Origin: Candidatus Omnitrophota bacterium
GTDB taxonomy: Bacteria; Omnitrophota; Gorgyraeia; Zapsychrales; Fredricksoniimonadaceae
Length of the DNA: 64,000 nucleotides
Reading direction: 5' to 3'
Assembly (NCBI GenBank): GCA_015233335.1
Contig: JADFXX010000006.1
Location: forward strand, 1,237-65,236
Shown piece after piece: positions 1-64,000 of this stretch (position 1 is its first letter; every line of letters begins with the position of its first letter). Made by a program: the position numbers and the translations under genes. Under the pieces are notes generated by a model. That model did not search any database, was not told the DNA's origin, and saw only the letters and a program-made list of their open reading frames with translations.

Positions 1-3000
1 GCCGATGCCCACATAGCCATTGCCGTTGTCTAAGATATTATGTTGAGTCGCGACTGAACCACCCTGCCCTTGCAGAGTGAGCACACCAGCCGAAGAATCC
101 CCAATATCTGAGGAACCACCGTTTAAATCTAACGTATAGACGGGAGAATACATCCCGATCCCTAAAGAGCCGGCCATGTAATTTGACGCACTTGCATCAG
201 AAGCATAAATGTCATAAGGATTGTTTATCACACCGCCTGAAGTGTCAATCCCTTGAATATAGATACCATAAAGGTTGTTTACCGTTGCACTAGAGTTATT
301 ATTTATCACACTTACGTTTAATCCATAGACGAGATTGCTCGTGGAAACGGCAGACCCCCCGATCGATGCCAAAATACTCATCCCTGTCACTGTCCCCAAA
401 TTTGCCGCCCCACCGTTATTGCTAGCCGCAAAACTCCCACCATTAAGCGTCCCGGTAAATGCAGACCCATAGTTAGAAGCAGAGGATCTAAAGCCAGTAA
501 TCGTGGCGTTCCAAACTGTCGAATTTGTGGAGGGGACCGTCACAATATTAGTCATGCCCAGTACAGAACTTATAGGAACCGAGGGATTTATATAAACATA
601 GTTTAAATCACTAACGTTATTTATGCCGCTCGCCGTTGTCACGTTCATTGAATTAAAAGTGTTGGCAATATGATATAGAACAGGTGAACCGCCATTGCCA
701 GTATCTATACTGGTCACATTCGGGTTGGCCTGCGCAAACGTGGTCAGCGCTGATGGAGGAGCTGTTGTTCCTATACCAACATTGCCGCCAAAATATGTTG
801 ACCCTTGCACATCCAGCGCATGGCTTGGGCTTGTTGAACCAATGCCCATATTGCCGCCAAAATATGTTGACCCTTGCACATCCAACGCATGGCTGGGCGA
901 GATCGAAGCGATGCCCACATTGCTGTTAAAATAAGCCGTGCCTTCAACGTCAAACTTTTGCGAGGGCAGGGTTGTGCCGACTCCCACATTGCCGGTTTGT
1001 GTCGCCAAAAAGGTGTTGCCCTTGACCGTCAGGGTGTCAAAGACCGAGCCGCCGGTCAGTGTCAGGCCTGATGTGATCGTCAAGCTTGCGATCGTCGCTT
1101 CCATCAAATATGCCGTGCCGTCAACCTCCAAATCGTTCTGTATAAATTCACTGCCTGCTCCCGCTGTGAAAAATTGGGGAGCCCCGGCCCCGACTTGCAG
1201 CTGGACCGCCGCAGCGCTGGTGCCGATGCCCACATTGCCATTGGGACCAAGCAATAACTGGGGACCATTGTTATTAGAATCAAAAACAAGATTCTGTTTT
1301 GTTTTGTCGTAGCTGATCCCGGTAAAATTAGTCGTCGGAGCAAAGCTCATGTTATTAAATAAAGTGGCGCCGTCAAGTGAGATCCCAAAACCGCCGGTAT
1401 TGAAAACCGCCAATGCCGCGCTATTAGCCGCCTGTGTACCGATCCCCACATTGCCGCTCAAATACACTGTGCCTCTTACATCCAGCGCATTGCCGGGTGT
1501 CGTCGTTCCGATACCGACGAGCGTGCCGACGGTAAAGACATTGGTATTGATCTCGGTCCAGCCGCCGCCGGAGCTGACCCCAGTCAGGCCTGAACCGTTG
1601 CCGATAAAGGCAATCGCCTTGACCGTGCCATTGACATCCAATTTATACGCGGGAGTTGCAGAGCCAATACCCACATTGCCTGTGTTTGCGATACGCATGG
1701 CCTCGGCACTATTGGCCACAAACTTTATGTCCGGCGTCGTCGACGCTGATGGCGCGATCGCGGCTGTATTATCACTGCCTAAATTCAAAGAGCTTGTTCC
1801 TGTGATCCTTACCGTCCCATTCACATCAAGCATCTGACCCGGAGCCACTGAGTTGATGCCGACATTACCCGCAAATGTCGCTGATATCGGACTCGCGTTA
1901 AAGGCCGTATTGCCTGTTAATGTATTGGCCCCTGTTCCGCTTTGCGTGTAACTTCCTGAGGTTGAGATCGAGCCTGCCGGTGAAACCGCAAACTGTGATG
2001 CCCCTCCCACTGCCAGCAAATTGCCCGGGGATACTGTTCCGATCCCCACATTCGTCCCTGTGGTATAAACATTAGTTCCGATCTCTGTCCAGCCTGCGCC
2101 GGTTGTGACGCCTGTGATCTGTGTACCGTTGCCAATAAATGATATTGCCTTCACTGAGCCTATTACGTCAAGCTTTTGGGCGGGCAGTACTGTGCCGATG
2201 CCGACATTCCCGTTCGTGGTTGCCAAATAAGTGGGGCCTGTCACTGTCAAAGTATTAAAGAGCGCTGAGCCTGTTGTTAGTGTTATGCCGCTTGTGACCG
2301 TCAGGTTTCCGATCGTGGCATCCACCAAATACGCTGTGCCGTCTACTTCCAAATCGTTCTGGATAAATTCAGAACTTGGTATGGATGTAAAAAATGCGGG
2401 GTTTCCTGAGCCTACCTGCAGCTGGGCCGACGGAGCGCTTGTGCCGATGCCGACGTTGCCTGAAAAATATCCGGTCCCTCCAACATTCAATGTATCAGGA
2501 TATCCAGTAGAGCTTGGGGCTATTCCAATTCCAACAGTCCCCCTATCCATAACCAAATTATTATTGTATGAAACACCATTGTTCACAACGTCGAATGCCC
2601 ACGCTACTACACTTCCGGTCCCCACTTTCTCATTAAAAAATGCATTATAGCTGGTATTCCCAAATATACTTCCTGACTGTATACCACCCACTACATTAAG
2701 TTTTGCCGCTGGATTTGTTACCCCAATACCCATATTGCCACTCAAATAAACCGACCCTTGCACATCTAGTGCGTGGCTGGGACTAGTCGATCCGATGCCG
2801 ACATTCGTCCCAGTCGTATAAACGTTGGTGCCGATCTCTGTCCAGCCGGCCGCGGTCGTGACTCCCATAATCTGCGCCCCGCCGCCTATAAACGACGTCG
2901 CCTTGACCGTCCCATTAACATCCAGATTATAAGCGGGTGACACAGACCCGATGCCCACATTGCCGCTAAAACTGTTGATACCGCTTCCTGTTTGCGTATA

Positions 3001-4527
3001 ACTGCCTGAGGTCAGGACCGCCCCTGACGGAGACACTGTAAATTGCGATGCCGGCCCCACCGCAAACATATTCCCCGGCAACACTGTCCCGATGCCGACG
3101 AGAGTGCCTGTCGAAAAGACATTGGTATTGATCTCTGTCCAGCCGCCGCTTGAACTGACCCCTGTCAAGCCCGCCCCGTTACCGACAAAAGCGATCGCCT
3201 TGACCGTGCCGTTGACATCCAGCGCATAGCCGGGGGATGCGGAGCCTATGCCTACATTGCCGCCATTGGTAATGCGCATGACTTCGGCATTGTTGGTCAG
3301 GAATCTTATGTCCGGTGTTGTCGCCGCAGATGCCGCTATCGAGGCCTTGTTGTCACTGCCTAAATTTAATGCATTTGTTCCTAAAATCCTTACGGTTCCA
3401 TTCACATCAAGTGTCTGACCCGGTGCCACTGAATTGATGCCCACGTTGCCGCTGACCGTTGCCAAATATGTGTTGCCTGTTACTGTCAAAGTACTAAATA
3501 ATGAAGAGCCTGATGTAAATGTCAGGCCTTCTGTAACATTCAAAGTCCCGATCGTCGCTTCCGCCAAAAACGCTGTCCCATCTACTTCCAAATCATGCTG
3601 CATATAGACATTGCCCGGACCTGACTCAAATAACGGGAAGGCTCCCGGTGTTGTGGATATGTCCAATAACGCCTGCGGTACTGCTGTCCCTATGCCGACA
3701 TTATTTGAAAATGTGGTAATCCCCAGCAACGTATTGGCGCCGGCCCCTGTTTGTGTATACCCGCCCGCTGTTTTGATAGCACCTGACGGAGCCACCTGAA
3801 ACTGTGATGCCGGACCTACGGCCAATAGATTTTGCGGAGCGTTTGTACCCACCCCGAGATTGCCCGCAAAGGCATTGATACCGGCCCCGGTTTGCGTATA
3901 ACTTCCTGAGGTTGTTACCGCACCCGTCAATGACACCGCAAACTGCGATGTCGCGCCAACCGCCAGCATACTTCCCGGCACAGTCGTCCCGATGCCTACA
4001 TTGCCGGAGGTCGTCGCCAAAAATGCGTCGTGCAAAACTGTTAAAGTATTAAAGGTCGAGCCTGAGGTTGAGATGCTCTGCCCCCCTGATATCGTCAAAG
4101 AAGCGATCGTTGCCTCTGCCAAATACGCCGTCCCATCGACTTCGAGATCGTTCTGGATATAGACGTTACCGGCCCCTGACTCAAAGGTAGGGCCTGTTGA
4201 ACCTGTTGAAATATCCAATAACGCGTGCGGCACCCATGTGCCGATACCCGTATTGCCGTTTAAAACCACCATCGCCGTGCCCACCCCCACATTGCCATGG
4301 ACAAACAGATTACCGGTGGAGTCGACCCGGGCGACTTCAGATAAATTTAACTTCTGAACGGAAAATCCGCTTGTGCCGTCATTGGAATCCAGCTGGGCTT
4401 GTATGTCTGCGGCTTGAACTGATGCGGGTATAATAAAAAGAATAAAAAGAAAAAATCGGAAAGCGACTCCTGCAATATCATTGCAAAGAGCATTTTTCAG
4501 CAGCGAAGCAATCTTTTTAAAATTCAT
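1..4527 (-). CDS. Giant secreted fibre/beta-helix-like repeat protein, N-terminal 1509 codons (3' end lies beyond window start)
   Basis: Absent from the ORF track because no stop codon falls in the window. Manual translation from ATG at 4527 gives MNFKKIASLLKN...FFLFILFIIPASVQA (signal peptide). At least a dozen GNVGIGT/GNTGIGT motifs follow, with recurring GGWTEI(N/G)TNV(F/Y)T.GT.VGIGT modules. The last in-window codons read ...LDNGNGYVGIG. The + strand ORFs here (PIPTLP repeats) are antisense shadows. Confidence 0.8.
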   Translation of the reverse strand, partial: MNFKKIASLLKNALCNDIAGVAFRFFLFILFIIPASVQAADIQAQLDSNDGTSGFSVQKLNLSEVARVDSTGNLFVHGNVGVGTAMVVLNGNTGIGTWVPHALLDISTGSTGPTFESGAGNVYIQNDLEVDGTAYLAEATIASLTISGGQSISTSGSTFNTLTVLHDAFLATTSGNVGIGTTVPGSMLAVGATSQFAVSLTGAVTTSGSYTQTGAGINAFAGNLGVGTNAPQNLLAVGPASQFQVAPSGAIKTAGGYTQTGAGANTLLGITTFSNNVGIGTAVPQALLDISTTPGAFPLFESGPGNVYMQHDLEVDGTAFLAEATIGTLNVTEGLTFTSGSSLFSTLTVTGNTYLATVSGNVGINSVAPGQTLDVNGTVRILGTNALNLGSDNKASIAASAATTPDIRFLTNNAEVMRITNGGNVGIGSASPGYALDVNGTVKAIAFVGNGAGLTGVSSSGGWTEINTNVFSTGTLVGIGTVLPGNMFAVGPASQFTVSPSGAVLTSGSYTQTGSGINSFSGNVGIGSVSPAYNLDVNGTVKATSFIGGGAQIMGVTTAAGWTEIGTNVYTTGTNVGIGSTSPSHALDVQGSVYLSGNMGIGVTNPAAKLNVVGGIQSGSIFGNTSYNAFFNEKVGTGSVVAWAFDVVNNGVSYNNNLVMDRGTVGIGIAPSSTGYPDTLNVGGTGYFSGNVGIGTSAPSAQLQVGSGNPAFFTSIPSSEFIQNDLEVDGTAYLVDATIGNLTVTSGITLTTGSALFNTLTVTGPTYLATTNGNVGIGTVLPAQKLDVIGSVKAISFIGNGTQITGVTTGAGWTEIGTNVYTTGTNVGIGTVSPGNLLAVGGASQFAVSPAGSISTSGSYTQSGTGANTLTGNTAFNASPISATFAGNVGINSVAPGQMLDVNGTVRITGTSSLNLGSDNTAAIAPSASTTPDIKFVANSAEAMRIANTGNVGIGSATPAYKLDVNGTVKAIAFIGNGSGLTGVSSGGGWTEINTNVFTVGTLVGIGTTTPGNALDVRGTVYLSGNVGIGTQAANSAALAVFNTGGFGISLDGATLFNNMSFAPTTNFTGISYDKTKQNLVFDSNNNGPQLLLGPNGNVGIGTSAAAVQLQVGAGAPQFFTAGAGSEFIQNDLEVDGTAYLMEATIASLTITSGLTLTGGSVFDTLTVKGNTFLATQTGNVGVGTTLPSQKFDVEGTAYFNSNVGIASISPSHALDVQGSTYFGGNMGIGSTSPSHALDVQGSTYFGGNVGIGTTAPPSALTTFAQANPNVTSIDTGNGGSPVLYHIANTFNSMNVTTASGINNVSDLNYVYINPSVPISSVLGMTNIVTVPSTNSTVWNATITGFRSSASNYGSAFTGTLNGGSFAASNNGGAANLGTVTGMSILASIGGSAVSTSNLVYGLNVSVINNNSSATVNNLYGIYIQGIDTSGGVINNPYDIYASDASASNYMAGSLGIGMYSPVYTLDLNGGSSDIGDSSAGVLTLQGQGGSVATQHNILDNGNGYVGIG

Positions 4528-4681
4528 CTTTAGAGTAAAAGGGGAAATAAGAATTTATATTCTATTAAATTCATATTAACAAAATATGAACCTCTTACAA
4601 TACTTATTCAATCTTTTTTACTCTTTTTTTAAGTAATTTACCGTCGGACTACAGAAAAGCAACCTTAAGGGGGAGAACAAC

Positions 4682-6397
4682 TTATATAATTTGCAATGTT
4701 TGAAGCTTTAAAAGAAGATCACGGGCTTTTATAACCGCATTTTCGGATGATCCGCCATATTCCAGAAAAACACAAAATGCGATATTCTCTTTTTTAGGAG
4801 ACCGGGTATATCCGGCAAACCACGCATGGTTAGGTTTTCCATGGACACTTTGAGCCGTACCTGTTTTTCCGTAGATCTCTAAGCCCTTGATATCCCTCAA
4901 AGAATGGCCTGTTCCTTCCTGATCATCCACCACCGCTTTTAAGCCCTTCTCTACCGCATCCCAAGTTTCATCACGCAAACGGACAATGGGCCTTTGGGAA
5001 AAGTCCAAAGGAAGAATTTGCCGCTCCCCTACCGCTTGGACCAAACGCGGGCGCAGGATCACTCCCTTATTGGCAACAGCGGCCATCAGCACCGTTAACT
5101 GCAGGGGCGTTGTTAACGTGTACCCTTGCCCTATGGACAGGTTAAGGGTGTCTCCGGTATACCAGCCCAGACCCTGAGGGGAACTGGTGATGAGCTTGCC
5201 GCTGGCTTCAAAAGGCAGATCGATTCCTGTCGGCCGATTAAGCCCAAAGGCTTTTGAATAAGCGCCGATGATAGGGGCGCCTACAAGCTCTCCTAAATGA
5301 AAAAAATAAACATTGCAGGAGCGCGCCAGCGCACCCGTCAAATCCTGAACACCGTGGACATGCGAACATCCGAATTTCCGATGCCCTACCATCATGTATC
5401 CGGGACAATCAAATCTCGTCGAAGGTGTGATCTTATGGCGCTCAAGGGCGGCTAAGGCGAGCGGGATTTTAAACACCGAACCCGGCGGGTACTGGCCGGA
5501 TACCGCACGGTTGAGCAAAGGGGTCTCGGTGTCTTTAAAATAAACATCCAGATGATCGCGTTTATTCTTGTTGGTAAATACATTCGGGTCATAGGAAGGG
5601 GAACTCACCAGACACAAAACATCCGCACGGTCTAATCCCAAGACCACAATGCTTCCCCTTGAGCCTTTGAGCAATTCCTGGGCGGCCTCCTGAAGCCGCT
5701 GGTCGACTGTTAAGGTAACATCAAGGCCACCAACGGCGTCCTTAAGCCCAAGCAGGCGCACCTGACGGCCCCGGCTGTTGATCTCGATCTGACGGCCGCC
5801 GGGAGTGCCCTGAAGATCGGCATCATATTCATTCTCGATCCCGGTCTTACCGACGATACTTAACGGTGTCACCCCATAGAGGTCCTGGTCCTGCAACTGG
5901 GTGTCATCGATTTTTCCGACATACCCGAGTATATGCGCCCCTATGTCATCCTTCGGATAAAAACGCTGGAAGCCCTGCTGGATCTCCAGTCCCGGATAAA
6001 GGAATTTTTCTTCTTCGATCTTGACCGCCAGCTCACGCGGGATATCTTCCGCCAGAATGACAGGGGCAAAAGGAGCTGTTTTTTTGCGCAAAAACTGGCG
6101 CTCAAGCAGCGCCGGATCACGATTGAGCACGCGTCCTAAATAATCAAACAATACCTTTTTGTTTTCTATGTCCTGAGCGATAACCCCCAAATGAAAAGCC
6201 ATGCGGTTATCCGCAAGGACGATGCCGCGACGGTCAAGGATCCTGCCGCGCAGGGCATCAGAGACGACAACACGAATGCGGTTGTTGGTGCTCTGGCGAT
6301 GATAATAGTCGCCATGAATGATCTGCAGATAAAACAACCCGCCGACGATCAGGCTTAAGAAGAAAAAAATAACGGATTCGATCAATTTAAAACGCAT
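4682..6397 (-). CDS. mrdA: Penicillin-binding protein 2 (elongasome transpeptidase)
   Basis: 571 aa with an N-terminal TM anchor. Carries SxxK (SVFK), SxN (SCN) and KTG (KTGT) motifs. Directly downstream of an MreD-like gene. Confidence 0.9.
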   Translation of the reverse strand: MRFKLIESVIFFFLSLIVGGLFYLQIIHGDYYHRQSTNNRIRVVVSDALRGRILDRRGIVLADNRMAFHLGVIAQDIENKKVLFDYLGRVLNRDPALLERQFLRKKTAPFAPVILAEDIPRELAVKIEEEKFLYPGLEIQQGFQRFYPKDDIGAHILGYVGKIDDTQLQDQDLYGVTPLSIVGKTGIENEYDADLQGTPGGRQIEINSRGRQVRLLGLKDAVGGLDVTLTVDQRLQEAAQELLKGSRGSIVVLGLDRADVLCLVSSPSYDPNVFTNKNKRDHLDVYFKDTETPLLNRAVSGQYPPGSVFKIPLALAALERHKITPSTRFDCPGYMMVGHRKFGCSHVHGVQDLTGALARSCNVYFFHLGELVGAPIIGAYSKAFGLNRPTGIDLPFEASGKLITSSPQGLGWYTGDTLNLSIGQGYTLTTPLQLTVLMAAVANKGVILRPRLVQAVGERQILPLDFSQRPIVRLRDETWDAVEKGLKAVVDDQEGTGHSLRDIKGLEIYGKTGTAQSVHGKPNHAWFAGYTRSPKKENIAFCVFLEYGGSSENAVIKARDLLLKLQTLQII

Positions 6398-6398
6398 A

Positions 6399-6890
6399 TC
6401 AGCTTTTTAAACTAAAAAAGACACTTATATCCCTTAGCTTTTGAAAAACAAATGTCGCCACAATCATGGTCGTTAATACCTGCGGGACTAAAAGACCCAG
6501 AAACAATTGGGAAAATCGGACCTGACGGTTGGCGCTGACCAATATGGCCTGTACGATAAAACACACGATGATAACCAAAAACGCCACCAGTCCCCGGGAA
6601 AACCTTGACCCCTTCTGATATAAATACCGGCGTACCAGTGTGGTCACGTAAGCCGCTGTGACATACACCAGTATATAAGTCCCCAAGGGCGCAATGCCTG
6701 AAGCATCTTTTAAGAGACCGCAAAACACCGCCGCAATAATACTAAAGCGTATGCCCAAATACAAATTGAAGAATATAACGACGAGGATCAAAAACTCGGG
6801 CTTGCCCCAACTGCCGAAAGCGTTAAACAACACAAATTCCAGCACAAAGGCCAGATAACTGACCAGGGCTATAACCGCAATGCGTTTCAT
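6399..6890 (-). CDS. mreD: MreD-like rod-shape membrane protein
   Basis: 163-aa polytopic hydrophobic protein immediately upstream of mrdA with a 1-nt gap. The call rests on context and size only. Confidence 0.55.
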   Translation of the reverse strand: MKRIAVIALVSYLAFVLEFVLFNAFGSWGKPEFLILVVIFFNLYLGIRFSIIAAVFCGLLKDASGIAPLGTYILVYVTAAYVTTLVRRYLYQKGSRFSRGLVAFLVIIVCFIVQAILVSANRQVRFSQLFLGLLVPQVLTTMIVATFVFQKLRDISVFFSLKS

Positions 6891-7294
6891 AAATTCTGTT
6901 TTCCTAATAGCATATTTTCCATGCTGCGCATTTGGATTGTGTCTTTTGGGTTATGGTCGTCGAAGCCCTGCAAATGCAGAAGGCCGTGGATCACGTATAA
7001 GATTATTTCTTTTTCCGTCGATGTTTTATAAAAATCAGCGTTGGCTGATGCCATCCGGGGGCAGATGATGATCTCGCCCAAGCCTTTGCTTAGCTCAAAG
7101 CTCAAAACATCCGTCACATAATCATGGCCCAGATATTTTTTGTTGATCGTCCGCATGCGCCTGACGCCGACAAAAACGATGGAAAGGCTGCCTGAGGGGC
7201 ACTTGAACTTAGATAGCGCCGAGCTAAGGGCCCTGCGGATCTTTGTCTCGGGGATAGAGATCTTCTTTTGAAGATTTTTTATATTGATTTCCAT
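6887..7294 (-). CDS. ybeY: rRNA maturation endoribonuclease YbeY
   Basis: HGLLHLQGFDDH zinc-binding motif. The likely true start is MEINIKNLQKK at 7294; the track ORF extends to 7363, inside the upstream gene. Conserved phoH-pgpH-ybeY order. Confidence 0.85.
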   Translation of the reverse strand: MEINIKNLQKKISIPETKIRRALSSALSKFKCPSGSLSIVFVGVRRMRTINKKYLGHDYVTDVLSFELSKGLGEIIICPRMASANADFYKTSTEKEIILYVIHGLLHLQGFDDHNPKDTIQMRSMENMLLGKQNL

Positions 7295-8627
7295 TGGACT
7301 TTTCGGGATATTTGACACGGGTATGGTACATGGCCCCAAGCACCCGTACAAATGTGGAGGCAATAATATCGATCTCTCTTAAGGTCAGATTACATTCGTC
7401 AAGCTGGCCGTCGATGAATTTGTTGTTGATCACCTTGCGCACCACGTCCTCAATGCGCTGGGGAGTGTGTTCGTCGAGCACCCGGGTGGCCGCTTCGACA
7501 GAGTCGGCCAAAAGAACAATGGCGGTCTCCTTGCTCTGGGGTTTCGGCCCCGGATAACGGTAGTCCTTTTCTTCCAAACCCTCCAGCTCGCCTTCCAGCA
7601 GGGCCTTCTGATAAAAATAATGGATGAGACTCGTCCCGTGATGCTCGGGGATAAAATCAATGATCCGCTCGTTTAAATGATACTGACGGGCCATTTCCAT
7701 GCCTTCTTTAATATGGTTTAAAATCACAAGCCGGCTCATGGAGGGCTCGAGGTCATCATGTTTGTTACCGATCAACATCTGGTTCTCGGTAAAATAAGCG
7801 GGGCTTACCATCTTTCCGATATCATGATAATACGCCCCCACCCGTACCAGCAGGGAGTGCGCGTCAATGGCATCGGCCGCGGTTTCCGCCAGATTGCTTA
7901 CGATCAAACTATGATGATAACTGCCCGGCGCCTCTCCGACCATGCGCTTGAGCAGCGGATGGGACGTGTCCGACATCTCAAGCAGGGTAAAATTGGTGAT
8001 CTGGCCGAATACCGTCTCAAACACCTTGAGGGTTGTGATCAGCACCACTGCACTAATCAGGCCGTTGATCGCCAGCGGCTGGAGGGTATGCTCCCAAATG
8101 CCCCTGTTTATGACCGGATGGATCAAAAGCGCACAAACAACCTGAACCAAGGACACAATGGTCCCGGCGGTGATCAATACGCCGCGGGTGCGCGCATCTC
8201 GCACCTTGTAAGCACCGGCCAGCCCCCCCAAGAAAAAAATAAGCATGGTATTCAGCTCAAAGCCCAGAAGAATTCCGGAGATCGCGGCGCTTAAAAAAGC
8301 CATGATAAAACTGATCTGAACGTCGTTAAACAACAGCATCGTCAGCATCGGGACCGCAGCAATGGGCAGATAGGAAAGCACCAGAGAAGGATAAGCGCCC
8401 AAGGCGTGGGCCGCAAATACCAAGAGCGCTAACAGCAGGGCCAAATGCAGAAAAAGCCGCGGATTGGCTTTTTTGAAAATATAGAGATGGGCCCCCAGAA
8501 AAAAAACCAGCAGAGGAACGATGAGAGGAATGAGGGCAAAATAACAGAACACCACAAGACCCAAAAATGAAAGCGCGATCATGATCATTTGATCACGGGA
8601 AACAGGATTATCGGAGCGGAAACTCAT
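7224..8627 (-). CDS. 7TM-HD (HDIG) membrane phosphohydrolase, PgpH/YqfF-like
   Basis: 467 aa. N-terminal multi-TM region followed by an HD domain (YYHDIGK, EHHG). Lies between phoH and ybeY. Confidence 0.8.
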   Translation of the reverse strand: MSFRSDNPVSRDQMIMIALSFLGLVVFCYFALIPLIVPLLVFFLGAHLYIFKKANPRLFLHLALLLALLVFAAHALGAYPSLVLSYLPIAAVPMLTMLLFNDVQISFIMAFLSAAISGILLGFELNTMLIFFLGGLAGAYKVRDARTRGVLITAGTIVSLVQVVCALLIHPVINRGIWEHTLQPLAINGLISAVVLITTLKVFETVFGQITNFTLLEMSDTSHPLLKRMVGEAPGSYHHSLIVSNLAETAADAIDAHSLLVRVGAYYHDIGKMVSPAYFTENQMLIGNKHDDLEPSMSRLVILNHIKEGMEMARQYHLNERIIDFIPEHHGTSLIHYFYQKALLEGELEGLEEKDYRYPGPKPQSKETAIVLLADSVEAATRVLDEHTPQRIEDVVRKVINNKFIDGQLDECNLTLREIDIIASTFVRVLGAMYHTRVKYPEKSNGNQYKKSSKEDLYPRDKDPQGP

Positions 8628-8633
8628 GGGACC

Positions 8634-9593
8634 TTAATGTTTATGGTTGCCGTTGAACTGGGCGTAAGCTTCAATGATCTTTTGCACCAATTCATGACGG
8701 ACAGTGTCTTCACTGGTCAAATGAATGAATTTGATCTCAGGAACGCCGCCTAAAATCCGGTCAGCATCGGCCAAACCGTTATTTTCATTGGCCGGCAGAT
8801 CGCTTTGGGTCACGTCCCCGATGACCACGACCTTGGAATCAAAACCCATGCGCGTCAAAAACATTTTCATCTGGTCAGGACGGGCATTTTGGGCCTCATC
8901 CAAAATAACAAAAGCTTCATTCAGGGTCCTGCCGCGCATGAAGGCCAACGGAGCCACTTCAATGATCCCCTGCTCGCTGTAATGCTCGACTTTGTCGGGC
9001 TCCATCATGTCATAGAGGGCATCATACAGCGGACGCAGGTAAGGCAGTACTTTTTCGACCATGTTCCCGGGCAAAAAACCCAGAGACTCGCCGGCCTCGA
9101 CAGCGGGACGGGTCAGAATAATGCGGCGCACGAGCCCTTTTTTAAGGGCATTGACCGCCATGGCAATGGCCAAAAAGGTCTTGCCGGTACCCGCCGGGCC
9201 GATACAGAAGACCAAATCATTGGTCTTGATGGCTTCAATGTATTCGATCTGTCCGCGGGTCTTGGGAGTCACGAGCCCCCCCTGCACCGACACCTCAATC
9301 TTTTCCTTGGCTAAACGCTTGAAATCAATTTCTTTTTCTTTGTCGACGAGCCTTAAGGCATAGACGATGTCTGCCTTCTTGACGTCCCGGCCCTTTTCGA
9401 CAAAGGTCATGAGGTAATGAAACAAATCCACGGCCCTCTGGACCTGCGGGTCGCCCCCCGTTATCTTAATGCCGTTCTCGGCACGGACAATCCGCACCCC
9501 GAGTTCCTTTTCAATGATCTTTATATTCTGGTCATACCGGCCGAAAAGGAGCTGCAAATCACGGTTATTGTCAAGGTCTAAACGAAATTCCAT
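8634..9593 (-). CDS. phoH: PhoH-like ATPase
   Basis: 319 aa with Walker A GPAGTGKT and Walker B ILDEAQN. Confidence 0.9.
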   Translation of the reverse strand: MEFRLDLDNNRDLQLLFGRYDQNIKIIEKELGVRIVRAENGIKITGGDPQVQRAVDLFHYLMTFVEKGRDVKKADIVYALRLVDKEKEIDFKRLAKEKIEVSVQGGLVTPKTRGQIEYIEAIKTNDLVFCIGPAGTGKTFLAIAMAVNALKKGLVRRIILTRPAVEAGESLGFLPGNMVEKVLPYLRPLYDALYDMMEPDKVEHYSEQGIIEVAPLAFMRGRTLNEAFVILDEAQNARPDQMKMFLTRMGFDSKVVVIGDVTQSDLPANENNGLADADRILGGVPEIKFIHLTSEDTVRHELVQKIIEAYAQFNGNHKH

Positions 9594-10190
9594 CTATTTC
9601 ACCGCCGGAATGGTTAGCACCGTGCCGGGCTTGACAAAATTCGGGTTCTTGATCTTGTCTTTGTTCGCCTCATAAATTTTGTACCATTTGCCGTAAGAAC
9701 CAAAAAGCTTCTTAGAAATTTTCTGCAGGGTGTCATCTTTCTGCACTGTGTACGTATCTGCCTGCAGATTGCCCCCGTTCTGTGCGCCTGTAACAGCGGC
9801 AGGGGCAGGCTGGTCGCCCACCACCGGAACCACCACGGCAGGTGTAGTTGCGGCAGGTGCACTTGCGGCAGGTGCGCTCGCGGCAGGTTCACTTGCGGCT
9901 GACGCGCCCGATGCCGGCGGTTTTGCGGTCGTATCCGTTATGGCGTTAACCGCGCTCTCCTCTATCTTCCTGACCTCGGATTCAGGGACGGGCTTGGTGA
10001 CCTCCAGCACATAAATCTTCCGTGTTTTCTCGGCAGGCTCAACCTGGGGGCATTTGCCCTCGAGACAGCCTCCGTTTTTGATCTGGTCATACCCCACGCG
10101 GTTTTTATTCATCACGTACGTATGCGCTTCCAGACCGCATCCGGCGGCAAAGACCGATAAAATAATAAGAATGAAATTTTTGTTTAACAT
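9594..10190 (-). CDS. LysM-domain lipoprotein with Ala/Pro/Ser-rich linker
   Basis: Signal peptide plus lipobox (FAAGC). ASAPAASAPAA low-complexity linker. C-terminal LysM (YTVQKDDTLQKISKK...YEANKDKI...PGTVLTIP). Confidence 0.75.
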   Translation of the reverse strand: MLNKNFILIILSVFAAGCGLEAHTYVMNKNRVGYDQIKNGGCLEGKCPQVEPAEKTRKIYVLEVTKPVPESEVRKIEESAVNAITDTTAKPPASGASAASEPAASAPAASAPAATTPAVVVPVVGDQPAPAAVTGAQNGGNLQADTYTVQKDDTLQKISKKLFGSYGKWYKIYEANKDKIKNPNFVKPGTVLTIPAVK

Positions 10191-10191
10191 G

Positions 10192-11598
10192 TTATCCTCC
10201 GTTAACTGTTTTTTTCAGGACCACCAATCCCAAATCTTTTAACTGTTTAGCATCCACATCAGACGGCGCGTCCGTCATCAGGCATGTCCCCTTCTGGGTC
10301 TTGGGAAAAGCAATGCAGTCCCGGATGGATTCATGGCCTGTGATGATGGTCACAAGACGGTCAATGCCGTAGGCGACCCCTGCATGGGGCGGCGCGCCGT
10401 ATTCAAAAGCCTTAAGCAAAAACCCGAAGCGCTTTTCTGCCTCCTCGGGGGCGATTCCGATCGTGTCAAAAATCTTCTGTTGTAATTCCCGACGGTGGAT
10501 ACGCACCGACCCGCTGCCTATCTCATTGCCGTTTAAAACCAGATCATAACAGCGGCCGCGGATTTTGTCCAACTCCCCGGCTTCAAAGCGTGGCAGATCC
10601 TCAGGGTTGATCCCCGTAAAGGGATGGTGCTCAGAATCCCAGCGTTTTTCTTCGTTATTATACTTGAACAAAGGAAAATCCACAACCCACAAAAAGGCAA
10701 ATTCTTTGGGGTTATTTTTGTCCTGACGCGTGTCCGGTTTATCGGAATTATACCGGGCCATCGCCTCGGCATGGGTGATCCGGCCAAAAGGGATCGTCAG
10801 GTCGATATTCAATACTTCTTTAAATATTTTCTGATACATGCGTTCGGTCAAACTCAGGACAAAATCCTGGTCGACAAAAGACATTTCCATATCCAGCTGG
10901 GTAAATTCCGGCTGGCGGTCGGCACGCAGGTCCTCATCGCGGAAACATTTGACAATCTGATAATAGCGGTCCATCCCCGACACCATAAGGATCTGCTTAA
11001 ACAATTGCGGCGACTGGGGAAGAGCGTAAAAAGTCCCGGGATTTAGTCGGGAGGGAACCAGAAAATCGCGGGCCCCTTCGGGCGTTGATTTAGTCAATAC
11101 CGGCGTTTCGATCTCGGTAAATTTCTCGCCGTTTAAAAAAGACCTCATGGAGGCGCAAAGCTGATGGCGCAGGATCAGAGAATCCCTCACTTTTTTGCGG
11201 CGTATGTCGAGATAACGATAGGTCAGACGCACATCTTCGGCCGCCTCGATATTGTCATCGATCTCAAAAACAGGGACACGAGCGGTGTTTAAGATCTCGA
11301 GCTTTTGGGCCAGAAGTTCAATGTCTCCGGTGATGGCGTCGGGATTGACGTTCTTAGGCGGCCGGACATTGACCGTGCCTGTGATCTTGACGACGAATTC
11401 CGGGCCCAGTTTCTGCGCCTCGTTATGGGCATCAGGGCTGACCGAGGGGACAAAGACCACCTGGGTAATCCCGTAACGGTCGCGGATGTCGATAAAAATA
11501 AGTTTGCCGTGGTCACGCCGGCGATGCACCCAGCCGCAGAGCGTCACTTGCTCATCTTTAAAATTCTTATTCAATTCTCCGCACGTATGCGTTCTCAT
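10192..11598 (-). CDS. aspS: Aspartyl-tRNA synthetase, bacterial-type but short (468 aa)
   Basis: Bacterial-type N-terminus MRTHTCGEL...CGWVHRRRDHG. Class II motif 2 FRDEDLRADRQPEFTQLD and motif 3 GVAYGIDRL. The insertion domain between SDKPD and HHPFT is missing. Confidence 0.9.
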   Translation of the reverse strand: MRTHTCGELNKNFKDEQVTLCGWVHRRRDHGKLIFIDIRDRYGITQVVFVPSVSPDAHNEAQKLGPEFVVKITGTVNVRPPKNVNPDAITGDIELLAQKLEILNTARVPVFEIDDNIEAAEDVRLTYRYLDIRRKKVRDSLILRHQLCASMRSFLNGEKFTEIETPVLTKSTPEGARDFLVPSRLNPGTFYALPQSPQLFKQILMVSGMDRYYQIVKCFRDEDLRADRQPEFTQLDMEMSFVDQDFVLSLTERMYQKIFKEVLNIDLTIPFGRITHAEAMARYNSDKPDTRQDKNNPKEFAFLWVVDFPLFKYNNEEKRWDSEHHPFTGINPEDLPRFEAGELDKIRGRCYDLVLNGNEIGSGSVRIHRRELQQKIFDTIGIAPEEAEKRFGFLLKAFEYGAPPHAGVAYGIDRLVTIITGHESIRDCIAFPKTQKGTCLMTDAPSDVDAKQLKDLGLVVLKKTVNGG

Positions 11599-11613
11599 AT
11601 CAACCTTTCTATA

Positions 11614-11758
11614 CAGCGGGTCCTGTCTAGGCCTTGATGTTAAGGTGCTCCTAATTAAAATGCGTACGTTACAGCCTTATAGAACGGAGATCCCCTTGTT
11701 CGCCCTAACATCAGTCACCGTCCGCCCCTTAACATCAATTCCGAGCCACCCGCCGCCG
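11614..11758. repeat. Family A structured intergenic element, copy 1 (divergent subtype)
   Basis: Termini GCGGGTCCTGTC.../...GCCACCCGCC. Helix CCTTGATGTTAAGG / CCTTAACATCAA. Conserved AAGGTGCTCCT. Lies between the hisS stop and the aspS start. Confidence 0.75.
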
Positions 11759-11771
11759 CAATTTTCCTGGA

Positions 11772-13049
11772 TTAATTACACAGCTTATCTTTTAAACTGC
11801 TTACTAGATTCTCTACGGCCAATGTTTCCTGCTGGCCTGTGCGCATATCCTTGAGCGACACGGTATTGTTCTTTATTTCTTCTTCTCCTAAAATCAGGGC
11901 AAAACGCGCACCGGCTTTGTCACAACGGCCCATCTGGGACTTCATAGACCCGACGGTGAAACTCATATCCGCGCGGATTGCCTCACGGCGCAGTTCCTGC
12001 AATATCAAAAACCCCCGAGACTGGTATTCTTCCTTCATGGCAATGACAAAAGCATCCAAACCCTTGGGCTTTGATGCCGCCTTGCCGCTTGCGAGCAAAA
12101 TACGTTCTATACCTAAGGCAAAACCAATAGCCCCGTAATTGATCTTTTCATTCCCGCCTAATTCCTGCACCAGTCCGTTATAACGGCCGCCGGCACCCAC
12201 CGCATCCTGACTGCCCAGACCTTCGGCCGTGATCTCAAAAACCGTATGGGTGTAATAATCGAGGCCCCTCACCAGATGCGCGGACACCTCAAAAGCCACC
12301 CCTATGCCCTTAAGAGAAGCCTGCACCTGCCCGAAATAATCCTGACTTTCGGGGGACAATGGCAGATCTTTCACAACTGCAGCCACTTCTTTACGACAGG
12401 ATTCATTCTTGCAATCTAATACTCGAAACACATTGCGTTCAAAACGGTTTTGGCACTCTTCACATAAATTGTCTTTATGATGAGCAAAAGTCTCACGCAG
12501 CCATAGGGATATATGGGCTTTATCTTCCCGGGAGCCTAAACTATTGATCTTAAGCCGCAGGCCCTTGACCCCGAATTCTTTTAACAGATGCATGGCCAGA
12601 GCTATCAGCTCAGCATCAAGGAAGGCCGAAGTTGAATTAGGTCCAATGGCCTCGGCTCCGATCTGGTGGAACTGGCGCAGACGGCCTTTTTGAGGGCGTT
12701 CGCCGCGGAACATCGCTCCTATATAAAATAATTTTGATAAGCTTTCCTTACCATCCATCGAGTTTTCAATATAAGAACGTACAACAGCCGCAGTCCCCTC
12801 CGGACGAAGGGCATAACCTTCATCTTCTTTTGAGCCGGCCAGTTCTAAAAGCTGTTTATTGACTACGTCGCTGGCGGCCCCCAGAGATCTTTTGAAAAGA
12901 TTGATATCTTCATAAATGGGCGTACGGATTTCCCGATAGCCGTAGGATTGGCAGACAAGCCGGGCCTTGGATTCTAATTCTTCCCAGAGACCGGCTTGAT
13001 CGGGTAATATGTCGGATGTCCCGCGGGGGACTGCGAATTTTTTGGGCAT
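11772..13049 (-). CDS. hisS: Histidyl-tRNA synthetase
   Basis: 425 aa with PRGTSDILP, FRGERPQKGRLRQFHQ and GGRYNGL motifs. Confidence 0.9.
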   Translation of the reverse strand: MPKKFAVPRGTSDILPDQAGLWEELESKARLVCQSYGYREIRTPIYEDINLFKRSLGAASDVVNKQLLELAGSKEDEGYALRPEGTAAVVRSYIENSMDGKESLSKLFYIGAMFRGERPQKGRLRQFHQIGAEAIGPNSTSAFLDAELIALAMHLLKEFGVKGLRLKINSLGSREDKAHISLWLRETFAHHKDNLCEECQNRFERNVFRVLDCKNESCRKEVAAVVKDLPLSPESQDYFGQVQASLKGIGVAFEVSAHLVRGLDYYTHTVFEITAEGLGSQDAVGAGGRYNGLVQELGGNEKINYGAIGFALGIERILLASGKAASKPKGLDAFVIAMKEEYQSRGFLILQELRREAIRADMSFTVGSMKSQMGRCDKAGARFALILGEEEIKNNTVSLKDMRTGQQETLAVENLVSSLKDKLCN

Positions 13050-13056
13050 ATATTAT

Positions 13057-13138
13057 GTCATTCTGAGCGTAGCGAAGGATCTCTTCATAAGAGATCCTTC
13101 GGCCGTTGCCTCAGGATGACCCCTGACATTTCGTCAGG
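13057..13138. repeat. Short palindromic repeat pair (GTCATTCTGAGCG..GAAGGATCTC type) plus small hairpin
   Basis: gtcattctgagcgtagcgaaggatctc and its inverted partner gagatccttcggccgttgcctcaggatgac form a hairpin. A second hairpin, cctgacatttcgtcagg, follows. The right half is homologous to 39228-39277. Confidence 0.7.
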
Positions 13139-13140
13139 TG

Positions 13141-13413
13141 TCATTTGACCTTCTGCTTCATTTCTAAACCAGATTTAAATACCACTACTTTCCGGGGAGG
13201 GACGGGAACACTTTGTCCTGTGCGGGGATTGCGGCCGAAACGGGCACGGCGCTCTTTGATCTTAAAAACTCCAAAATTACGTAACTCCACCTTGTCGCCT
13301 TTCATCAACGAATCGACGATGACATCAAAAGTTTTCTGAACGATCTTTTTAACGTCCACCTGTTTGATGCCGGTTGCATCAGTAATTTTTAATACAATGT
13401 CCTTTTTGGTCAT
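13141..13413 (-). CDS. hup: HU/IHF-family DNA-binding protein
   Basis: 90 aa with RNFGVFKIKERRARFGRNPRTGQSVPVPPRKVVVFKSG, the arm signature of the HU/IHF fold. Confidence 0.9.
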   Translation of the reverse strand: MTKKDIVLKITDATGIKQVDVKKIVQKTFDVIVDSLMKGDKVELRNFGVFKIKERRARFGRNPRTGQSVPVPPRKVVVFKSGLEMKQKVK

Positions 13414-13471
13414 TACGACTCTCCTGATTGGAGCCCCACTTAAGGGTCCATAATTAAATTTAATTGCAACT

Positions 13472-13500
13472 ATCGTACCAGCAAGGACTTACAGTGTCAA
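13472..13500 (-). promoter_or_regulatory. Candidate sigma70 promoter for the HU gene
   Basis: The minus strand reads TTGACA, a 17-nt spacer, then TACGAT, about 60 nt upstream of the ATG at 13413. Confidence 0.35.
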
Positions 13501-13520
13501 ATTCTTTTTGGCCACGGCCT

Positions 13521-13910
13521 TTATTCTTTGATTTCCTGCTCTAAAGCATTAAAAATGCTTTCTGCCAGACGATCATTGCGCGCCTTAGGGCCAAATCGGA
13601 TTTCCACGTCGCAGATATTTTCAAAACAATGGACAAAAACGTTCAAATGCTTCTTCCTGCCGGCCATGATCAACACATTCTGGTATCCATTATTTTCATA
13701 GCGCTCATCACGCTCGAAAACCTCCGGGTCAACCTCTCGGCTCACCTCCCAGCCTTTATGGTGCAGGACTAACAGGACACAACTGGTGACCTTCTCAAAG
13801 GTGCCGTATATTTTCCGCACGTAAGGATGCTCGGACTTAACATAGTCCGTCATCGACACCGATGCGCATCCAACGAACACAAGTATAAGCAATACCCCTA
13901 AGTAGCGCAT
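13521..13910 (-). CDS. Hypothetical lipoprotein
   Basis: Likely start MRYLGVLLILVFVGCASV (lipobox). The track ORF extends to 14015 into the upstream gene. Confidence 0.5.
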   Translation of the reverse strand: MRYLGVLLILVFVGCASVSMTDYVKSEHPYVRKIYGTFEKVTSCVLLVLHHKGWEVSREVDPEVFERDERYENNGYQNVLIMAGRKKHLNVFVHCFENICDVEIRFGPKARNDRLAESIFNALEQEIKE

Positions 13911-13914
13911 ATTC

Positions 13915-14220
13915 TTAACAGATTTTCCCGTGCTTATAGGGACGTAGTTTATTTTTCTCGGATTTCCTGATGATCTCGGATTGAATATCAATGCCCAGCC
14001 CCCCGCACAGATCAAATAAACGGATCAGGGTATCGGCTAACTCCTCGCGGAAATTATCCTGGTCCTGATGCCGGTGGGCCTCCATGGCCTCGGCTAATTC
14101 AGTCACAACAAGCATCAGAGCTTCCCCTATATTACGGTCCTGATCCCAAAAACCTTTTTCCTTAGCAATACTGTGGCAGAGCTCGCACCATTCTTTTAGA
14201 CTCAATTTATCATAATCCAT
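13915..14220 (-). CDS. MazG-like nucleotide pyrophosphohydrolase (small all-alpha NTP-PPase)
   Basis: EALMLVVTELAEAMEAHR and REELADTLIRLFDL helices are typical of the MazG/NTP-PPase fold. Likely start MDYDKLSLKEW. Confidence 0.6.
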   Translation of the reverse strand: MDYDKLSLKEWCELCHSIAKEKGFWDQDRNIGEALMLVVTELAEAMEAHRHQDQDNFREELADTLIRLFDLCGGLGIDIQSEIIRKSEKNKLRPYKHGKIC

Positions 14221-14230
14221 ACATAGTCTC

Positions 14231-14920
14231 CTATTTTTCAGCCCGTCCCAAAAAATCAACCATATCTTGCGCCAAAGGGGCCTCGGCGCAGAGCATTCCT
14301 GTGCCTTTAATGTCCGGCCATTCTAAACGCAAGGCATGCAGTGCCGTACGCCTGAACCTTAGGGCAAAGTCGCGCCTGAACGCATACTTGTCTTCCCCCA
14401 CCAGAGGATGACCAATCTTGGAAAAGTGGATACGGATCTGATTGGTCCTTCCGGTGACAGGCATGACCCGGACCACAGTAAAATTTTTGTAATACTCGAT
14501 CACCTCAAAATGCGTCAGAGCGCTTTGGGCCGGAAGATGAGGCGCAAATTTGCGCTGATGAAAATCTTTGATGGGAATGCGGATCTTGCCGCTTTGTTCC
14601 TTGAGATGACCATGAACAAAAGCGATATATGTTTTTTTAACTTTTTTTTCTTTAAAAAACTGCATCAGTCTCTGCTGACATTCACGGCCACGGGCAAATA
14701 GGATAACCCCTGAGGTGTCGCGGTCAAGCCTGTGCGCCGGATATAAACGGCCCTCCTCCCCTTGCTGTCCATTGACCAAATCAACCAAGGTGTGATGTTC
14801 GTTCTTATCGGTAGGTATGACCAAAAGCCCTGATGGTTTGTTGAACACCAGACAATTCTCGTCTTGGTAAATGACGGGAACCTGGACCTTAGGCGCTGGG
14901 TGGGTTGCTTTGATGTTCAT
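14231..14920 (-). CDS. RluA-family pseudouridine synthase
   Basis: 229 aa with catalytic HRLDRDTSGV. Confidence 0.85.
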   Translation of the reverse strand: MNIKATHPAPKVQVPVIYQDENCLVFNKPSGLLVIPTDKNEHHTLVDLVNGQQGEEGRLYPAHRLDRDTSGVILFARGRECQQRLMQFFKEKKVKKTYIAFVHGHLKEQSGKIRIPIKDFHQRKFAPHLPAQSALTHFEVIEYYKNFTVVRVMPVTGRTNQIRIHFSKIGHPLVGEDKYAFRRDFALRFRRTALHALRLEWPDIKGTGMLCAEAPLAQDMVDFLGRAEK

Positions 14921-15059
14921 CCAAATGCTCGTGGATCAAATCCGTTAAATAATTAATCTTCCGGATGAGCAGGATAGGAAACACGATCATCCACACCTGA
15001 AAAGCCAAAGCCAAAATCGCCTGAAATGGGGTTACGGATAAATTAATTGTATTTTCCAT
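14889..15059 (-). CDS. Candidate 56-aa single-TM small protein (below the ORF-track cutoff)
   Basis: Manual translation: MENTINLSVTPFQAILALAFQVWMIVFPILLIRKINYLTDLIHEHLDEHQSNPPSA. It overlaps the PilZ gene end by 17 nt and the rluA-family start by 32 nt, suggesting translational coupling. Confidence 0.3.
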   Translation of the reverse strand: MENTINLSVTPFQAILALAFQVWMIVFPILLIRKINYLTDLIHEHLDEHQSNPPSA

Positions 15060-15438
15060 GGTCTTTGTTATTGGTTACACTCTCTATAAATTCACTGATG
15101 TTCCGGGTGTCCTTGGGCGCGATATCGCTAAAGAAAATCGCTGTATCAAAATAATCTTTGGAATCCGCAGCTGCCTCGACCCTTACCACAATCCCCTGAC
15201 AGGTGATCCTTTTAGTCGTGACCTTGTCATTTTTACGCATGGGTAGAAGCAAATGGATCCGCAGACGGGTCATCGGCTCAAGCCTCTGACTGACACGGCA
15301 ATACGCCCCGGAACAGCTTAAGTTCTTGGTCTCTGTGAGAATATCCCCCAGATCACTGGTTATTTTGAGCGGGATTTTCTCTTCTAGACGGGGATTACGA
15401 CGCTTCTCCTGAGGCCAAGGTGCCGATGGTTGCGGCAT
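15043..15438 (-). CDS. PilZ-domain protein (c-di-GMP receptor type)
   Basis: RRNPR (RxxxR) and NLSCSG (D/NxSxxG) motifs. Confidence 0.7.
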   Translation of the reverse strand: MPQPSAPWPQEKRRNPRLEEKIPLKITSDLGDILTETKNLSCSGAYCRVSQRLEPMTRLRIHLLLPMRKNDKVTTKRITCQGIVVRVEAAADSKDYFDTAIFFSDIAPKDTRNISEFIESVTNNKDHGKYN

Positions 15439-15444
15439 AAACCC

Positions 15445-15648
15445 TTACTTCCCTTCTTTGGATTGCTCCGCTGAAGCGGATGCCTCACTCGCTGCCGCTT
15501 TAGCCGTGGCCTGGGCTTTTTTAAAACAATTGTTATTGCAATAATAGGCACCGTTGCGATAAAAGCGCCTTGCCTTTTTTAACGGTTTTTTACATACGGG
15601 ACAATTCTTTACTTCTTCGACCACTGGGGCTTGGGGGGCATCTGCCAT
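15445..15648 (-). CDS. Small zinc-ribbon protein
   Basis: 67 aa with CPVCKK...YYCNNNC and an Ala/Ser/Glu-rich tail. Sandwiched between two PilZ genes. Confidence 0.45.
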   Translation of the reverse strand: MADAPQAPVVEEVKNCPVCKKPLKKARRFYRNGAYYCNNNCFKKAQATAKAAASEASASAEQSKEGK

Positions 15649-15654
15649 AACTGT

Positions 15655-16011
15655 TTAACTCCTTGCTTGATTTGTTGATTCCAATTGGTTTGTTTTGATA
15701 TAATGACCGATAGACCTTATCACTTCTTCATCATAAACAAATTTAATTCCGATCTCGTAACAATCGACAGCCAAAACTTCCCGCACCCGGACCACTTGGC
15801 CTTTGACCCAGACGACTTCGGGATGCGGCCCTAAAGAGATCTGCATTTCTAATAAAGTTCCTATCGGGACGAAGCCCAAAACCCTTAAAGATATGCCGCT
15901 TAAACTGATGTTCCCTGCGACACTGCCATTCACTGTCACTTCCGGATAGGTATTATACCCTACAGGCTGGCAAAACAAATAACGCGGATGGGCCCGCTTG
16001 TCCTCATACAT
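15655..16011 (-). CDS. PilZ-domain protein
   Basis: RAHPR (RxxxR) and NISLSG (D/NxSxxG) motifs. Confidence 0.7.
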   Translation of the reverse strand: MYEDKRAHPRYLFCQPVGYNTYPEVTVNGSVAGNISLSGISLRVLGFVPIGTLLEMQISLGPHPEVVWVKGQVVRVREVLAVDCYEIGIKFVYDEEVIRSIGHYIKTNQLESTNQARS

Positions 16012-16067
16012 AATTTTTATAGTATAGCAGAATCAAGTTCCTGTACAATATAAAAAAAGCTCCGATT

Positions 16068-16106
16068 TAAAAAAAGGTCGGGCGGTAACCTTGCGATCAC
16101 CGCCCA
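16068..16106 (-). terminator. Intrinsic terminator (end of candidate sRNA or leader)
   Basis: Minus strand GGGCGGUGA-UCGCAAGG-UUACCGCCC stem-loop followed by GACCUUUUUUU. Confidence 0.55.
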
Positions 16107-16254
16107 GTGGATGCCGTCCCGCCCCATTTCGGAACGGCGAGGGAGATCTTATTATCTATTCCCTTTGGGATATACCTCCCGGGGTCTACTTAAAGGATAC
16201 CACCCTTTTTGGGAAAAACAAGGCAAGGGGGGAGATTTTAAGAAAACGCTACCA
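16107..16254 (-). ncRNA. Candidate structured RNA (unclassified sRNA or riboswitch-like leader)
   Basis: GC-rich stretch between two minus-strand terminators. Local hairpins: CCCAAAGGG, GGGAG..CUCCC, GCCGU..ACGGC. No ORF is present. It sits upstream of a PilZ gene. Confidence 0.3.
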
Positions 16255-16286
16255 ATAAAAACCCCGTCGGAGAAATCCAACGGGGT
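16255..16286 (-). terminator. Intrinsic terminator after yceI-family gene
   Basis: Minus strand CCCCGUUGG-AUUUCU-CCGACGGGG followed by UUUUUAUU. Confidence 0.6.
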
Positions 16287-16313
16287 TTAAAATCGGGATA
16301 AAATTCTGGATAA

Positions 16314-16889
16314 TTATTTCTGGTCAGCTTCGATACTGATATTGACCAGGACATCATTGGAGACAGCCACACCGCCTTGATCAAGGATTTTATTCCAATT
16401 GATGCCGTAGTCCTGACGATTGACCGTGACGGAGCCCGTAATGCCGATGGCTTGAGAGCCCATCATGGTCTTGACCGGACCGGAAATGGTGACCGGGATC
16501 GTCACTTCGCGGGTCACCCCTTTCATCGTCAAATGACCCGTAATGGCCGAGGAGGTGAACTTTGTGCTGACAAAGGTGATCTTAGGAAATTTCTCCGCAT
16601 CAAAAAAATCCGGGCTTTTTAGGTGAGCATCACGCTTGTCAATGCGGGTATTAATACTGGAAACATCAATGGTGATATTTGCCTTAGCATTATTCAAATC
16701 AGCCGGACTGTAGGTGATCTGCCCTTCAAATTTGTCAAAATTGCCCGGCACATTGCTGATCATCATATGCTTGACCGTAAATCCAAAAGTCGTATGTGCG
16801 GGATCAATCGTATAAGTGTCCGCCGCAAAAACAGCGGGCGCTATTAATAGGGAAAAGACCATGAGAACTGCTTGGATTGTTTGACGCAT
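16314..16889 (-). CDS. YceI-family periplasmic protein
   Basis: 191 aa with a signal peptide. YTIDPAHTTFGFTVKHMMISNVPGNF is typical of the YceI lipocalin-like fold. Confidence 0.85.
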   Translation of the reverse strand: MRQTIQAVLMVFSLLIAPAVFAADTYTIDPAHTTFGFTVKHMMISNVPGNFDKFEGQITYSPADLNNAKANITIDVSSINTRIDKRDAHLKSPDFFDAEKFPKITFVSTKFTSSAITGHLTMKGVTREVTIPVTISGPVKTMMGSQAIGITGSVTVNRQDYGINWNKILDQGGVAVSNDVLVNISIEADQK

Positions 16890-16900
16890 AGGAAGCCTCC

Positions 16901-17674
16901 TTAATTTTTTATACCGATACCTTTTTTGAACAAAAATAGATTAACTAACCCTAAGATGATTGTCAAGATAACTAATACACCCAGACAAAAAAACGGATCC
17001 ACATCCGAAAACCCGAAAAACCCATACCTGAAACCGTTAACCATATAAACCAGCGGATTATACAAAGATGCTTTCTGGCATAATTCCGGCAGGCTGTGAA
17101 TGGAATAAAAGACCCCGCCCAGATAAATAAAGGGAGTCAGGATAAAATTCTGAAAAAACGCCACTTCATCGAAATTGCGCGCATACATACCGTTGATCAA
17201 GGCCGCCTGAGAAAAGACCACCGCGCTTAAAGTCATGAACAACAAAATCGCCCACCAATGGGTCACCACCGGATGCACAAAAAACAAAGAAACCAAGAAG
17301 ACCAAAACCCCCACGACGATACCGCGCACTACACCGCCTAGGACATACCCGGCAATAATGACCCAGTCGGGCGTAGGAGACACTAACACTTCTTCGATAT
17401 TGCGCTGGAATTTGGCCCCAAAAAAAGAACTGACCACATTGCCATAGGAGTTGCTGATCACCGCCATCATCACAAGCCCCGGCACAATAAAGGCCATATA
17501 GCTGACCCCGTTAATGGCCCTGACCTGTGAGCCTATGAATTTCCCAAATATAACAAAATACAAGGTCTGGGTGATCAAGGGCGGCAGAAGCGTCTGGCTC
17601 CAGATCCGTATGATCCGGGTGGTTTCCTTGCGAACAATGGTTTTTAACGCAATGTAATGCTCGTAGCTGATCAT
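16901..17674 (-). CDS. ABC-2 type transporter permease
   Basis: 257 aa, six hydrophobic segments, 4-nt overlap with the upstream ATPase gene. Confidence 0.8.
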   Translation of the reverse strand: MISYEHYIALKTIVRKETTRIIRIWSQTLLPPLITQTLYFVIFGKFIGSQVRAINGVSYMAFIVPGLVMMAVISNSYGNVVSSFFGAKFQRNIEEVLVSPTPDWVIIAGYVLGGVVRGIVVGVLVFLVSLFFVHPVVTHWWAILLFMTLSAVVFSQAALINGMYARNFDEVAFFQNFILTPFIYLGGVFYSIHSLPELCQKASLYNPLVYMVNGFRYGFFGFSDVDPFFCLGVLVILTIILGLVNLFLFKKGIGIKN

Positions 17675-18609
17675 TTTCTGAGTATCTCCAAAAATAATTT
17701 CTCCAGACGGTTGCCTTTAGGGTGAAAATCCGTGATCACAAAACCGCTTTGGGCCAATTTAAGGATGAGCTCATTGAGCTCTTCCCGTTTTTGGATCTCA
17801 ATATCGAGCGTGTGCTCATCTATTTGAACGGGATTATACGCGCGGACACCTTCCAAAGAGAGCATTTCCTTGACGGTCACACGGTAGGTGTCCTGAGGGA
17901 TCGTCCTTAAAAGGTTGCGGACACTGTCGAGACGCACAATTTCACCTTCCTTGATGATGGCACATTTGCGGCACATTTGCTCGACTTCTTCCAGATAATG
18001 GGTGGTCAGAAGAATGGTCGTGCCCGAAGCATTGATCTCGCTTAAATATTTCCACATGCCGTGGCGCAGTTCGACATCCACTCCTGCGGTGGGTTCGTCT
18101 AAGATCAGCATGCGCGGATGATGGATCAGGCCCCGCGCTATCATCAACCGGCGCTTCATACCACCCGACAGGGTGCGGGCCATGGCTTTGCGTTTTTCCC
18201 AGAGCCCTACCCTTTTGAGGATCTCTTGGGAGTCTTTCAAAGCAATTTTATAGTCAATGCCGAAATATCCTGCCTGATTGACCACGATGTCCTGTACCTG
18301 CTCAAACATATTGAAATTGAACTCCTGCGGAACAACACCGATGCATTTCTTGGCGGCTTCAAAATCAGTGTCGATGCTGTGCCCAAAAATCTTGACACTG
18401 CCTTGAGACTTGGTGACCAAGCCCGTCAAAATGCCGATGATCGTGGTCTTGCCGGCGCCATTGGCCCCCAACAGTGCAAAAAAATCGCCATCAGCGACGG
18501 TCAGATCAACCCCTTTAAGCGCCTTGGTCCCGGTGCGGTAAGTCTTGACTAAATTCTTGATTTCAATTGCGTTCATGTTTAACCTATTCATCCTTCCCTT
18601 ACCGCTCAC
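17671..18609 (-). CDS. ABC transporter ATP-binding protein
   Basis: GANGAGKTT, LSGGMKRRL and LILDEPT motifs. The start may be an internal Met (MNAIEIKNL). Confidence 0.9.
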   Translation of the reverse strand: MSGKGRMNRLNMNAIEIKNLVKTYRTGTKALKGVDLTVADGDFFALLGANGAGKTTIIGILTGLVTKSQGSVKIFGHSIDTDFEAAKKCIGVVPQEFNFNMFEQVQDIVVNQAGYFGIDYKIALKDSQEILKRVGLWEKRKAMARTLSGGMKRRLMIARGLIHHPRMLILDEPTAGVDVELRHGMWKYLSEINASGTTILLTTHYLEEVEQMCRKCAIIKEGEIVRLDSVRNLLRTIPQDTYRVTVKEMLSLEGVRAYNPVQIDEHTLDIEIQKREELNELILKLAQSGFVITDFHPKGNRLEKLFLEILRK

Positions 18610-18639
18610 TTATAGCCTTTGTAACACTACGCAAGCGGG

Positions 18640-18861
18640 CTGCAGGGATAGGATTGTTATTTTTAACTCACTGTCATTTTTAGTTAAAAATTCGTTACTT
18701 TTTGGGGAATCCCGAGCCGAAGGGCGAGGGATGTCTGAACTTGCTTGAGCTCTTTATTTCCAGGGAAATAAAGAGCGAGTTGTTCAGACACCCAAAAAAT
18801 AATGAATTTTTGACGTTAAAAAAATGACCGTGAGTTAAAAATAACAATCCTATCCCTGCAG
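18640..18861. repeat. Family B nested-hairpin element, copy 1
   Basis: Outer stem ctgcagggataggattgttatttttaactcac / gtgagttaaaaataacaatcctatccctgcag. The conserved core is shared with 35094-35334. Confidence 0.8.
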
Positions 18862-18882
18862 CCTCACCGCAAATTCTAGGAA

Positions 18883-19662
18883 CTACTTCATTTTAATAAC
18901 GATCACTTCTTCCAACTGCGAAAGATCGACTGCCGGTTCGACTAGGCATTCGGCGGTGTGGCTGTTGCTGGAGGCCTGCACATCGGTGATCTGTCCTATC
19001 AGAATGCCCTCGGGAAAGGCGGAGCTTAGCCTTGAGGTTAAAAGCTCGTCGCCTACTTTAACGTCCGCGTTGATAGTCAAATACTGCAGACGGCAGATCC
19101 CCTGCAGGGTCCCTGTTAAAAGTCCGTTCTCCCGTGAACGCCCGACAACTGCCGCAACGGCAAATGCCGGATCTGACAAAAGGATCACCTTGGCGGTATT
19201 TTTTCCTGCCTCAAAGATCCTGCCCACCACCCCCAAAGGGCTGACCACCGGCTGTCCTACACTTACCCCCTCGGCACTTCCTTTATCAATGATTAAAGAC
19301 GCATTCCAGTTAGAGGGATCCCGCCCTATAACATTAGCTGTGATCGAGACATAATTCTGATTGCGGCGAAAGGCCTGGATCTTGTCAAACCTCTCTGCCC
19401 TTTTTTCGCTCTCCTTGATAGCCAATAGCTCAGCTTTCAAGAGATCATTCTGCTTCCTTAAATGCACGCAGTCATCATAAGTTTCCCGATAGTAGAATAA
19501 TTTCTTTAACTCAAAGACCGGCACCTGCCATAGACCTACCGGTCTTATCATCGTATCCAAAACAGCCCCGGCTTTAAAATTCTTCGGATGAAAAAAAAGG
19601 ATCAGGAGAGGGACAACAAGGATGCTGACGTAAAGAAATTTTTTGAAAGTTTTGCGCCACAC
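18883..19662 (-). CDS. mreC: Rod shape-determining protein MreC
   Basis: 259 aa with an N-terminal TM, a coiled-coil and beta-barrel repeats. Directly downstream of mreB. Confidence 0.85.
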   Translation of the reverse strand: MWRKTFKKFLYVSILVVPLLILFFHPKNFKAGAVLDTMIRPVGLWQVPVFELKKLFYYRETYDDCVHLRKQNDLLKAELLAIKESEKRAERFDKIQAFRRNQNYVSITANVIGRDPSNWNASLIIDKGSAEGVSVGQPVVSPLGVVGRIFEAGKNTAKVILLSDPAFAVAAVVGRSRENGLLTGTLQGICRLQYLTINADVKVGDELLTSRLSSAFPEGILIGQITDVQASSNSHTAECLVEPAVDLSQLEEVIVIKMK

Positions 19663-19672
19663 GATTTATTTC

Positions 19673-20782
19673 TTAGAAGTCTAATTTGGCCTGGGCTGTA
19701 AAACGACGGCGCATCGCGGGGGTCATATTCAGTGTCGCCCCTGTTCCGTTGACAACTGCCGTCAGGGGATCATCCGCCACATGCACAGGCAAACCTGTTT
19801 CTTCGGCAATGCGCTTATCCAAACCCCGAAGCAATGAACCTCCGCCGGCCATGACAATGCCGCGGTCAATCAGGTCGGCCGCCAACTCCGGAGGCGTATG
19901 CTCAAGCGTTGACTTAGAGGCATCCACAATGGCCTGAACCGGATCCTGCAGGGCCTCACGGATCTCGACCGATGTCACATTGATCGTTTTAGGCAGGCCT
20001 GCAATGAGATCACGTCCGCGTACATCCATGTTCAACTCTTCTTCCAGCGGATAGGCAGAACCAAGACGGATCTTGATCTCCTCTGCCGTGCGCTCGCCGA
20101 TCATCAGATTATACGTTTTACGCAAGTATTCTATAATGGCCATGTCCATTTCATCCCCGGCAATACGGATGGATTTGGCATAAACCAGTCCTCCTAAGGA
20201 TATCACCGCAAACTCCGTCGTACCGCCGCCGATGTCAATGATCATGTTGCCGGCCGGTTCATGCACGGGAAGACCCACCCCGATGGCCGCGGCCTTGGGC
20301 TCCTCAATCAAAATGACGTTACGCGCTCCTGCATGCTCGGCAGAATCAATGACCGCGCGTTTTTCAACCTGGGTAATCCCGGAAGGAATGGCGATCACAA
20401 TCGTTGGCCTGAAAGAAAACCTGTTGGGCTGGACTTTCTTAATAAAATATTTGAGCATGGCCTCGGTCACTTCAAAATCCGAAATAACGCCGTCTTTCAT
20501 GGGGCGGATGGCCACGATACTGCCCGGTGTACGGCCGAGCATCCGTTTGGCTTCTTCGCCCACTGCCAGCACACGGTTTGTTTCTTTTTCGATCGCCACG
20601 ACAGAAGGCTCACACAAAACCACCCCTTCCCCTTTAACATAGACAAGGGTCGTGGCAGTCCCTAAATCGATCCCGATATCCTTGGAAAAAACCCCGAGAA
20701 CTTGATCGTATATAAATTTAAAAAACTTTTTGATCGTATTAATCATGGGCACCATCTTATCGAAAAGGCCATAGACTGTCAA
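19673..20782 (-). CDS. mreB: Rod shape-determining protein MreB
   Basis: Actin-fold motifs [14 protein letters not shown] and [11 protein letters not shown]. The start may be an internal Met. Confidence 0.92.
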
Positions 20783-20849
20783 ACGATTTTTAGGTATGGG
20801 AATTCGCTAAGTTATTGGATTTGAGATAGTTTCATTGAAGGACGTCAAA

Positions 20850-20877
20850 AGATTGCTTCGCTTCACTCGCAATGACA
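20850..20877. repeat. Short repeat AGATTGCTTCG...CTCGCAATGACAC, copy 1
   Basis: Same motif as at 55900-55964 and 56834-56869. Confidence 0.6.
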
Positions 20878-20889
20878 CGGGACTAACCA

Positions 20890-22173
20890 CTATAATCTTG
20901 GGGTCAATTTTTTTATATCCCTTACAAAAGCGGGATAGGATTTACGACAAGATTCGATTGTACCGACGCGGCAGCCTAATTTCAGGCCCAGCACGGCGAA
21001 GGCCATGGCCAAACGATGGTCGTGATGGGAGTCGAGCAAAACCCCGCTTTTATACGCGGCTTGCGGCTCGATCATTAAAGCATCAGGGGTTTCACTGACA
21101 CAGGCCCCGATCTTTAAAAGCTCATGCCTCAAGTCACTGATGCGGTCTGATTCTTTGGCGCGGGCATGGCGGATACCGACAAGTTTTGTTCTGCCCTTTG
21201 CAAAAAGGGCCAGAATGCTCATGACCGGCACAAGGTCCGGACAATCTTTTAAAGAAAAAGTGCCGCCCTTGAGATCAAAAGGCCCTTTGATTTGGACGGA
21301 CCTCCCGGTCGTTTTTAAACGGACCCCCATACGGTCCAGAAAATCCAGTATATGCCCGTCGGACTGGATCAAATGATCGTCGAATTTTCCCTGCAATACA
21401 ACCCGGGAGGGCAAAAGCGCACAGGCGGCCAGCCAATAGGCCGCGAGACCATAATCCGACGGCACATAAAAATCCTTTAGTCCTTTGAAAACCTGAGCTC
21501 CTTTAATTTCAAATTCTCTTTGCGATAGACGCCTAACAAGAATCCCTGACTTGGCTAAAATTTCTTGCGTCATCTGAACATACTCACGGGAAACCAGTTT
21601 TTTACCGCTTAAGACAAGACGGGAATCGACCCCCAAAGAAGGCAAAGCGATCATCAAAGCAGAGATAAATTGAGAACTCAAAGAGCCGTCAATGGACAAA
21701 CGCCCCCCCTGCAGTGAACCTCCTTTAAATAAAATAGGGACAGACTCCTGTTTTCCAGTCCCCTTGATCTGCATGCCCTGTCGACGCAACGTTTCACATA
21801 AGTGCCGGCAGGGACGGCCCACCAAGGTGCCTTTCCCTCGCACCTTGGCCTTATGCGTAAAGAGCCCCAGCAAAGGCAGTAAAAATCGTAACGTGGTCCC
21901 TGATTCACCGACGAAGAATGTTTCTTGAGGATTCGGGATGACGAGAGGATAAGAGGCTTTGACGACGTAGACATCCCCTTTACAACTGATCTTTGCTCCC
22001 AAAGCTTGGGCGGTTTGAATGGCGATGAGCGCGTCCTCGCAATCCGAGGCATGCCTGATACGGGACGTCCCTCCAAGGGCCGCTATGAGGAATGCACGAA
22101 TGGAATAGGATTTGGAGGCAGGCAGATGGATACGGCCATAAAGACCTTTGAGAGCTCGGAGATTGAGAATCAC
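20890..22173 (-). CDS. aroA: 3-phosphoshikimate 1-carboxyvinyltransferase (EPSP synthase)
   Basis: 427 aa with LPASKSYSIRAFLIAAL and DHRLAMAFAVLGL. Confidence 0.9.
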   Translation of the reverse strand: MILNLRALKGLYGRIHLPASKSYSIRAFLIAALGGTSRIRHASDCEDALIAIQTAQALGAKISCKGDVYVVKASYPLVIPNPQETFFVGESGTTLRFLLPLLGLFTHKAKVRGKGTLVGRPCRHLCETLRRQGMQIKGTGKQESVPILFKGGSLQGGRLSIDGSLSSQFISALMIALPSLGVDSRLVLSGKKLVSREYVQMTQEILAKSGILVRRLSQREFEIKGAQVFKGLKDFYVPSDYGLAAYWLAACALLPSRVVLQGKFDDHLIQSDGHILDFLDRMGVRLKTTGRSVQIKGPFDLKGGTFSLKDCPDLVPVMSILALFAKGRTKLVGIRHARAKESDRISDLRHELLKIGACVSETPDALMIEPQAAYKSGVLLDSHHDHRLAMAFAVLGLKLGCRVGTIESCRKSYPAFVRDIKKLTPRL

Positions 22174-23030
22174 GGCTTTAAAACCACGGTATCATTTTTA
22201 CGCACTTCACCGCTGGAAAAGGGAGGAATAAGGTCGGCCGCTGACATTTCATCCTGCACCCGGGTGGCTTTAACATCCCCTAAATATTCGTCCCCCCGGT
22301 AGACGGAAAGGATGTCTTCGGGTTTAACCCCCTGCTTTTGACCCAAATTAAAGACCACAAACTGGGCATCCTTGTCCACACTTAAAATATGCCCTTTGGT
22401 GCCTTCCTGAGGATTGACCACGATCTTGTCTAACTCCAGCTTATCATGGCCGCTACGGGCGGGCGAGACGACTTCATTCGCAATTTGTTCGGCCGGTGTA
22501 CGCTTGTCATAAGGTCTCATCTGGGCTTTGAGCTCGTCGATCTGGGCTGCCATGCTCTTTTTGGTTTCCAGCAATTGCCCCAAGCGCGCCTCTAAATCTT
22601 TAGACTTGTCCTGTGCCGCTTTTAAAAATTCCTGATACTGGGCTAATTTGGCGCCGGAGTCATCGAGATCCGCCCTGATTTTTTCTTTGGTCTTGTTGAG
22701 CGTTTCCATTTGTTCTTTGAGCTCGTTATTTTCTTTTTTCAGAGCGTTACGCAGTCCTTCATTGAGGTCCCGCTCATCAAGCAGGCTGTTAATCTTCTGG
22801 TCCGCTTCTTTATTCTTATCTAAAGCCAGACCCAGCTTACCCTGAATATCTTTAACCTGAGCCTGCAGTTTGAGCTCGCTGGCACGACTGGCTTCCAGGT
22901 CTGACTCAGCATTTTTACGCCAGTGCTCTTCTTTATGGTATAAATAAAAACCGATGCTGGTTGATGACACCAATAAAATGATGATCAGCACGACAAAAAT
23001 GCTAAGGGTTTTTCCGGCTTTGTTGATCAT
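22170..23030 (-). CDS. Membrane-anchored coiled-coil protein, unknown function
   Basis: N-terminal TM (LSIFVVLIIILLVSS), about 170 aa of heptad-like K/E/L/Q-rich sequence, and a C-terminal small beta domain. Confidence 0.5.
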   Translation of the reverse strand: MINKAGKTLSIFVVLIIILLVSSTSIGFYLYHKEEHWRKNAESDLEASRASELKLQAQVKDIQGKLGLALDKNKEADQKINSLLDERDLNEGLRNALKKENNELKEQMETLNKTKEKIRADLDDSGAKLAQYQEFLKAAQDKSKDLEARLGQLLETKKSMAAQIDELKAQMRPYDKRTPAEQIANEVVSPARSGHDKLELDKIVVNPQEGTKGHILSVDKDAQFVVFNLGQKQGVKPEDILSVYRGDEYLGDVKATRVQDEMSAADLIPPFSSGEVRKNDTVVLKP

Positions 23031-23125
23031 AGAATCCCTGAAATTTATACGATCCAGTCAGATATAAAATTTTCCTATTAAGTATACATTATAGCAAAGA
23101 AGAAAAACAGCAGTAAAGTTTAAAT

Positions 23126-24028
23126 TTACAAATCGTCCTTATTGAATTCCTGCGGGATGGGACAGGAAAATTCAACAAAAGCTTTGCGGATGGGATGTAT
23201 AAAACCAATACTTTGCGCATGCAGGGCCAGGCGCGGGAAACTTTCTTTTCGGCCGTATTTTTCATCTCCTAAAATCGGATGGCCTAAATGTTTCATGTGG
23301 ACACGCAGCTGATGCGTGCGTCCGGTTTGGGGAAAAAGTGCCACTAAGGTCGATTTAGAAAAACGCTTAAGCACCTCGTACAAAGTCAGGGCCTCCTTAC
23401 CGCCGCCTTCTTGGGCGATCTGGCGTTGGTCGTGGTATTTTCGATGCCGCTCCAAGGGAGCTTCAATGATCCCCTCGTCAAACTGCACGCTTCCCTGCAC
23501 GCGGGCCACATAGCGCTTGATGACCGTATGTTTTTCAAACTGCCGGCCTAAACGGGCGTGGGCCACATTGGTCTTGGCAATGAGGATCAGACCCGAAGTG
23601 TCACGGTCCAGCCGATGCACAATGCCGGGCCTCACCGGACCGTTGATATCGGACAATTCTTCCTTAAAACGGAACATCAAACCATTGACCAAGGTGCCGC
23701 TCTGGGAACCGCTGGCCGGATGCACGGTCAGGCCCGCAGGCTTGTTAATGACCACCAAATCCTCATCTTCATAAAAAATATCCAGGTCCATTTTCTCGCT
23801 GGGAATGTCTTTAGGGGCAAATGCCTCTTCCTTAATATCAACTTCGATACGGTCCCCGGCATTCACTTTATATTTGACCTTCTGCAGGCGGCCGTTGACC
23901 CGGACCTGGCCGGCCTCGACCATTTTTTTGATGAATACCCGCGAAGGCACTTCGGGAATCGCATTGGCCAGATAAACGTCCAAACGTAAATCCCTATACT
24001 CCTGAGGCACTGTCAGTGTTTGTTTCAT
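23126..24028 (-). CDS. rluD: 23S rRNA pseudouridine synthase RluD-like
   Basis: N-terminal S4-like domain and catalytic HRLDRDTSGL. Confidence 0.88.
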   Translation of the reverse strand: MKQTLTVPQEYRDLRLDVYLANAIPEVPSRVFIKKMVEAGQVRVNGRLQKVKYKVNAGDRIEVDIKEEAFAPKDIPSEKMDLDIFYEDEDLVVINKPAGLTVHPASGSQSGTLVNGLMFRFKEELSDINGPVRPGIVHRLDRDTSGLILIAKTNVAHARLGRQFEKHTVIKRYVARVQGSVQFDEGIIEAPLERHRKYHDQRQIAQEGGGKEALTLYEVLKRFSKSTLVALFPQTGRTHQLRVHMKHLGHPILGDEKYGRKESFPRLALHAQSIGFIHPIRKAFVEFSCPIPQEFNKDDL

Positions 24029-24747
24029 TTTTTAAATGCCCTCATCAATATCAAACCCGCGGTAAAAACACCTAAAGCCACATATTGGGCCAGACTCAAC
24101 CCCCACCAGACCATGTCATGGTCGGCCCGATAAAACTCGACGATAAAGCGCTCTAGGGCCGCCAGCCACAGATAAAGAATAAAAATAAAACCGGGCTCAT
24201 ATTTTTTTTTCTGGGCCTCTTTAAGAATTAAAAAGATCAAAAAAAGCCCGGCCGTTTCATACAGCTGGGTCGGATGCAGGCGGGCCCCGTGCACCGGATA
24301 ATAGATCCCCCATGAGACGCTCCTGCCGTAACAGCAGCCGTTAAAAAAACACCCGATGCGGCCGATCGACTGGCCCAAGGCGATATAGGGGGCAACCAGA
24401 TCCATCACCGGTTTTAAGAAAAGCTTTTTACGGCGGGCAAACCACACCCCCGCCAACGTCCCTCCTAAAAATCCACCCTGCCAGGCCAGACCGCCTTTTT
24501 GCAGCATCAGCATTTCCATGAGATTATTGCTGTAATAGGACCATGTGATAAAAATATAAAATATCCTGGCCCCGATGATCCCCCAAAGCATGCACCAGAA
24601 GACCAGATCATACGCGGTGTCCTGAGAGATGTTGTAGCGGGCGGCGTCACGGCTTAATAAATACGTGCAGACCAAAACGGACAAGGCCAGCATGACGCCG
24701 TAGCTGTAGATGGTGAAGGATCCGATCGTAAAAAGTATAGGATGCAT
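24025..24747 (-). CDS. lgt: Prolipoprotein diacylglyceryl transferase
   Basis: 240 aa polytopic protein with HPTQLYE and GRIGCFFNGCCYG motifs. Confidence 0.9.
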   Translation of the reverse strand: MHPILFTIGSFTIYSYGVMLALSVLVCTYLLSRDAARYNISQDTAYDLVFWCMLWGIIGARIFYIFITWSYYSNNLMEMLMLQKGGLAWQGGFLGGTLAGVWFARRKKLFLKPVMDLVAPYIALGQSIGRIGCFFNGCCYGRSVSWGIYYPVHGARLHPTQLYETAGLFLIFLILKEAQKKKYEPGFIFILYLWLAALERFIVEFYRADHDMVWWGLSLAQYVALGVFTAGLILMRAFKK

Positions 24748-24791
24748 GGTTTTATGGTTCTTTGTAGTTTTATGCTGGTCAGGTAATCTAT

Positions 24792-24980
24792 GTGCGTGGG
24801 ATGGAAGGGCAGCTATTATGTTTTCGGAACATTCGGGGATTTTTGGCCAAAAGTTTGCGAGGATTTACAACAAATTTTTTCCAAATGAAGAGAATCTTTA
24901 GAAAAAATTTGTTGTAAACCGAAGCAAACGGCCAAAATATCCCGTTCCGAGAACATAATAGCTGCCCTTCCATCCCTGCA
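24792..24980. repeat. Family C foldback element, copy 1
   Basis: Arms gggatggaagggcagctattatg... / ...cataatagctgcccttccatccc. Apical loop ccaaatgaagagaatctttag. Lies between the lspA stop and the lgt start. Confidence 0.8.
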
Positions 24981-25010
24981 TGACGTACCCATTTAAAATC
25001 CCAAAAAACT

Positions 25011-25487
25011 TCATTTTGATGCCGGGATACATCTTAACAGAATTATCGCGGCACCGATAGTGATCGCGCTGTCGGCCACATTGAAGACCGGCCAGATACG
25101 AAAATCAATGAAATCAATCACGTAGCCTAAAAAGATGCGGTCGATCAAATTGCCGATGGCCCCGCCTAAGATCAAGGAAAACGCAATGACGTAGGTGCGG
25201 CTAAGCTGGGGGCTGTTACGGTAGTAATAAATATTATAAATCAAAAGACCGGTCAAGATCACAGGGATGATGATGAAGACTGCCCCGCAATCCTTGAAAA
25301 ATCCAAAAGCAATACCGGTATTGTGGACTAAGGTAAAATGAAAAATATTGCGGATAACCGCAATCGACTCATTAAGGTCGAGAAATCCGGAAAAGAAATT
25401 CTTGGTCAGACGGTCTAAAAGGACGACCCCTGAAACCCCTGATAAGAAAAATATAATGTCCCACTGGGAACGCTTGGGATCTCGCAT
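25011..25487 (-). CDS. lspA: Lipoprotein signal peptidase II
   Basis: 158 aa with NTGIAFG and FNVADSAITIG motifs. Confidence 0.9.
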   Translation of the reverse strand: MRDPKRSQWDIIFFLSGVSGVVLLDRLTKNFFSGFLDLNESIAVIRNIFHFTLVHNTGIAFGFFKDCGAVFIIIPVILTGLLIYNIYYYRNSPQLSRTYVIAFSLILGGAIGNLIDRIFLGYVIDFIDFRIWPVFNVADSAITIGAAIILLRCIPASK

Positions 25488-25497
25488 TGTAGGAGGC

Positions 25498-25905
25498 CTA
25501 GCGTTTTTTGGATTCCAGCTGCTCCTGGCATTTCAGGCAGGTTTTTGCATGCGGAATCGCCTTCAGACGGGTCGCTGGAATTGTTTTTTTGCAGGAAATA
25601 CACAAGCCGTAATTACCTTCTTCGATACGGTCTAAAGCTTCATTCACCTGATAAAGAAGTTCTCTGTCATTAGAGGCTAACCCTAATGTAAATTCACGGT
25701 CATACATATCTGTCGCCACATCCGCCATATGCAGAGCATGACCCGAAACATCCCCTCCCCTGTCATTACCGCTTCCGGTATTCTCCTCGGACAAATGATG
25801 GATATCACCGGTGATCTGCTCTTTGATTTTCAAAAGGGCCTTTTTAAACGGTTCAAGTTTCGGATCTATTTTTTTCTTCTTTACGGCCATTTTTTCCCTC
25901 CTCAA
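25498..25905 (-). CDS. DksA/TraR-family C4 zinc-finger protein
   Basis: 135 aa. Coiled-coil N-terminus and CISC...(17)...CLKC zinc finger. Confidence 0.8.
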   Translation of the reverse strand: MRREKMAVKKKKIDPKLEPFKKALLKIKEQITGDIHHLSEENTGSGNDRGGDVSGHALHMADVATDMYDREFTLGLASNDRELLYQVNEALDRIEEGNYGLCISCKKTIPATRLKAIPHAKTCLKCQEQLESKKR

Positions 25906-25911
25906 GGAACA

Positions 25912-28710
25912 CTATTCTACAGTTTGTGTACAACGCGCGCATAGCGACGGATGTTGCTGGGACATTCCGACATCCACACGCCAATTCCAACAACGCGCAC
26001 ATTTTACCCCATCCGCCGGATAAATCTCAACTTGGGTCTGATTAAAATAATCACTTAGTCCGGCGTCGATCTTCGGGACCTGCTTTAATTCAACCTGAGA
26101 GACGATAAAAATTGATGCCAAATGGTCTTTAAAAGAATTGAAATATTCAAAATCGCGCGCGCTTGACGTTAAAATCACCGCTTTAGCTTCCAAACCGCTG
26201 CCGATCTTCCCTGCTTTTCTGTGTTCATCTAAGGCCTTCAGGACATAGCCTCGCATATCCAGAAGGACACTAAACTTTCCATCCATATCCCCGGATATCC
26301 AGCGCTCATCAACCACGGGCCAGTCCAGACAATGCACACTGGCAAAAGACTCATCCCTCTTTAACCTCGGAGCGAACCTTAATGTTTCCTCGGCGGTAAA
26401 AGGCATGACCGGAGCTAAAACCCGCGTCAAAGCATCAAGAATATAGTAAAGAACTGTCTGGGCGCTCAGACGTTGCTTCGAATGAGCGGGGCAAGTATAC
26501 AGCCGGTCTTTAAGGATGTCAAGATAAATGCTCGAAAGATCTTCATTGCAAAAACTATAAACCGCCTTAAAAACCTGCACGAAATCATAGCGCTCGTAGG
26601 CTTGGTCTAATGCTTCAATTGTCCGGCCCAAACGGTTTAAAGCCCAGCGGTCAAGTTCCAGGATCTGGGCATACTCTAATATATGTTCATCCGGATTGAA
26701 TCCATGCAGATTGCCCAGCAAATAACGCAGGGTGTTACGGATCTTGCGGTAGGCATCGACCAAACGGTCTATGATCTCTTTGGAGATGCGCACATCCTCA
26801 TTGTAGGAACTGGAAGCCACCCACAAACGCAGGATCTCGGCGCCATGGGTATCGATGATCTCCTGGGGCTTGATGACATTCCCCAGAGATTTGGACATTT
26901 TCCGGCCGGCACCATCGACGACAAAACCGTGGGTCAAAACCTGCCGGTAGGGCGCGTGTCCCCTGACGGCGACGGACGGGATCAAAGACGACTGGAACCA
27001 GCCGCGATGCTGATCAGAACCTTCCAAATAAAGGTCCGCAGGCCATGGGCTTTTGATCATTTCACCAAAAACCGCCTCATGGCTGACACCGGAATCGAAC
27101 CAAACGTCTAGGATATCCTGGGTCTTTTGGAAATCACGGCCCCCGCAATCAGGACATTTAAAACCATCCGGCACAAGCTCCTTAATGTCCCGTTCAAACC
27201 ATACGTCACTGCCGTGCTTTTTAACGAGACCGGCCACATGCTCGATCACCTCAACAAAAAGTTTTTGTTGGTTGGCGCACCCCGTACAGATCACGGCCGG
27301 GATCGGCACCCCCCAAAGACGCTGTCTGGAAAGACACCAGTCCGGCCGGGTGCTGATCATCCCCTCAATGCGCTCGCGCCCTGCTGAGGGGAACCACCGG
27401 ACTTCATGGTCAATCACCTGCCTTAATTGACCGCGTAAATGATTGTGGTCAATATTCAAAAACCATTGCTCGGTCGCCCGGAAAATAATGGGATTCTTGC
27501 AGCGCCAGCAGTGGGGGTAACTGTGCCCAATATTATCCGCAGCGAACAATAGTCCCCTTTCTTTCAGATCCGCCATGATGGGCCCGTTGGCTTTGAACAC
27601 GTGCTGACCGGCAAAGGGAGAGCCTTCTTCGGTGAAAACCCCTTTTGAATTGACCGGCATGAGTACGGGCAAATGGTTGCGTAAGCCCGTCTGAAAGTCC
27701 TCCTGGCCGTGGCCGGGGGCCGTATGCACAATACCTGTACCGTCCTGGTTTGTCACATAATCCGCACAGACCACCGGACAATGTTCCCTCTTTGCAAAAG
27801 GATGGATATAGGTCAGCCGGGTTAAATCCCGGCCCTTAAAAAAAGAAACTGCTTTTATTTTTTCCGTCTGGGAATCTCGGTTTAATACAATCTCTGCGCG
27901 ATTCTTCTCCACAATGATGATCTCGCCGTTAACCTCCCAGGCGCCATATTCAAAATCCGGATGGACTGCGGCGGCCACATTCGCAAGCAGGGTCCAAGGC
28001 GTTGTCGTCCAGATGAGCAGAGAAACCTTACGCTCGTGGGGAATCCCCAGCACTGACGGATTTTCAACCTCGAAACGCACAAAAACCGTTGATGATGTGT
28101 GGTCTTCATATTCCACTTCCGCCTCGGCCAAAGCGGTTTCACAGCTGAAACACCAGTTGACTGGCTTGAGGCTGCGATAGACATAGCCTTGCCGGGTCAG
28201 TTGGGAGAGTGATTTTAAGATCCAATATTCATAAGAAGGATTTAAAGTCAGGTACGGGTCGTCCCACTGGGCAAAAATCCCCAAACGCTTGAATTCCTCG
28301 CGCTGAACACCGACGAACTTCATAGCGTAATCATGCGCTTTTTTACGAAAGACGAGGGTATCAAAATCGGTTTTGGATGCTTTCATATCCTTGAGCAGTT
28401 GATGCTCAATGGGCAGGCCATGGCAGTCCCAGCCCGGGATATACAAAGCATCAAAACCTTTCATCGTCTTGTATCGGACGATCATGTCCTTGAGGATCTT
28501 GTTGAGCGCATGTCCGATGTGGATATGGCCGTTGGCATACGGAGGGCCGTCGTGCAGAATAAAAGGCGTCCGGCCCCGGCTCTTCTGGCGGATGTGGTCA
28601 TAGATTCTGTCTTCCTGCCAGGCTGCAAGGGTTTGCGGCTCCCTTACGACTAGCCCCGCCTTCATAGGAAAATCCGTCTTGGGAAGATTTAATGTCTTTT
28701 GATAGTCCAT
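25912..28710 (-). CDS. ileS: Isoleucyl-tRNA synthetase
   Basis: 932 aa with HIGH (HIGHALNK), KMSKS (KMSKSLGN) and a C-terminal CxxC...CxxC zinc motif. Confidence 0.95.
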
Positions 28711-28716
28711 AGAGTC

Positions 28717-29577
28717 CTATTTAATATACTTTCCGATGATCAGGCCCAGCTCTTTTTTCTTTTTGGCCGGGATCATCTTGGGGTTTGTTACGATCGCGAA
28801 TTTTAAAGCATCGCAGGCGCTAAAATGTTTTAGTTTCCCGACTTGGACGATCGCTGATCTTAAAATGGCTTTAGCATTGGCCACATTTTTACCCAAATAT
28901 TCAAGGATCATCTCAATCGTCACGGCATCATGCGACGGATGCCAGCAGTCATAGTCGGTCACAGCCGCGAGAGTCGCGTAAGAGATCTCTGCTTCCCTGG
29001 CGAGTTTGGCCTCGGTCAAATTTGTCATTCCAATGATGTCCATGCCCCAGCTGCGATAAAGATTGGACTCGGCTTTGGTCGAAAACTGCGGGCCCTCCAT
29101 GTTCACATAGGTAGCCTTGCGGTGGACTTTGATATTTAATTTCTTGGCGCTTTGCTCGAGAATGTCCGCAATCTCTTTGGAAACAGGGTCGGCAAAAGCC
29201 ACGTGGGCCACAATGCCGCGGGTAAAAAAAGTGTCCTGGCGCGCACGACGCGTACGGTCGAGGAATTGATCGGGAATAACAAAATCCATGGGCTTATATT
29301 TTTCTTTAAGGCTTCCGCAGGCTGAGACGGACATGATCGCTTCGACCCCTAATTTTTTCATGCCGTAAATATTGGCGCGATAGTTGATCTCTGAAGGACT
29401 GATGCGATGCCCCCGGCCGTGGCGCGGCAGGAAGACCACGGGAATGCCCTCTAGTGTTCCGGTCATGAATTTATCTGACGGCGCACCAAACGGTGTTTTG
29501 ACAATGACTTCTTTGAGCTTCGCTATCCCTTCGATCTGATATAAACCACTGCCTCCGATGATCCCGACTGTTGCCAT
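28717..29577 (-). CDS. mtnP: S-methyl-5'-thioadenosine phosphorylase
   Basis: 286 aa with IGIIGGSGLY...FLPRHGRGH, the PNP/MTAP family signature. Confidence 0.85.
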   Translation of the reverse strand: MATVGIIGGSGLYQIEGIAKLKEVIVKTPFGAPSDKFMTGTLEGIPVVFLPRHGRGHRISPSEINYRANIYGMKKLGVEAIMSVSACGSLKEKYKPMDFVIPDQFLDRTRRARQDTFFTRGIVAHVAFADPVSKEIADILEQSAKKLNIKVHRKATYVNMEGPQFSTKAESNLYRSWGMDIIGMTNLTEAKLAREAEISYATLAAVTDYDCWHPSHDAVTIEMILEYLGKNVANAKAILRSAIVQVGKLKHFSACDALKFAIVTNPKMIPAKKKKELGLIIGKYIK

Positions 29578-29630
29578 ATATCCCTCCGTCTTTATTTAGG
29601 TTCTGTCAAAAGTACGCTTAGGTCATTGAC

Positions 29631-29772
29631 GCGGGGCCTGTCCTTAGCCTCAATACTAAGGTGCTCCTCCGTCGGGGGCTGCCCTGACGGAAGCTCCGAT
29701 GGTGGTTTGCCCTCAACCGCCCCTTTGAACAGGGGCCGTGCGCGCCTTAGTATTGAGGCTAAGGACACCCGC
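29631..29772. repeat. Family A structured intergenic element, copy 3
   Basis: Termini gcggggcctgtcc...ggacacccgc. 20-bp helix ccttagcctcaatactaagg / ccttagtattgaggctaagg. Lies between the proC stop and the mtnP start. Confidence 0.8.
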
Positions 29773-29784
29773 TAATCCACATAT

Positions 29785-30573
29785 TTATTTAGCAAGTTTT
29801 CCGGAGCGCTTTCTTGCGGCGCTCAAAGCAGCCTTCATTAACTTTTCAAACACATTATTTTTAAAGAACACCTTCATGGCCGCCTCTGTCGTGCCGCCCT
29901 TGGATGTGACTTTGGCGCGTAACTGGGCGGCGTCCAATGAGCCGGCCTTTAATAAATGGGCACTTCCAAGTAAAGTATTATAGACCAATAGCTTGGCTTG
30001 CTCTTTGTTAAAACCCAATTTTTCAGCCGCGGCGGTCCATTTTTCGACCAGTAAAAACACATACGCCGGCCCGCTGCCTGAAACGGCGGTCAAGGCATCC
30101 ATCTGGGCTTCCCTGACAACGACGGTCCGGCCGATCGTTCCTAAAATGGTCTCTGCTAGTTTTAAATCCGCCGGTTTGGCATAACGGCCTCCCGATATGC
30201 CGATCGTCCCCTCTCGGATCAACGCCGGTAAATTGGGCATGGCACGCACCACTTTTGTCTTGCCGCCCAAATGCTTCTCAAAATATCTTGTTGTCAGTCC
30301 CGCGGCAATCGAAATAAACAGTTTCTTTTCAGGCGCAGTGACTTGTTCTAAAAGGGGTGCCATATCCTGCGGTTTGACTGCCAGAATAAGCACGCCTGAG
30401 GATTCTACCACTTTCGTGTCCCCAACGACAATGTTGTGGTATTTTTCTTTCAAATATTTCACACGTGCGGGATTTGATTCACAAATATGCACATCATACT
30501 TGGGAGCAAGCCCCTTAATCAAAGCCTCCCCCATATTACCGCCGCCGATCAATCCGATTGTCTTCTTTGTCAT
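29785..30573 (-). CDS. proC: Pyrroline-5-carboxylate reductase
   Basis: 262 aa with Rossmann motif IGLIGGGNMGEAL and C-terminal SKGGTTEAA. Confidence 0.9.
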   Translation of the reverse strand: MTKKTIGLIGGGNMGEALIKGLAPKYDVHICESNPARVKYLKEKYHNIVVGDTKVVESSGVLILAVKPQDMAPLLEQVTAPEKKLFISIAAGLTTRYFEKHLGGKTKVVRAMPNLPALIREGTIGISGGRYAKPADLKLAETILGTIGRTVVVREAQMDALTAVSGSGPAYVFLLVEKWTAAAEKLGFNKEQAKLLVYNTLLGSAHLLKAGSLDAAQLRAKVTSKGGTTEAAMKVFFKNNVFEKLMKAALSAARKRSGKLAK

Positions 30574-30574
30574 A

Positions 30575-31273
30575 TTAGTCCTCTTTAAAAATGGCTCTCC
30601 CCAGACGCACCATGGTTGAGCCTTCTTCGATTGCGATCTGATAATCGCTCGTCATGCCCATCGATAAAATGCCCACATCGACCCCGGGATGCCCGGCAAA
30701 ACGCGACTGGATTTCCTCTTTGACCGCGCGCAGGTCTGAAAATGTTTTGCGGATCTTCCCCTCATCTTCGGTATAGGGGGCCATACACATAAGCCCCTTG
30801 ACCCTGACATGCCTAAGCCCCGAGATGCTCTCGATCAAAACACACGCTTCTTGCGGCGCGGCGCCGAATTTCTGTTCTTCCCGGGCGGTATTAAACTGCA
30901 CCAAAATTTCAACAGTGCCTCCTGTTTTAGCGGCTTGTTTCTCGATCTCCTGTGCCAGTTTCAGACTGTCCACCGATTGGATCAAAGAAGATACTTGAAT
31001 CGCATCTTTAGCTTTATTTGTCTGTAAATGACCGATCAAATGAGCTTTGATATGCGGATTCTGCTTTAAAAGCAAAGGAAATTTCATCTGGGCTTCCTGT
31101 ACACGGTTTTCCGCAATATGCCCAATGCCGGCATCAATGGCCTCCTGAATCATCTTAAGAGGCACATTCTTGGTCACCCCTACGACGGTTATGTCTTTGG
31201 CGACACGGCCGCCTTTACGGCATGCCGTTTCTATACCGGCTAAAACTGTTCTGATATTCTCTTTAATCATCAT
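30575..31273 (-). CDS. yggS: YggS-family pyridoxal-phosphate homeostasis protein
   Basis: VVGVTKNVP (PLP lysine) and a TIM-barrel alanine-racemase N-domain pattern. Likely start MMIKENI; the track ORF extends to 31333. Confidence 0.85.
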   Translation of the reverse strand: MMIKENIRTVLAGIETACRKGGRVAKDITVVGVTKNVPLKMIQEAIDAGIGHIAENRVQEAQMKFPLLLKQNPHIKAHLIGHLQTNKAKDAIQVSSLIQSVDSLKLAQEIEKQAAKTGGTVEILVQFNTAREEQKFGAAPQEACVLIESISGLRHVRVKGLMCMAPYTEDEGKIRKTFSDLRAVKEEIQSRFAGHPGVDVGILSMGMTSDYQIAIEEGSTMVRLGRAIFKED

Positions 31274-31329
31274 CAGCTCATCATCACTATTTAAATAATG
31301 GACAAGGGTAGCACAAATCTGCGGACAGG

Positions 31330-31704
31330 TCAACGAAGAGCTGGCGGGCCTACCACTTCAACGACTTTATCAATAAGGGCCTGCAGTTTAAGGGGCTTGA
31401 GAAGATAGGCCTTGACACCGTGGCGTACAAACAGGGGCTCTAACTCATTATAAGCGGTCAGAACGACGACCGGGATATTGACGTATTCGGGAATTTTGGA
31501 TTTCTCCATGATGAAGGTATACCCGTTCATCTTGGGCATTTGGACATCCAGAATGATCAAATCCGGTGTTTTAGTCTTCAGACACTCCAGGGCTTCGTTA
31601 CCGTCGAAGGCCGTCAGCACAGCATACCCCCGCTCTTCCAATTTACGTTTGGAAATTTCCACCACTACGGGTTCATCGTCAACAACTAAAATCGTTTTAG
31701 GCAT
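31330..31704 (-). CDS. Single-domain response regulator (CheY-like), paralog 1
   Basis: ILVVDDEP..., DLIILDVQMP and LLKP receiver motifs. About two-thirds identical to its neighbour. Confidence 0.85.
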   Translation of the reverse strand: MPKTILVVDDEPVVVEISKRKLEERGYAVLTAFDGNEALECLKTKTPDLIILDVQMPKMNGYTFIMEKSKIPEYVNIPVVVLTAYNELEPLFVRHGVKAYLLKPLKLQALIDKVVEVVGPPALR

Positions 31705-31713
31705 AGGAATATC

Positions 31714-32082
31714 TTAAGCCGCAGGCCCCACCACTTCAGAGACTTTATCAAGGAGTTCCTGCATATTAATAGGTTTAAGCAAATAGCCCTTGACGCGATG
31801 GCGTTTAAACAACGGCCCTGTTTCACTGGAGGCGGTCACCATCACGACAGGAATATTGACGTATTGAGGATTTTTATTCTTTTCTATGATAAAGGTGTAT
31901 CCGTTCATATCAGGCATATGAACATCCAAAATAATGAGGTCAGGGATTTGGGCCTTCAGGCATTCTAAAGCTTCATTGCCGTTGGAAGCCACAAGTACGC
32001 CATATCCGCGCTCCTCTAACTTGCGCTTGGAAAGTTCTGTCGCCAAACGGTCATCGTCAACCACTAAAATGGTCTTTAACAT
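31714..32082 (-). CDS. Single-domain response regulator (CheY-like), paralog 2
   Basis: ILVVDDD..., DLIILDVHMP and LLKP receiver motifs. Confidence 0.85.
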   Translation of the reverse strand: MLKTILVVDDDRLATELSKRKLEERGYGVLVASNGNEALECLKAQIPDLIILDVHMPDMNGYTFIIEKNKNPQYVNIPVVMVTASSETGPLFKRHRVKGYLLKPINMQELLDKVSEVVGPAA

Positions 32083-32086
32083 ATAA

Positions 32087-34885
32087 TTATTTTATACTAC
32101 CCGAGTCATCTACAAAAGGAATTTCTAAATTAAATATCTCGGCCGTGATAAACTCCAGGGCTTGCTTGTAAGCTCCCAGACGCTCTTGACTGTTTTTAGC
32201 CCCTGAGGGATCAAAAAACAGGTCCATACTTGTTGTCCTTAAATAGTAAAGAGCGCTGTTAACACAACACCCGGGAAATTGCCGGCATAAATAATCCGCG
32301 TACAAGGGCATCTGGAATGATTTAACATGCTCGCGGATATAGTCACGGTTTAATTTAAGCCCGGGAATCCCGGAAATGTCTTGGGGCATGCTCTCCACAG
32401 AGCCTGTTTTATAATCTAAAATTAAAATGGTTCCGTCAGTCAATTCATCAACACGGTCAACCCTGTAGGTCCAATGCACCTTTTGGCCTGCCAGTGTGAG
32501 GGTCTCTTCAAACTTCTTTTCTACCCAAAGCACCTTTTGGACCTGATCCCGGCAACGGGCGGCTTCAAAATTTAAAAACCTTTCTAGTCTTGTTTTTAAG
32601 ACCGTTTCCATCAAAAAAGCATCGCTGCGCCCTGCGCGGCCGAAGACAGCGGCAAACTTGCTTTCGTAAATTTTCTGGAAATATTTACGGAAAGTTTCAT
32701 CGAGCAATGGTTTTTTCCCGACAAACCCGCCAAACGCTTCCTCAAGCAGGTCATGAATGAACGTACCAATATGACGAGCCTCGGGATTGTCCAATAAATC
32801 ATCCTTGGGCCTCAATCCCAGAATATACTGGCAATAAAAAGCGTACGGATTTTTGAGATACGTGTTGATGCTGGTGGAAGAAAACCTGAAACTTTTAAGA
32901 TATTCCAGCATCGATGCTGTTTTGGGGATGCTTCGGCTTTTCTTTTCTACGGAAACATCAAAAGCTCCCCTGATGATCTCAAGGCCCCCTATCACACCCA
33001 AACGCTGTTCCTTCTCCCAGATGAGTTCTTCCAAAAACCGGCTTCGCACGCGGTCATTGTTCTGCTGATAGATCAGATGCACGTTTTGGGCCGCACTGAT
33101 TAAGCGCATGAAACCATAGCGCTGGATCTCTTCTTCCAGCTCAAGACGGTCAAGATCCAGTTTGATCATCACCTCCCGGGGTATCAAGGGCTCATAAATG
33201 TTTAAATTAGGCAACAGGCCTTCATTGACGTCCACTACGATCACATTCTTAAAATTCAAAGCACGGGTTTCAAAAAGCCCTAAAATCTGCACGCCCTTGA
33301 GCGGTGAGCCTGAAAACGCCACCATTTCGGCCGACAAACGCTCTTTTAAAACCCGGAACAATTCCCTGGGCTCGAAGACCTCCCGGGCAAAGCTGCAGGA
33401 TGCCAATTCATCAGCAATGTCCTTCATACGCAGGGCAATCTCGGCGTTAAACGGATATTGATCCATGGCGCTATTGCTTTGCATCAAATCGACAAACCCT
33501 CCCAAGGCCCGGGCCAAATCCTCCGGAGAACATATATTTTCAAAATCTTTAAAAAATACTTGATGGACCAAGTGCGCCTCTTTCTTGAGTTCACTTAAAG
33601 AAACGCTGACATCCATCGCCTGCAAGGTTTCAAGAACCAAACTTAAAAGCTTCTCATCCCGGATAATTTCGCCTAAATCCAAAAATATGCGGCCGGACAG
33701 GTCGCTCAATACCTCACCTTTGAGCACTTCTTCTATTTTTGAAACCAACACACGCGTAAGACCGGGTTTATCTGCGGCACTCAAATTCCTGACCAGAGCC
33801 TGCCCTAAGAGGCGCAAATAGTCCCTGGTATAATACAGCGAGCCCTTACGGTGATTCTGGGCTTCTATCACCAATGTCAAAAGCGTATATAAAGCGCTGC
33901 GTTTAAGCGGATACCCCATGGATATATTAAATTCCCCGAGCTCCTCTCCCAGCGCGGTCAAGAGCGTCAGAAGAAATTCACCGTCGGGCAAAACAATGAC
34001 CGTTGACTCAATATCCCCGATCCCCTGCAGGATCCGGTTGACCATGCCCGCCTGAAGGTGGCTGTCAAAAGCTTCATAGACCTTTAGCTCAAATTTACCG
34101 GGTTTAACCCGGGGACCTTCAAGAATCGGAGTCCCAAAAGTCTTGGCAATGCGCTCAAGTGCCGGCCAACGCCTCTGATCACCCTGCATGAACAGAACTG
34201 CTGAGGCCCGCCCATAAATATTCCTGATAACCGCATTTTCAGTCCGGTGAAGATAAAAGAAATTGCAAAATAAGATTTCATCGAAGGGACTTAAGTCACA
34301 GGCACTGACACGGCGTGAGGCCTCTAGGTATCTAAACCCGCGCGGGGCTAATTGCCGCTGTTGAAGATGCCGGTGATAGGCCCCCCGCAATACAAACAAA
34401 TTCATCAGAAGCTTATTGATATCTTCGGGTACGCTGTAACCTATTTGGGCGTGCTCTTTAATGCGGCTCAAGGATTCCGACGGCACATCCTCCAGATCCA
34501 ACTGCTCGATAAAATGAAGGATCTCCCGGGCCCATGGTAAAAACTGGGCGAAAGTCTCGCGATTGTGACAAACCCAAGGGCATAGTTCACGCGCTAACCG
34601 ATAAATGGTATAGCAGTGGTCCAGTTCACTGCCCGCTGAAAACGGCTTTAGGCCATACGCCACATAAGCCATCCAGTCATCGATGGTAAAAAACTTGGGC
34701 GGCACAAATGCACGGCCGATGCGGCGCGCCAATTCCTTCTTGATAAACAGCTGGGGACGCCGACCGCCGAAAACAAGACATAGTCGGGAGAGATCCCCGC
34801 CCTTCTCACTATAATAACGATAGATATAGTCCACTACATGAGGGAGAAACTCTTCGGTAAATGGAACTGTAATAATCTTGCTCAT
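32087..34885 (-). CDS. AddB-like PD-(D/E)xK nuclease subunit (no Walker A)
   Basis: 932 aa. C-terminal RVDRVDEL...ILILDYKTGS nuclease motif. Cysteines (FYCQY...LCRQFPGCC) are compatible with an Fe-S staple. Follows the UvrD-like subunit. Confidence 0.7.
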   Translation of the reverse strand: MSKIITVPFTEEFLPHVVDYIYRYYSEKGGDLSRLCLVFGGRRPQLFIKKELARRIGRAFVPPKFFTIDDWMAYVAYGLKPFSAGSELDHCYTIYRLARELCPWVCHNRETFAQFLPWAREILHFIEQLDLEDVPSESLSRIKEHAQIGYSVPEDINKLLMNLFVLRGAYHRHLQQRQLAPRGFRYLEASRRVSACDLSPFDEILFCNFFYLHRTENAVIRNIYGRASAVLFMQGDQRRWPALERIAKTFGTPILEGPRVKPGKFELKVYEAFDSHLQAGMVNRILQGIGDIESTVIVLPDGEFLLTLLTALGEELGEFNISMGYPLKRSALYTLLTLVIEAQNHRKGSLYYTRDYLRLLGQALVRNLSAADKPGLTRVLVSKIEEVLKGEVLSDLSGRIFLDLGEIIRDEKLLSLVLETLQAMDVSVSLSELKKEAHLVHQVFFKDFENICSPEDLARALGGFVDLMQSNSAMDQYPFNAEIALRMKDIADELASCSFAREVFEPRELFRVLKERLSAEMVAFSGSPLKGVQILGLFETRALNFKNVIVVDVNEGLLPNLNIYEPLIPREVMIKLDLDRLELEEEIQRYGFMRLISAAQNVHLIYQQNNDRVRSRFLEELIWEKEQRLGVIGGLEIIRGAFDVSVEKKSRSIPKTASMLEYLKSFRFSSTSINTYLKNPYAFYCQYILGLRPKDDLLDNPEARHIGTFIHDLLEEAFGGFVGKKPLLDETFRKYFQKIYESKFAAVFGRAGRSDAFLMETVLKTRLERFLNFEAARCRDQVQKVLWVEKKFEETLTLAGQKVHWTYRVDRVDELTDGTILILDYKTGSVESMPQDISGIPGLKLNRDYIREHVKSFQMPLYADYLCRQFPGCCVNSALYYLRTTSMDLFFDPSGAKNSQERLGAYKQALEFITAEIFNLEIPFVDDSGSIK

Positions 34886-34898
34886 AGCCCTGTGCCCT

Positions 34899-35044
34899 GC
34901 AGGTCCTGTCTCGGACTTGCCATTAAGGTACTCCTAATTGAACCGCGTTTGTTAAAGCCCTACAGAACGGTGGTTTCCCATAACAAGCCCCTTGGGCAGT
35001 CACCGTCCGCCCCTTAATGGCAAAACTCCAAGCCACCCGCCGCA
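34899..35044. repeat. Family A structured intergenic element, copy 2 (divergent subtype)
   Basis: Begins caggtcctgtctcgg. Helix cttgccattaagg / ccttaatggcaa. AAGGTACTCCT junction. Ends gccacccgcc. About 13 nt upstream of the addB-like start. Confidence 0.75.
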
Positions 35045-35093
35045 ATGTACAAAGAAAAGTAGTGCCTGTCCCTACTTTTTAAGCGTTTCCTTG

Positions 35094-35334
35094 CGTGCAT
35101 TGCAAGTGATAAATTTGTTATTATGAGCGACCTGTCATTTTTTAGTCAAAAGGTCTTTATTTTTTCGGGAATCCCTCGACTTTTTTGTCGAGGGATGGCT
35201 GAACTTGTTTGTGCCTTAAAGTTCCAGAGAACTTTAAGGCGAGTTGTTCAGCCACCGAAAAAAAAAGAGCTTTTGACGTTAAAAAAATGACCGCGAGCGA
35301 ATAATAACAAATTTATCACTTGCAATGCATGCGC
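35094..35334. repeat. Family B nested-hairpin element, copy 2
   Basis: Outer stem gcattgcaagtgataaatttgttattatgagcg / cgcgagcgaataataacaaatttatcacttgcaatgc. The conserved core (gtcattttt..., ggaatccc..., ctgaacttg..., cgagttgttcag..., ttttgacgttaaaaaaatgacc) is shared with copy 1. Confidence 0.8.
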
Positions 35335-35339
35335 GCCGC

Positions 35340-38300
35340 TCATTGATCTTGTAAATATAAAACATGCCCCGAAATTTTATACTTCGGGTAAAATTGTCGG
35401 ACTAATTCGATATAGCCTTCCATCTGCTTTTGATGTTCGCCGGAAGCGGCGCCGGACAATTTATAGTCTACGATCCAGACTTCGTCCTTGAGCACGATCA
35501 GGCGGTCTATGCGCTTGGTGTCTCCGCATGCATTCACAAATTCTTTTTCGCATAAAACCTCTGCATCAGCCGGAAGATAAAAGAACCGTCGCACGTCCTG
35601 ACGGTTAATAAAAGAAAGGATCTGCGCAATAGCGCTCTCCCCTTCCTTATCTTCCCCACAAGGACGAGGGATTAGCTGACAGGAGCAATTCCATGCTTCT
35701 TTGATTGCGGCCTCGGCATTGCTGTCGCTCAAAGACCTGATGAACATCAAGACCGCATGATAAAATTCCCCCTTGCGCGCCCGGTCCGCGGATCTCGCAG
35801 GACGGTCCAAAAATTCTTCCCGTAATCCCTTCCACCCAGAAAATTTGAAAGGTTTGATCTTCCAGCGAGTTTCTTGGGGGACATGAGACGCCAGACGTTG
35901 GCGGGGCGTGCCTGTGCCCAGACATTCCTCCGGTATCAAAAACCGCGCTGGATTAACGCTGTTGCCTACTTTAGAAGGCACAAAAATATAAAGCTCCTCG
36001 ATGGCACGCGTTAACGCCACATAAGCGGTATTCAATTCAATCAAAAAAGCTTTTTTATATTCCTGCTCATACCTGTCCTGCAGTTGAGGACAAAACTGCC
36101 GGTAGCTTTCCTTAAGCCTTAAAAGCCCCATACCCTCTTGTTTAATATCCAGAATATAGGCCTGACTGCCATCGCGTCCGCCGCTTGAAGCTTTAATATC
36201 CATCTCGAAATACGGCACGATCACCACCGGGAATTCCAGCCCCTTTGCTTTATGCACCGTTAACACCCTGAGGGCATCCACATCCGCCATCGGGACGAAA
36301 CGCTCTTCTCCCTCAAGCTTCTCATAATAATCCAGAAAATAAGACAGGTCACAGCTTTGAGATTCCTGCCTTTTGACCAACTCCAAAAAATGCATGAAGA
36401 ATCCCAGAGAACCGGGGAAATGTTTTTCTAACCCCAAGCGCCCAATGATTGCGGCTGTTAGCTCGTATAGAGGATAAATCCCTGCCTGCCCTAGAGATTC
36501 TTCAAAGAACGACTCCCATGCCGCCGGAAATATATCACGGAAATGTTTGTAAAAACATACGGCTTTGTTTTGCTTGGAAAGCAGAGCACAGTCAAAAAGA
36601 AAATCGCGCAAGACTTCGGGGGCGAGACCCGTGGCTTTGGGTAGAAGCTCTCCTAAACAAAACTGCGCAAAAGCATTATTGTCCGTGGGAGAAGCTAAAA
36701 AAGTCAACAGGTCTATCAGCTCAGCGATCAGCGGATTATTCTTAATATCGCTCGTCCGCTCGGACTGGGCCCAAAGCCCTTCTTGCAAAAGCCATTGGGT
36801 GATCTCTTCGACTTCCTCATTGCCGCGGGTCAAGACTGCGATGTCTTTTAGAGAAAAACGCCTGCGCAAATCCGCCACTAGAGCTGTCAGCTGTCCACGA
36901 AGCTCCAAGGCCCTTTCCTGTTTAACACGTCCCTGCAGATGAACCACCCTCACCACCCCGCCGGCTAAATCCTTGCCCGGCAATTGTTGGGCGTTGGCAA
37001 AGGTATCGGCAATTGACGCAAATTCACTTTCTGAAAAATGAATATCCTTATGACGTTTGCTGCCTTTAGAATCTTGCAGACGCCGATCTAAAAAGCCGCG
37101 TAAATTGTCCAAACTAAACACGCGGTTATTAAACCTGATGATCTGTTCATAACTTCGGTAGTTGTGGTCAAGGCTCCTGACTTTGACATTAAAATGCGCC
37201 AGCTGGCTCTGTAAGGCATCGAATAAACGGCTCTCCCCGCCGCGAAAGGCATAGATCGCCTGCTTCTTGTCCCCCACATAAAAAAGAGAACCGCCATGGG
37301 CCAACGCTTCCTCAACCATTGTTGATAGATTGCGCCACTGGGAAAGTGAAGTATCTTGAAACTCATCTATCAAATAATGTTCGAAGCGTGCGGCCAGACG
37401 GAAATACAACTCCTCAACCGTGACCAACCCGTCCTCAAAAAGAGAAGCGGCGCGACGGTTAAGCTCTTCTAAGAACAGCACATCATCCCTTTGGGACAGC
37501 CGTCCAAAACAGGATAAGAGCCGGCCGAATAAAACAACATACGGGTCAAACATGCTTTGCGCTTCCCAAAGACAAAGATCATGGATTTCCCCCCGAAGTT
37601 TTAGCCACAACTTCTCAAGCGAGGGGGAAATCGTCCCCCCTTTATTCATAGGAAAATCCTCTTTAGCCCAACAGGCGTTAAGTTGATCCACATCAAAAAC
37701 ACCTTTTTGACAATCCACCAGCTCCTCTAAATGATCAAGGAGATTTTTTTTAGTCTCTGGGGGACAAATGTTCTTTAACTCCTGCATGAGAGCGTAAATT
37801 CTTTTCTTACGCGATAAAGAGTCCTCATCCGACGGGGATACTAAAAAGGCCTTCTGGTAAGTGTTGTATTGCCTGAATAATTCACTGATGACTAAAAGAA
37901 GGTCCTCCTTGGGAAACCACCCCCAACGGTTTTCCAGAAATAAATACTGGCGCACAAAATCCTCGAAAGCCCGGCGCAGGGATATATCATGGTCCGCTTC
38001 TTCTAAAAGCTCATCAAGGCTTAGCTGCAGGTATTCCTTGGAGTTGCGCTGGATCTTAAAGCGGGCTGAAAGCCCTATCTTGAATGAACAGCCGGATAAT
38101 AATACATTAATAAAACTATCAATGGTCTGGACCCCAAAATAATGATACTGACGGATCACATCATTCATCACAGCAAAAGCCAGAGGACTTGCAGCGGCAG
38201 AATCCAATCCCAAGGGCTCAAGGATGTCCCGGACTTCAAAAAGTTTTAATTGTTGAAGGGCAATGCGTTTGAGGAAATCCAAAATCCGGGATTTCATGGC

Positions 38301-38507
38301 CCAGGCGGCCTTATTCGTAAAAGTAATGGCCAAAATAGACTGTATGGCCGTCATTCTAAGCCCCAAGGCAGAAAAATCCCGGGATTGCCGGGCGGCTAAA
38401 TAAAGGCTTAGCTGTACATATCGGCGGGCCAGCTCATAGGTCTTGCCGCTGCCGGCGGACGCCTCAACGACAAGCACTTGCGGACTTTCTAAAAAACTAC
38501 TTTTCAT
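35340..38507 (-). CDS. UvrD/AddA-like helicase-nuclease subunit
   Basis: Walker A EASAGSGKTYEL, UvrD helicase motifs and a C-terminal PD-(D/E)xK (IDRLIVLKDEVWIVDYK). Likely start MKSSFLESPQ at 38507; the track ORF extends to 38609. Confidence 0.8.
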   Translation of the reverse strand: MKSSFLESPQVLVVEASAGSGKTYELARRYVQLSLYLAARQSRDFSALGLRMTAIQSILAITFTNKAAWAMKSRILDFLKRIALQQLKLFEVRDILEPLGLDSAAASPLAFAVMNDVIRQYHYFGVQTIDSFINVLLSGCSFKIGLSARFKIQRNSKEYLQLSLDELLEEADHDISLRRAFEDFVRQYLFLENRWGWFPKEDLLLVISELFRQYNTYQKAFLVSPSDEDSLSRKKRIYALMQELKNICPPETKKNLLDHLEELVDCQKGVFDVDQLNACWAKEDFPMNKGGTISPSLEKLWLKLRGEIHDLCLWEAQSMFDPYVVLFGRLLSCFGRLSQRDDVLFLEELNRRAASLFEDGLVTVEELYFRLAARFEHYLIDEFQDTSLSQWRNLSTMVEEALAHGGSLFYVGDKKQAIYAFRGGESRLFDALQSQLAHFNVKVRSLDHNYRSYEQIIRFNNRVFSLDNLRGFLDRRLQDSKGSKRHKDIHFSESEFASIADTFANAQQLPGKDLAGGVVRVVHLQGRVKQERALELRGQLTALVADLRRRFSLKDIAVLTRGNEEVEEITQWLLQEGLWAQSERTSDIKNNPLIAELIDLLTFLASPTDNNAFAQFCLGELLPKATGLAPEVLRDFLFDCALLSKQNKAVCFYKHFRDIFPAAWESFFEESLGQAGIYPLYELTAAIIGRLGLEKHFPGSLGFFMHFLELVKRQESQSCDLSYFLDYYEKLEGEERFVPMADVDALRVLTVHKAKGLEFPVVIVPYFEMDIKASSGGRDGSQAYILDIKQEGMGLLRLKESYRQFCPQLQDRYEQEYKKAFLIELNTAYVALTRAIEELYIFVPSKVGNSVNPARFLIPEECLGTGTPRQRLASHVPQETRWKIKPFKFSGWKGLREEFLDRPARSADRARKGEFYHAVLMFIRSLSDSNAEAAIKEAWNCSCQLIPRPCGEDKEGESAIAQILSFINRQDVRRFFYLPADAEVLCEKEFVNACGDTKRIDRLIVLKDEVWIVDYKLSGAASGEHQKQMEGYIELVRQFYPKYKISGHVLYLQDQ

Positions 38508-39210
38508 CGATGGAGAGCCAAATAGAATCTTCCAGAATTTCGCGGATGACGGCAATGGACGCTTCCAGTGATCTCTGTCCGGGCTTGAGACCCCAATCAA
38601 GGGTGTCACGGCCGTAAGAATCCAGCTTATCTAAGAGCTTCTGACGCTGCTGGGCGGTCACGGCCAAACGATGACCGCGGCCATTGACATTTTTATCGCT
38701 GATCAAGACCTTGGTCATTAATACAGTGGCCTGAACGATATCTCTGTTGATGTCTTTGCGTTTTAAGGCCAAGACACGCTGGGCCTTGACGAATTCAATT
38801 TCTTTGGGCCTTGTCGCCTGACCTGCGGTATTGAGCTCATTCCATTTTTCCCACAGGACTTTTTCCTGATCATTGACATCAATTTCACGAACGCAGTCTT
38901 TGACGACCATATTGGCGACCCTGCGTATCAGAGCATTGGGTGAAGCAAGGTACTTGACTAGATAATTCTTGATAATGCGAAGATCAGTGTTATCAAGCGC
39001 TAAGTCATTGATGCTGGCCTTGATCAGTTTGACCTTTTTGTTCCAACGGTCATCAATGTCTTTCAAATAGCTCAATGCCGTAATATAACTGCGGGCAAAC
39101 TCGTATTTTTTGATATCCGGGTTGTTTTTGCGAAATTCGTCAACGGCGAAGGCCGGATGAAAGCTCATGAAGCCATAAACGGCAAGCAATAACAGCAGGC
39201 GTCGGAACAT
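38497..39210 (-). CDS. Hypothetical secreted protein
   Basis: 237 aa with signal peptide MFRRLLLLLAVYGFMSFHPAFA. Helical composition and no recognised motif. Confidence 0.5.
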   Translation of the reverse strand: MFRRLLLLLAVYGFMSFHPAFAVDEFRKNNPDIKKYEFARSYITALSYLKDIDDRWNKKVKLIKASINDLALDNTDLRIIKNYLVKYLASPNALIRRVANMVVKDCVREIDVNDQEKVLWEKWNELNTAGQATRPKEIEFVKAQRVLALKRKDINRDIVQATVLMTKVLISDKNVNGRGHRLAVTAQQRQKLLDKLDSYGRDTLDWGLKPGQRSLEASIAVIREILEDSIWLSIDEK

Positions 39211-39227
39211 AACAAAAATCCTACTAA

Positions 39228-39277
39228 GATCCTTCGCCTTCAGGCTCAGGATGCCCCCGACATTACGTCGGGGTCAT
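39228..39277. repeat. Short stop-codon-adjacent repeat (homolog of 13091-13143)
   Basis: agatccttcgccttcaggctcaggatgcc followed by hairpin ccccgacattacgtcgggg, directly abutting the stop codon of the response-regulator gene. Confidence 0.65.
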
Positions 39278-39651
39278 TTAAACGCGTTTTGAATTTTTTC
39301 CAGAAGGATCTTGCGGTCAATAGGTTTTTGCATATAATCGATCCCCATCAGCGAACCGATCCTCTCATCTAATTCCCGGTCACGGGATGTCAAGACAATG
39401 ATGGGGATATGCTTATACTTCTGGTCAAATTTAAGATTGCTGCAGACATCATATCCATTGACCTCCGGCATCATAATATCAAGGACGATCAGATCAGGAA
39501 CGTTTTTTTTCACCTGGACCATGCAGTCAAGGCCGTCATAAGCCGTCAGCACCGAATACCCCTGGGCGCCCAGCACCCCTTCAAGCATGGTCGTGACCGC
39601 CCGGTCATCATCTACGACTAGAATTTTCTTTGGATTGTTTAATTCCGCCAT
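39274..39651 (-). CDS. Single-domain response regulator
   Basis: Likely start MAELNNPKKILVVDDD. DLIVLDIMMP and YMQKP receiver motifs. Confidence 0.8.
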   Translation of the reverse strand: MAELNNPKKILVVDDDRAVTTMLEGVLGAQGYSVLTAYDGLDCMVQVKKNVPDLIVLDIMMPEVNGYDVCSNLKFDQKYKHIPIIVLTSRDRELDERIGSLMGIDYMQKPIDRKILLEKIQNAFK

Positions 39652-39735
39652 TTTCGTGCCCCCCTTATTAACGATATCTTTTTGACAGTATAACACTGTC
39701 TACCAAAAAATTTCAAGCCTGAATAATATTATTGA

Positions 39736-40467
39736 TTAATTAAAATGGGCTACGCAACCGGCCCCGGGGGTTCCCGGGTTGCCGCATCCGGCACCGGTCG
39801 AAGATGCGACAGTGATGTGTCCAAGCGTGCCCGGGCACATGGCATGATCCTGACGATTTTCTGAATTATTATGGGGATCGGCTGCCACAGTGTATCCCAT
39901 GGCACAGCCGGGATCACATCCGATCGTTTGTCCTACAGTTGAAGCGCAACCGACACCTGTTGAAGCCAAACATGTCTGCACCCCGCCGCTTCCGCAGGTC
40001 ACACTACACGGTGTCCAAGAAGTACAGGCGCCGCCACCCGATGCTCCGCACGTCCTGCAGCAGACTTGGGCTACAGTGATGGTCGCGGCATCTATAGGAA
40101 ACTGGTCCGGCGGGCCTAACATCGGCTGATACCCACCGGCGCAAGCAGGAACACAAGGTATAACAGCGCCATTCACATAATTGCAAAAACTGTTGTAACA
40201 TTGCTGGGGGTAGACCGTTGAATTGCCGTTGCCGTCGCATACTTCCAAATTCTCGGTCGGATTCCCCGCCGGTGTCGTGTCCACAAAAAGAGCCCCTTTA
40301 TTGGCCGCGTTTGCACAGTTGGGATTGGCTTGGGTCTTCATATGGACTTTATTATACGCCCCGACCGGGGCAGGATAGTGGGTCACAAGGGAGACTGTGC
40401 CGGCCCGGGCACTCGCCGCCGACAGGAGGAAAAAAGAAAAAAACAGTATGATGACAATTTTTTTCAT
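39736..40467 (-). CDS. Secreted Cys-rich protein, paralog 1 (with TSP1-like CSVTCG motif)
   Basis: Signal peptide. Shared N-module YPAPVGAY...ALFVD...LEVCDGNG...YPQQCYNSFC...CVPACAGGY...VCCRTC, followed by CTSWTPCSVTCGSGGVQTC. The mature part has many cysteines. Confidence 0.6.
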   Translation of the reverse strand: MKKIVIILFFSFFLLSAASARAGTVSLVTHYPAPVGAYNKVHMKTQANPNCANAANKGALFVDTTPAGNPTENLEVCDGNGNSTVYPQQCYNSFCNYVNGAVIPCVPACAGGYQPMLGPPDQFPIDAATITVAQVCCRTCGASGGGACTSWTPCSVTCGSGGVQTCLASTGVGCASTVGQTIGCDPGCAMGYTVAADPHNNSENRQDHAMCPGTLGHITVASSTGAGCGNPGTPGAGCVAHFN

Positions 40468-40519
40468 AGCCCTAATTCAAGTATATACGATTCACACAAT
40501 TCAATCAATCTCCCTCCCC

Positions 40520-40960
40520 TTACGTAGGGAAAGAATATTTCCCTGTTTCACAACAGACTATAGAAGTGACCCAATAACCGGGAGATACGGGTATAATCGA
40601 AGTGCTTCGTACCGCGGGAGCTTGAGAATACCCTGCAGGGCACCCCGGATTGCAGCCATTGCCCGAGCAGAACCGATTGAAACACTGCTCTCCGTATAGA
40701 ATCATAGCTCCCTTATTATCGCACATGACCAATTGGCCTGTAGCCGGGTCGACAAATATCGCTCCCGCATTAATAAACTGATTGGCGGCATTCTTTGTTC
40801 CACAGAGAGTGGCCGGAGTCTGCTGATTCGTCAGCAGGACTTGGCTATATTCTCCAATAGGCGCCGGATAAGGCGCGGTAATAGAATTTTGTCCGGCGAA
40901 AGCGGAAACAGTAAGTAGAGTAAATAAGATGAAAGATAATTTAGCCCTAAGTTTAATCAT
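40520..40960 (-). CDS. Secreted Cys-rich protein, paralog 2 (minimal core)
   Basis: Signal peptide, then PYPAPIGEY...AIFVDPATGQLVMCDNKG...EQCFNRFC...CNPGCPAGY...VCCETG. Confidence 0.6.
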   Translation of the reverse strand: MIKLRAKLSFILFTLLTVSAFAGQNSITAPYPAPIGEYSQVLLTNQQTPATLCGTKNAANQFINAGAIFVDPATGQLVMCDNKGAMILYGEQCFNRFCSGNGCNPGCPAGYSQAPAVRSTSIIPVSPGYWVTSIVCCETGKYSFPT

Positions 40961-40987
40961 AGTTCACATACCAAAAATTGTCCCCCT

Positions 40988-41926
40988 TTAGCATGCTGCC
41001 GGCGGACAAACTCCGTTATAAAGGACTTCACACGTTTCTCCGGTCGGTGCCGCGGTGTTTCCCGGTATATCAATGCATCCTCCTCCGCTATAATCCTTCA
41101 AAATTACTGATGAGACAGGAACACAAGACGGACATGAAGGGCACAACGCGGCACTTGTTGCCGCGCTGGTGTCGTTTGTGTTATTAGCAATAATAGGAGC
41201 CGCAACGAAGGTTGAGGCAACAGACCCATAGGCCGGGCATGCGGATACCGCACCTAAGGGAAGACCGGCTCCTTTTGCGTTAAAGCAACAGGTTCTTACC
41301 ATTGTCCTGCATACTAAAACAGTGCTGCATCCCATATCATAGGCATTAGGATCAACGGTAGTACACGCAGGCGGTGGCGCTGCCGCGGGAGAGGTGAATG
41401 GGGTATCAGTATTGGTCGAATACAATGAAAAACACCCTGATTGGGTCCATTGGCTATACATGGCCCCTGTCGGCGGGTTCAGATTGGTAAAACAACAATC
41501 ATAGGCCATCGTGCCGGGAAACGGCGCCGTTCCCGTAAGGAGCACGACCGCATAATTACGCGGGCAAGAATTAGGATTAGCACCCGTAGGGGGGGGGCAG
41601 TTGGCGCCAACACAGAAACGCTGAAAACAAGCTCCCGGGTAGCTGGCCACTGCACCGTCGCTTTTACAAACTTCCATATATTTGCTCGTTGGATCAACAA
41701 AAATAGTCCCCGCATTATTAGCCGGATTAGCGGCACAATAACGGGCGGCTCCATTTTCGTTCGGCCCGCCTGCGGCATTCATAAGAATGACTTTAGTGTA
41801 TGCGCCTTTTTGAGAAGGATAATAAGTGGTAAGGGTGGCTGATCTGGCAGATGCCATGGTCGATATCAGCATGCCGCCAAGGCCGAAGGAAAGAATAAAG
41901 ATTATAAGATGTTTCTTCATATCCAT
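40988..41926 (-). CDS. Secreted Cys-rich protein, paralog 3
   Basis: Signal peptide, then YYPSQKGAY...TIFVDPTSKYMEVCKSDG...YPGACFQRFC...SCPRNY...DCCFTN, plus a 180-aa Cys/Pro/Ala/Thr-rich extension. Confidence 0.6.
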   Translation of the reverse strand: MDMKKHLIIFILSFGLGGMLISTMASARSATLTTYYPSQKGAYTKVILMNAAGGPNENGAARYCAANPANNAGTIFVDPTSKYMEVCKSDGAVASYPGACFQRFCVGANCPPPTGANPNSCPRNYAVVLLTGTAPFPGTMAYDCCFTNLNPPTGAMYSQWTQSGCFSLYSTNTDTPFTSPAAAPPPACTTVDPNAYDMGCSTVLVCRTMVRTCCFNAKGAGLPLGAVSACPAYGSVASTFVAAPIIANNTNDTSAATSAALCPSCPSCVPVSSVILKDYSGGGCIDIPGNTAAPTGETCEVLYNGVCPPAAC

Positions 41927-42105
41927 TTATAGAAACCAGGAACCATTCCTCCACTTTGAGTATAAACTATAAATCATCGCCAATCAACGAAAAATAAAAA
42001 AACGTTAATGCCCTAAATATATAAAAAACGCTGGAAATTGCTTCATTGGACTGTATAATTAAAATTGCAATCATACTTAACCTTATCATCATTAAGGAGT
42101 GGAAT

Positions 42106-42507
42106 ATGTTTACTCAAAAAAGGACAAAGGGCTTTACACTCGTGGAAATCATGATCGTGGTTGCGATCATCGCACTGCTTGCCGCGATCGCTATCCCCAA
42201 CCTGCTACGCTCCAAAATGTCTTCCAATGATTCTTTGGCCAAGGCGACTTTACGGGCAATTTCAACTGCGGCTGAATCCTATGGAACAGCCAATAACGGC
42301 AACTACCCCGGAGCTGTTGACTCGTTGACAACCGCAACTCCCCCATTTCTTAACACTAACTATTGCACCGGTAATCTGATTTCCGGATATGTTTATGCCT
42401 GCGGCATGGCCAGCACCGGTTATACGGTCACCGCCACACCCGGAACTGTCGGTACCACTGGTTCTACCACCTATACCATCACAACCGGTGGTGTTTTAAC
42501 TCCGTAA
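42106..42507 (+). CDS. Type IV pilin / T2SS pseudopilin-like protein, copy 1
   Basis: Start MFTQKRTKGFTLVEIMIVVAIIALLAAIAIPNL carries the prepilin G/F cleavage site and Glu+5. GGAG RBS. C-terminal Cys pair (YCTGNLISGYVYAC). Confidence 0.85.
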   Translation: MFTQKRTKGFTLVEIMIVVAIIALLAAIAIPNLLRSKMSSNDSLAKATLRAISTAAESYGTANNGNYPGAVDSLTTATPPFLNTNYCTGNLISGYVYACGMASTGYTVTATPGTVGTTGSTTYTITTGGVLTP

Positions 42508-42532
42508 TCTTTTTTAGGATTAGGATTCTACT

Positions 42533-42567
42533 AAAAAGGCTATTTTTTAAAAAAAATAGCCTTTTTC
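42533..42567 (+). terminator. Intrinsic terminator after pilin copy 1
   Basis: The near-perfect palindrome aaaaaggctatttttt/aaaaaatagccttttt forms an A/T-flanked hairpin. Confidence 0.5.
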
Positions 42568-42630
42568 CCTAATAATAGTGTATACTTAATTCGGAGTCAT
42601 AATTAACCATATAACCGTAAGGAGGGTACT

Positions 42631-43032
42631 ATGTTTACTCGGAGAAAAGAAAAGGGCTTTACACTCGTGGAAATCATGATCGTAGTTGCAATCATCGCTT
42701 TACTCGCGGCGATCGCTATCCCCAACCTGCTGCGCGCCAAAATGTCTTCCAATGATTCTTTGGCCAAAGCGACTTTGCGGGCAATTTCTACCGCATCTGA
42801 GTCCTATGGAACTGCCAATAACGGTAATTATCCAGGGAGCGTCAACTCGTTGACAACCGCAACTCCCCCGTTTCTTAACACTAACTATTGCACCGGTAAT
42901 CTGATTTCCGGATATGTCTATGCCTGCGGCATGGCCAGCACCGGTTATACGGTCACCGCCACACCCGGAACTGTCGGCACTACGGGTTCTACCACCTATA
43001 CCATTACAACCGGTGGTGTATTAACTCCGTAA
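42631..43032 (+). CDS. Type IV pilin / pseudopilin-like protein, copy 2
   Basis: MFTRRKEKGFTLVEIMIVVAII... Only a handful of aa differences from copy 1. GGAGGG RBS. Confidence 0.85.
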   Translation: MFTRRKEKGFTLVEIMIVVAIIALLAAIAIPNLLRAKMSSNDSLAKATLRAISTASESYGTANNGNYPGSVNSLTTATPPFLNTNYCTGNLISGYVYACGMASTGYTVTATPGTVGTTGSTTYTITTGGVLTP

Positions 43033-43055
43033 TCTTTTTATAAAATTAAGATTAC

Positions 43056-43093
43056 AAAAAGGGGACATGATATCATGTCCCCTTTCTTTTTTA
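43056..43093 (+). terminator. Bidirectional intrinsic terminator between convergent genes
   Basis: ggggacatga/tcatgtcccc stem flanked by an A-run (left) and a T-run (right). Confidence 0.65.
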
Positions 43094-43095
43094 TT

Positions 43096-43476
43096 TTAGT
43101 TTGGGCTTCCTATCAGGCCTTCAATGCGCTTTTGGGCCATATCAGCCCAAAACGCGTCCCCTTCCCGGGCCTGATCGATCACCTTGTGATAAAGAAGCAT
43201 TGCTTGGGTTTTGTCGCCTAGTTGCTGATAACAGTAGGCCAGATAGTAAAGGCAGGTCACATACAAAGGAGTGTCCGAATACTCGGCCAGATATTGATGA
43301 AGGTATTCCTTGGCCGCATCCCAGTGCCGGTCTTCATAAAAAGCTACTGCCTTGTTGTAGGTTTCAATGGCGGGCGGCAAAGAAGCTTCATCGGACCATG
43401 CGTATGACAAAAATAACAACCAAAAACAAATAAAAAAGAGCTCTGTCGTATATTTATTTTTGAGGGCCCTGTTCAT
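43096..43476 (-). CDS. TPR-like periplasmic protein
   Basis: Likely start MNRALKNKYTTELFFICFWLLFLSYAW (signal/anchor). TPR-like helices follow (AIETYNKAVAFYEDRHWDAAKEYL..., YYLAYCYQQLGDKTQAMLLY). Confidence 0.5.
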   Translation of the reverse strand: MNRALKNKYTTELFFICFWLLFLSYAWSDEASLPPAIETYNKAVAFYEDRHWDAAKEYLHQYLAEYSDTPLYVTCLYYLAYCYQQLGDKTQAMLLYHKVIDQAREGDAFWADMAQKRIEGLIGSPN

Positions 43477-43684
43477 TGAACTCTTCATCATTGACCAGAT
43501 CATCCTTACTGCCGTAGTATTCTGCGTCCGCATTGCCGTAGCCCTCATCATGTATAGGCCCAAACCCTATAGCCTCATTATCGGGGGCTGTCGATACGAT
43601 CGTCTGGGCCCAAGAAAAAGAGATCGCCCAAAATCCCACTGCTAATCCTGCCAGCAAAATAAGCATTGCGCTTTTTTTTATCAT
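43454..43684 (-). CDS. Small secreted acidic protein
   Basis: Likely start MIKKSAMLILLAGLAVGFWAISFSWA. The part of the track ORF upstream of this Met is read-through of family A copy 4. Confidence 0.4.
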   Translation of the reverse strand: MIKKSAMLILLAGLAVGFWAISFSWAQTIVSTAPDNEAIGFGPIHDEGYGNADAEYYGSKDDLVNDEEFNEQGPQK

Positions 43685-43753
43685 AATTTCCCTCTCTTTC
43701 CCTTCAAGTTTCTGCCAAAAGTTCGCATGCCTAAAATTCATTTGCCTGATTAC

Positions 43754-43895
43754 GCGGGGCCTGTCCTTAGCCTCAACATTAGGGTGCTCCTCAGGCGAGG
43801 GCAGACCTAAAGGAAGCTCCAATAGTAGTTATCCCTTAATCGCCCCCTTGTGCAGGTGCCGTGCGCGCCCTAACATTGAGGCCAAGGACACCCGC
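43754..43895. repeat. Family A structured intergenic element, copy 4
   Basis: Termini gcggggcctgtcc...ggacacccgc. Helix ccttagcctcaacattagg / cctaacattgaggccaagg. Confidence 0.8.
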
Positions 43896-43978
43896 TGATC
43901 CTCGTACTTATAAAGCTTTTGATACTACTTCTTTAAGCCTAGCAAAAATTTCTTGATCAGGCAAGTCATCTTGAAAAA

Positions 43979-44542
43979 TTAACAAAAAACATGAAAGGTT
44001 GTGCAAAACCAGGCGGGAAAGACTTCAAGGCCTTGAGCATCCCTTGAATCTGATCGGCTGGTGTCCCATAAGTACTCAAAACGCTCCTCGTATTTCTCGA
44101 TCGTCCCTGTATCAGCGATGATCAAAAGATTTTCTTCGTTCTTTTCCTGGGCCGTTCTTGTCCAGTTAAAGGAACCAGTGATCAATACCTTGCGGTCAAT
44201 GATCGCAAATTTATTGTGCATAAGGCCAAACCCCAAATGGTATTTGACCTTACAACCATGTTTTATCAGATACCCGCTTTTTGAAGAGGATTCAATCTCC
44301 TGACTTTGGTCTAAAACAATCCTCAACCGGACCTGACGTTCATAGGCATCTTTTAGGGCCCGCGCGATCGGGCCTGAGGAGAGATAATACATGGCGATAT
44401 CGATTGTTTGAACGGCGCTTTTTATTTTGGAAATAACCGCCTCTTGGCATGCGCCGTTGGGAGAAAAATAAACATCGATATCACCGGCCGTTGACAGCGG
44501 TGGCATCACATAAAAACACAAAAATAACAGCCATTTCTTCAT
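43979..44542 (-). CDS. Secreted PLD-family (Nuc-like, single HKD) endonuclease/phospholipase
   Basis: Signal peptide and HKD motif HNKFAIIDRKVLITGSFNWT. The 187-aa size is typical of Nuc-type enzymes. Confidence 0.8.
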   Translation of the reverse strand: MKKWLLFLCFYVMPPLSTAGDIDVYFSPNGACQEAVISKIKSAVQTIDIAMYYLSSGPIARALKDAYERQVRLRIVLDQSQEIESSSKSGYLIKHGCKVKYHLGFGLMHNKFAIIDRKVLITGSFNWTRTAQEKNEENLLIIADTGTIEKYEERFEYLWDTSRSDSRDAQGLEVFPAWFCTTFHVFC

Positions 44543-44666
44543 TTGATATTATTATAATATAATATTGATTTTATATCAATAACAATTTTATCAATAAACT
44601 CGAACAATCTAAAAAATATGGTATAATTTCTCTTAACAGAACATTAAATTTAGGGTAACATGCGAC

Positions 44667-46130
44667 ATGGGCCCAAAAAATAAAAAACTGCTGTTCATCG
44701 CATCCTTTGAAGACGCCTCCATCCTGCGCAAATTCACGATCCTTTTCCTTGTCGCCTCCATCATCCCAATGGTGCTTCTCTATTATATTTACGTCCAGAA
44801 TAATCAGCACGGACACATCGGCATTGCCTCTATCAACTTTACGGTTGCCATGGTCCTCATGGTCCTTGGCGTATTGGTGGGATTCATGTCCATGCGTTCA
44901 TTGCTTCAAAAAGTCATCAACATTTCCAAAGAAAACAGCGCGGCGCTAGGCAATCTGTTAAGCCCCGATACCATCAAAGAGCTTAATCAGGGCGAAAATG
45001 AAATCGTTATTTTAAGCCGCTCTTTTTCCGCGGTCACACAGCAATTGGAAGAAAATGTCCGCAGCCTGGAGCTTGCCAAAAAAACGCTCCATGCCGTCAT
45101 GTCCAAAGTGGGCCAAGGCATCTCCAACATGGAAAACATCGACACCTTCCTTGAACTCATTGTCGAAACCATGACCAATGCGCTCAACGGGAAAGTCGGC
45201 ACACTGCTGCTTTTAAACGAAAAAAAGACGGAATTAACGCTCCATGCCGTTCACGGCGCTAATTATGATGTAAAAAAACGCCTCCATTTGAAATTTTCCG
45301 AGAATTCACCGCTTTTTCGCGTCATCAAAGACAAGCGCCCCGCTATCATCTCCGGCATTTTTTTACAAAATACCCATGAGCCGCAATTGAGCCAATTTTT
45401 CGGCGATACCTTGCTTTGCGTCCCCCTGATTTATCACGACCGCGTCAGTGGTGTTATGACCCTCAGCAAACCGGAGTCTACGGATGAAAATGCCTTAAAA
45501 GAAGATCTGGAGCTGGTTTTCAATCTTGCTTCCCAGACTGCCGTGGCTATTGAAAATTCCAAGCTCAACAGTGATATTGAAAAAACTTATTTTGAGACCA
45601 TTTCGGCGCTGGCACTGGCCGTCGATGCCAAGGATGAATATTCCCGCGGCCATCTTGACCGGGTGTCCCAATACGCGCTTATGATAGGCCGGGGACTGGG
45701 GCTTGATGATGAGGACTTAAATACCCTGCGGGATGCCGCCCGTTTGCATGACTTGGGCAAAATAGGCGTCCCCGATGAAATCTTAAAAAAACAAACTCAT
45801 TTAAGCGATGAGGAGTGGGTCATTATGCGCCGCCATCCCCAGATCGGCGAAAGCATCATCAAACCGATCCGCTCTCTGCAGCATTTATGCGACCCGATAC
45901 GCCATCACCATGAAAAAATGGATGGGACCGGATACCCGGACGGACTTAAAGGCGAGGAAATCTCCCCCCTTGTACGCATCCTTTGTGTTGCCGATGTTTG
46001 GGACTCTTTGACCACCGAACGGTCTTACCGGGCTAAAAAATCAAAGGCTGAAGCGATCAGCGTTATACGCTCGATGAAGGCCCATCTCGATCAGGATATC
46101 GTTGATATCCTTTTGGAAGAGTTAAAATAA
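44667..46130 (+). CDS. Membrane-anchored GAF + HD-GYP domain protein (putative c-di-GMP phosphodiesterase)
   Basis: Two N-terminal TM segments and a central GAF-like region. HD-GYP motifs HDLGKIGVPDEIL and HHEKMDGTGYPDGL. Confidence 0.85.
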   Translation: MGPKNKKLLFIASFEDASILRKFTILFLVASIIPMVLLYYIYVQNNQHGHIGIASINFTVAMVLMVLGVLVGFMSMRSLLQKVINISKENSAALGNLLSPDTIKELNQGENEIVILSRSFSAVTQQLEENVRSLELAKKTLHAVMSKVGQGISNMENIDTFLELIVETMTNALNGKVGTLLLLNEKKTELTLHAVHGANYDVKKRLHLKFSENSPLFRVIKDKRPAIISGIFLQNTHEPQLSQFFGDTLLCVPLIYHDRVSGVMTLSKPESTDENALKEDLELVFNLASQTAVAIENSKLNSDIEKTYFETISALALAVDAKDEYSRGHLDRVSQYALMIGRGLGLDDEDLNTLRDAARLHDLGKIGVPDEILKKQTHLSDEEWVIMRRHPQIGESIIKPIRSLQHLCDPIRHHHEKMDGTGYPDGLKGEEISPLVRILCVADVWDSLTTERSYRAKKSKAEAISVIRSMKAHLDQDIVDILLEELK

Positions 46131-46148
46131 ACAGGGGTTTCGAAGGGT

Positions 46149-46727
46149 TTATTTTTCCTGACAAGCGGCGGGGTCGCCTTTTTTCTGACCAAAAAGTCGG
46201 CTGGCTTCCTGAAATTCTTTCTTAAATCCCCATTCCTTGATCAAGGCATTGGACCGGCGCTCTGCATCGCAGTTAACATTTCCCTTTTTGATATGATCTA
46301 AAACGCGATGCGCTATTTCATGGGCCACCACTCCTTCGATCGGCCCTTTACTCCCTGCCCCTTCAAGACCCATACCTAATTTTATTATGGTAAAACCCTC
46401 TTTGCAGCAAGGCGGATCATTGGGGGTCACAATAAATTCAGAAGAGCTGGCAAAACGGGCCGTCCCTGAAATATAGAATTCTGTAAAGATAATCGGCCTT
46501 TGACGGTCTGTGACATTAAGGAAATCTTTGTAAGGCATCCTTTGTAATACATCACTAATCGCCTGATAAATCAAGGATGGCTCTTGAAAAAAACAAAACT
46601 CGTCCAAATATTTCTTAATGAAGTCCGAACGGTCATTAGGGTTCACTGAAGCCCTTACCAAAGGACTTGGGGAACAAGTCCAAACAACAACCGCGAGCAT
46701 ACCTATGACCCAGCGCTTCATCGTCAC
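46149..46727 (-). CDS. Secreted HExxH-motif protein (putative zinc metallopeptidase)
   Basis: Signal peptide and VVAHEIAHRVLDH motif. No further family assignment is possible by eye. Confidence 0.45.
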   Translation of the reverse strand: MTMKRWVIGMLAVVVWTCSPSPLVRASVNPNDRSDFIKKYLDEFCFFQEPSLIYQAISDVLQRMPYKDFLNVTDRQRPIIFTEFYISGTARFASSSEFIVTPNDPPCCKEGFTIIKLGMGLEGAGSKGPIEGVVAHEIAHRVLDHIKKGNVNCDAERRSNALIKEWGFKKEFQEASRLFGQKKGDPAACQEK

Positions 46728-47089
46728 TTATCACTTTCATCAGCCATTTTCATCAATCCTTTAGCAATTTCAGGATAGGTTGGCTTAAGGATTTGGGCCG
46801 TGTCCCTTAAGAGTTTTGTCCGCTTGGTCTTAAGCTTTTGAATGTCCCTAGCTTCTGATTCTTGAGGCTCATCCTTGCCGACATTGGCATCTTCCAATGC
46901 TTTTTCTTTCTCATCCGCAAATTGAGCCAGATCACGGGCCATTTGAGGGTTCGATTCCTCAAGGGCCGCAGCTGAATCATTTAAAAGGATGATCTGGCCC
47001 CTTGCATCGCCGCCCTTGGCCCAGGACAGTGTTGTCACCAGTGCGACCATAGCTCCGATCGCCAATAGTCCCTTTATATAATTTGACAT
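46724..47089 (-). CDS. Small secreted helical protein
   Basis: 121 aa with a signal peptide and charged helical sequence. 4-nt overlap with the downstream gene. Confidence 0.4.
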   Translation of the reverse strand: MSNYIKGLLAIGAMVALVTTLSWAKGGDARGQIILLNDSAAALEESNPQMARDLAQFADEKEKALEDANVGKDEPQESEARDIQKLKTKRTKLLRDTAQILKPTYPEIAKGLMKMADESDK

Positions 47090-47445
47090 GGGATCAGAGC
47101 ATCCTCATTATAAAAATAAACCGCGCACAAACGATGATACCCGTCCGCAATGATCACTCTCCCATTTTGACTGTCACGAACAAGCAGTATCGGAGACACC
47201 TTGTCTTTCGATAATATCTTCTTCTTGTCCTTAAGCACATGAGGATTTTTGACGCTTAACAGGGGAAGGCCTGAGGCCCGAAAAATATCTTTGGCTTTAA
47301 ATTCAGACATGGCCGCTCGTCTGAGTTTCCCTACATACCCTTCTGTTCTTTTCTTGTCATACAGCAGGCCCAAGAAAGACGCGGCCGCCGTATAATCGTG
47401 ATCTTCCGGCCGGCTGAGCCATACTATTTTGACTGGATTTTTCAT
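47074..47445 (-). CDS. ParB/sulfiredoxin-like domain protein
   Basis: 123 aa with PILLVRDSQNGRVIIADGYHRLCA, which resembles the ParB N-terminal (DGHHR) core. Confidence 0.4.
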   Translation of the reverse strand: MKNPVKIVWLSRPEDHDYTAAASFLGLLYDKKRTEGYVGKLRRAAMSEFKAKDIFRASGLPLLSVKNPHVLKDKKKILSKDKVSPILLVRDSQNGRVIIADGYHRLCAVYFYNEDALIPCQII

Positions 47446-47508
47446 ATTTATTTATTATATACGATTAAGATAAAAAATCAGCTTATTATTACAATGCGAT
47501 AGGGACCA

Positions 47509-47991
47509 TCAAACTACGTGGGCGTTTTGGTGGAACTCCATTTCACGGCGCAGGTATTTCATCTCTTCCATGCTGTCTTGAAGAAAAATGGATAAGAGCT
47601 CGCGATGTTCCCGGTCTGTGGCACAGAACTCTTTATAAATATCAGTTTTATACGCGGTCAGGCTCATGGCGAGATTAATGACAGCTCTCAAAAACAAATG
47701 AGGAGACTTTAGCTGCAGCAAATATTGATACACCTTGCTGGCAATTGCCGTTTCTCTTTCTTTCGAAAGAGGAAACAGTTTCCTCAGCTCTTTTTGATGC
47801 TCTTGCACGCACTCTTCATAACGCAGGCATTCCTGGCGGTGAGTCTCGTTGTTAAGAAGCCCCCTCAAAGCCTGATAGCAGATATCAAGCAAAGCTTCAA
47901 TACAAATAAGCGTTTCTAATTTATCCGGATCTTCATGCTGTTCGGGCGGATTTTCCATTGGGAAGACACGATTTTTTACAAATGACACCAC
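47509..47991 (-). CDS. Hypothetical all-helical protein
   Basis: 160 aa with no recognised motif. Possible four-helix-bundle-like composition. Confidence 0.4.
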   Translation of the reverse strand: MVSFVKNRVFPMENPPEQHEDPDKLETLICIEALLDICYQALRGLLNNETHRQECLRYEECVQEHQKELRKLFPLSKERETAIASKVYQYLLQLKSPHLFLRAVINLAMSLTAYKTDIYKEFCATDREHRELLSIFLQDSMEEMKYLRREMEFHQNAHVV

Positions 47992-48084
47992 CTTACGCCT
48001 CCTTGCTTAATTTTTACAAGTTCAGATTACTCCAAAAGGCCAAAGGTCTTCCATTGGGTAATGCTACTTTTTATTGACTTATTT

Positions 48085-48822
48085 CTACTTTGCCGGCTTT
48101 TTTAGGCCTTTTTTTTGATGTTTGCGGCGGTATTGGGTGGGGCTGACTGATTCAATTTTCTCAAACATGCGGATAAATGATTCCAAATTCTGGTAACCCA
48201 GCCTGCTTGCAATTTCTGTGACTGTATAATCGGAATTTTTCAAAAGATCACAAGCTTGGGCGATCTTCACGGAAAGCCGGTACTCATTAAATCCCTGACC
48301 GGAAATCTCTTTAAAAATACGGCTGAAATATTTTGGGCTTAAACAAATTTGTTCTGCAACATCTTCCAGTGTGACTTTCTTGTCAAAATTGCGCTTAACA
48401 AACTGCCGGGCCTGCTCGATTTTGGCATGAATGCCATGTCCATAAGTAAAATTCTGGACTGCTTTCCCGGCAAGAAGTGATCGGATGGTCTCAAGGAGTT
48501 TAGCGGCATTAACAGGTTTTTCAATATAATCATCCGCACGGCCTTTAAGGGCGTCAATGGCAATGTCCTTGTTGCTCTGTCCGGTCAAAACGATCGTGGT
48601 CATTGAAGGCTTGATCCTCTTGATCTGGCGCAAAACTTCCATTCCAGGTATCTGAGGCATCACAGCATCAAGGATCACGAGATCAATCGCATTGGGTTTT
48701 TTTAAAATGGCTAATGCCTGAATCCCATCGGCCGCTTCTATCACAGCATACCCCTCCAGGCAATCCCGCAGCTCTTCACGGAATTCCTCATCGTCATCCA
48801 CAATTAAAATTTGGTAGGCCAT
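48085..48822 (-). CDS. Response regulator with AraC-type HTH output
   Basis: Receiver (ILIVDDDEEF, DLVILDAVMP) plus an AraC HTH pair (LSPKYFSRIFKE..., VTEIASRLGYQNLESFIRMFEK). Confidence 0.85.
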   Translation of the reverse strand: MAYQILIVDDDEEFREELRDCLEGYAVIEAADGIQALAILKKPNAIDLVILDAVMPQIPGMEVLRQIKRIKPSMTTIVLTGQSNKDIAIDALKGRADDYIEKPVNAAKLLETIRSLLAGKAVQNFTYGHGIHAKIEQARQFVKRNFDKKVTLEDVAEQICLSPKYFSRIFKEISGQGFNEYRLSVKIAQACDLLKNSDYTVTEIASRLGYQNLESFIRMFEKIESVSPTQYRRKHQKKGLKKPAK

Positions 48823-48860
48823 TCGATAAGTATACCCATTATTCCCCGATAAAACAATGA

Positions 48861-48893
48861 AAAAACCCGATCCTATTGCGGGATCGGGTTTTT
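48861..48893 (-). terminator. Intrinsic terminator between receiver gene and AraC-type regulator
   Basis: cccgatcc-tattgc-gggatcggg stem flanked by A- and T-runs. Confidence 0.55.
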
Positions 48894-48922
48894 CGACGAG
48901 AAGCCGGTTCTCCCATCAGAGA

Positions 48923-49378
48923 CTACGTCCCATCGGAATCATACTCCTTAACACGATTTCCTAGGGCAAACTCGATTTTACTGATGAGATTGACCGGCCT
49001 GAAGGGCTTAAGGATGGATGTTTTAATGCCGCATAATTTCATCATCAAAAGATGCTGTTTTTCCGTAAAGAAACCTGTCATCGCGATAATAGGAACGTCT
49101 TTTAAGAACATCGAATTGGTGAACTCATCAGCGATCTGAAAACCGCTTTTGGGGCTCATTTTCAAATCCAATAAAATAAGATCGGGTTTATTCTTAAGGG
49201 CGGCATCAAAGGCCTTACTGCCGTCGTTGATCGCAAGAACATCGTAGCCTCCGAGTTCCAGCATATGCTTTAATTCTTCTAGGAGCTCAACATTATCATC
49301 GACGATCAATATCCGTGGTTTTGGTATAGTCATTGAATTTATCTCATCCTGCTGATTTTTTAAATATGGACTTGGCAT
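48923..49378 (-). CDS. Single-domain response regulator
   Basis: RILIVDDN, DLILLDLKMSP and ILKP motifs. The start may be the internal MTIPKPR. Confidence 0.8.
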   Translation of the reverse strand: MPSPYLKNQQDEINSMTIPKPRILIVDDNVELLEELKHMLELGGYDVLAINDGSKAFDAALKNKPDLILLDLKMSPKSGFQIADEFTNSMFLKDVPIIAMTGFFTEKQHLLMMKLCGIKTSILKPFRPVNLISKIEFALGNRVKEYDSDGT

Positions 49379-49430
49379 GTCACTAATTTACTCTGCCAAT
49401 CTCCAACTGACAATGTCCCCTTTCCTCTTT

Positions 49431-49835
49431 TTACTGACTGTTTTCCACTATTCCTTTTGTCAATGTTTTAATCTGCCTCAAAAACTCTTTGACTATAAAA
49501 GGCTTATTCATCACCGCATCTGCCATTTTCAGAATCTGTTCTTCCCCATTGCCATCGACACCATTTTCTTTGAGCAACGCATTCCCCATAGGTTTTCCCG
49601 AAAGCACCAAAACTTTGAGAGGATGGGCACTTTTTTTGACGCTTTCAAGCACTCCATAGCCGCTCAATCCGGGAAGTTTCAAATCAAGCACGATGATCTG
49701 GTATTGCCTGACTCGTAAATACTTGAGCCCCTGTGCTCCGTCAAAGACGGTATCTACCTCAAAGCCCTCTGCCTCAAGGACTTCGGAGAGCTCTGTACAC
49801 AGTTCCTCATCATCATCAATGAGAAGGACTTTCAC
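49431..49835 (-). CDS. Single-domain response regulator
   Basis: VLLIDDDEEL, QIIVLDLKLPG and MNKP motifs. Overlaps the kinase gene by 20 nt. Confidence 0.85.
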   Translation of the reverse strand: MKVLLIDDDEELCTELSEVLEAEGFEVDTVFDGAQGLKYLRVRQYQIIVLDLKLPGLSGYGVLESVKKSAHPLKVLVLSGKPMGNALLKENGVDGNGEEQILKMADAVMNKPFIVKEFLRQIKTLTKGIVENSQ

Positions 49836-51006
49836 TTATATTTCTACTATGGATCGGCAATGCCACGGTCACGCTAGTCCCATGGCCCTGACAGCTCGTG
49901 ATCAGGATCTTGCCCTGATGTAAATGAACCAATTCGTTACAGATAGCCAGTCCCAACCCTGTGCCTTTGGATTTACGGGTGAAAAAAGGCTCAAAAACTT
50001 TGTCTAAATCTTCCGGGGCAATGCCTTCACCGGTGTCCTCAAAGATGACCTCAACCGTCTGGCTATCCTTACTGCATACTTTTAATTCCACACGTCCGTT
50101 GGGATGATGGATGGCCTGACAGGCGTTATTTAGAATATTAATAAAAACTTCCCTGATCTGATTGGCATCCGCATCTATAAAATCGAGCCCTTGAGCATAT
50201 TTTTTCTCAATGATGACCCCCTTCTGGCCAAAACGTTCCTGGGCCGTCGTAACGCATTCATCAAGAATATTAAGGAGATTAACATGTTCATAATTAGGGA
50301 TCTTAATGCGCGCGTAACTTAAAAGATTGTCGATGATCTGGTTGCCTTCCCAGACCTTTTTTTCAATATTCACCAGATGCTTGTTGGTGCTCAAATCGCT
50401 TTTCTCTCTTTTTAAATTATACGCGGCCAAATGAATGACCCCCAGCGGATTGCGCAGTTCGTGGGCCACGGTCGCGGCCAATGTCCCAATATCCGCCAAG
50501 CGGCTGTGATGCTTGAGCTCTTTCTGTGTCTTGAGCAGCTCCTTGGAACGTTCATCCACCAGCTGTGCCATAATCTTGTTGTCGCGTCTTAAGAATTCTT
50601 CAACCAGTTTTCTATCAGTAATGTCCACAATAGAGGCCAAAACACAAAGCCCCTGTTCGGTTTCAACCGGGGTCAATCCGATCTGGACCAAAATGTGCCT
50701 GCCGTCTTTTCTTAAAGCGGTAAGATCACGCCCGGCACCCATAGGCCGTGCTTGAGGATCATTGAGGAAACCGGAGCGCAGATCAGGATGATTGGCCCGG
50801 AATTGTTCAGGCATCAAACTTTCTACCTTCATGCCCAACAGCTCCTGACGGGTATATCCAAATAATGTTTCCGTAATTTTGTTGACCAGCAGGACCTGCC
50901 CTTTTTGGTCAACCATAACGTTTGCAACGGGGGAGAATTCAATGACCTCTTCTAAGACCGCGAGGGCGCTTGGAGACATAAGCTTGAGTATCTTATGCGC
51001 TGACAT
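49816..51006 (-). CDS. Cytoplasmic PAS-domain sensor histidine kinase
   Basis: PAS region, H-box VAHELRNPL, N-box NILNNACQA and G-box GTGLGLAIC. No TM segment. Confidence 0.85.
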   Translation of the reverse strand: MSAHKILKLMSPSALAVLEEVIEFSPVANVMVDQKGQVLLVNKITETLFGYTRQELLGMKVESLMPEQFRANHPDLRSGFLNDPQARPMGAGRDLTALRKDGRHILVQIGLTPVETEQGLCVLASIVDITDRKLVEEFLRRDNKIMAQLVDERSKELLKTQKELKHHSRLADIGTLAATVAHELRNPLGVIHLAAYNLKREKSDLSTNKHLVNIEKKVWEGNQIIDNLLSYARIKIPNYEHVNLLNILDECVTTAQERFGQKGVIIEKKYAQGLDFIDADANQIREVFINILNNACQAIHHPNGRVELKVCSKDSQTVEVIFEDTGEGIAPEDLDKVFEPFFTRKSKGTGLGLAICNELVHLHQGKILITSCQGHGTSVTVALPIHSRNISESPSH

Positions 51007-51073
51007 AAAAACACCTTATTGATATGTTTTCTGATGTGCCCCATAGTATATATTCCCACCATTTATTAAGCAA

Positions 51074-51137
51074 TAAAAAAACCCTGACAGGGTTTCCTGT
51101 CAGGGTTAAAAAGTAGGGGCCGAGATAAACTCGGCCC
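51074..51137 (-). terminator. Tandem intrinsic terminators after the 1522-aa gene
   Basis: Minus-strand hairpin gggccgag-tttat-ctcggccc is followed by ccctgacagg-aaa-ccctgtcaggg and UUUUUUU. Confidence 0.65.
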
Positions 51138-51146
51138 ATGCTTAGC

Positions 51147-54100
51147 TTATTTCACTAATTCATAAAGCGCCGGGACATTCTCCGGTGTCAACGGCGATAT
51201 CCTACGAATGATCGACGTCAAGCCGTTTAAATTCAGCATGGCCTTGTCCTGGAATTGCGGAGGCAGGGGCATCCCTGCACCGTCGACTTTGATGTTAATC
51301 GTCAAGTTTTCGTCGCTTAAGTTGATACCACCGACGTTCTTATTCAAAGGATTCATCGCCGGATTCACCGGTGCCGCAGGTGCGACTACCACAGGAGCCG
51401 GCACAACAGGAGCGGCTGGCACAGGCGCAAGACTTGCCTTAACAACAGGACTTGCATTGATCATACTGCCCATGTTTCTTAATCCATTCCTCTCGCGCTC
51501 CAACTGCCTATTTAGTCTTTTGTTAGCAGCTTCAAGCGAAGCTAGACTATCCTCAGCAGCCGAGACCGCGGCATTTAATAATGTGTCGTTACGATTTGGA
51601 ACTGTTAACCCAATCAGCTGACCTGTGACATCATTTCTTGTTTTTACGATCGTTCCTCTTTTAGCATTTTCAACCTGATCAACTAAAGCGGCGACTTGAT
51701 CTTTTATATCGACCTTCTTGCTGCCGATACTACGACCAAGCTTTGCGTTGATCTTTGCTGTCTTCACAGCCGGAGTGATCGTTTTATCAGCGAGAATACC
51801 ACTCACTATATCCCCTAACCTAGCATTATAATTTTCAATCTCACGGTCCAAGTCTTCCTGTACCTTTCTAGCTTGGGCTTGTTGGGCCATCATATTTCGT
51901 CTAATTTCTAGAACACCTGTCTCGTTGAAGCCATTTAACAATGCCCTTTGGGTTCCCGTAGTTCTATTCCAGGCTGTCAAATGACTAAAGGCAGGAGACG
52001 CTTTTGTTCCCGCCGCTATTGCCGATGCACGTGCAGCTTCTACTCTTTCACGTTCATCTTGGATATCACGCAAATACTGCCCAACATGGGCTCCTGATTT
52101 AAACTCTTCTTCAAAAGTAACCCCATGTTCGAAAGCACCTTTGGCTACAGCCAAAAGATCATCTCGTTTGACTGTTTTCTCGCTTTCAGTAAGGGCTGTG
52201 TCGCGATTCACTTGTGCTATCGCATCTCTGAAGGCCTTGTCTATAGCGTTGACGCTGTCCCTCAAGACACCGACATTTTTTGCATCAACTTGGGGAAGAT
52301 TCTGAATATCAGATTTCACCTGGCTGATCTGTTCATCCACATCTCTTAGTTCTGCCTGAAACCTGAGAACTCGGGCCCTGGAAGCATCAACTTCCTTTGC
52401 TAGATCTCTCCACTCGGGAGTATTCCGAAAATTTGCTTCTTCAATACCTTGGGCCTGTTGATCTCTGACCCATTGATCACGTTTAGCCTCTGAGCGGCTC
52501 AACACGCCTCTAACCTGTTGCAAAACATCATCCCTCTGCTTGCGCAGTTTAGTTAAGTCATCCAGCTGTCCGGTCAAACCTACAACGAGAAGCTTAGTTC
52601 CGGATGCCATGCTTTTAATTTGGTCTTCCAAGTCTCTGACTTTATTACTCGCTGCAATCACTTGCGGCGCAAGCGCGTCATTTATGGCTCTGGTATTATT
52701 AGGATTGCTCGCCAAAGCGAACAATTGATTATATTGCGCCCTTGCCGCATTTAATTGAGCTTGTAAATTATGCAGCGATGTTTGAGTAGCGGCAGTTGCG
52801 GCGGGTGTCGGCGTCGGCGTCGGAGTTGGTGTCGGAGTTGGTGTTGGTGTTGATGTTGATGTTGCTGCCGGCGCCGGTGCTGCCGACGGTAAAGCGGTCG
52901 CAGGCACAAAAGGAATACCCGCTCGAAGCGCTATAATTTCTTGTTCAAAATTATGGTGCTTTAACCTTAACACTGATTCTCGGGACTTGGATGCATCAAT
53001 TGCATCCTGAGTTGGTGCTGCAGCTCCTGATTTCGCCACTTGGTTCTGCATTTCTGCCAAAGTCTCGGTTTCAACAGCCCTAATCCCTTGTCTTAAATCT
53101 CTAATTCTTCTTTCAACACGTCTTTTTTCTCTATCTTCAGCTATTTTTAAATTGCGTTCCAGAACCCCTTTTTTCCCTATAAAGAAGCTTAGGAATTTAT
53201 CCTTTGCACGAGACAGCATTGAATTACATTTTGCCAAGGCATCTTTTGTAGCTGCTATTTGTGCGGCTCCAACTTCCCCTTGCCTCTGGTTTTGAGCAAG
53301 TCTTTCTTCTACAACAGGCAAAGGTTCTTCTGCATTTTTCTTCGTCCCTGCCCTATATGAACCATAAGCACCGGCGGCCCCTACAAGTACCAACGCGGCT
53401 AGTCCAAACTCTAAAGCTCTTTCTCGAGTTAGGTCATTTTGAACAGTCGCTACCAGTTTTTGTTCGTCCGCAATTTTTGTCTGGGTGAGTAAATTATCAG
53501 CTTTACTTTTTGCATCTGTCATGTTATCCAGCTGAGTTTGAAGACTCGAGATATCTTGTTCTTGGTCATCAAGTTGTAGCTTTTGGGAAGCATTATCAGC
53601 TATAAGCCCGTTGATTCTATCGAGATCTGCTTTCTTTTCTGCATCAGTTCTTGTTTTGTCATCTACTATCTGCTGTTTAGCCGCTGCAAGATTCTTAGAT
53701 GCATCTGCAAGCTGCTGTTTGCTTGTCGATAGATCACCTTTCAATCCTGTTATTTGTGTATTAAGATTTGTTCTTTCCGTTTCGAAATTCTTTTGTTGTT
53801 GATTATAGGCTTGAACATCTTGGGCGTGTTTCTGCTGTGCTACTGTCAAGAGACCATTGACCCTGTCTAACTCTGCTCCGGGCACCATATGCGATATTTG
53901 GTCCTCTAAACCTGCAATTTCTATGGTATCTTGATGCACGGTATTCGCTAAAGCTTGTATGGCCTCTGCATCACTTTGATGCTGAGCATTTAGATTAGCA
54001 ATTGTTGCCTTCATCTCTCTTTTGATGGCACCATCGGATTTTCCGCCAAACACGACCCGGAAAGTTCCGCCAATATTATCTACTATTACCTGCTCACCCA

Positions 54101-55715
54101 AATTCCCACCATAATCTACCACATGTCCTACCTGTACCAGTACCCATGGACCAGCTTTATCTCTGGTAAAACGATATACCCCTCCTGCCGCGTCCCATGT
54201 AAGTTTAGCAGCACCAACTGTTAATTCACCGACTGCCACAATAGGCACAACGATGATCTCACCGGTCCCGGTAACAAATAACTGAACATTCTTTAATTGT
54301 TCACGGTTGGAACCCACAAAACCTGCATACTGTTGATCTTTTGCGGCTTCTTCCGGCGTAATTTTTCTCCACATACTTTTACCAACATTATCCAAACCGT
54401 CTTGAGCTAATTTGAAAGTAAGCGGTCTATTGTCGGCAGGAGCTGTTGCGGTTGCGGGAGTGCCTGCAAAAACCTTACCAGACAAAGTTGCAAAAAGGGT
54501 AGCGACCATTAATATTCTGGCAGTTTTGCCCGCCATGGCACCTAATATCCGTGTTCCAAAACTCCGGCGCTCTGTGGTGACCCTTGCCCTCTCTTCAACC
54601 GGTAATGAGGCCATCGCATTTTCATTATAGCCCTTTACTCCTTCGCTAGGCGTCATGATCAACCCGCCCGAAAAATATTTCCTCGGGATCACCTGGCCGT
54701 CAGGGGTCGGGTCTTCTTTAATAAAGTTAAACACACCTTTTTTGTAGGCCCTTAAATACTGTTGATATATTTTCTCTTTAGCCTGCGGGTCATCCACCTG
54801 CTGGCCTGCTACCTTTGATTTATTTGCGAAAACTTGTCCTAAAAGGCTTTCTCTAAGCGTCTTTTTGAACCATGTGGCCATGATCTGTGCGTTATAAGCC
54901 TGACGGACAGCGGCAAAACTCTGGCCCTCATTAACTTCCTTCTCGATCGCCGGGATGATGATCTCACGAACGATGTCGGAGGCCATTTTTGTTTTTGCAT
55001 CAGCTATAGCATCTGTATTTGCCGGCTGAGCGCTGCCAAACTGTTCTTTATTTTTCTCTATGGCCATGTAGTCCTGCTCCAGCATGACCTTCAGATGGCT
55101 GGCCACTAAAAATGCGGTGTCATCTTTCTGATAAACATCCGCGTGATCAGCTACGATCCACACCTTATTAAAGGTATTGACATTGATATCGGTGGTGCCG
55201 AAACGGGCCTGCGCTTCACTGTAAACTTTTTCCCAAAACTTTTTACCTAAGCCATCTTCCGGATACATTAGGGAAGCTGTGAACTGCTTGAGGATATAGT
55301 CCTGAGCTAAAAGATCACGGCCCATTTCAGTTTGGCCAAAAATTTCAGGGATGAGACGGTTGGATTCATAAGGAGAAAGGTTGACCCACATGTCCTGATT
55401 AGGCATAGCCAAAGAAACCAAGAAATATTTAATGATCTTATTAAATTCATCTTTCTTGGCATCATCAGACATCGGGTTTTCGCCCTGATCCATAATAAAA
55501 TTAAAACTAAATGGATCCTTAAGGTCGACCTTAAGGCCCACCATTTGAGGCGGCTCAAAATGATGCGTGACATGGATCATCTGGCCAGGAGGAGGCATAA
55601 TGATCTGCACCTGTGCATAACTGGGCTGGGCCGGAAGCATCGCGGCAAACGCAGTCAAGACCGTAAACGCAATAACGCGAAATAACGGGGATTTTCTAAA
55701 GGTGTTTGTTCTCAT
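51147..55715 (-). CDS. Giant secreted/membrane-associated coiled-coil protein with conserved N- and C-terminal modules
   Basis: 1522 aa. Signal peptide and a ~350-aa globular N-domain (PPQMVGLKVDLKDPFSFNFIMDQGE...WVNLSPYE...GRDLLAQDYILKQ). Two internal hydrophobic segments and >900 aa of Q/K/D/A-rich coiled coil. (TP)n linker. C-terminal VGGINLSDENLTINIKVDGAGMPLP...module. Confidence 0.8.
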   Translation of the reverse strand: MRTNTFRKSPLFRVIAFTVLTAFAAMLPAQPSYAQVQIIMPPPGQMIHVTHHFEPPQMVGLKVDLKDPFSFNFIMDQGENPMSDDAKKDEFNKIIKYFLVSLAMPNQDMWVNLSPYESNRLIPEIFGQTEMGRDLLAQDYILKQFTASLMYPEDGLGKKFWEKVYSEAQARFGTTDINVNTFNKVWIVADHADVYQKDDTAFLVASHLKVMLEQDYMAIEKNKEQFGSAQPANTDAIADAKTKMASDIVREIIIPAIEKEVNEGQSFAAVRQAYNAQIMATWFKKTLRESLLGQVFANKSKVAGQQVDDPQAKEKIYQQYLRAYKKGVFNFIKEDPTPDGQVIPRKYFSGGLIMTPSEGVKGYNENAMASLPVEERARVTTERRSFGTRILGAMAGKTARILMVATLFATLSGKVFAGTPATATAPADNRPLTFKLAQDGLDNVGKSMWRKITPEEAAKDQQYAGFVGSNREQLKNVQLFVTGTGEIIVVPIVAVGELTVGAAKLTWDAAGGVYRFTRDKAGPWVLVQVGHVVDYGGNLGEQVIVDNIGGTFRVVFGGKSDGAIKREMKATIANLNAQHQSDAEAIQALANTVHQDTIEIAGLEDQISHMVPGAELDRVNGLLTVAQQKHAQDVQAYNQQQKNFETERTNLNTQITGLKGDLSTSKQQLADASKNLAAAKQQIVDDKTRTDAEKKADLDRINGLIADNASQKLQLDDQEQDISSLQTQLDNMTDAKSKADNLLTQTKIADEQKLVATVQNDLTRERALEFGLAALVLVGAAGAYGSYRAGTKKNAEEPLPVVEERLAQNQRQGEVGAAQIAATKDALAKCNSMLSRAKDKFLSFFIGKKGVLERNLKIAEDREKRRVERRIRDLRQGIRAVETETLAEMQNQVAKSGAAAPTQDAIDASKSRESVLRLKHHNFEQEIIALRAGIPFVPATALPSAAPAPAATSTSTPTPTPTPTPTPTPTPAATAATQTSLHNLQAQLNAARAQYNQLFALASNPNNTRAINDALAPQVIAASNKVRDLEDQIKSMASGTKLLVVGLTGQLDDLTKLRKQRDDVLQQVRGVLSRSEAKRDQWVRDQQAQGIEEANFRNTPEWRDLAKEVDASRARVLRFQAELRDVDEQISQVKSDIQNLPQVDAKNVGVLRDSVNAIDKAFRDAIAQVNRDTALTESEKTVKRDDLLAVAKGAFEHGVTFEEEFKSGAHVGQYLRDIQDERERVEAARASAIAAGTKASPAFSHLTAWNRTTGTQRALLNGFNETGVLEIRRNMMAQQAQARKVQEDLDREIENYNARLGDIVSGILADKTITPAVKTAKINAKLGRSIGSKKVDIKDQVAALVDQVENAKRGTIVKTRNDVTGQLIGLTVPNRNDTLLNAAVSAAEDSLASLEAANKRLNRQLERERNGLRNMGSMINASPVVKASLAPVPAAPVVPAPVVVAPAAPVNPAMNPLNKNVGGINLSDENLTINIKVDGAGMPLPPQFQDKAMLNLNGLTSIIRRISPLTPENVPALYELVK

Positions 55716-55899
55716 TTTATTCTCCTGGTTGATCCTTATATTTGCAATTGCATAGGGTTTAATAAATCTTTATATCTATCCACTTAATGGGGCCAACTAG
55801 ACCTCATTTAGTTGAAGTATAACATATGACTTTTCAAAATGCCAATCGACATTAAAAATTATTATAAGTCATTGGATTGTATGTAGTTATGAAATAAGA

Positions 55900-55964
55900 A
55901 GATTGCTTCGTCACCCTGCGGGCTCCTCTCAATGACACCACAAGAAGATCTCCCCGCAATGACA
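55900..55964. repeat. Short repeats AGATTGCTTCG...CAATGACAC (1.5 copies)
   Basis: agattgcttcgtcaccctgcgggctcctctcaatgacac plus agatctccccgcaatgacac, directly flanking the ctaB stop. Confidence 0.6.
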
Positions 55965-56849
55965 CTAAAAAAATAATTTTAGAAAACCGTCAGCTATGAT
56001 CAGGACTAGTAATAAAGGAAGGTAGATAATGGATGCCCCTAAAATCTTGCGGGCATCTGCATTGGAGCGGCTCTGTTGGAATAAAAAAGCTGTCAATAGA
56101 AGCATTGCTCCTAAAACTAATGCCCCCCAAAAATATATTTTCCCGGCCATACCCATCAGGGAGGGCAAAAGAGAAAATGCCGTTAACAAAAAACAAAATG
56201 GGATGATTTGTGAAAAAGTGAATTTGGCATCAGGATAAACAACGGGAAGCATTTTAAATCCGGCCTTTTTGTAGTCTTCCTTGAATATCCAGGCAATGGC
56301 ATAGAAATGCGGATGCTGCCAGGTGAATAGGATAAAAAAAAGCACCCATCCGCCGGGATCTAGATGATTCGCCGCCGCGGCCCATCCTCCCAAAGGCGGC
56401 AATGCGCCGGGAATGGCCCCGATGGTCGTGCAAACCCACGTCATTTTTTTCATGGGCGTATAAACTAAAACATATAAAAAACAGGCCAGCAGACTTAAAA
56501 AAGCTGTCAGTAGATTGACCTTCCAGCAAAGTGCCAATAGTCCTATTAAGATTAAACTGCTGCCAAATCCTAATGCAGAGGCCGGGGCTATAACACCCGT
56601 CGGCATAGGACGGTTTTTAGTGCGCCGCATCAAAGCGTCGGTGTCGCGTTCTAAATATTGATTAAGCACAGACGACCCCCCGCAGGTGCATGCCGAGCCC
56701 ACTAATGTCCATAACAATAAGCCCAAATGATGGATGCCATGGTCGGCAAAATAGAACCCTAAGGATGTGGTCACGAGAACCAGCATCACAATACCGGGCT
56801 TGGTCATTTCCCAATAGGCTTTATATAAATTTGGAGATTGCTTCGTCAC
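55965..56849 (-). CDS. ctaB: Protoheme IX farnesyltransferase (heme O synthase)
   Basis: UbiA-family motif NQYLERDTDALMRRTKNRP in a 294-aa polytopic protein. Confidence 0.9.
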   Translation of the reverse strand: MTKQSPNLYKAYWEMTKPGIVMLVLVTTSLGFYFADHGIHHLGLLLWTLVGSACTCGGSSVLNQYLERDTDALMRRTKNRPMPTGVIAPASALGFGSSLILIGLLALCWKVNLLTAFLSLLACFLYVLVYTPMKKMTWVCTTIGAIPGALPPLGGWAAAANHLDPGGWVLFFILFTWQHPHFYAIAWIFKEDYKKAGFKMLPVVYPDAKFTFSQIIPFCFLLTAFSLLPSLMGMAGKIYFWGALVLGAMLLLTAFLFQQSRSNADARKILGASIIYLPLLLVLIIADGFLKLFF

Positions 56850-56869
56850 TTCGTTCCTCGCAATGACAC
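56834..56869. repeat. Short repeat GAGATTGCTTCG...CTCGCAATGACAC
   Basis: Overlaps the ctaB start region. Same family as 20850 and 55900. Confidence 0.6.
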
Positions 56870-56876
56870 TATTTGT

Positions 56877-57878
56877 TCATCGTTTTGTAAATATGGTTTT
56901 AAATTGACCCCATGTTAAAGGGGCCGCACGCAAGACCATTAAAAAAGATACCCCTAAAACAATAGCTCCCAGTGTCACATGCAGGGTCGTTGTATAACTT
57001 TCCTTATGCGATAAAACAGTGGCGGCGCCTAAGGTAATCTGAATGAACACCGCCATATTCAACCAAAACAAAGATTGCAGGATCATAGGCCGGTTGAGGC
57101 ATTCTTTATAAACGATTTTGTTCAACCATAATAATTTTAAGAAAATCAATAGGGCCCAGAAGCGGTGTAAAAAATGAATGACCACCTGCCCCATGGTGAC
57201 CTCATCCATATTATTTTCAAAACGCCAGGCATTGATCCTGTTGAGCATCGCCTGATCAAAGGTCGGGATCAAGCCTCCTGCCATGGTGGGAAAATCCGGT
57301 ATGGCTAGGCCCGCCTGAGCATGGCGCATAAAATTTCCGATCACCAGCTGAATATAGATCATCCCCAATAAAAGCAGTGAAAAACGTAAAACCCGAGGGT
57401 TGGAGTTATCCCTACCGCTTTGATTTCTTTCTTGACTTAAAGCGTACGCTATGAAAATCAGAATGAGCAAGAATGTCTGAGCCAAGACCCCGTGAAAAAC
57501 GGCCAGCCATACCGGTAAAAAATATCTGACGGCCAAGCCTCCTAAAATGCCCTGTGCCGTCACTGTCACGAACGCGGCTATCCCAAGTCGTTTGATCCAT
57601 GCAGGCAACTCTTTTAGTTTGAGAAGCCATAGCGTTAAGATCAACGTCAGAAGTCCGATGATGGAAGCCAGCATGCGATGGGTGTGTTCGTACTTGATGC
57701 CTCCTGCCATTTTGTCCAAAGGATAAGCGAACATGAATTTGCCGTAGGTGGTGGGCCAATCAGGGACTGACAAGCCGGATTCGGTACTTTTGACCAAAGC
57801 GCCTAGCAGGATCAGAAGCAATGTTAAAAGGCAAAGGATTTTTGAAAAATGTTTTAGAGCTGTCAATTGAGATGCCAT
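56877..57878 (-). CDS. ctaA: Heme A synthase (COX15/CtaA family)
   Basis: Eight-TM protein with conserved His pairs. Likely start MASQLTALKHF; the 32 codons of the track ORF upstream of it read into family A copy 5. Confidence 0.8.
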   Translation of the reverse strand: MASQLTALKHFSKILCLLTLLLILLGALVKSTESGLSVPDWPTTYGKFMFAYPLDKMAGGIKYEHTHRMLASIIGLLTLILTLWLLKLKELPAWIKRLGIAAFVTVTAQGILGGLAVRYFLPVWLAVFHGVLAQTFLLILIFIAYALSQERNQSGRDNSNPRVLRFSLLLLGMIYIQLVIGNFMRHAQAGLAIPDFPTMAGGLIPTFDQAMLNRINAWRFENNMDEVTMGQVVIHFLHRFWALLIFLKLLWLNKIVYKECLNRPMILQSLFWLNMAVFIQITLGAATVLSHKESYTTTLHVTLGAIVLGVSFLMVLRAAPLTWGQFKTIFTKR

Positions 57879-57923
57879 AAAAAACTCCTTTAGCTTAGGA
57901 CTTACTCGAAAATGATGCATGGC

Positions 57924-58064
57924 GCGGGGCCTGTCCTTAGACTCAATACTAAGGTGCTCCTCCGTCGATGGCAACCCTAACGGCAGCTTCTACGGTAGTT
58001 CCACTTAACCGCCCACTTGGGCAGGGGCCGTGCGCGCCTTAGTATTGAGTCTAAGGACACCCGC
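57924..58064. repeat. Family A structured intergenic element, copy 5
   Basis: Termini gcggggcctgtcc...ggacacccgc. Helix ccttagactcaatactaagg / ccttagtattgagtctaagg. Confidence 0.8.
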
Positions 58065-58119
58065 TAATCCTTGTACTTATGAAAAGTAGCGTCTTCCCTG
58101 CTTTTTGTCAGGTAAGCTA

Positions 58120-58309
58120 TGTGCGCGGGATGGAGGTACAGCTATTATGTTTTTGGCACAATAAGGAATTTTTTGCCAAAAGTCTTCTTAATTTTACGGC
58201 AAGAATGTTCCAAATAAAGAGAATCTTTAGAACATTGTTGCCGTAAATTTAATAAGACGGCAAAAATATTCCGTGGCGAAAACATAATAGCTGTACCTCC
58301 ATCCCTGCA
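58120..58309. repeat. Family C foldback element, copy 2
   Basis: Arms gggatggaggtacagctattatg... / ...cataatagctgtacctccatccc. Loop ccaaataaagagaatctttag. Confidence 0.8.
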
Positions 58310-58338
58310 CGGCACACCCATTCAAGATTTAAAGAGCG

Positions 58339-60627
58339 TTATAGTTTAAGCAACTTTGGGATCCACCAGAATAGTCCGGCTAACAGGACTATGATCGATG
58401 TGCCTCCCAGCAGCATAAAGAAGAATTCTTTTGGATCTATTCCCGGATTAATAATTTTCGTGCGATCGACTCCGTTTAGATATAAGACATAGCTTTCCAG
58501 ATCAGCGATCTGGGCTTGGGTTAATGCATGGGAATCGCCGAAATTGGGCATATTGGGGCCTCCCTCGGTGTTGGGGATGCCGTGCTGGATATAACGGTCC
58601 ACATGCTCTGCAAAAACCTGCGCGTCTTCGTTTTTGACGGCAGGATCTATCGGATTAAGAGCAGGGACGCCTCTCGGAGCGTTAAATCCCGGAGTATTAG
58701 GGATGCCGCGCGGGCCGTGGCACATAATACATGACTGATGGAATAAAATAGCTCCGTGTTCACGGTCGCCGATAAGACCTACGGATTGGGGAGCGATCCC
58801 ATTTGTGCTCGAGGGTGGATTGCCCTGCCCTTCAGCGGCTTGGGCCTGTTCTTCTGCTTTAGTCACAGGCGTTGGTTTTCTCGTTGCAAGACTGCTTAAG
58901 AAAAGTGTCATCGCATCGATCTGGTCATCTTTGAGACGATTGGCGTAAGACGGCATAATGCTCATAGGGTTATGCTGCTGCGGCGCTGTGAGTTGGACTT
59001 TAAGCCAATCTTGGGCGGGTTTATCCTTGGCTATGGCCATGATCAAATCCGGGCCTGATTTATTGCTCGGCCGTCCTTGGATGGTGTGACACTGAACACA
59101 TCCTTGAGTGTTAAATAATTGTTCGCCATATTTGATCAAAACGTCCTTGTTATCGACTGATTCTTGGGCTGTTGTCGGCTTAGGCGGCGGCAAAGGGACG
59201 GAAGCAGGCTTTAGATTTTCCAGATAACCTAATAAGAGTTCAACATTTTGATCACTTAAATCGGAATATGGCGGCATGATGGTGCGGGGATTATGCAATT
59301 GAGGCGCTATCACTTGGATAGAAAGCCACTGATGTGAACGATTGTTCCCGCGGGCCATGACCAAATCCGGACCCTGTTTATTGCCGGCGATCCCCGTCGT
59401 TGAGTGACATTCGGTACAGCCTAATGTTTTAAATAACTGCTGGCCTGTCAGTTTTTTATCGACATTAACCAAGGCCATAGTCTTGGGGATATCCAGATCC
59501 GGTAATTTCTTATTGGTCAGATCTACGATCGTCCGATTAGGGGCCTCCATTTGGGCCGCTTCGGCAGGGCTTCTATAAATATAGCCCAGCCATGTCAAAT
59601 AAAGAATCATGCCTACAAAAGTAAAACCGCCTAAAATGATAAACCCTCGTTTAAAAGGGTTTTTCTGCGGGTTAGAATCCGCAAAAGGCAGGGAAGCAAA
59701 AAGCAAAATGATCATCAAAGGCACACCCGCCGTGCCCAAAGGCTCCAGAGGCCCGGGAAGAAATTTTAATATTTGATAAAGGAACAGGAAGCTCCACGCT
59801 GGTTTTGGAGTTATCAACGTATCGGTGGGGTCCGCTAACCCGGAAAACGGCGGGGGGAAAAAAGCAGATAAAAAAACCAGCAGTAAAAAAATCAAAAAAG
59901 AGACCAGAACATCTTTGAAAATCTGTTCCGGCCAGAAATATCCTATTTTTTTGCGTTTGTCCTCATCCCACGGCCCGGACTCACCGAACTGGCGAAAAGC
60001 GATCAAGTGCAGCGTGACAAATAATCCGACCATGGCCGGAATAATGGCCACATGAAGGACGTAAATACGTAACAATGCCATCTGCCCCATTTTATCAGCC
60101 CCCTGCAGGATCATTTGTGTCATGGGGCCGACAATGGGAACTGAACCGGCTATACCAATGCCTACCTGCCCCGCCCAATAACCATTCTTGTCCCAAGGCA
60201 GAACGGGTCCGGTGAACATGAACATCGCGGTCAGAACAATAAGAACTATCCCGATGAGCCATACCATTTCTCTGGGTTTTTTATAGGAGCCCCAGATGAA
60301 TACACGCAGAACATGCAGCCCCACAACGATCGTAAACAAAGTCCCGCCCCAATAATGGATGCCATGCACAAGCCATCCAAAAGGAACTTGGAGGCGCAGA
60401 TAGTTCAAACTTGTGTACGCGTAATCAATGGTGGGCACATAATAAAAAAGCTGCCAGACCCCTGTGACAATCTGCATGGTCAAAAGAAACATGCAAGCAC
60501 TGCCTAAGGTGTAGGAAAATCTGGTGCCGCCGGGGATCTCTTCATGCAAGAATTCACTAAAAAATGTGATCAATGAAGTACGCTCATTGATCCAGCCTAT
60601 CATTTTTTGTAACAAAGGCGTTTTCAT
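58339..60627 (-). CDS. Cytochrome b fused to three c-type cytochrome domains
   Basis: N-terminal ~380 aa is cytochrome b (GSYKKPREMVWLIG, PAWSFLFLYQILK). Three CxxCH sites follow (CTECH, CVQCH, CIMCH), then a C-terminal TM. Confidence 0.8.
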   Translation of the reverse strand: MKTPLLQKMIGWINERTSLITFFSEFLHEEIPGGTRFSYTLGSACMFLLTMQIVTGVWQLFYYVPTIDYAYTSLNYLRLQVPFGWLVHGIHYWGGTLFTIVVGLHVLRVFIWGSYKKPREMVWLIGIVLIVLTAMFMFTGPVLPWDKNGYWAGQVGIGIAGSVPIVGPMTQMILQGADKMGQMALLRIYVLHVAIIPAMVGLFVTLHLIAFRQFGESGPWDEDKRKKIGYFWPEQIFKDVLVSFLIFLLLVFLSAFFPPPFSGLADPTDTLITPKPAWSFLFLYQILKFLPGPLEPLGTAGVPLMIILLFASLPFADSNPQKNPFKRGFIILGGFTFVGMILYLTWLGYIYRSPAEAAQMEAPNRTIVDLTNKKLPDLDIPKTMALVNVDKKLTGQQLFKTLGCTECHSTTGIAGNKQGPDLVMARGNNRSHQWLSIQVIAPQLHNPRTIMPPYSDLSDQNVELLLGYLENLKPASVPLPPPKPTTAQESVDNKDVLIKYGEQLFNTQGCVQCHTIQGRPSNKSGPDLIMAIAKDKPAQDWLKVQLTAPQQHNPMSIMPSYANRLKDDQIDAMTLFLSSLATRKPTPVTKAEEQAQAAEGQGNPPSSTNGIAPQSVGLIGDREHGAILFHQSCIMCHGPRGIPNTPGFNAPRGVPALNPIDPAVKNEDAQVFAEHVDRYIQHGIPNTEGGPNMPNFGDSHALTQAQIADLESYVLYLNGVDRTKIINPGIDPKEFFFMLLGGTSIIVLLAGLFWWIPKLLKL

Positions 60628-60632
60628 AAGAA

Positions 60633-61205
60633 TTAGGCCTCAACCTTTTGGGGGATGCCGGCTTTAAACAGTTTCCATTGCACGTACAATTCTCCTGATT
60701 CAATTTTATATGCCAGTGTATCCAGAGGCCTTGGCGACGGCCCACCTATCACCTTGCCGTTCTCATCAAACAGGCTTCCATGGCAGGGGCAGTTAAATTG
60801 ATTGTTAATGAAGGTGTAGCGGCAGTTTAAATGCGGACATAACGGTGAATAGACGGTTGCCTGTGTATCGGAGTGTTTGATCACCCAAACATCATAAACC
60901 ACCTGACTGCGGATAAAGGCCTGCACATCTAAGTCCTCAAAAGTCATTTTCGTCGGCTTTCCGACGGGAATAGCGGAAAAATTGGGGACCTTAATGAATT
61001 TCCTGTCCGCGCCCTCGTTGGAAGCGGGAATAAGATAGGAGACAAACGGCAAACTCAATCCCAGTGTTAGAAAACCCAGCAGGGCCGCGGTCAGGCCTTT
61101 AATGAAATTACGTTTCTGAATATCCTCGGGTTCCTCGGATCTGGGTGTCGGCGTATGATCAGTCATGGATTCCTTTATTTTGCTGTATCCATTGGTCGAA
61201 ATCAC
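60633..61205 (-). CDS. Rieske [2Fe-2S] protein
   Basis: CPHLNC...CPCHGS motif boxes and an N-terminal TM anchor. The start may be the internal MTDHTP. Confidence 0.85.
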   Translation of the reverse strand: MISTNGYSKIKESMTDHTPTPRSEEPEDIQKRNFIKGLTAALLGFLTLGLSLPFVSYLIPASNEGADRKFIKVPNFSAIPVGKPTKMTFEDLDVQAFIRSQVVYDVWVIKHSDTQATVYSPLCPHLNCRYTFINNQFNCPCHGSLFDENGKVIGGPSPRPLDTLAYKIESGELYVQWKLFKAGIPQKVEA

Positions 61206-61908
61206 TTTGAGACACTACACTTAAAACGCCTCTCATGCGGTAGTGCCCCACACCGCACAATTGAGAGCAGACGATTTCAAATTGGCCTATTTTATTGGGA
61301 GTAAACCAAACGGACGTTGTCATTCCCGGAATGACGTCCTGTTTCACACGCATGGCCGGCAGGGCGAAACTGTGGATAACATCTTTACTGGTCATGCGCA
61401 GAATGACTGTTTTATTGACCGGCAGATACATCTGATTCATGGTTGTAATATCATCACGCCCGTTGGGGTCATTAGGATCTAGCCCCAAAGGGTTGTCCTC
61501 AAGGAATCGGGCTGAGGCGCGGCCGAATTTTCCGTCTGGACCGGCATAATGAAAATTCCAGGCAAACTGCTGGGCTACCACCTTGACTTCCATAATATTG
61601 CGGCCTTCTGGAATGGAGGCCACATGGACAGCCCAAAAAGGAATGGAAAATGCGAATAACAGCAGGAATTCAAATGCCGCCACCCCCCACTCAACTGCCG
61701 ATGAAATCTTGTGGGCGGCCGGGACGTGGACCACCTGCGGGTTTTTGGACCGGCGGAATTTGATCAAGACCACAATATAATAAATGGCCCAGCCTACAAA
61801 AAGGACGAGAATCAGGCCATGGATCAAATACATCAAAGTATCGTTATCACGGCCTTCGATAGAGGCTAAAGGCTGCATGGGAAAAATTAATTTTAAGATA
61901 TTGTCCAT
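61159..61908 (-). CDS. ctaC: Cytochrome c oxidase subunit II (no fused cytochrome c)
   Basis: Two TM helices and CuA site HSFALP...CSQLCGVGHYRM. Confidence 0.85.
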   Translation of the reverse strand: MDNILKLIFPMQPLASIEGRDNDTLMYLIHGLILVLFVGWAIYYIVVLIKFRRSKNPQVVHVPAAHKISSAVEWGVAAFEFLLLFAFSIPFWAVHVASIPEGRNIMEVKVVAQQFAWNFHYAGPDGKFGRASARFLEDNPLGLDPNDPNGRDDITTMNQMYLPVNKTVILRMTSKDVIHSFALPAMRVKQDVIPGMTTSVWFTPNKIGQFEIVCSQLCGVGHYRMRGVLSVVSQSDFDQWIQQNKGIHD

Positions 61909-61911
61909 AAA

Positions 61912-62214
61912 TTAATACGTCGTAAATTCACTGGGTGTTCGCGGGGAATTGGCGATATCCCAGGCCGGCAAAAACAATAAAGACAAAAAAACCACAAATG
62001 TCAAAAATAGGATCAGATGAATGGTTTTCTTCTTGGTCATTAAATGCATGAAATAATAGCCCACGATCAAAGCCTCACAGGAGGCGATCGTTAGAATCAA
62101 AACCATCCCTAGGGACTTGAGCCTCAAATGGTTGATCGTGACGATCAGGGCTGTCAGGCAGATGATGCCAAGATAGATTGCGATATCTCTTTTAAATTCC
62201 GAGCGTTGTTCCAT
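61912..62214 (-). CDS. Small cytochrome oxidase subunit IV-like membrane protein
   Basis: 100 aa with three TM segments and a YFMHL motif. Lies between coxIII and coxII. Confidence 0.55.
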   Translation of the reverse strand: MEQRSEFKRDIAIYLGIICLTALIVTINHLRLKSLGMVLILTIASCEALIVGYYFMHLMTKKKTIHLILFLTFVVFLSLLFLPAWDIANSPRTPSEFTTY

Positions 62215-62217
62215 AAT

Positions 62218-62820
62218 TTAGAGCAGGTACAGGATTGAAAATAAAAAGATCCAAATGATATCCACAAAATGCCAATAAAGACCGGCCACTTCAAGGCGAT
62301 TGATGAACCATTGTTTATTGATGGTCCTCAATCGGGTGCCGGGGCCGGCATAATAAATATTGATCCCGATGCCGGCCAAGATGTGTAAGGCATGCAAACC
62401 CGTTAACAAAAAATAAAGGGCCAGAAAAACACTTGTTTTAGGGTATTCCTGACGGCTGAAATGTTGGTAATATTCGATCCCCTTGAAAAACAAAAAAAGA
62501 CCAGCCAGGGATATCACCCACCACATCAGTCTTTTATATTTGGCCAAATCATCCGCTTTCAATGCAACCCAGGCGCGTATGAAAAATATACTGGATGACA
62601 AAAGAATAACGCTGTTCAATGCGCCTATGGGGACGTTCAGATAATCTGATTGCTGAGGCCATGAAAAAGATCCCACTCTTAGAAGGATATACGCAGAAAA
62701 CAGCGAGCCAAAAAGCATGATCTCTGAAGCTAAAAAAAGCCAGAGCCCAAACTTGGCATTATAAAGCCCGGTATCTTCGCGGGCTTCTACTTTATATGGA
62801 ACTAGTTCTGTGTCATGCAT
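62218..62820 (-). CDS. ctaE: Cytochrome c oxidase subunit III
   Basis: 200 aa with five TM segments and YWHFVDIIWIFLF motif. Confidence 0.85.
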   Translation of the reverse strand: MHDTELVPYKVEAREDTGLYNAKFGLWLFLASEIMLFGSLFSAYILLRVGSFSWPQQSDYLNVPIGALNSVILLSSSIFFIRAWVALKADDLAKYKRLMWWVISLAGLFLFFKGIEYYQHFSRQEYPKTSVFLALYFLLTGLHALHILAGIGINIYYAGPGTRLRTINKQWFINRLEVAGLYWHFVDIIWIFLFSILYLL

Positions 62821-62837
62821 ATTTTTATATCCTCTAA

Positions 62838-63023
62838 CGTGGGGCCTGTCTTGAGCCTCAACACCAACTGGTCCCCCCTGCTTTGGTCGTTAACGACCAA
62901 GGGGGGATTAAGGTGCTCCTCCTCCGGGGACAGCCCTGACGGCAGCTTCAACGGGGGTTTCACTGGACTGCCCACTTGGGCAGGTGCCGTGCGTGCCTTA
63001 ATATTGAGGCTCAAGACACCCGC
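62838..63023. repeat. Family A structured intergenic element, copy 6 (with nested ~45-nt hairpin insertion)
   Basis: Termini cgtggggcctgtc...agacacccgc. The helix cttgagcctcaa...attaagg / ccttaatattgaggctcaag is interrupted by cccccctgctttggtcgttaacgaccaagggggg. Confidence 0.8.
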
Positions 63024-63068
63024 TCTTTGCGGTAATACTGAAATATGTTAAACCATTGCTAATCATTA

Positions 63069-63250
63069 GCAGGGATGGATAGCTGCTATTATGTATTCGG
63101 CACATTAAGGAATTTTTCGCCAAAAGTCTTCTTAATTTTACGGCAAGAATGTTCCAAATAAAGAGAATCTTTAGAACATTGTTGCCGTAAATTTAAGAAG
63201 ACGGCGAAAATATTCCGTGCCGAATACATAATAGCAGCTATCCATCCTTC
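63069..63250. repeat. Family C foldback element, copy 3
   Basis: Arms gcagggatggatagctgctattatg... / ...cataatagcagctatccatcc. The core is nearly identical to copy 2. Confidence 0.8.
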
Positions 63251-63275
63251 ACTAGCAACAAGCATGACTAAATGT

Positions 63276-64000
63276 CTAAATCTCCTTTTGATCTTGCGGG
63301 CTGTAATCTTTAGCCGCTCCCTTAAGACTGTAACTATACGGTCCTCGATAAACGTGGACCGGTTTGGTAAAATTCCCATGGGGCGGCGGCGTTGGAGTGG
63401 CCCATTCAAGGGTCGTTGCCTCCCAAGGGTTATCTGAGTTGACTTTTGGTCCGTTAAACATGCTATAGAAAAAATTAAAAATGAAGGCAAACTGCGCAAT
63501 GGCAAGAAACCACGCGGCCCAGGAGATGATCACATTCCAGTAAAGCACATTATGCATAAATAAATACGTCACCCCTCCGTCATATAATCTGCGGTTGACC
63601 CCGGCCAATCCCTGAAGAAGCATAGGAAAAAAGATCAGGTTCATGGCGATCAAGGTCGGCCAAAAATGCAGTTGGCCTAATCTGTCGTTCATGAAACGGC
63701 CAGTAACCTTAGGGAACCAATAATAAATGCCGGCAAATATCGCCAAAATAACCCCCGGCGCCACCACATAATGAAAATGCCCGATTACATAATAGGTGTC
63801 ATGCAAAGGGATATCGGTTGCCGCAAGCCCCAAAGGCAGGCCGGTCAACCCGCCAAAACCGAACATGGGCAGGAACGCCAAGGCAAAAAGCATGGGTGTG
63901 GTAAAACGGATCGAACCTCCCCACAGGGTAATGAACAAGGAAGTGATCACAATGATCGAGGGTATGGAAACGATCATGGTGGTAGTTTGGAAAAATGCCG
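63276..64000 (-). CDS. ctaD: Cytochrome c oxidase subunit I, C-terminal part (5' end beyond window)
   Basis: HDTYYVIGHFHYV and GLAGVNRRLYD motifs. The ORF remains open to nt 64000; the track lists only the portion from an internal Met. Confidence 0.9.
   Translation of the reverse strand, partial: AFFQTTTMIVSIPSIIVITSLFITLWGGSIRFTTPMLFALAFLPMFGFGGLTGLPLGLAATDIPLHDTYYVIGHFHYVVAPGVILAIFAGIYYWFPKVTGRFMNDRLGQLHFWPTLIAMNLIFFPMLLQGLAGVNRRLYDGGVTYLFMHNVLYWNVIISWAAWFLAIAQFAFIFNFFYSMFNGPKVNSDNPWEATTLEWATPTPPPHGNFTKPVHVYRGPYSYSLKGAAKDYSPQDQKEI

Follow-up and report, generated by a model that had tools for sequence, protein, structure and literature searches.

The closest analogues of the elements described here are the bcr1 repeats of the Bacillus cereus group and the Correia elements of Neisseria. 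bcr1 is a small, non-coding, multi-copy element of about 155 bp whose distribution is not conserved between relatives. It is flanked by short direct repeats and transcribed with neighbouring genes, and its RNA-level fold is kept by compensatory changes, with some copies having lost stability (PMC3184786). Correia elements (CREE/nemis) are foldback repeats of ~100-160 bp that lie between genes and inside operons. They are transcribed together with neighbouring genes, and RNase III binds the long hairpins that they form and cleaves or protects them, which changes the expression of these genes (PMC2649163). Classical prokaryotic MITEs are short, ORF-less and multi-copy, with inverted termini, a hairpin fold and target-site duplications (PMC3184786; reviewed in PMC10969869). 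The REP class has also been described (PMC3184786; PMC3733652). REP/BIME elements of enterobacteria resemble the repeats reported below in being intergenic and palindromic, in lying within operons and in clustering in composite arrays. However, REPs are simple hairpins of 20-40 nt that are mobilised by RAYT transposases without target duplications, while the element we call A has a branched core and four times the length. REP elements can stabilise upstream mRNA.

We analysed a 64,000-nt stretch of a Candidatus Omnitrophota contig, hereafter called the window. The phylum Omnitrophota has not been cultured, and most of its cells are very small. Three minus-strand spacers of 454-460 nt share the same order of parts, i.e., stop codon, long foldback (family C, C and B, respectively), element A and start codon (Table 1). 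They separate coxI from coxIII (455 nt), a fused cytochrome b/c gene from ctaA (460 nt) and an addA-like from an addB-like gene (454 nt). A sequence-only reading of the window had pointed out this order, and the coordinates confirm it, with Pfam supporting the gene identities. Additionally, homologues of the addB-like gene carry the JGI name helicase/nuclease subunit B. The median spacer at the 55 minus-strand ORF junctions of the window is 11 nt, and 28 of the 55 spacers are 25 nt or shorter. The repeat census gave six copies of A, three of C and two of B; a covariance-model search with filters off placed every A copy on the minus strand and found no further one. Three of the five foldbacks lie in A-bearing junctions, which make up 6 of the 55 (hypergeometric P ~0.007). 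As argued below, the ~455-nt spacers are probably pile-ups of independent non-autonomous repeats in what were formerly tight or overlapping junctions of one Omnitrophota lineage.

Table 1. Genes and repeat elements at the junctions discussed, with window positions; all spacer features are given on the minus (coding) strand.
Feature	Position	Strand	Basis and remarks
coxI, 3' part	63276..64000	-	stop 63278-63276; runs off the window; Pfam COX1, E = 3.4e-47
Foldback C3 (family C)	63051..63272	-	perfect 31-nt arms, 63073-63103 and 63217-63247
C3-A6 linker, proximal part	63024..63050	-	contains degenerate remnant of a type-1 A 5' arm (..TTTCAGTATTACCGCAAAGA)
A6, decayed type-1 A	62839..63023	-	covariance model, 55.6 bits, and alignment
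coxIII	62218..62820	-	Pfam COX3; ATG at 62820
Fused cytochrome b / cytochrome c gene	58339..60627	-	Pfam Cytochrome_B and Cytochrom_C; stop 58341-58339
Foldback C2 (family C)	58107..58328	-	arms 58127-58159 and 58273-58305
A5, type-1 A	57898..58093	-	core 57924-58064; covariance model, 113.8 bits
ctaA (haem A synthase)	56877..57878	-	Pfam COX15-CtaA; ATG at 57878
UvrD-like helicase (addA-like)	35340..38609	-	Pfam UvrD-helicase and UvrD_C; stop 35342-35340
Foldback B2 (family B)	35093..35332	-	51-nt arms, 35093-35143 and 35282-35332; family alignment
Short hairpin and T-run, B2-A2 linker	35054..35080	-	common to the C2-A5 linker; resembles type-1 A 5' arm
A2, type-2 A	34899..35040	-	covariance model, 126.9 bits; 13 nt 5' of the addB-like start
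PD-(D/E)XK nuclease (addB-like)	32087..34885	-	Pfam PDDEXK_1; ATG at 34885
A1, solo type-2 A between hisS and aspS	11616..11753	-	covariance model, 135.2 bits
A3, solo type-1 A between proC and mtnP	29591..29792	-	element 29600-29783, short 5' arm
A4, solo full-length type-1 A, both arms present	43709..43927	-	covariance model
C1, solo family-C foldback, junction without A	24778..24999	-	repeat census
B1, solo family-B foldback, junction without A	18638..18863	-	repeat census

At these three junctions, the related lineages have neither or only one of the elements. In relatives with 78-83% identical CoxIII, coxI and coxIII overlap or lie 3-23 nt apart with neither element, and the 3' end of the window coxI aligns with relatives in which coxI overlaps or abuts coxIII. 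Both cox junctions (coxI-coxIII and cytochrome b/c-ctaA) are empty in five related lineages, the spacer between cytochrome b/c and ctaA in L151 is 22 nt, and a search of 88 kb of the relatives' cox loci found no A. The addA and addB genes overlap in L163. In L162 (AddB 75% identical), a B homologous to B2 is found at the same place and A is absent; B and A have separate histories. The proC-mtnP junction of L163 is an empty site, which corresponds to the window junction once A3 and one of its flanking repeats are taken out. In L162, the A at this junction is disrupted by small hairpins.

Within the window, the degree of decay also differs between copies. A6, at the coxI-coxIII junction, is the most decayed A; it scores 55.6 bits, whereas the other five copies reach 112-135 bits. 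A 44-nt hairpin insertion is nested within it (62863-62906), its closing helix contains a mismatch (CCCAC), and its 3' arm is absent. Directly after A6, the coxIII Shine-Dalgarno AGAGGA lies 10 nt 5' of the ATG. The neighbouring C3 shares 91% identity with C2 over 180 nt, and its centre is kept in other Omnitrophota loci.

The distance from foldback to A is 46-62 nt across the three junctions. A spacing of ~40-50 nt had been proposed earlier. Linker sequence is common to the cytochrome b/c-ctaA and addA-addB junctions only. The common part is a hairpin segment of ~35 nt which resembles the 5' arm of type-1 A. The full linker from the C3 arm to A6 (63024-63072, 49 nt) has no homology to the C2-A5 linker, and the arm remnant within it was recognised from the 5' arms that other type-1 copies have. 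As the C-A linker of one cox junction bears no sequence relation to that of the other, C and A were not copied together as a unit. The elements are mobile, as the suggestion of a composite mobile unit had supposed, and type-1 A is itself composite.

Foldbacks B and C have long inverted self-complementary arms and a conserved centre, are multi-copy and contain no ORF. Their outer arms differ between copies and remain self-complementary, and neither family showed convincing flanking direct repeats or target-site duplications. B and C may be regarded as MITE-like, although the arm variation and the lack of clear duplications are atypical for classical MITEs. Like Correia elements, they form long hairpins inside operons. 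They differ from Correia elements in their conserved centre and in the variation of the outer arms between copies, and neither a TA target duplication nor an IHF site was identified in them.

The repeats were followed in a set of loci comprising 568 kb, which was picked for carrying A and therefore gives biased counts. Of the 24 complete foldbacks in this set, seven are placed directly 5' of an A and none directly 3'. In other Omnitrophota contigs, the neighbour on the 5' side of A is a C-like foldback or fragment (L003, L027, L043 and L052), a fragment of B (L037) or a member of another foldback family, D (L020, L038 and L114). C and B also occur far from any A (L010, L020, L047, L075 and L147). 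Likewise, A stands without a foldback at three junctions of the window and in most of the 92 copies located in the 568 kb by pattern scans and additional covariance-model matches. The order of stop codon, foldback, A and start codon nevertheless recurs more often than chance would give, both in the window (P as above) and by the 7 vs 0 count. The foldback-before-A order most likely reflects shared insertion-tolerant sites. Foldbacks are probably tolerated or targeted 5' of A, where several abut or interrupt its 5' arm, and none was found between A and the start codon. However, the 5'-side adjacency exceeds simple co-tolerance and could point to a functional or mechanistic link.

Such a link could mean that foldback and A form a functional composite module between coupled genes which sets differential mRNA segment stability, processing (e.g., by RNase III) or downstream translation. 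The constant order, the enriched adjacency and the similar ~35-nt hairpin segment at two junctions are what this explanation would lead one to expect. Additionally, the spacer RNA is predicted to be extremely structured (-218.8 kcal/mol, z = -14.3 compared to shuffles), and the RNase III binding of Correia elements, with cleavage or protection, offers a precedent (PMC2649163). However, A, B and C are each found alone, the two cox junctions have linkers with no relation to each other, the operon functions in relatives that have neither part, L162 has B without A, and the A at coxI-coxIII is decayed. A composite module of this kind is therefore quite improbable. The same observations go against the earlier proposals of a modular unit rather than independent insertions and of a fixed module linking coupled genes, and so does the lack of any relation among the genes that follow A. 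In the cox-operon spacers, scans for promoters and terminators gave nothing above shuffles and nothing at element borders, and a TTGACA in the 3' arm has no -10 partner. A search for tRNA and tmRNA returned none.

Element A itself is ~140 nt long and folds on the coding strand only. Reverse-strand scores in the covariance model are 13-38 bits, while the five intact window copies reach 112-135 bits on the forward strand. The element is closed by an invariant 5-bp helix (GCGGG/CCCGC), above which lie a conserved asymmetric internal loop and then a helix of ~18 bp with compensatory changes. At the far end of this helix is a junction whose strands are invariant (GCG[G/C]ACGG ... AGGAGCACC); its nucleotides are the same in 54 of 54 sequences from a set <90% identical and include an exposed, invariant AGGAG. 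An invariant junction is unexpected for a passive passenger, which suggests that some activity, either mobility or RNA function, selects for these nucleotides. In the helices, 98.2% of the cells are paired, and double changes occur at 12 pairs (105 cells). With partners slid, at most 27 such cells were obtained, and 0 of 500 shuffles reached the observed number. G-U pairs are common and A-C is hardly ever seen. Three short hairpins are a provisional model of the inner domain, as single-copy MFE folds do not agree on it and RNAalifold on MAFFT alignments recovers the outer helices only. The window scan against Rfam 15 gave no gathering-level match. At E up to 10, nothing was found on A1, A3 or A6, and the only matches were chance-level miRNA precursors on the C hairpin and PhotoRC-I at 12.8 bits.

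The copies of A can be divided into two types. Type-1 A is composite, with the A core inside a short foldback frame of ~60 nt. It is ~200 nt long, has no conserved ORF, and accounts for four of the six window copies and ~20 copies in the loci. The termini of the frame (TGTGTCAAAAG at the 5' end and CTTTTGACAGAAC at the 3' end) have an 8-9-bp inverted core, TGTCAAAA(G), in common, and these inverted repeats are short and, on the 3' side, subterminal. Of 13 type-1 copies, 38% have direct repeats of at least 7 nt precisely at their ends, compared to 0.6% for mismatched flanks. The target-site duplications vary from 5 to 11 bp, with CCATATTTAA, TTTTTAAAT, CTAAATAAA, AAAGAGGG and CCAGGGT as examples. 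The third of these forms the 9-bp direct repeats that flank A3 (29784-29792 and 29591-29599). In A5, both arms are variant (5' arm 58065-58093, 3' arm 57898-57923) and a target-site duplication is not clear. A boundary-free search for flanking direct repeats gave the same as the null, i.e., the significance is confined to the boundary-specific type-1 test. The frame is also found without the A core, again with flanking repeats (L017:315-372).

Type-1 A is thus short (<500 bp) and multi-copy, lacks a transposase ORF, and has inverted termini, duplications and empty sites, as classical MITEs do. It differs from MITEs in the cargo of its frame, a structured module that is both conserved and strand-specific. 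Type-2 A is less MITE-like, as it has no inverted termini and its direct repeats are at null level. Its flanks are conserved only as AAATTGCG on the 5' side and (A/T)GG(G/A) on the 3' side, and its presence or absence differs between lineages. Unlike classical MITEs, A has no known parent insertion sequence. Neither a transposase or reverse transcriptase partner nor an insertion sequence sharing the type-1 termini was seen in the loci.

The combination of mobile-element signatures with compensatory changes in an RNA-level fold is of the kind described for bcr1. A resembles bcr1 in its mobile behaviour, covarying fold and decayed copies, as far as the sequence of A can tell. However, the two have no sequence relationship and come from different phyla. 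In place of the two-hairpin cruciform of bcr1, A has a junction in which the unpaired strands are invariant, and its target duplications are 5-11 bp as opposed to a fixed 5 bp. Additionally, nearly all copies of A are in sense orientation and sit between a stop codon and the ribosome-binding site that follows, and one of its forms is nested in a separate foldback frame.

Pattern scans matched A in Omnitrophota MAGs and in wetland and peat metagenome contigs, and gave no match in the plasmid collection. We found no description of A in the literature on Omnitrophota RNA motifs or repeats. Across the loci covered, A is an undescribed, apparently RNA-like structured repeat family of the phylum Omnitrophota. 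The distance from stop codon to A is usually 2-20 nt and that from A to the start codon 7-55 nt, with a full range of 1-140 nt for the latter. The genes on both sides of A are on the same strand for 63 of 89 copies.

This placement might suggest that A is a new class of cis-acting RNA, such as a riboswitch, a ribozyme or a protein or ribosome site, which acts on the downstream gene and has spread in a mobile frame, with the foldbacks incidental. The position just 5' of a start codon in sense orientation would fit such a role, as would the invariant junction nucleotides with the exposed AGGAG, the covarying helices, the strand-specific fold and the lack of a matching Rfam family. Additionally, A lies upstream of aspS in four lineages (the window with A1, L066, L130 and L147). 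However, the genes 3' of A include aspS, mtnP, dnaJ, nadC, dnaA, pgk, gyrB, alaS, ssb, atpD, coxIII, ctaA and the addB-like gene, i.e., unrelated housekeeping functions without a common pathway and without the coherent regulon expected of a riboswitch. No conserved terminator, expression platform or sequestering platform was found 3' of A. Furthermore, A is missing from the same junctions in close relatives, disrupted copies are tolerated, and copies within one genome are more alike than orthologous copies, as for mobile repeats. We therefore consider a cis-acting role unlikely.

The RNA-type fold might also be explained if A were a SINE-like retroposon, moving through an RNA intermediate with a reverse transcriptase acting in trans. 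The variable length of the target duplications and the strand-specific fold that tolerates G-U pairs would agree with this, and so would the constant 3' end (..TTTTGACAGAAC) together with shortened 5' arms in some copies. A3 has only 11 nt of the 5' arm yet a clean 9-bp duplication. However, it is the single clean truncated example, since several seemingly truncated 5' arms are due to another foldback inserted there (L020, L038 and L043). Like a DNA transposon, the frame carries short inverted repeats at its termini; it also moves without the core, and no reverse transcriptase was found nearby. Retroposition is therefore very improbable. In a broader form, A could be both a new functional-RNA class and a mobile element, with an active branched core (self-cleaving, ligand- or protein-binding, or with retroposon-like recognition) that inserts between cistrons across Omnitrophota and cuts, insulates or tunes polycistronic mRNAs at hundreds of junctions. 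We regard this as unlikely.

Independent insertion of non-autonomous repeats remains our preferred explanation for the long spacers. Elements of both kinds would insert between a stop codon and the ribosome-binding site of the next gene, and would survive mainly in sense orientation. They would be transcribed through as part of the operon mRNA, while the downstream gene would retain or regain a Shine-Dalgarno directly after the element. The recurrent order of foldback and then A would arise from both element kinds gathering in the same permissive junctions. Position and orientation suggest that the elements are co-transcribed with the operon, and we infer that selection acts on both. Effects of the elements on mRNA processing or stability are possible.

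These results give no evidence of a designed regulatory module in the long spacers between coupled respiratory or repair genes, which should instead be annotated as repeat pile-ups. They also point to a dense population of small structured repeats in Omnitrophota that splits once-overlapping genes. The conservation of A resembles that of a functional RNA, with invariant junction strands and covarying helices, yet A has clear insertion signatures and no Rfam entry. A is therefore a candidate for RNA-motif curation and for the study of mobile RNA-like structures tolerated inside operons, and could serve to mark Omnitrophota contigs in metagenomes.

Several resemblances were considered and rejected. 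The miRNA-precursor matches on C merely reflect its long hairpin. By eye, a hammerhead core was sought in A, where CUGAUA..GAA occurs in subtype 2a without G8/A9, and resemblances to SRP RNA and to the tmRNA 5' end, as well as a K-turn in the internal loop, were checked and dropped. A boxA-like GCTTTAACAA is present in two copies only, and a weak terminator after type-1 A (CCGC/GCGG hairpin with U-run) is not conserved. The single viral-contig match to A is a high-GC chance match, on the same contig as L063. An exact-protein look-up of the window CoxIII gave no match, though the protein is present in the homology database, where an NCBI Candidatus Omnitrophica MAG protein matches it with 100% identity.

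The sequence-only reading had described the order stop codon, foldback, element A, start codon at three minus-strand junctions, where A is a structured repeat of about 140 nt and B and C are families of long foldbacks. This observation was correct, as shown by the order of the elements, the identities of the six bordering genes, all confirmed with Pfam, and the spacer lengths of 455 nt (coxI/coxIII), 460 nt (cytochrome b/c and ctaA) and 454 nt (UvrD-like helicase and PD-(D/E)XK nuclease, i.e., addA-like/addB-like) against a median of 11 nt for the 55 minus-strand junctions of the window. It also agrees with the fold of the coxI/coxIII spacer as RNA, which reaches -218.8 kcal/mol (z = -14.3 versus shuffles). 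CoxIII and the AddB-like protein of the window match proteins from an NCBI 'Candidatus Omnitrophica bacterium' MAG at 100% identity.

With filters off, a covariance model of A found exactly six copies in the window, 6/6 on the minus strand. The foldbacks comprise three copies of family C and two of family B, and C1 (24.8 kb) and B1 (18.7 kb) have no A at their junction. Solo occurrences in the window thus number three for A and one for each foldback family. The A-bearing junctions (6 of 55) contain three of the five foldbacks (hypergeometric P ~0.007), and the association is real, yet not obligatory. Three other spacers of 216-302 nt (15439-15654, 16012-16313 and 55716-55964) are not accounted for by A, B or C.

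Features of the window and of comparison loci (L numbers, contigs of Omnitrophota MAGs or metagenomes)
Feature	Position	Strand	Size or sequence	Context
coxI stop codon	63278-63276	minus		start of flagged stretch
Spacer		minus	28 nt	after coxI stop, before C3 arm
C3, near-perfect foldback	63073-63103 + 63217-63247	minus	31-nt arms	coxI/coxIII
C3-A6 linker		minus	49 nt	coxI/coxIII
A6	62839-63023	minus	185 nt	coxI/coxIII
Hairpin inserted in A6	62863-62906		44 nt	3' strand of long helix
A6-to-coxIII gap		minus	18 nt, contains AGAGGA	
coxIII ATG	62820	minus		
A5	57924-58064	minus		cytochrome b/c and ctaA, after C2
A4	43754-43895	minus		covariance model
A2	34899-35040	minus		addA-like/addB-like, after B2
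A3 (core)	29631-29772	minus		proC/mtnP
A3 direct repeat	29784-29792 + 29591-29599		CTAAATAAA	proC/mtnP
A1	11616-11753	minus		hisS/aspS
Type-1 direct repeat	L013:4807		CCATATTTAA	
Type-1 direct repeat	L013:6483		TTTTTAAAT	
Type-1 direct repeat	L017		AAAGAGGG[G/A]GT	
Type-1 direct repeat	L007		CCAGGGT	
Core-less frame	L017:315-372	minus	~58 nt	flanks GGAGTCGAG, GGAGCGAG
Type-2 A	L001:584-723			proC/mtnP
Type-2 A	L042:132-271			proC/mtnP
Type-2 A	L162:15167-15329			proC/mtnP
Foldback 'D'	L053, ends ~2875	plus		
Foldback 'D'	L090, ends ~4483	plus		
Foldback 'D'	L093, ends ~5137	plus		
C and B foldbacks in tandem	L147:9004-9155 + 9187-9419			5 kb from closest A

The corresponding junctions in relatives indicate how the composite spacers arose. 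Relatives with CoxIII 78-83% identical keep the operon coxI-coxIII-coxIV-coxII-Rieske-cytochrome b/c, with ctaA next in the L151/L152 lineage; their coxI and coxIII overlap (..GGAGATTTGATG..) or lie 3-23 nt apart, and cytochrome b/c and ctaA are separated by 22 nt in L151. As these junctions are tight and the covariance model found no A in 88 kb of relatives' cox-operon loci, C3+A6 and C2+A5 are lineage-specific additions to translationally coupled junctions. The addA/addB genes overlap by 4 nt in L163 (AddB 71% identical). In L162, which is syntenic with the window (AddB 75% identical), a family-B foldback occupies the same position and aligns with B2, with a mean column identity of 76% over the whole junction alignment. 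In L162, about 215 nt of non-coding DNA unrelated to A (9790-10000) separates this foldback from the addB-like start, at the place of A2 in the window, and the A model gave no match in it even with filters off. B and A therefore arrived at this junction at different times. C2 and C3 are 91% identical, while the C-A linkers of the two cox junctions lack homology, which shows that the C+A pairs were not copied as units. A segment of ~35 nt is common to the B2-A2 and C2-A5 linkers and is similar to the 5' arm found in type-1 A, the type with a foldback frame. With parts occurring solo, unrelated linkers, relatives' junctions free of A and B without A in L162, the proposed functional modular spacer at coupled genes is not supported; what stands of that interpretation is the positional association and the option of mobile elements.

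Once the modular reading falls, element A is the interesting residue. Type-1 copies have arms of ~30 nt, (GG)T(A/T)GTGTCAAAAGTTTTATGAAAACATGGATTA on the 5' side and GTCATCTAGAAGCGGAATTTTGACAGAAC on the 3' side, in which TGTCAAAAG and CTTTTGACA are inverted repeats, and direct repeats border their outer ends exactly. A boundary-specific test found repeats of at least 7 nt in 38% of 13 type-1 copies versus 0.6% for mismatched flanks. Removal of A3 and one repeat from proC/mtnP leaves TAA-AGACGGAGGGATAT-ATG, and the empty L163 junction, TAG-AGCGGAGAAGGTAAT-ATG, has the same architecture. L017 contains the type-1 5' and 3' arms joined without the A core, so type 1 is chimeric, combining a small foldback element with the A core. 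For the armless type 2, duplications were not above chance in the same test; nonetheless, type-2 A is present or absent between related lineages. At proC/mtnP, the window carries type-1 A with a clean duplication (29591-29792), three other lineages carry type 2 and L163 is empty, which suggests one hot spot hit by repeated independent insertions. In the L162 type-2 copy (28.8 bits), the 5' half is replaced or interrupted by the GC-rich hairpins GGGGCGGAGCTTGTCTCCGCCC and GGGCCGACACAAGGTCGGCCC.

A has an invariant 5-bp closing helix (GCGGG/CCCGC), followed inwards by a conserved asymmetric internal loop with UG(G) opposite (G)ACAGGA, a long helix of ~18 bp, a GC/GC step and a multi-helix junction whose strands GCG[G/C]ACGG ... 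AGGAGCACC are invariant. In an unfitted MAFFT alignment of 54 A sequences, all <90% identical, 98.2% of cells are paired. Changes on both sides occurred at 12 pairs (105 cells), compared to at most 27 cells when partners were slid by 1-3 columns, and 0/500 shuffles reached the observed values. G-U pairs are frequent and A-C nearly missing, and the five intact window copies score 112-135 bits forward versus 13-38 bits on the reverse strand; the fold thus belongs to one strand, the coding strand. The inner domain has several subtypes and appears to form three short hairpins (GCCC-loop-GGGC, GG-GAAA-CC and a variable third), a model made by inspection and provisional because single-sequence folds of A disagree.

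A degenerate pattern derived from the six window copies was scanned against a species-representative genome set and matched several Omnitrophota MAGs, with eight matches in MAG nDJH13bin20; its high-GC matches were due to chance. With a looser pattern, the matches listed included many low-GC metagenome contigs, mostly from peat, bog and wetland samples. Pattern scans and additional covariance-model matches located at least 92 copies in the 568 kb of A-bearing loci. Across copies, A typically begins 2-20 nt after the upstream stop and ends 7-55 nt before the next start, and genes on both sides are same-strand for 63 of 89 distinct copies, with only a handful clearly antisense or at convergent ends. 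The genes after A include aspS, mtnP, dnaJ, nadC, dnaA, pgk, apgM, gyrB, alaS, ssb, atpD, glnB, purC, lepA, coxIII, ctaA and addB-like, an unrelated housekeeping set with no resemblance to a regulon. Neither a conserved terminator nor a conserved sequestering platform was found after A in its flanks or in the cox-operon spacers.

Three different copies of A had no match in Rfam 15, either at gathering thresholds or with E-values up to 10, and a literature search found no description of the element. The closest analogue of A is bcr1 of the Bacillus cereus group, a transcribed element of ~155 bp with non-conserved distribution and short direct repeats at its flanks, whose RNA-level fold is kept by compensatory changes and loses stability in some copies (PMC3184786). 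The Correia/CREE elements of Neisseria, which are co-transcribed and bound by RNase III, with cleavage or protection as the outcome (PMC2649163), are the analogue for foldbacks B and C. Unlike both systems, A has a branched core with invariant junction strands, near-exclusive sense placement from stop codon to next ribosome-binding site, duplications of variable length, and nesting in a separate frame. A is an abundant, so far undescribed mobile repeat of Omnitrophota with a strand-specific structure. Its conserved core must have a use, be it in spreading the element or in some activity at the RNA level.

Family C has a conserved ~130-nt centre and outer arms that vary between copies, even inside one MAG (L003, L010, L027), yet are self-complementary in every copy. 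In family B, conservation spans ~230 nt across five loci, with covarying internal hairpins. No convincing target-site duplications were found for either family, and "MITE-like foldback" is therefore a description and not a demonstrated membership. A fourth foldback family, 'D', has inverted ends AGGCTGATGCCGATATGTTTTTTCTGCG ... GCAGAAAAAACATATCGGTGTCAGCC.

Foldbacks also precede A outside the window. Just 5' of A lie C-like sequence in L003 (dnaJ), L027 (atpD), L043 and L052, a B fragment in L037 and 'D' in L020, L038 and L114. Among complete foldbacks in the 568 kb, 7/24 are directly 5' of A and 0/24 directly 3'. Copies distant from any A were found for C (L010, L020, L075) and B (L047), and the tandem in L147 shows that foldbacks also cluster with each other. 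Other small hairpin repeats separate A from the start codon in L036, L051, L090, L109, L147 and L066, and repeat-in-repeat insertions occur in A6, L084, L106 and the L162 A copy split by small hairpins. The GC-rich A6 hairpin (CCCCCCTTGGTCGTTAACGACCAAAGCAGGGGGG plus tail) had no second copy in the window or in the comparison loci examined. Most simply, a restricted number of junctions would tolerate insertions and accumulate them. On the side of the stop codon, adjoining or within the A 5' arm, large foldbacks would then be either tolerated or targeted, and we infer that a targeting mechanism may act next to A.

Two small hairpin repeats, GGATTCCCGCTTTCGCGGGAATGACA and AGATTGCTTCG...CTCGCAATGACA, occur repeatedly in the interval from A to the next start; they are found downstream of A in L036, L051, L075, L090 and L109, and also in L060, L106 and L147. 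The motif (A/T)TGACA(G) recurs in B and in type-1 A arms, and inside A as GACAGG.

Other repeats were observed in the window. Dense direct-repeat families (D1, D3, D4, D6, D8, D10, D11) with periods of 69 nt and multiples fill 757-4159 and point to a highly repetitive protein-coding region that extends past the window start, with no long clean ORF listed. A 300-nt direct duplication, 87% identical (42093-42392 and 42618-42917), covers two adjacent ORFs on the plus strand (42046-42507 and 42631-43032), which lie in the sole plus-strand island of the window, beside A4. Tandem paralogous small genes of 124 and 122 aa (31339-31638 and 31717-32016) are 71% identical in DNA, and their syntenic counterparts in L162 and L163 carry the annotation of response-regulator receiver domains.
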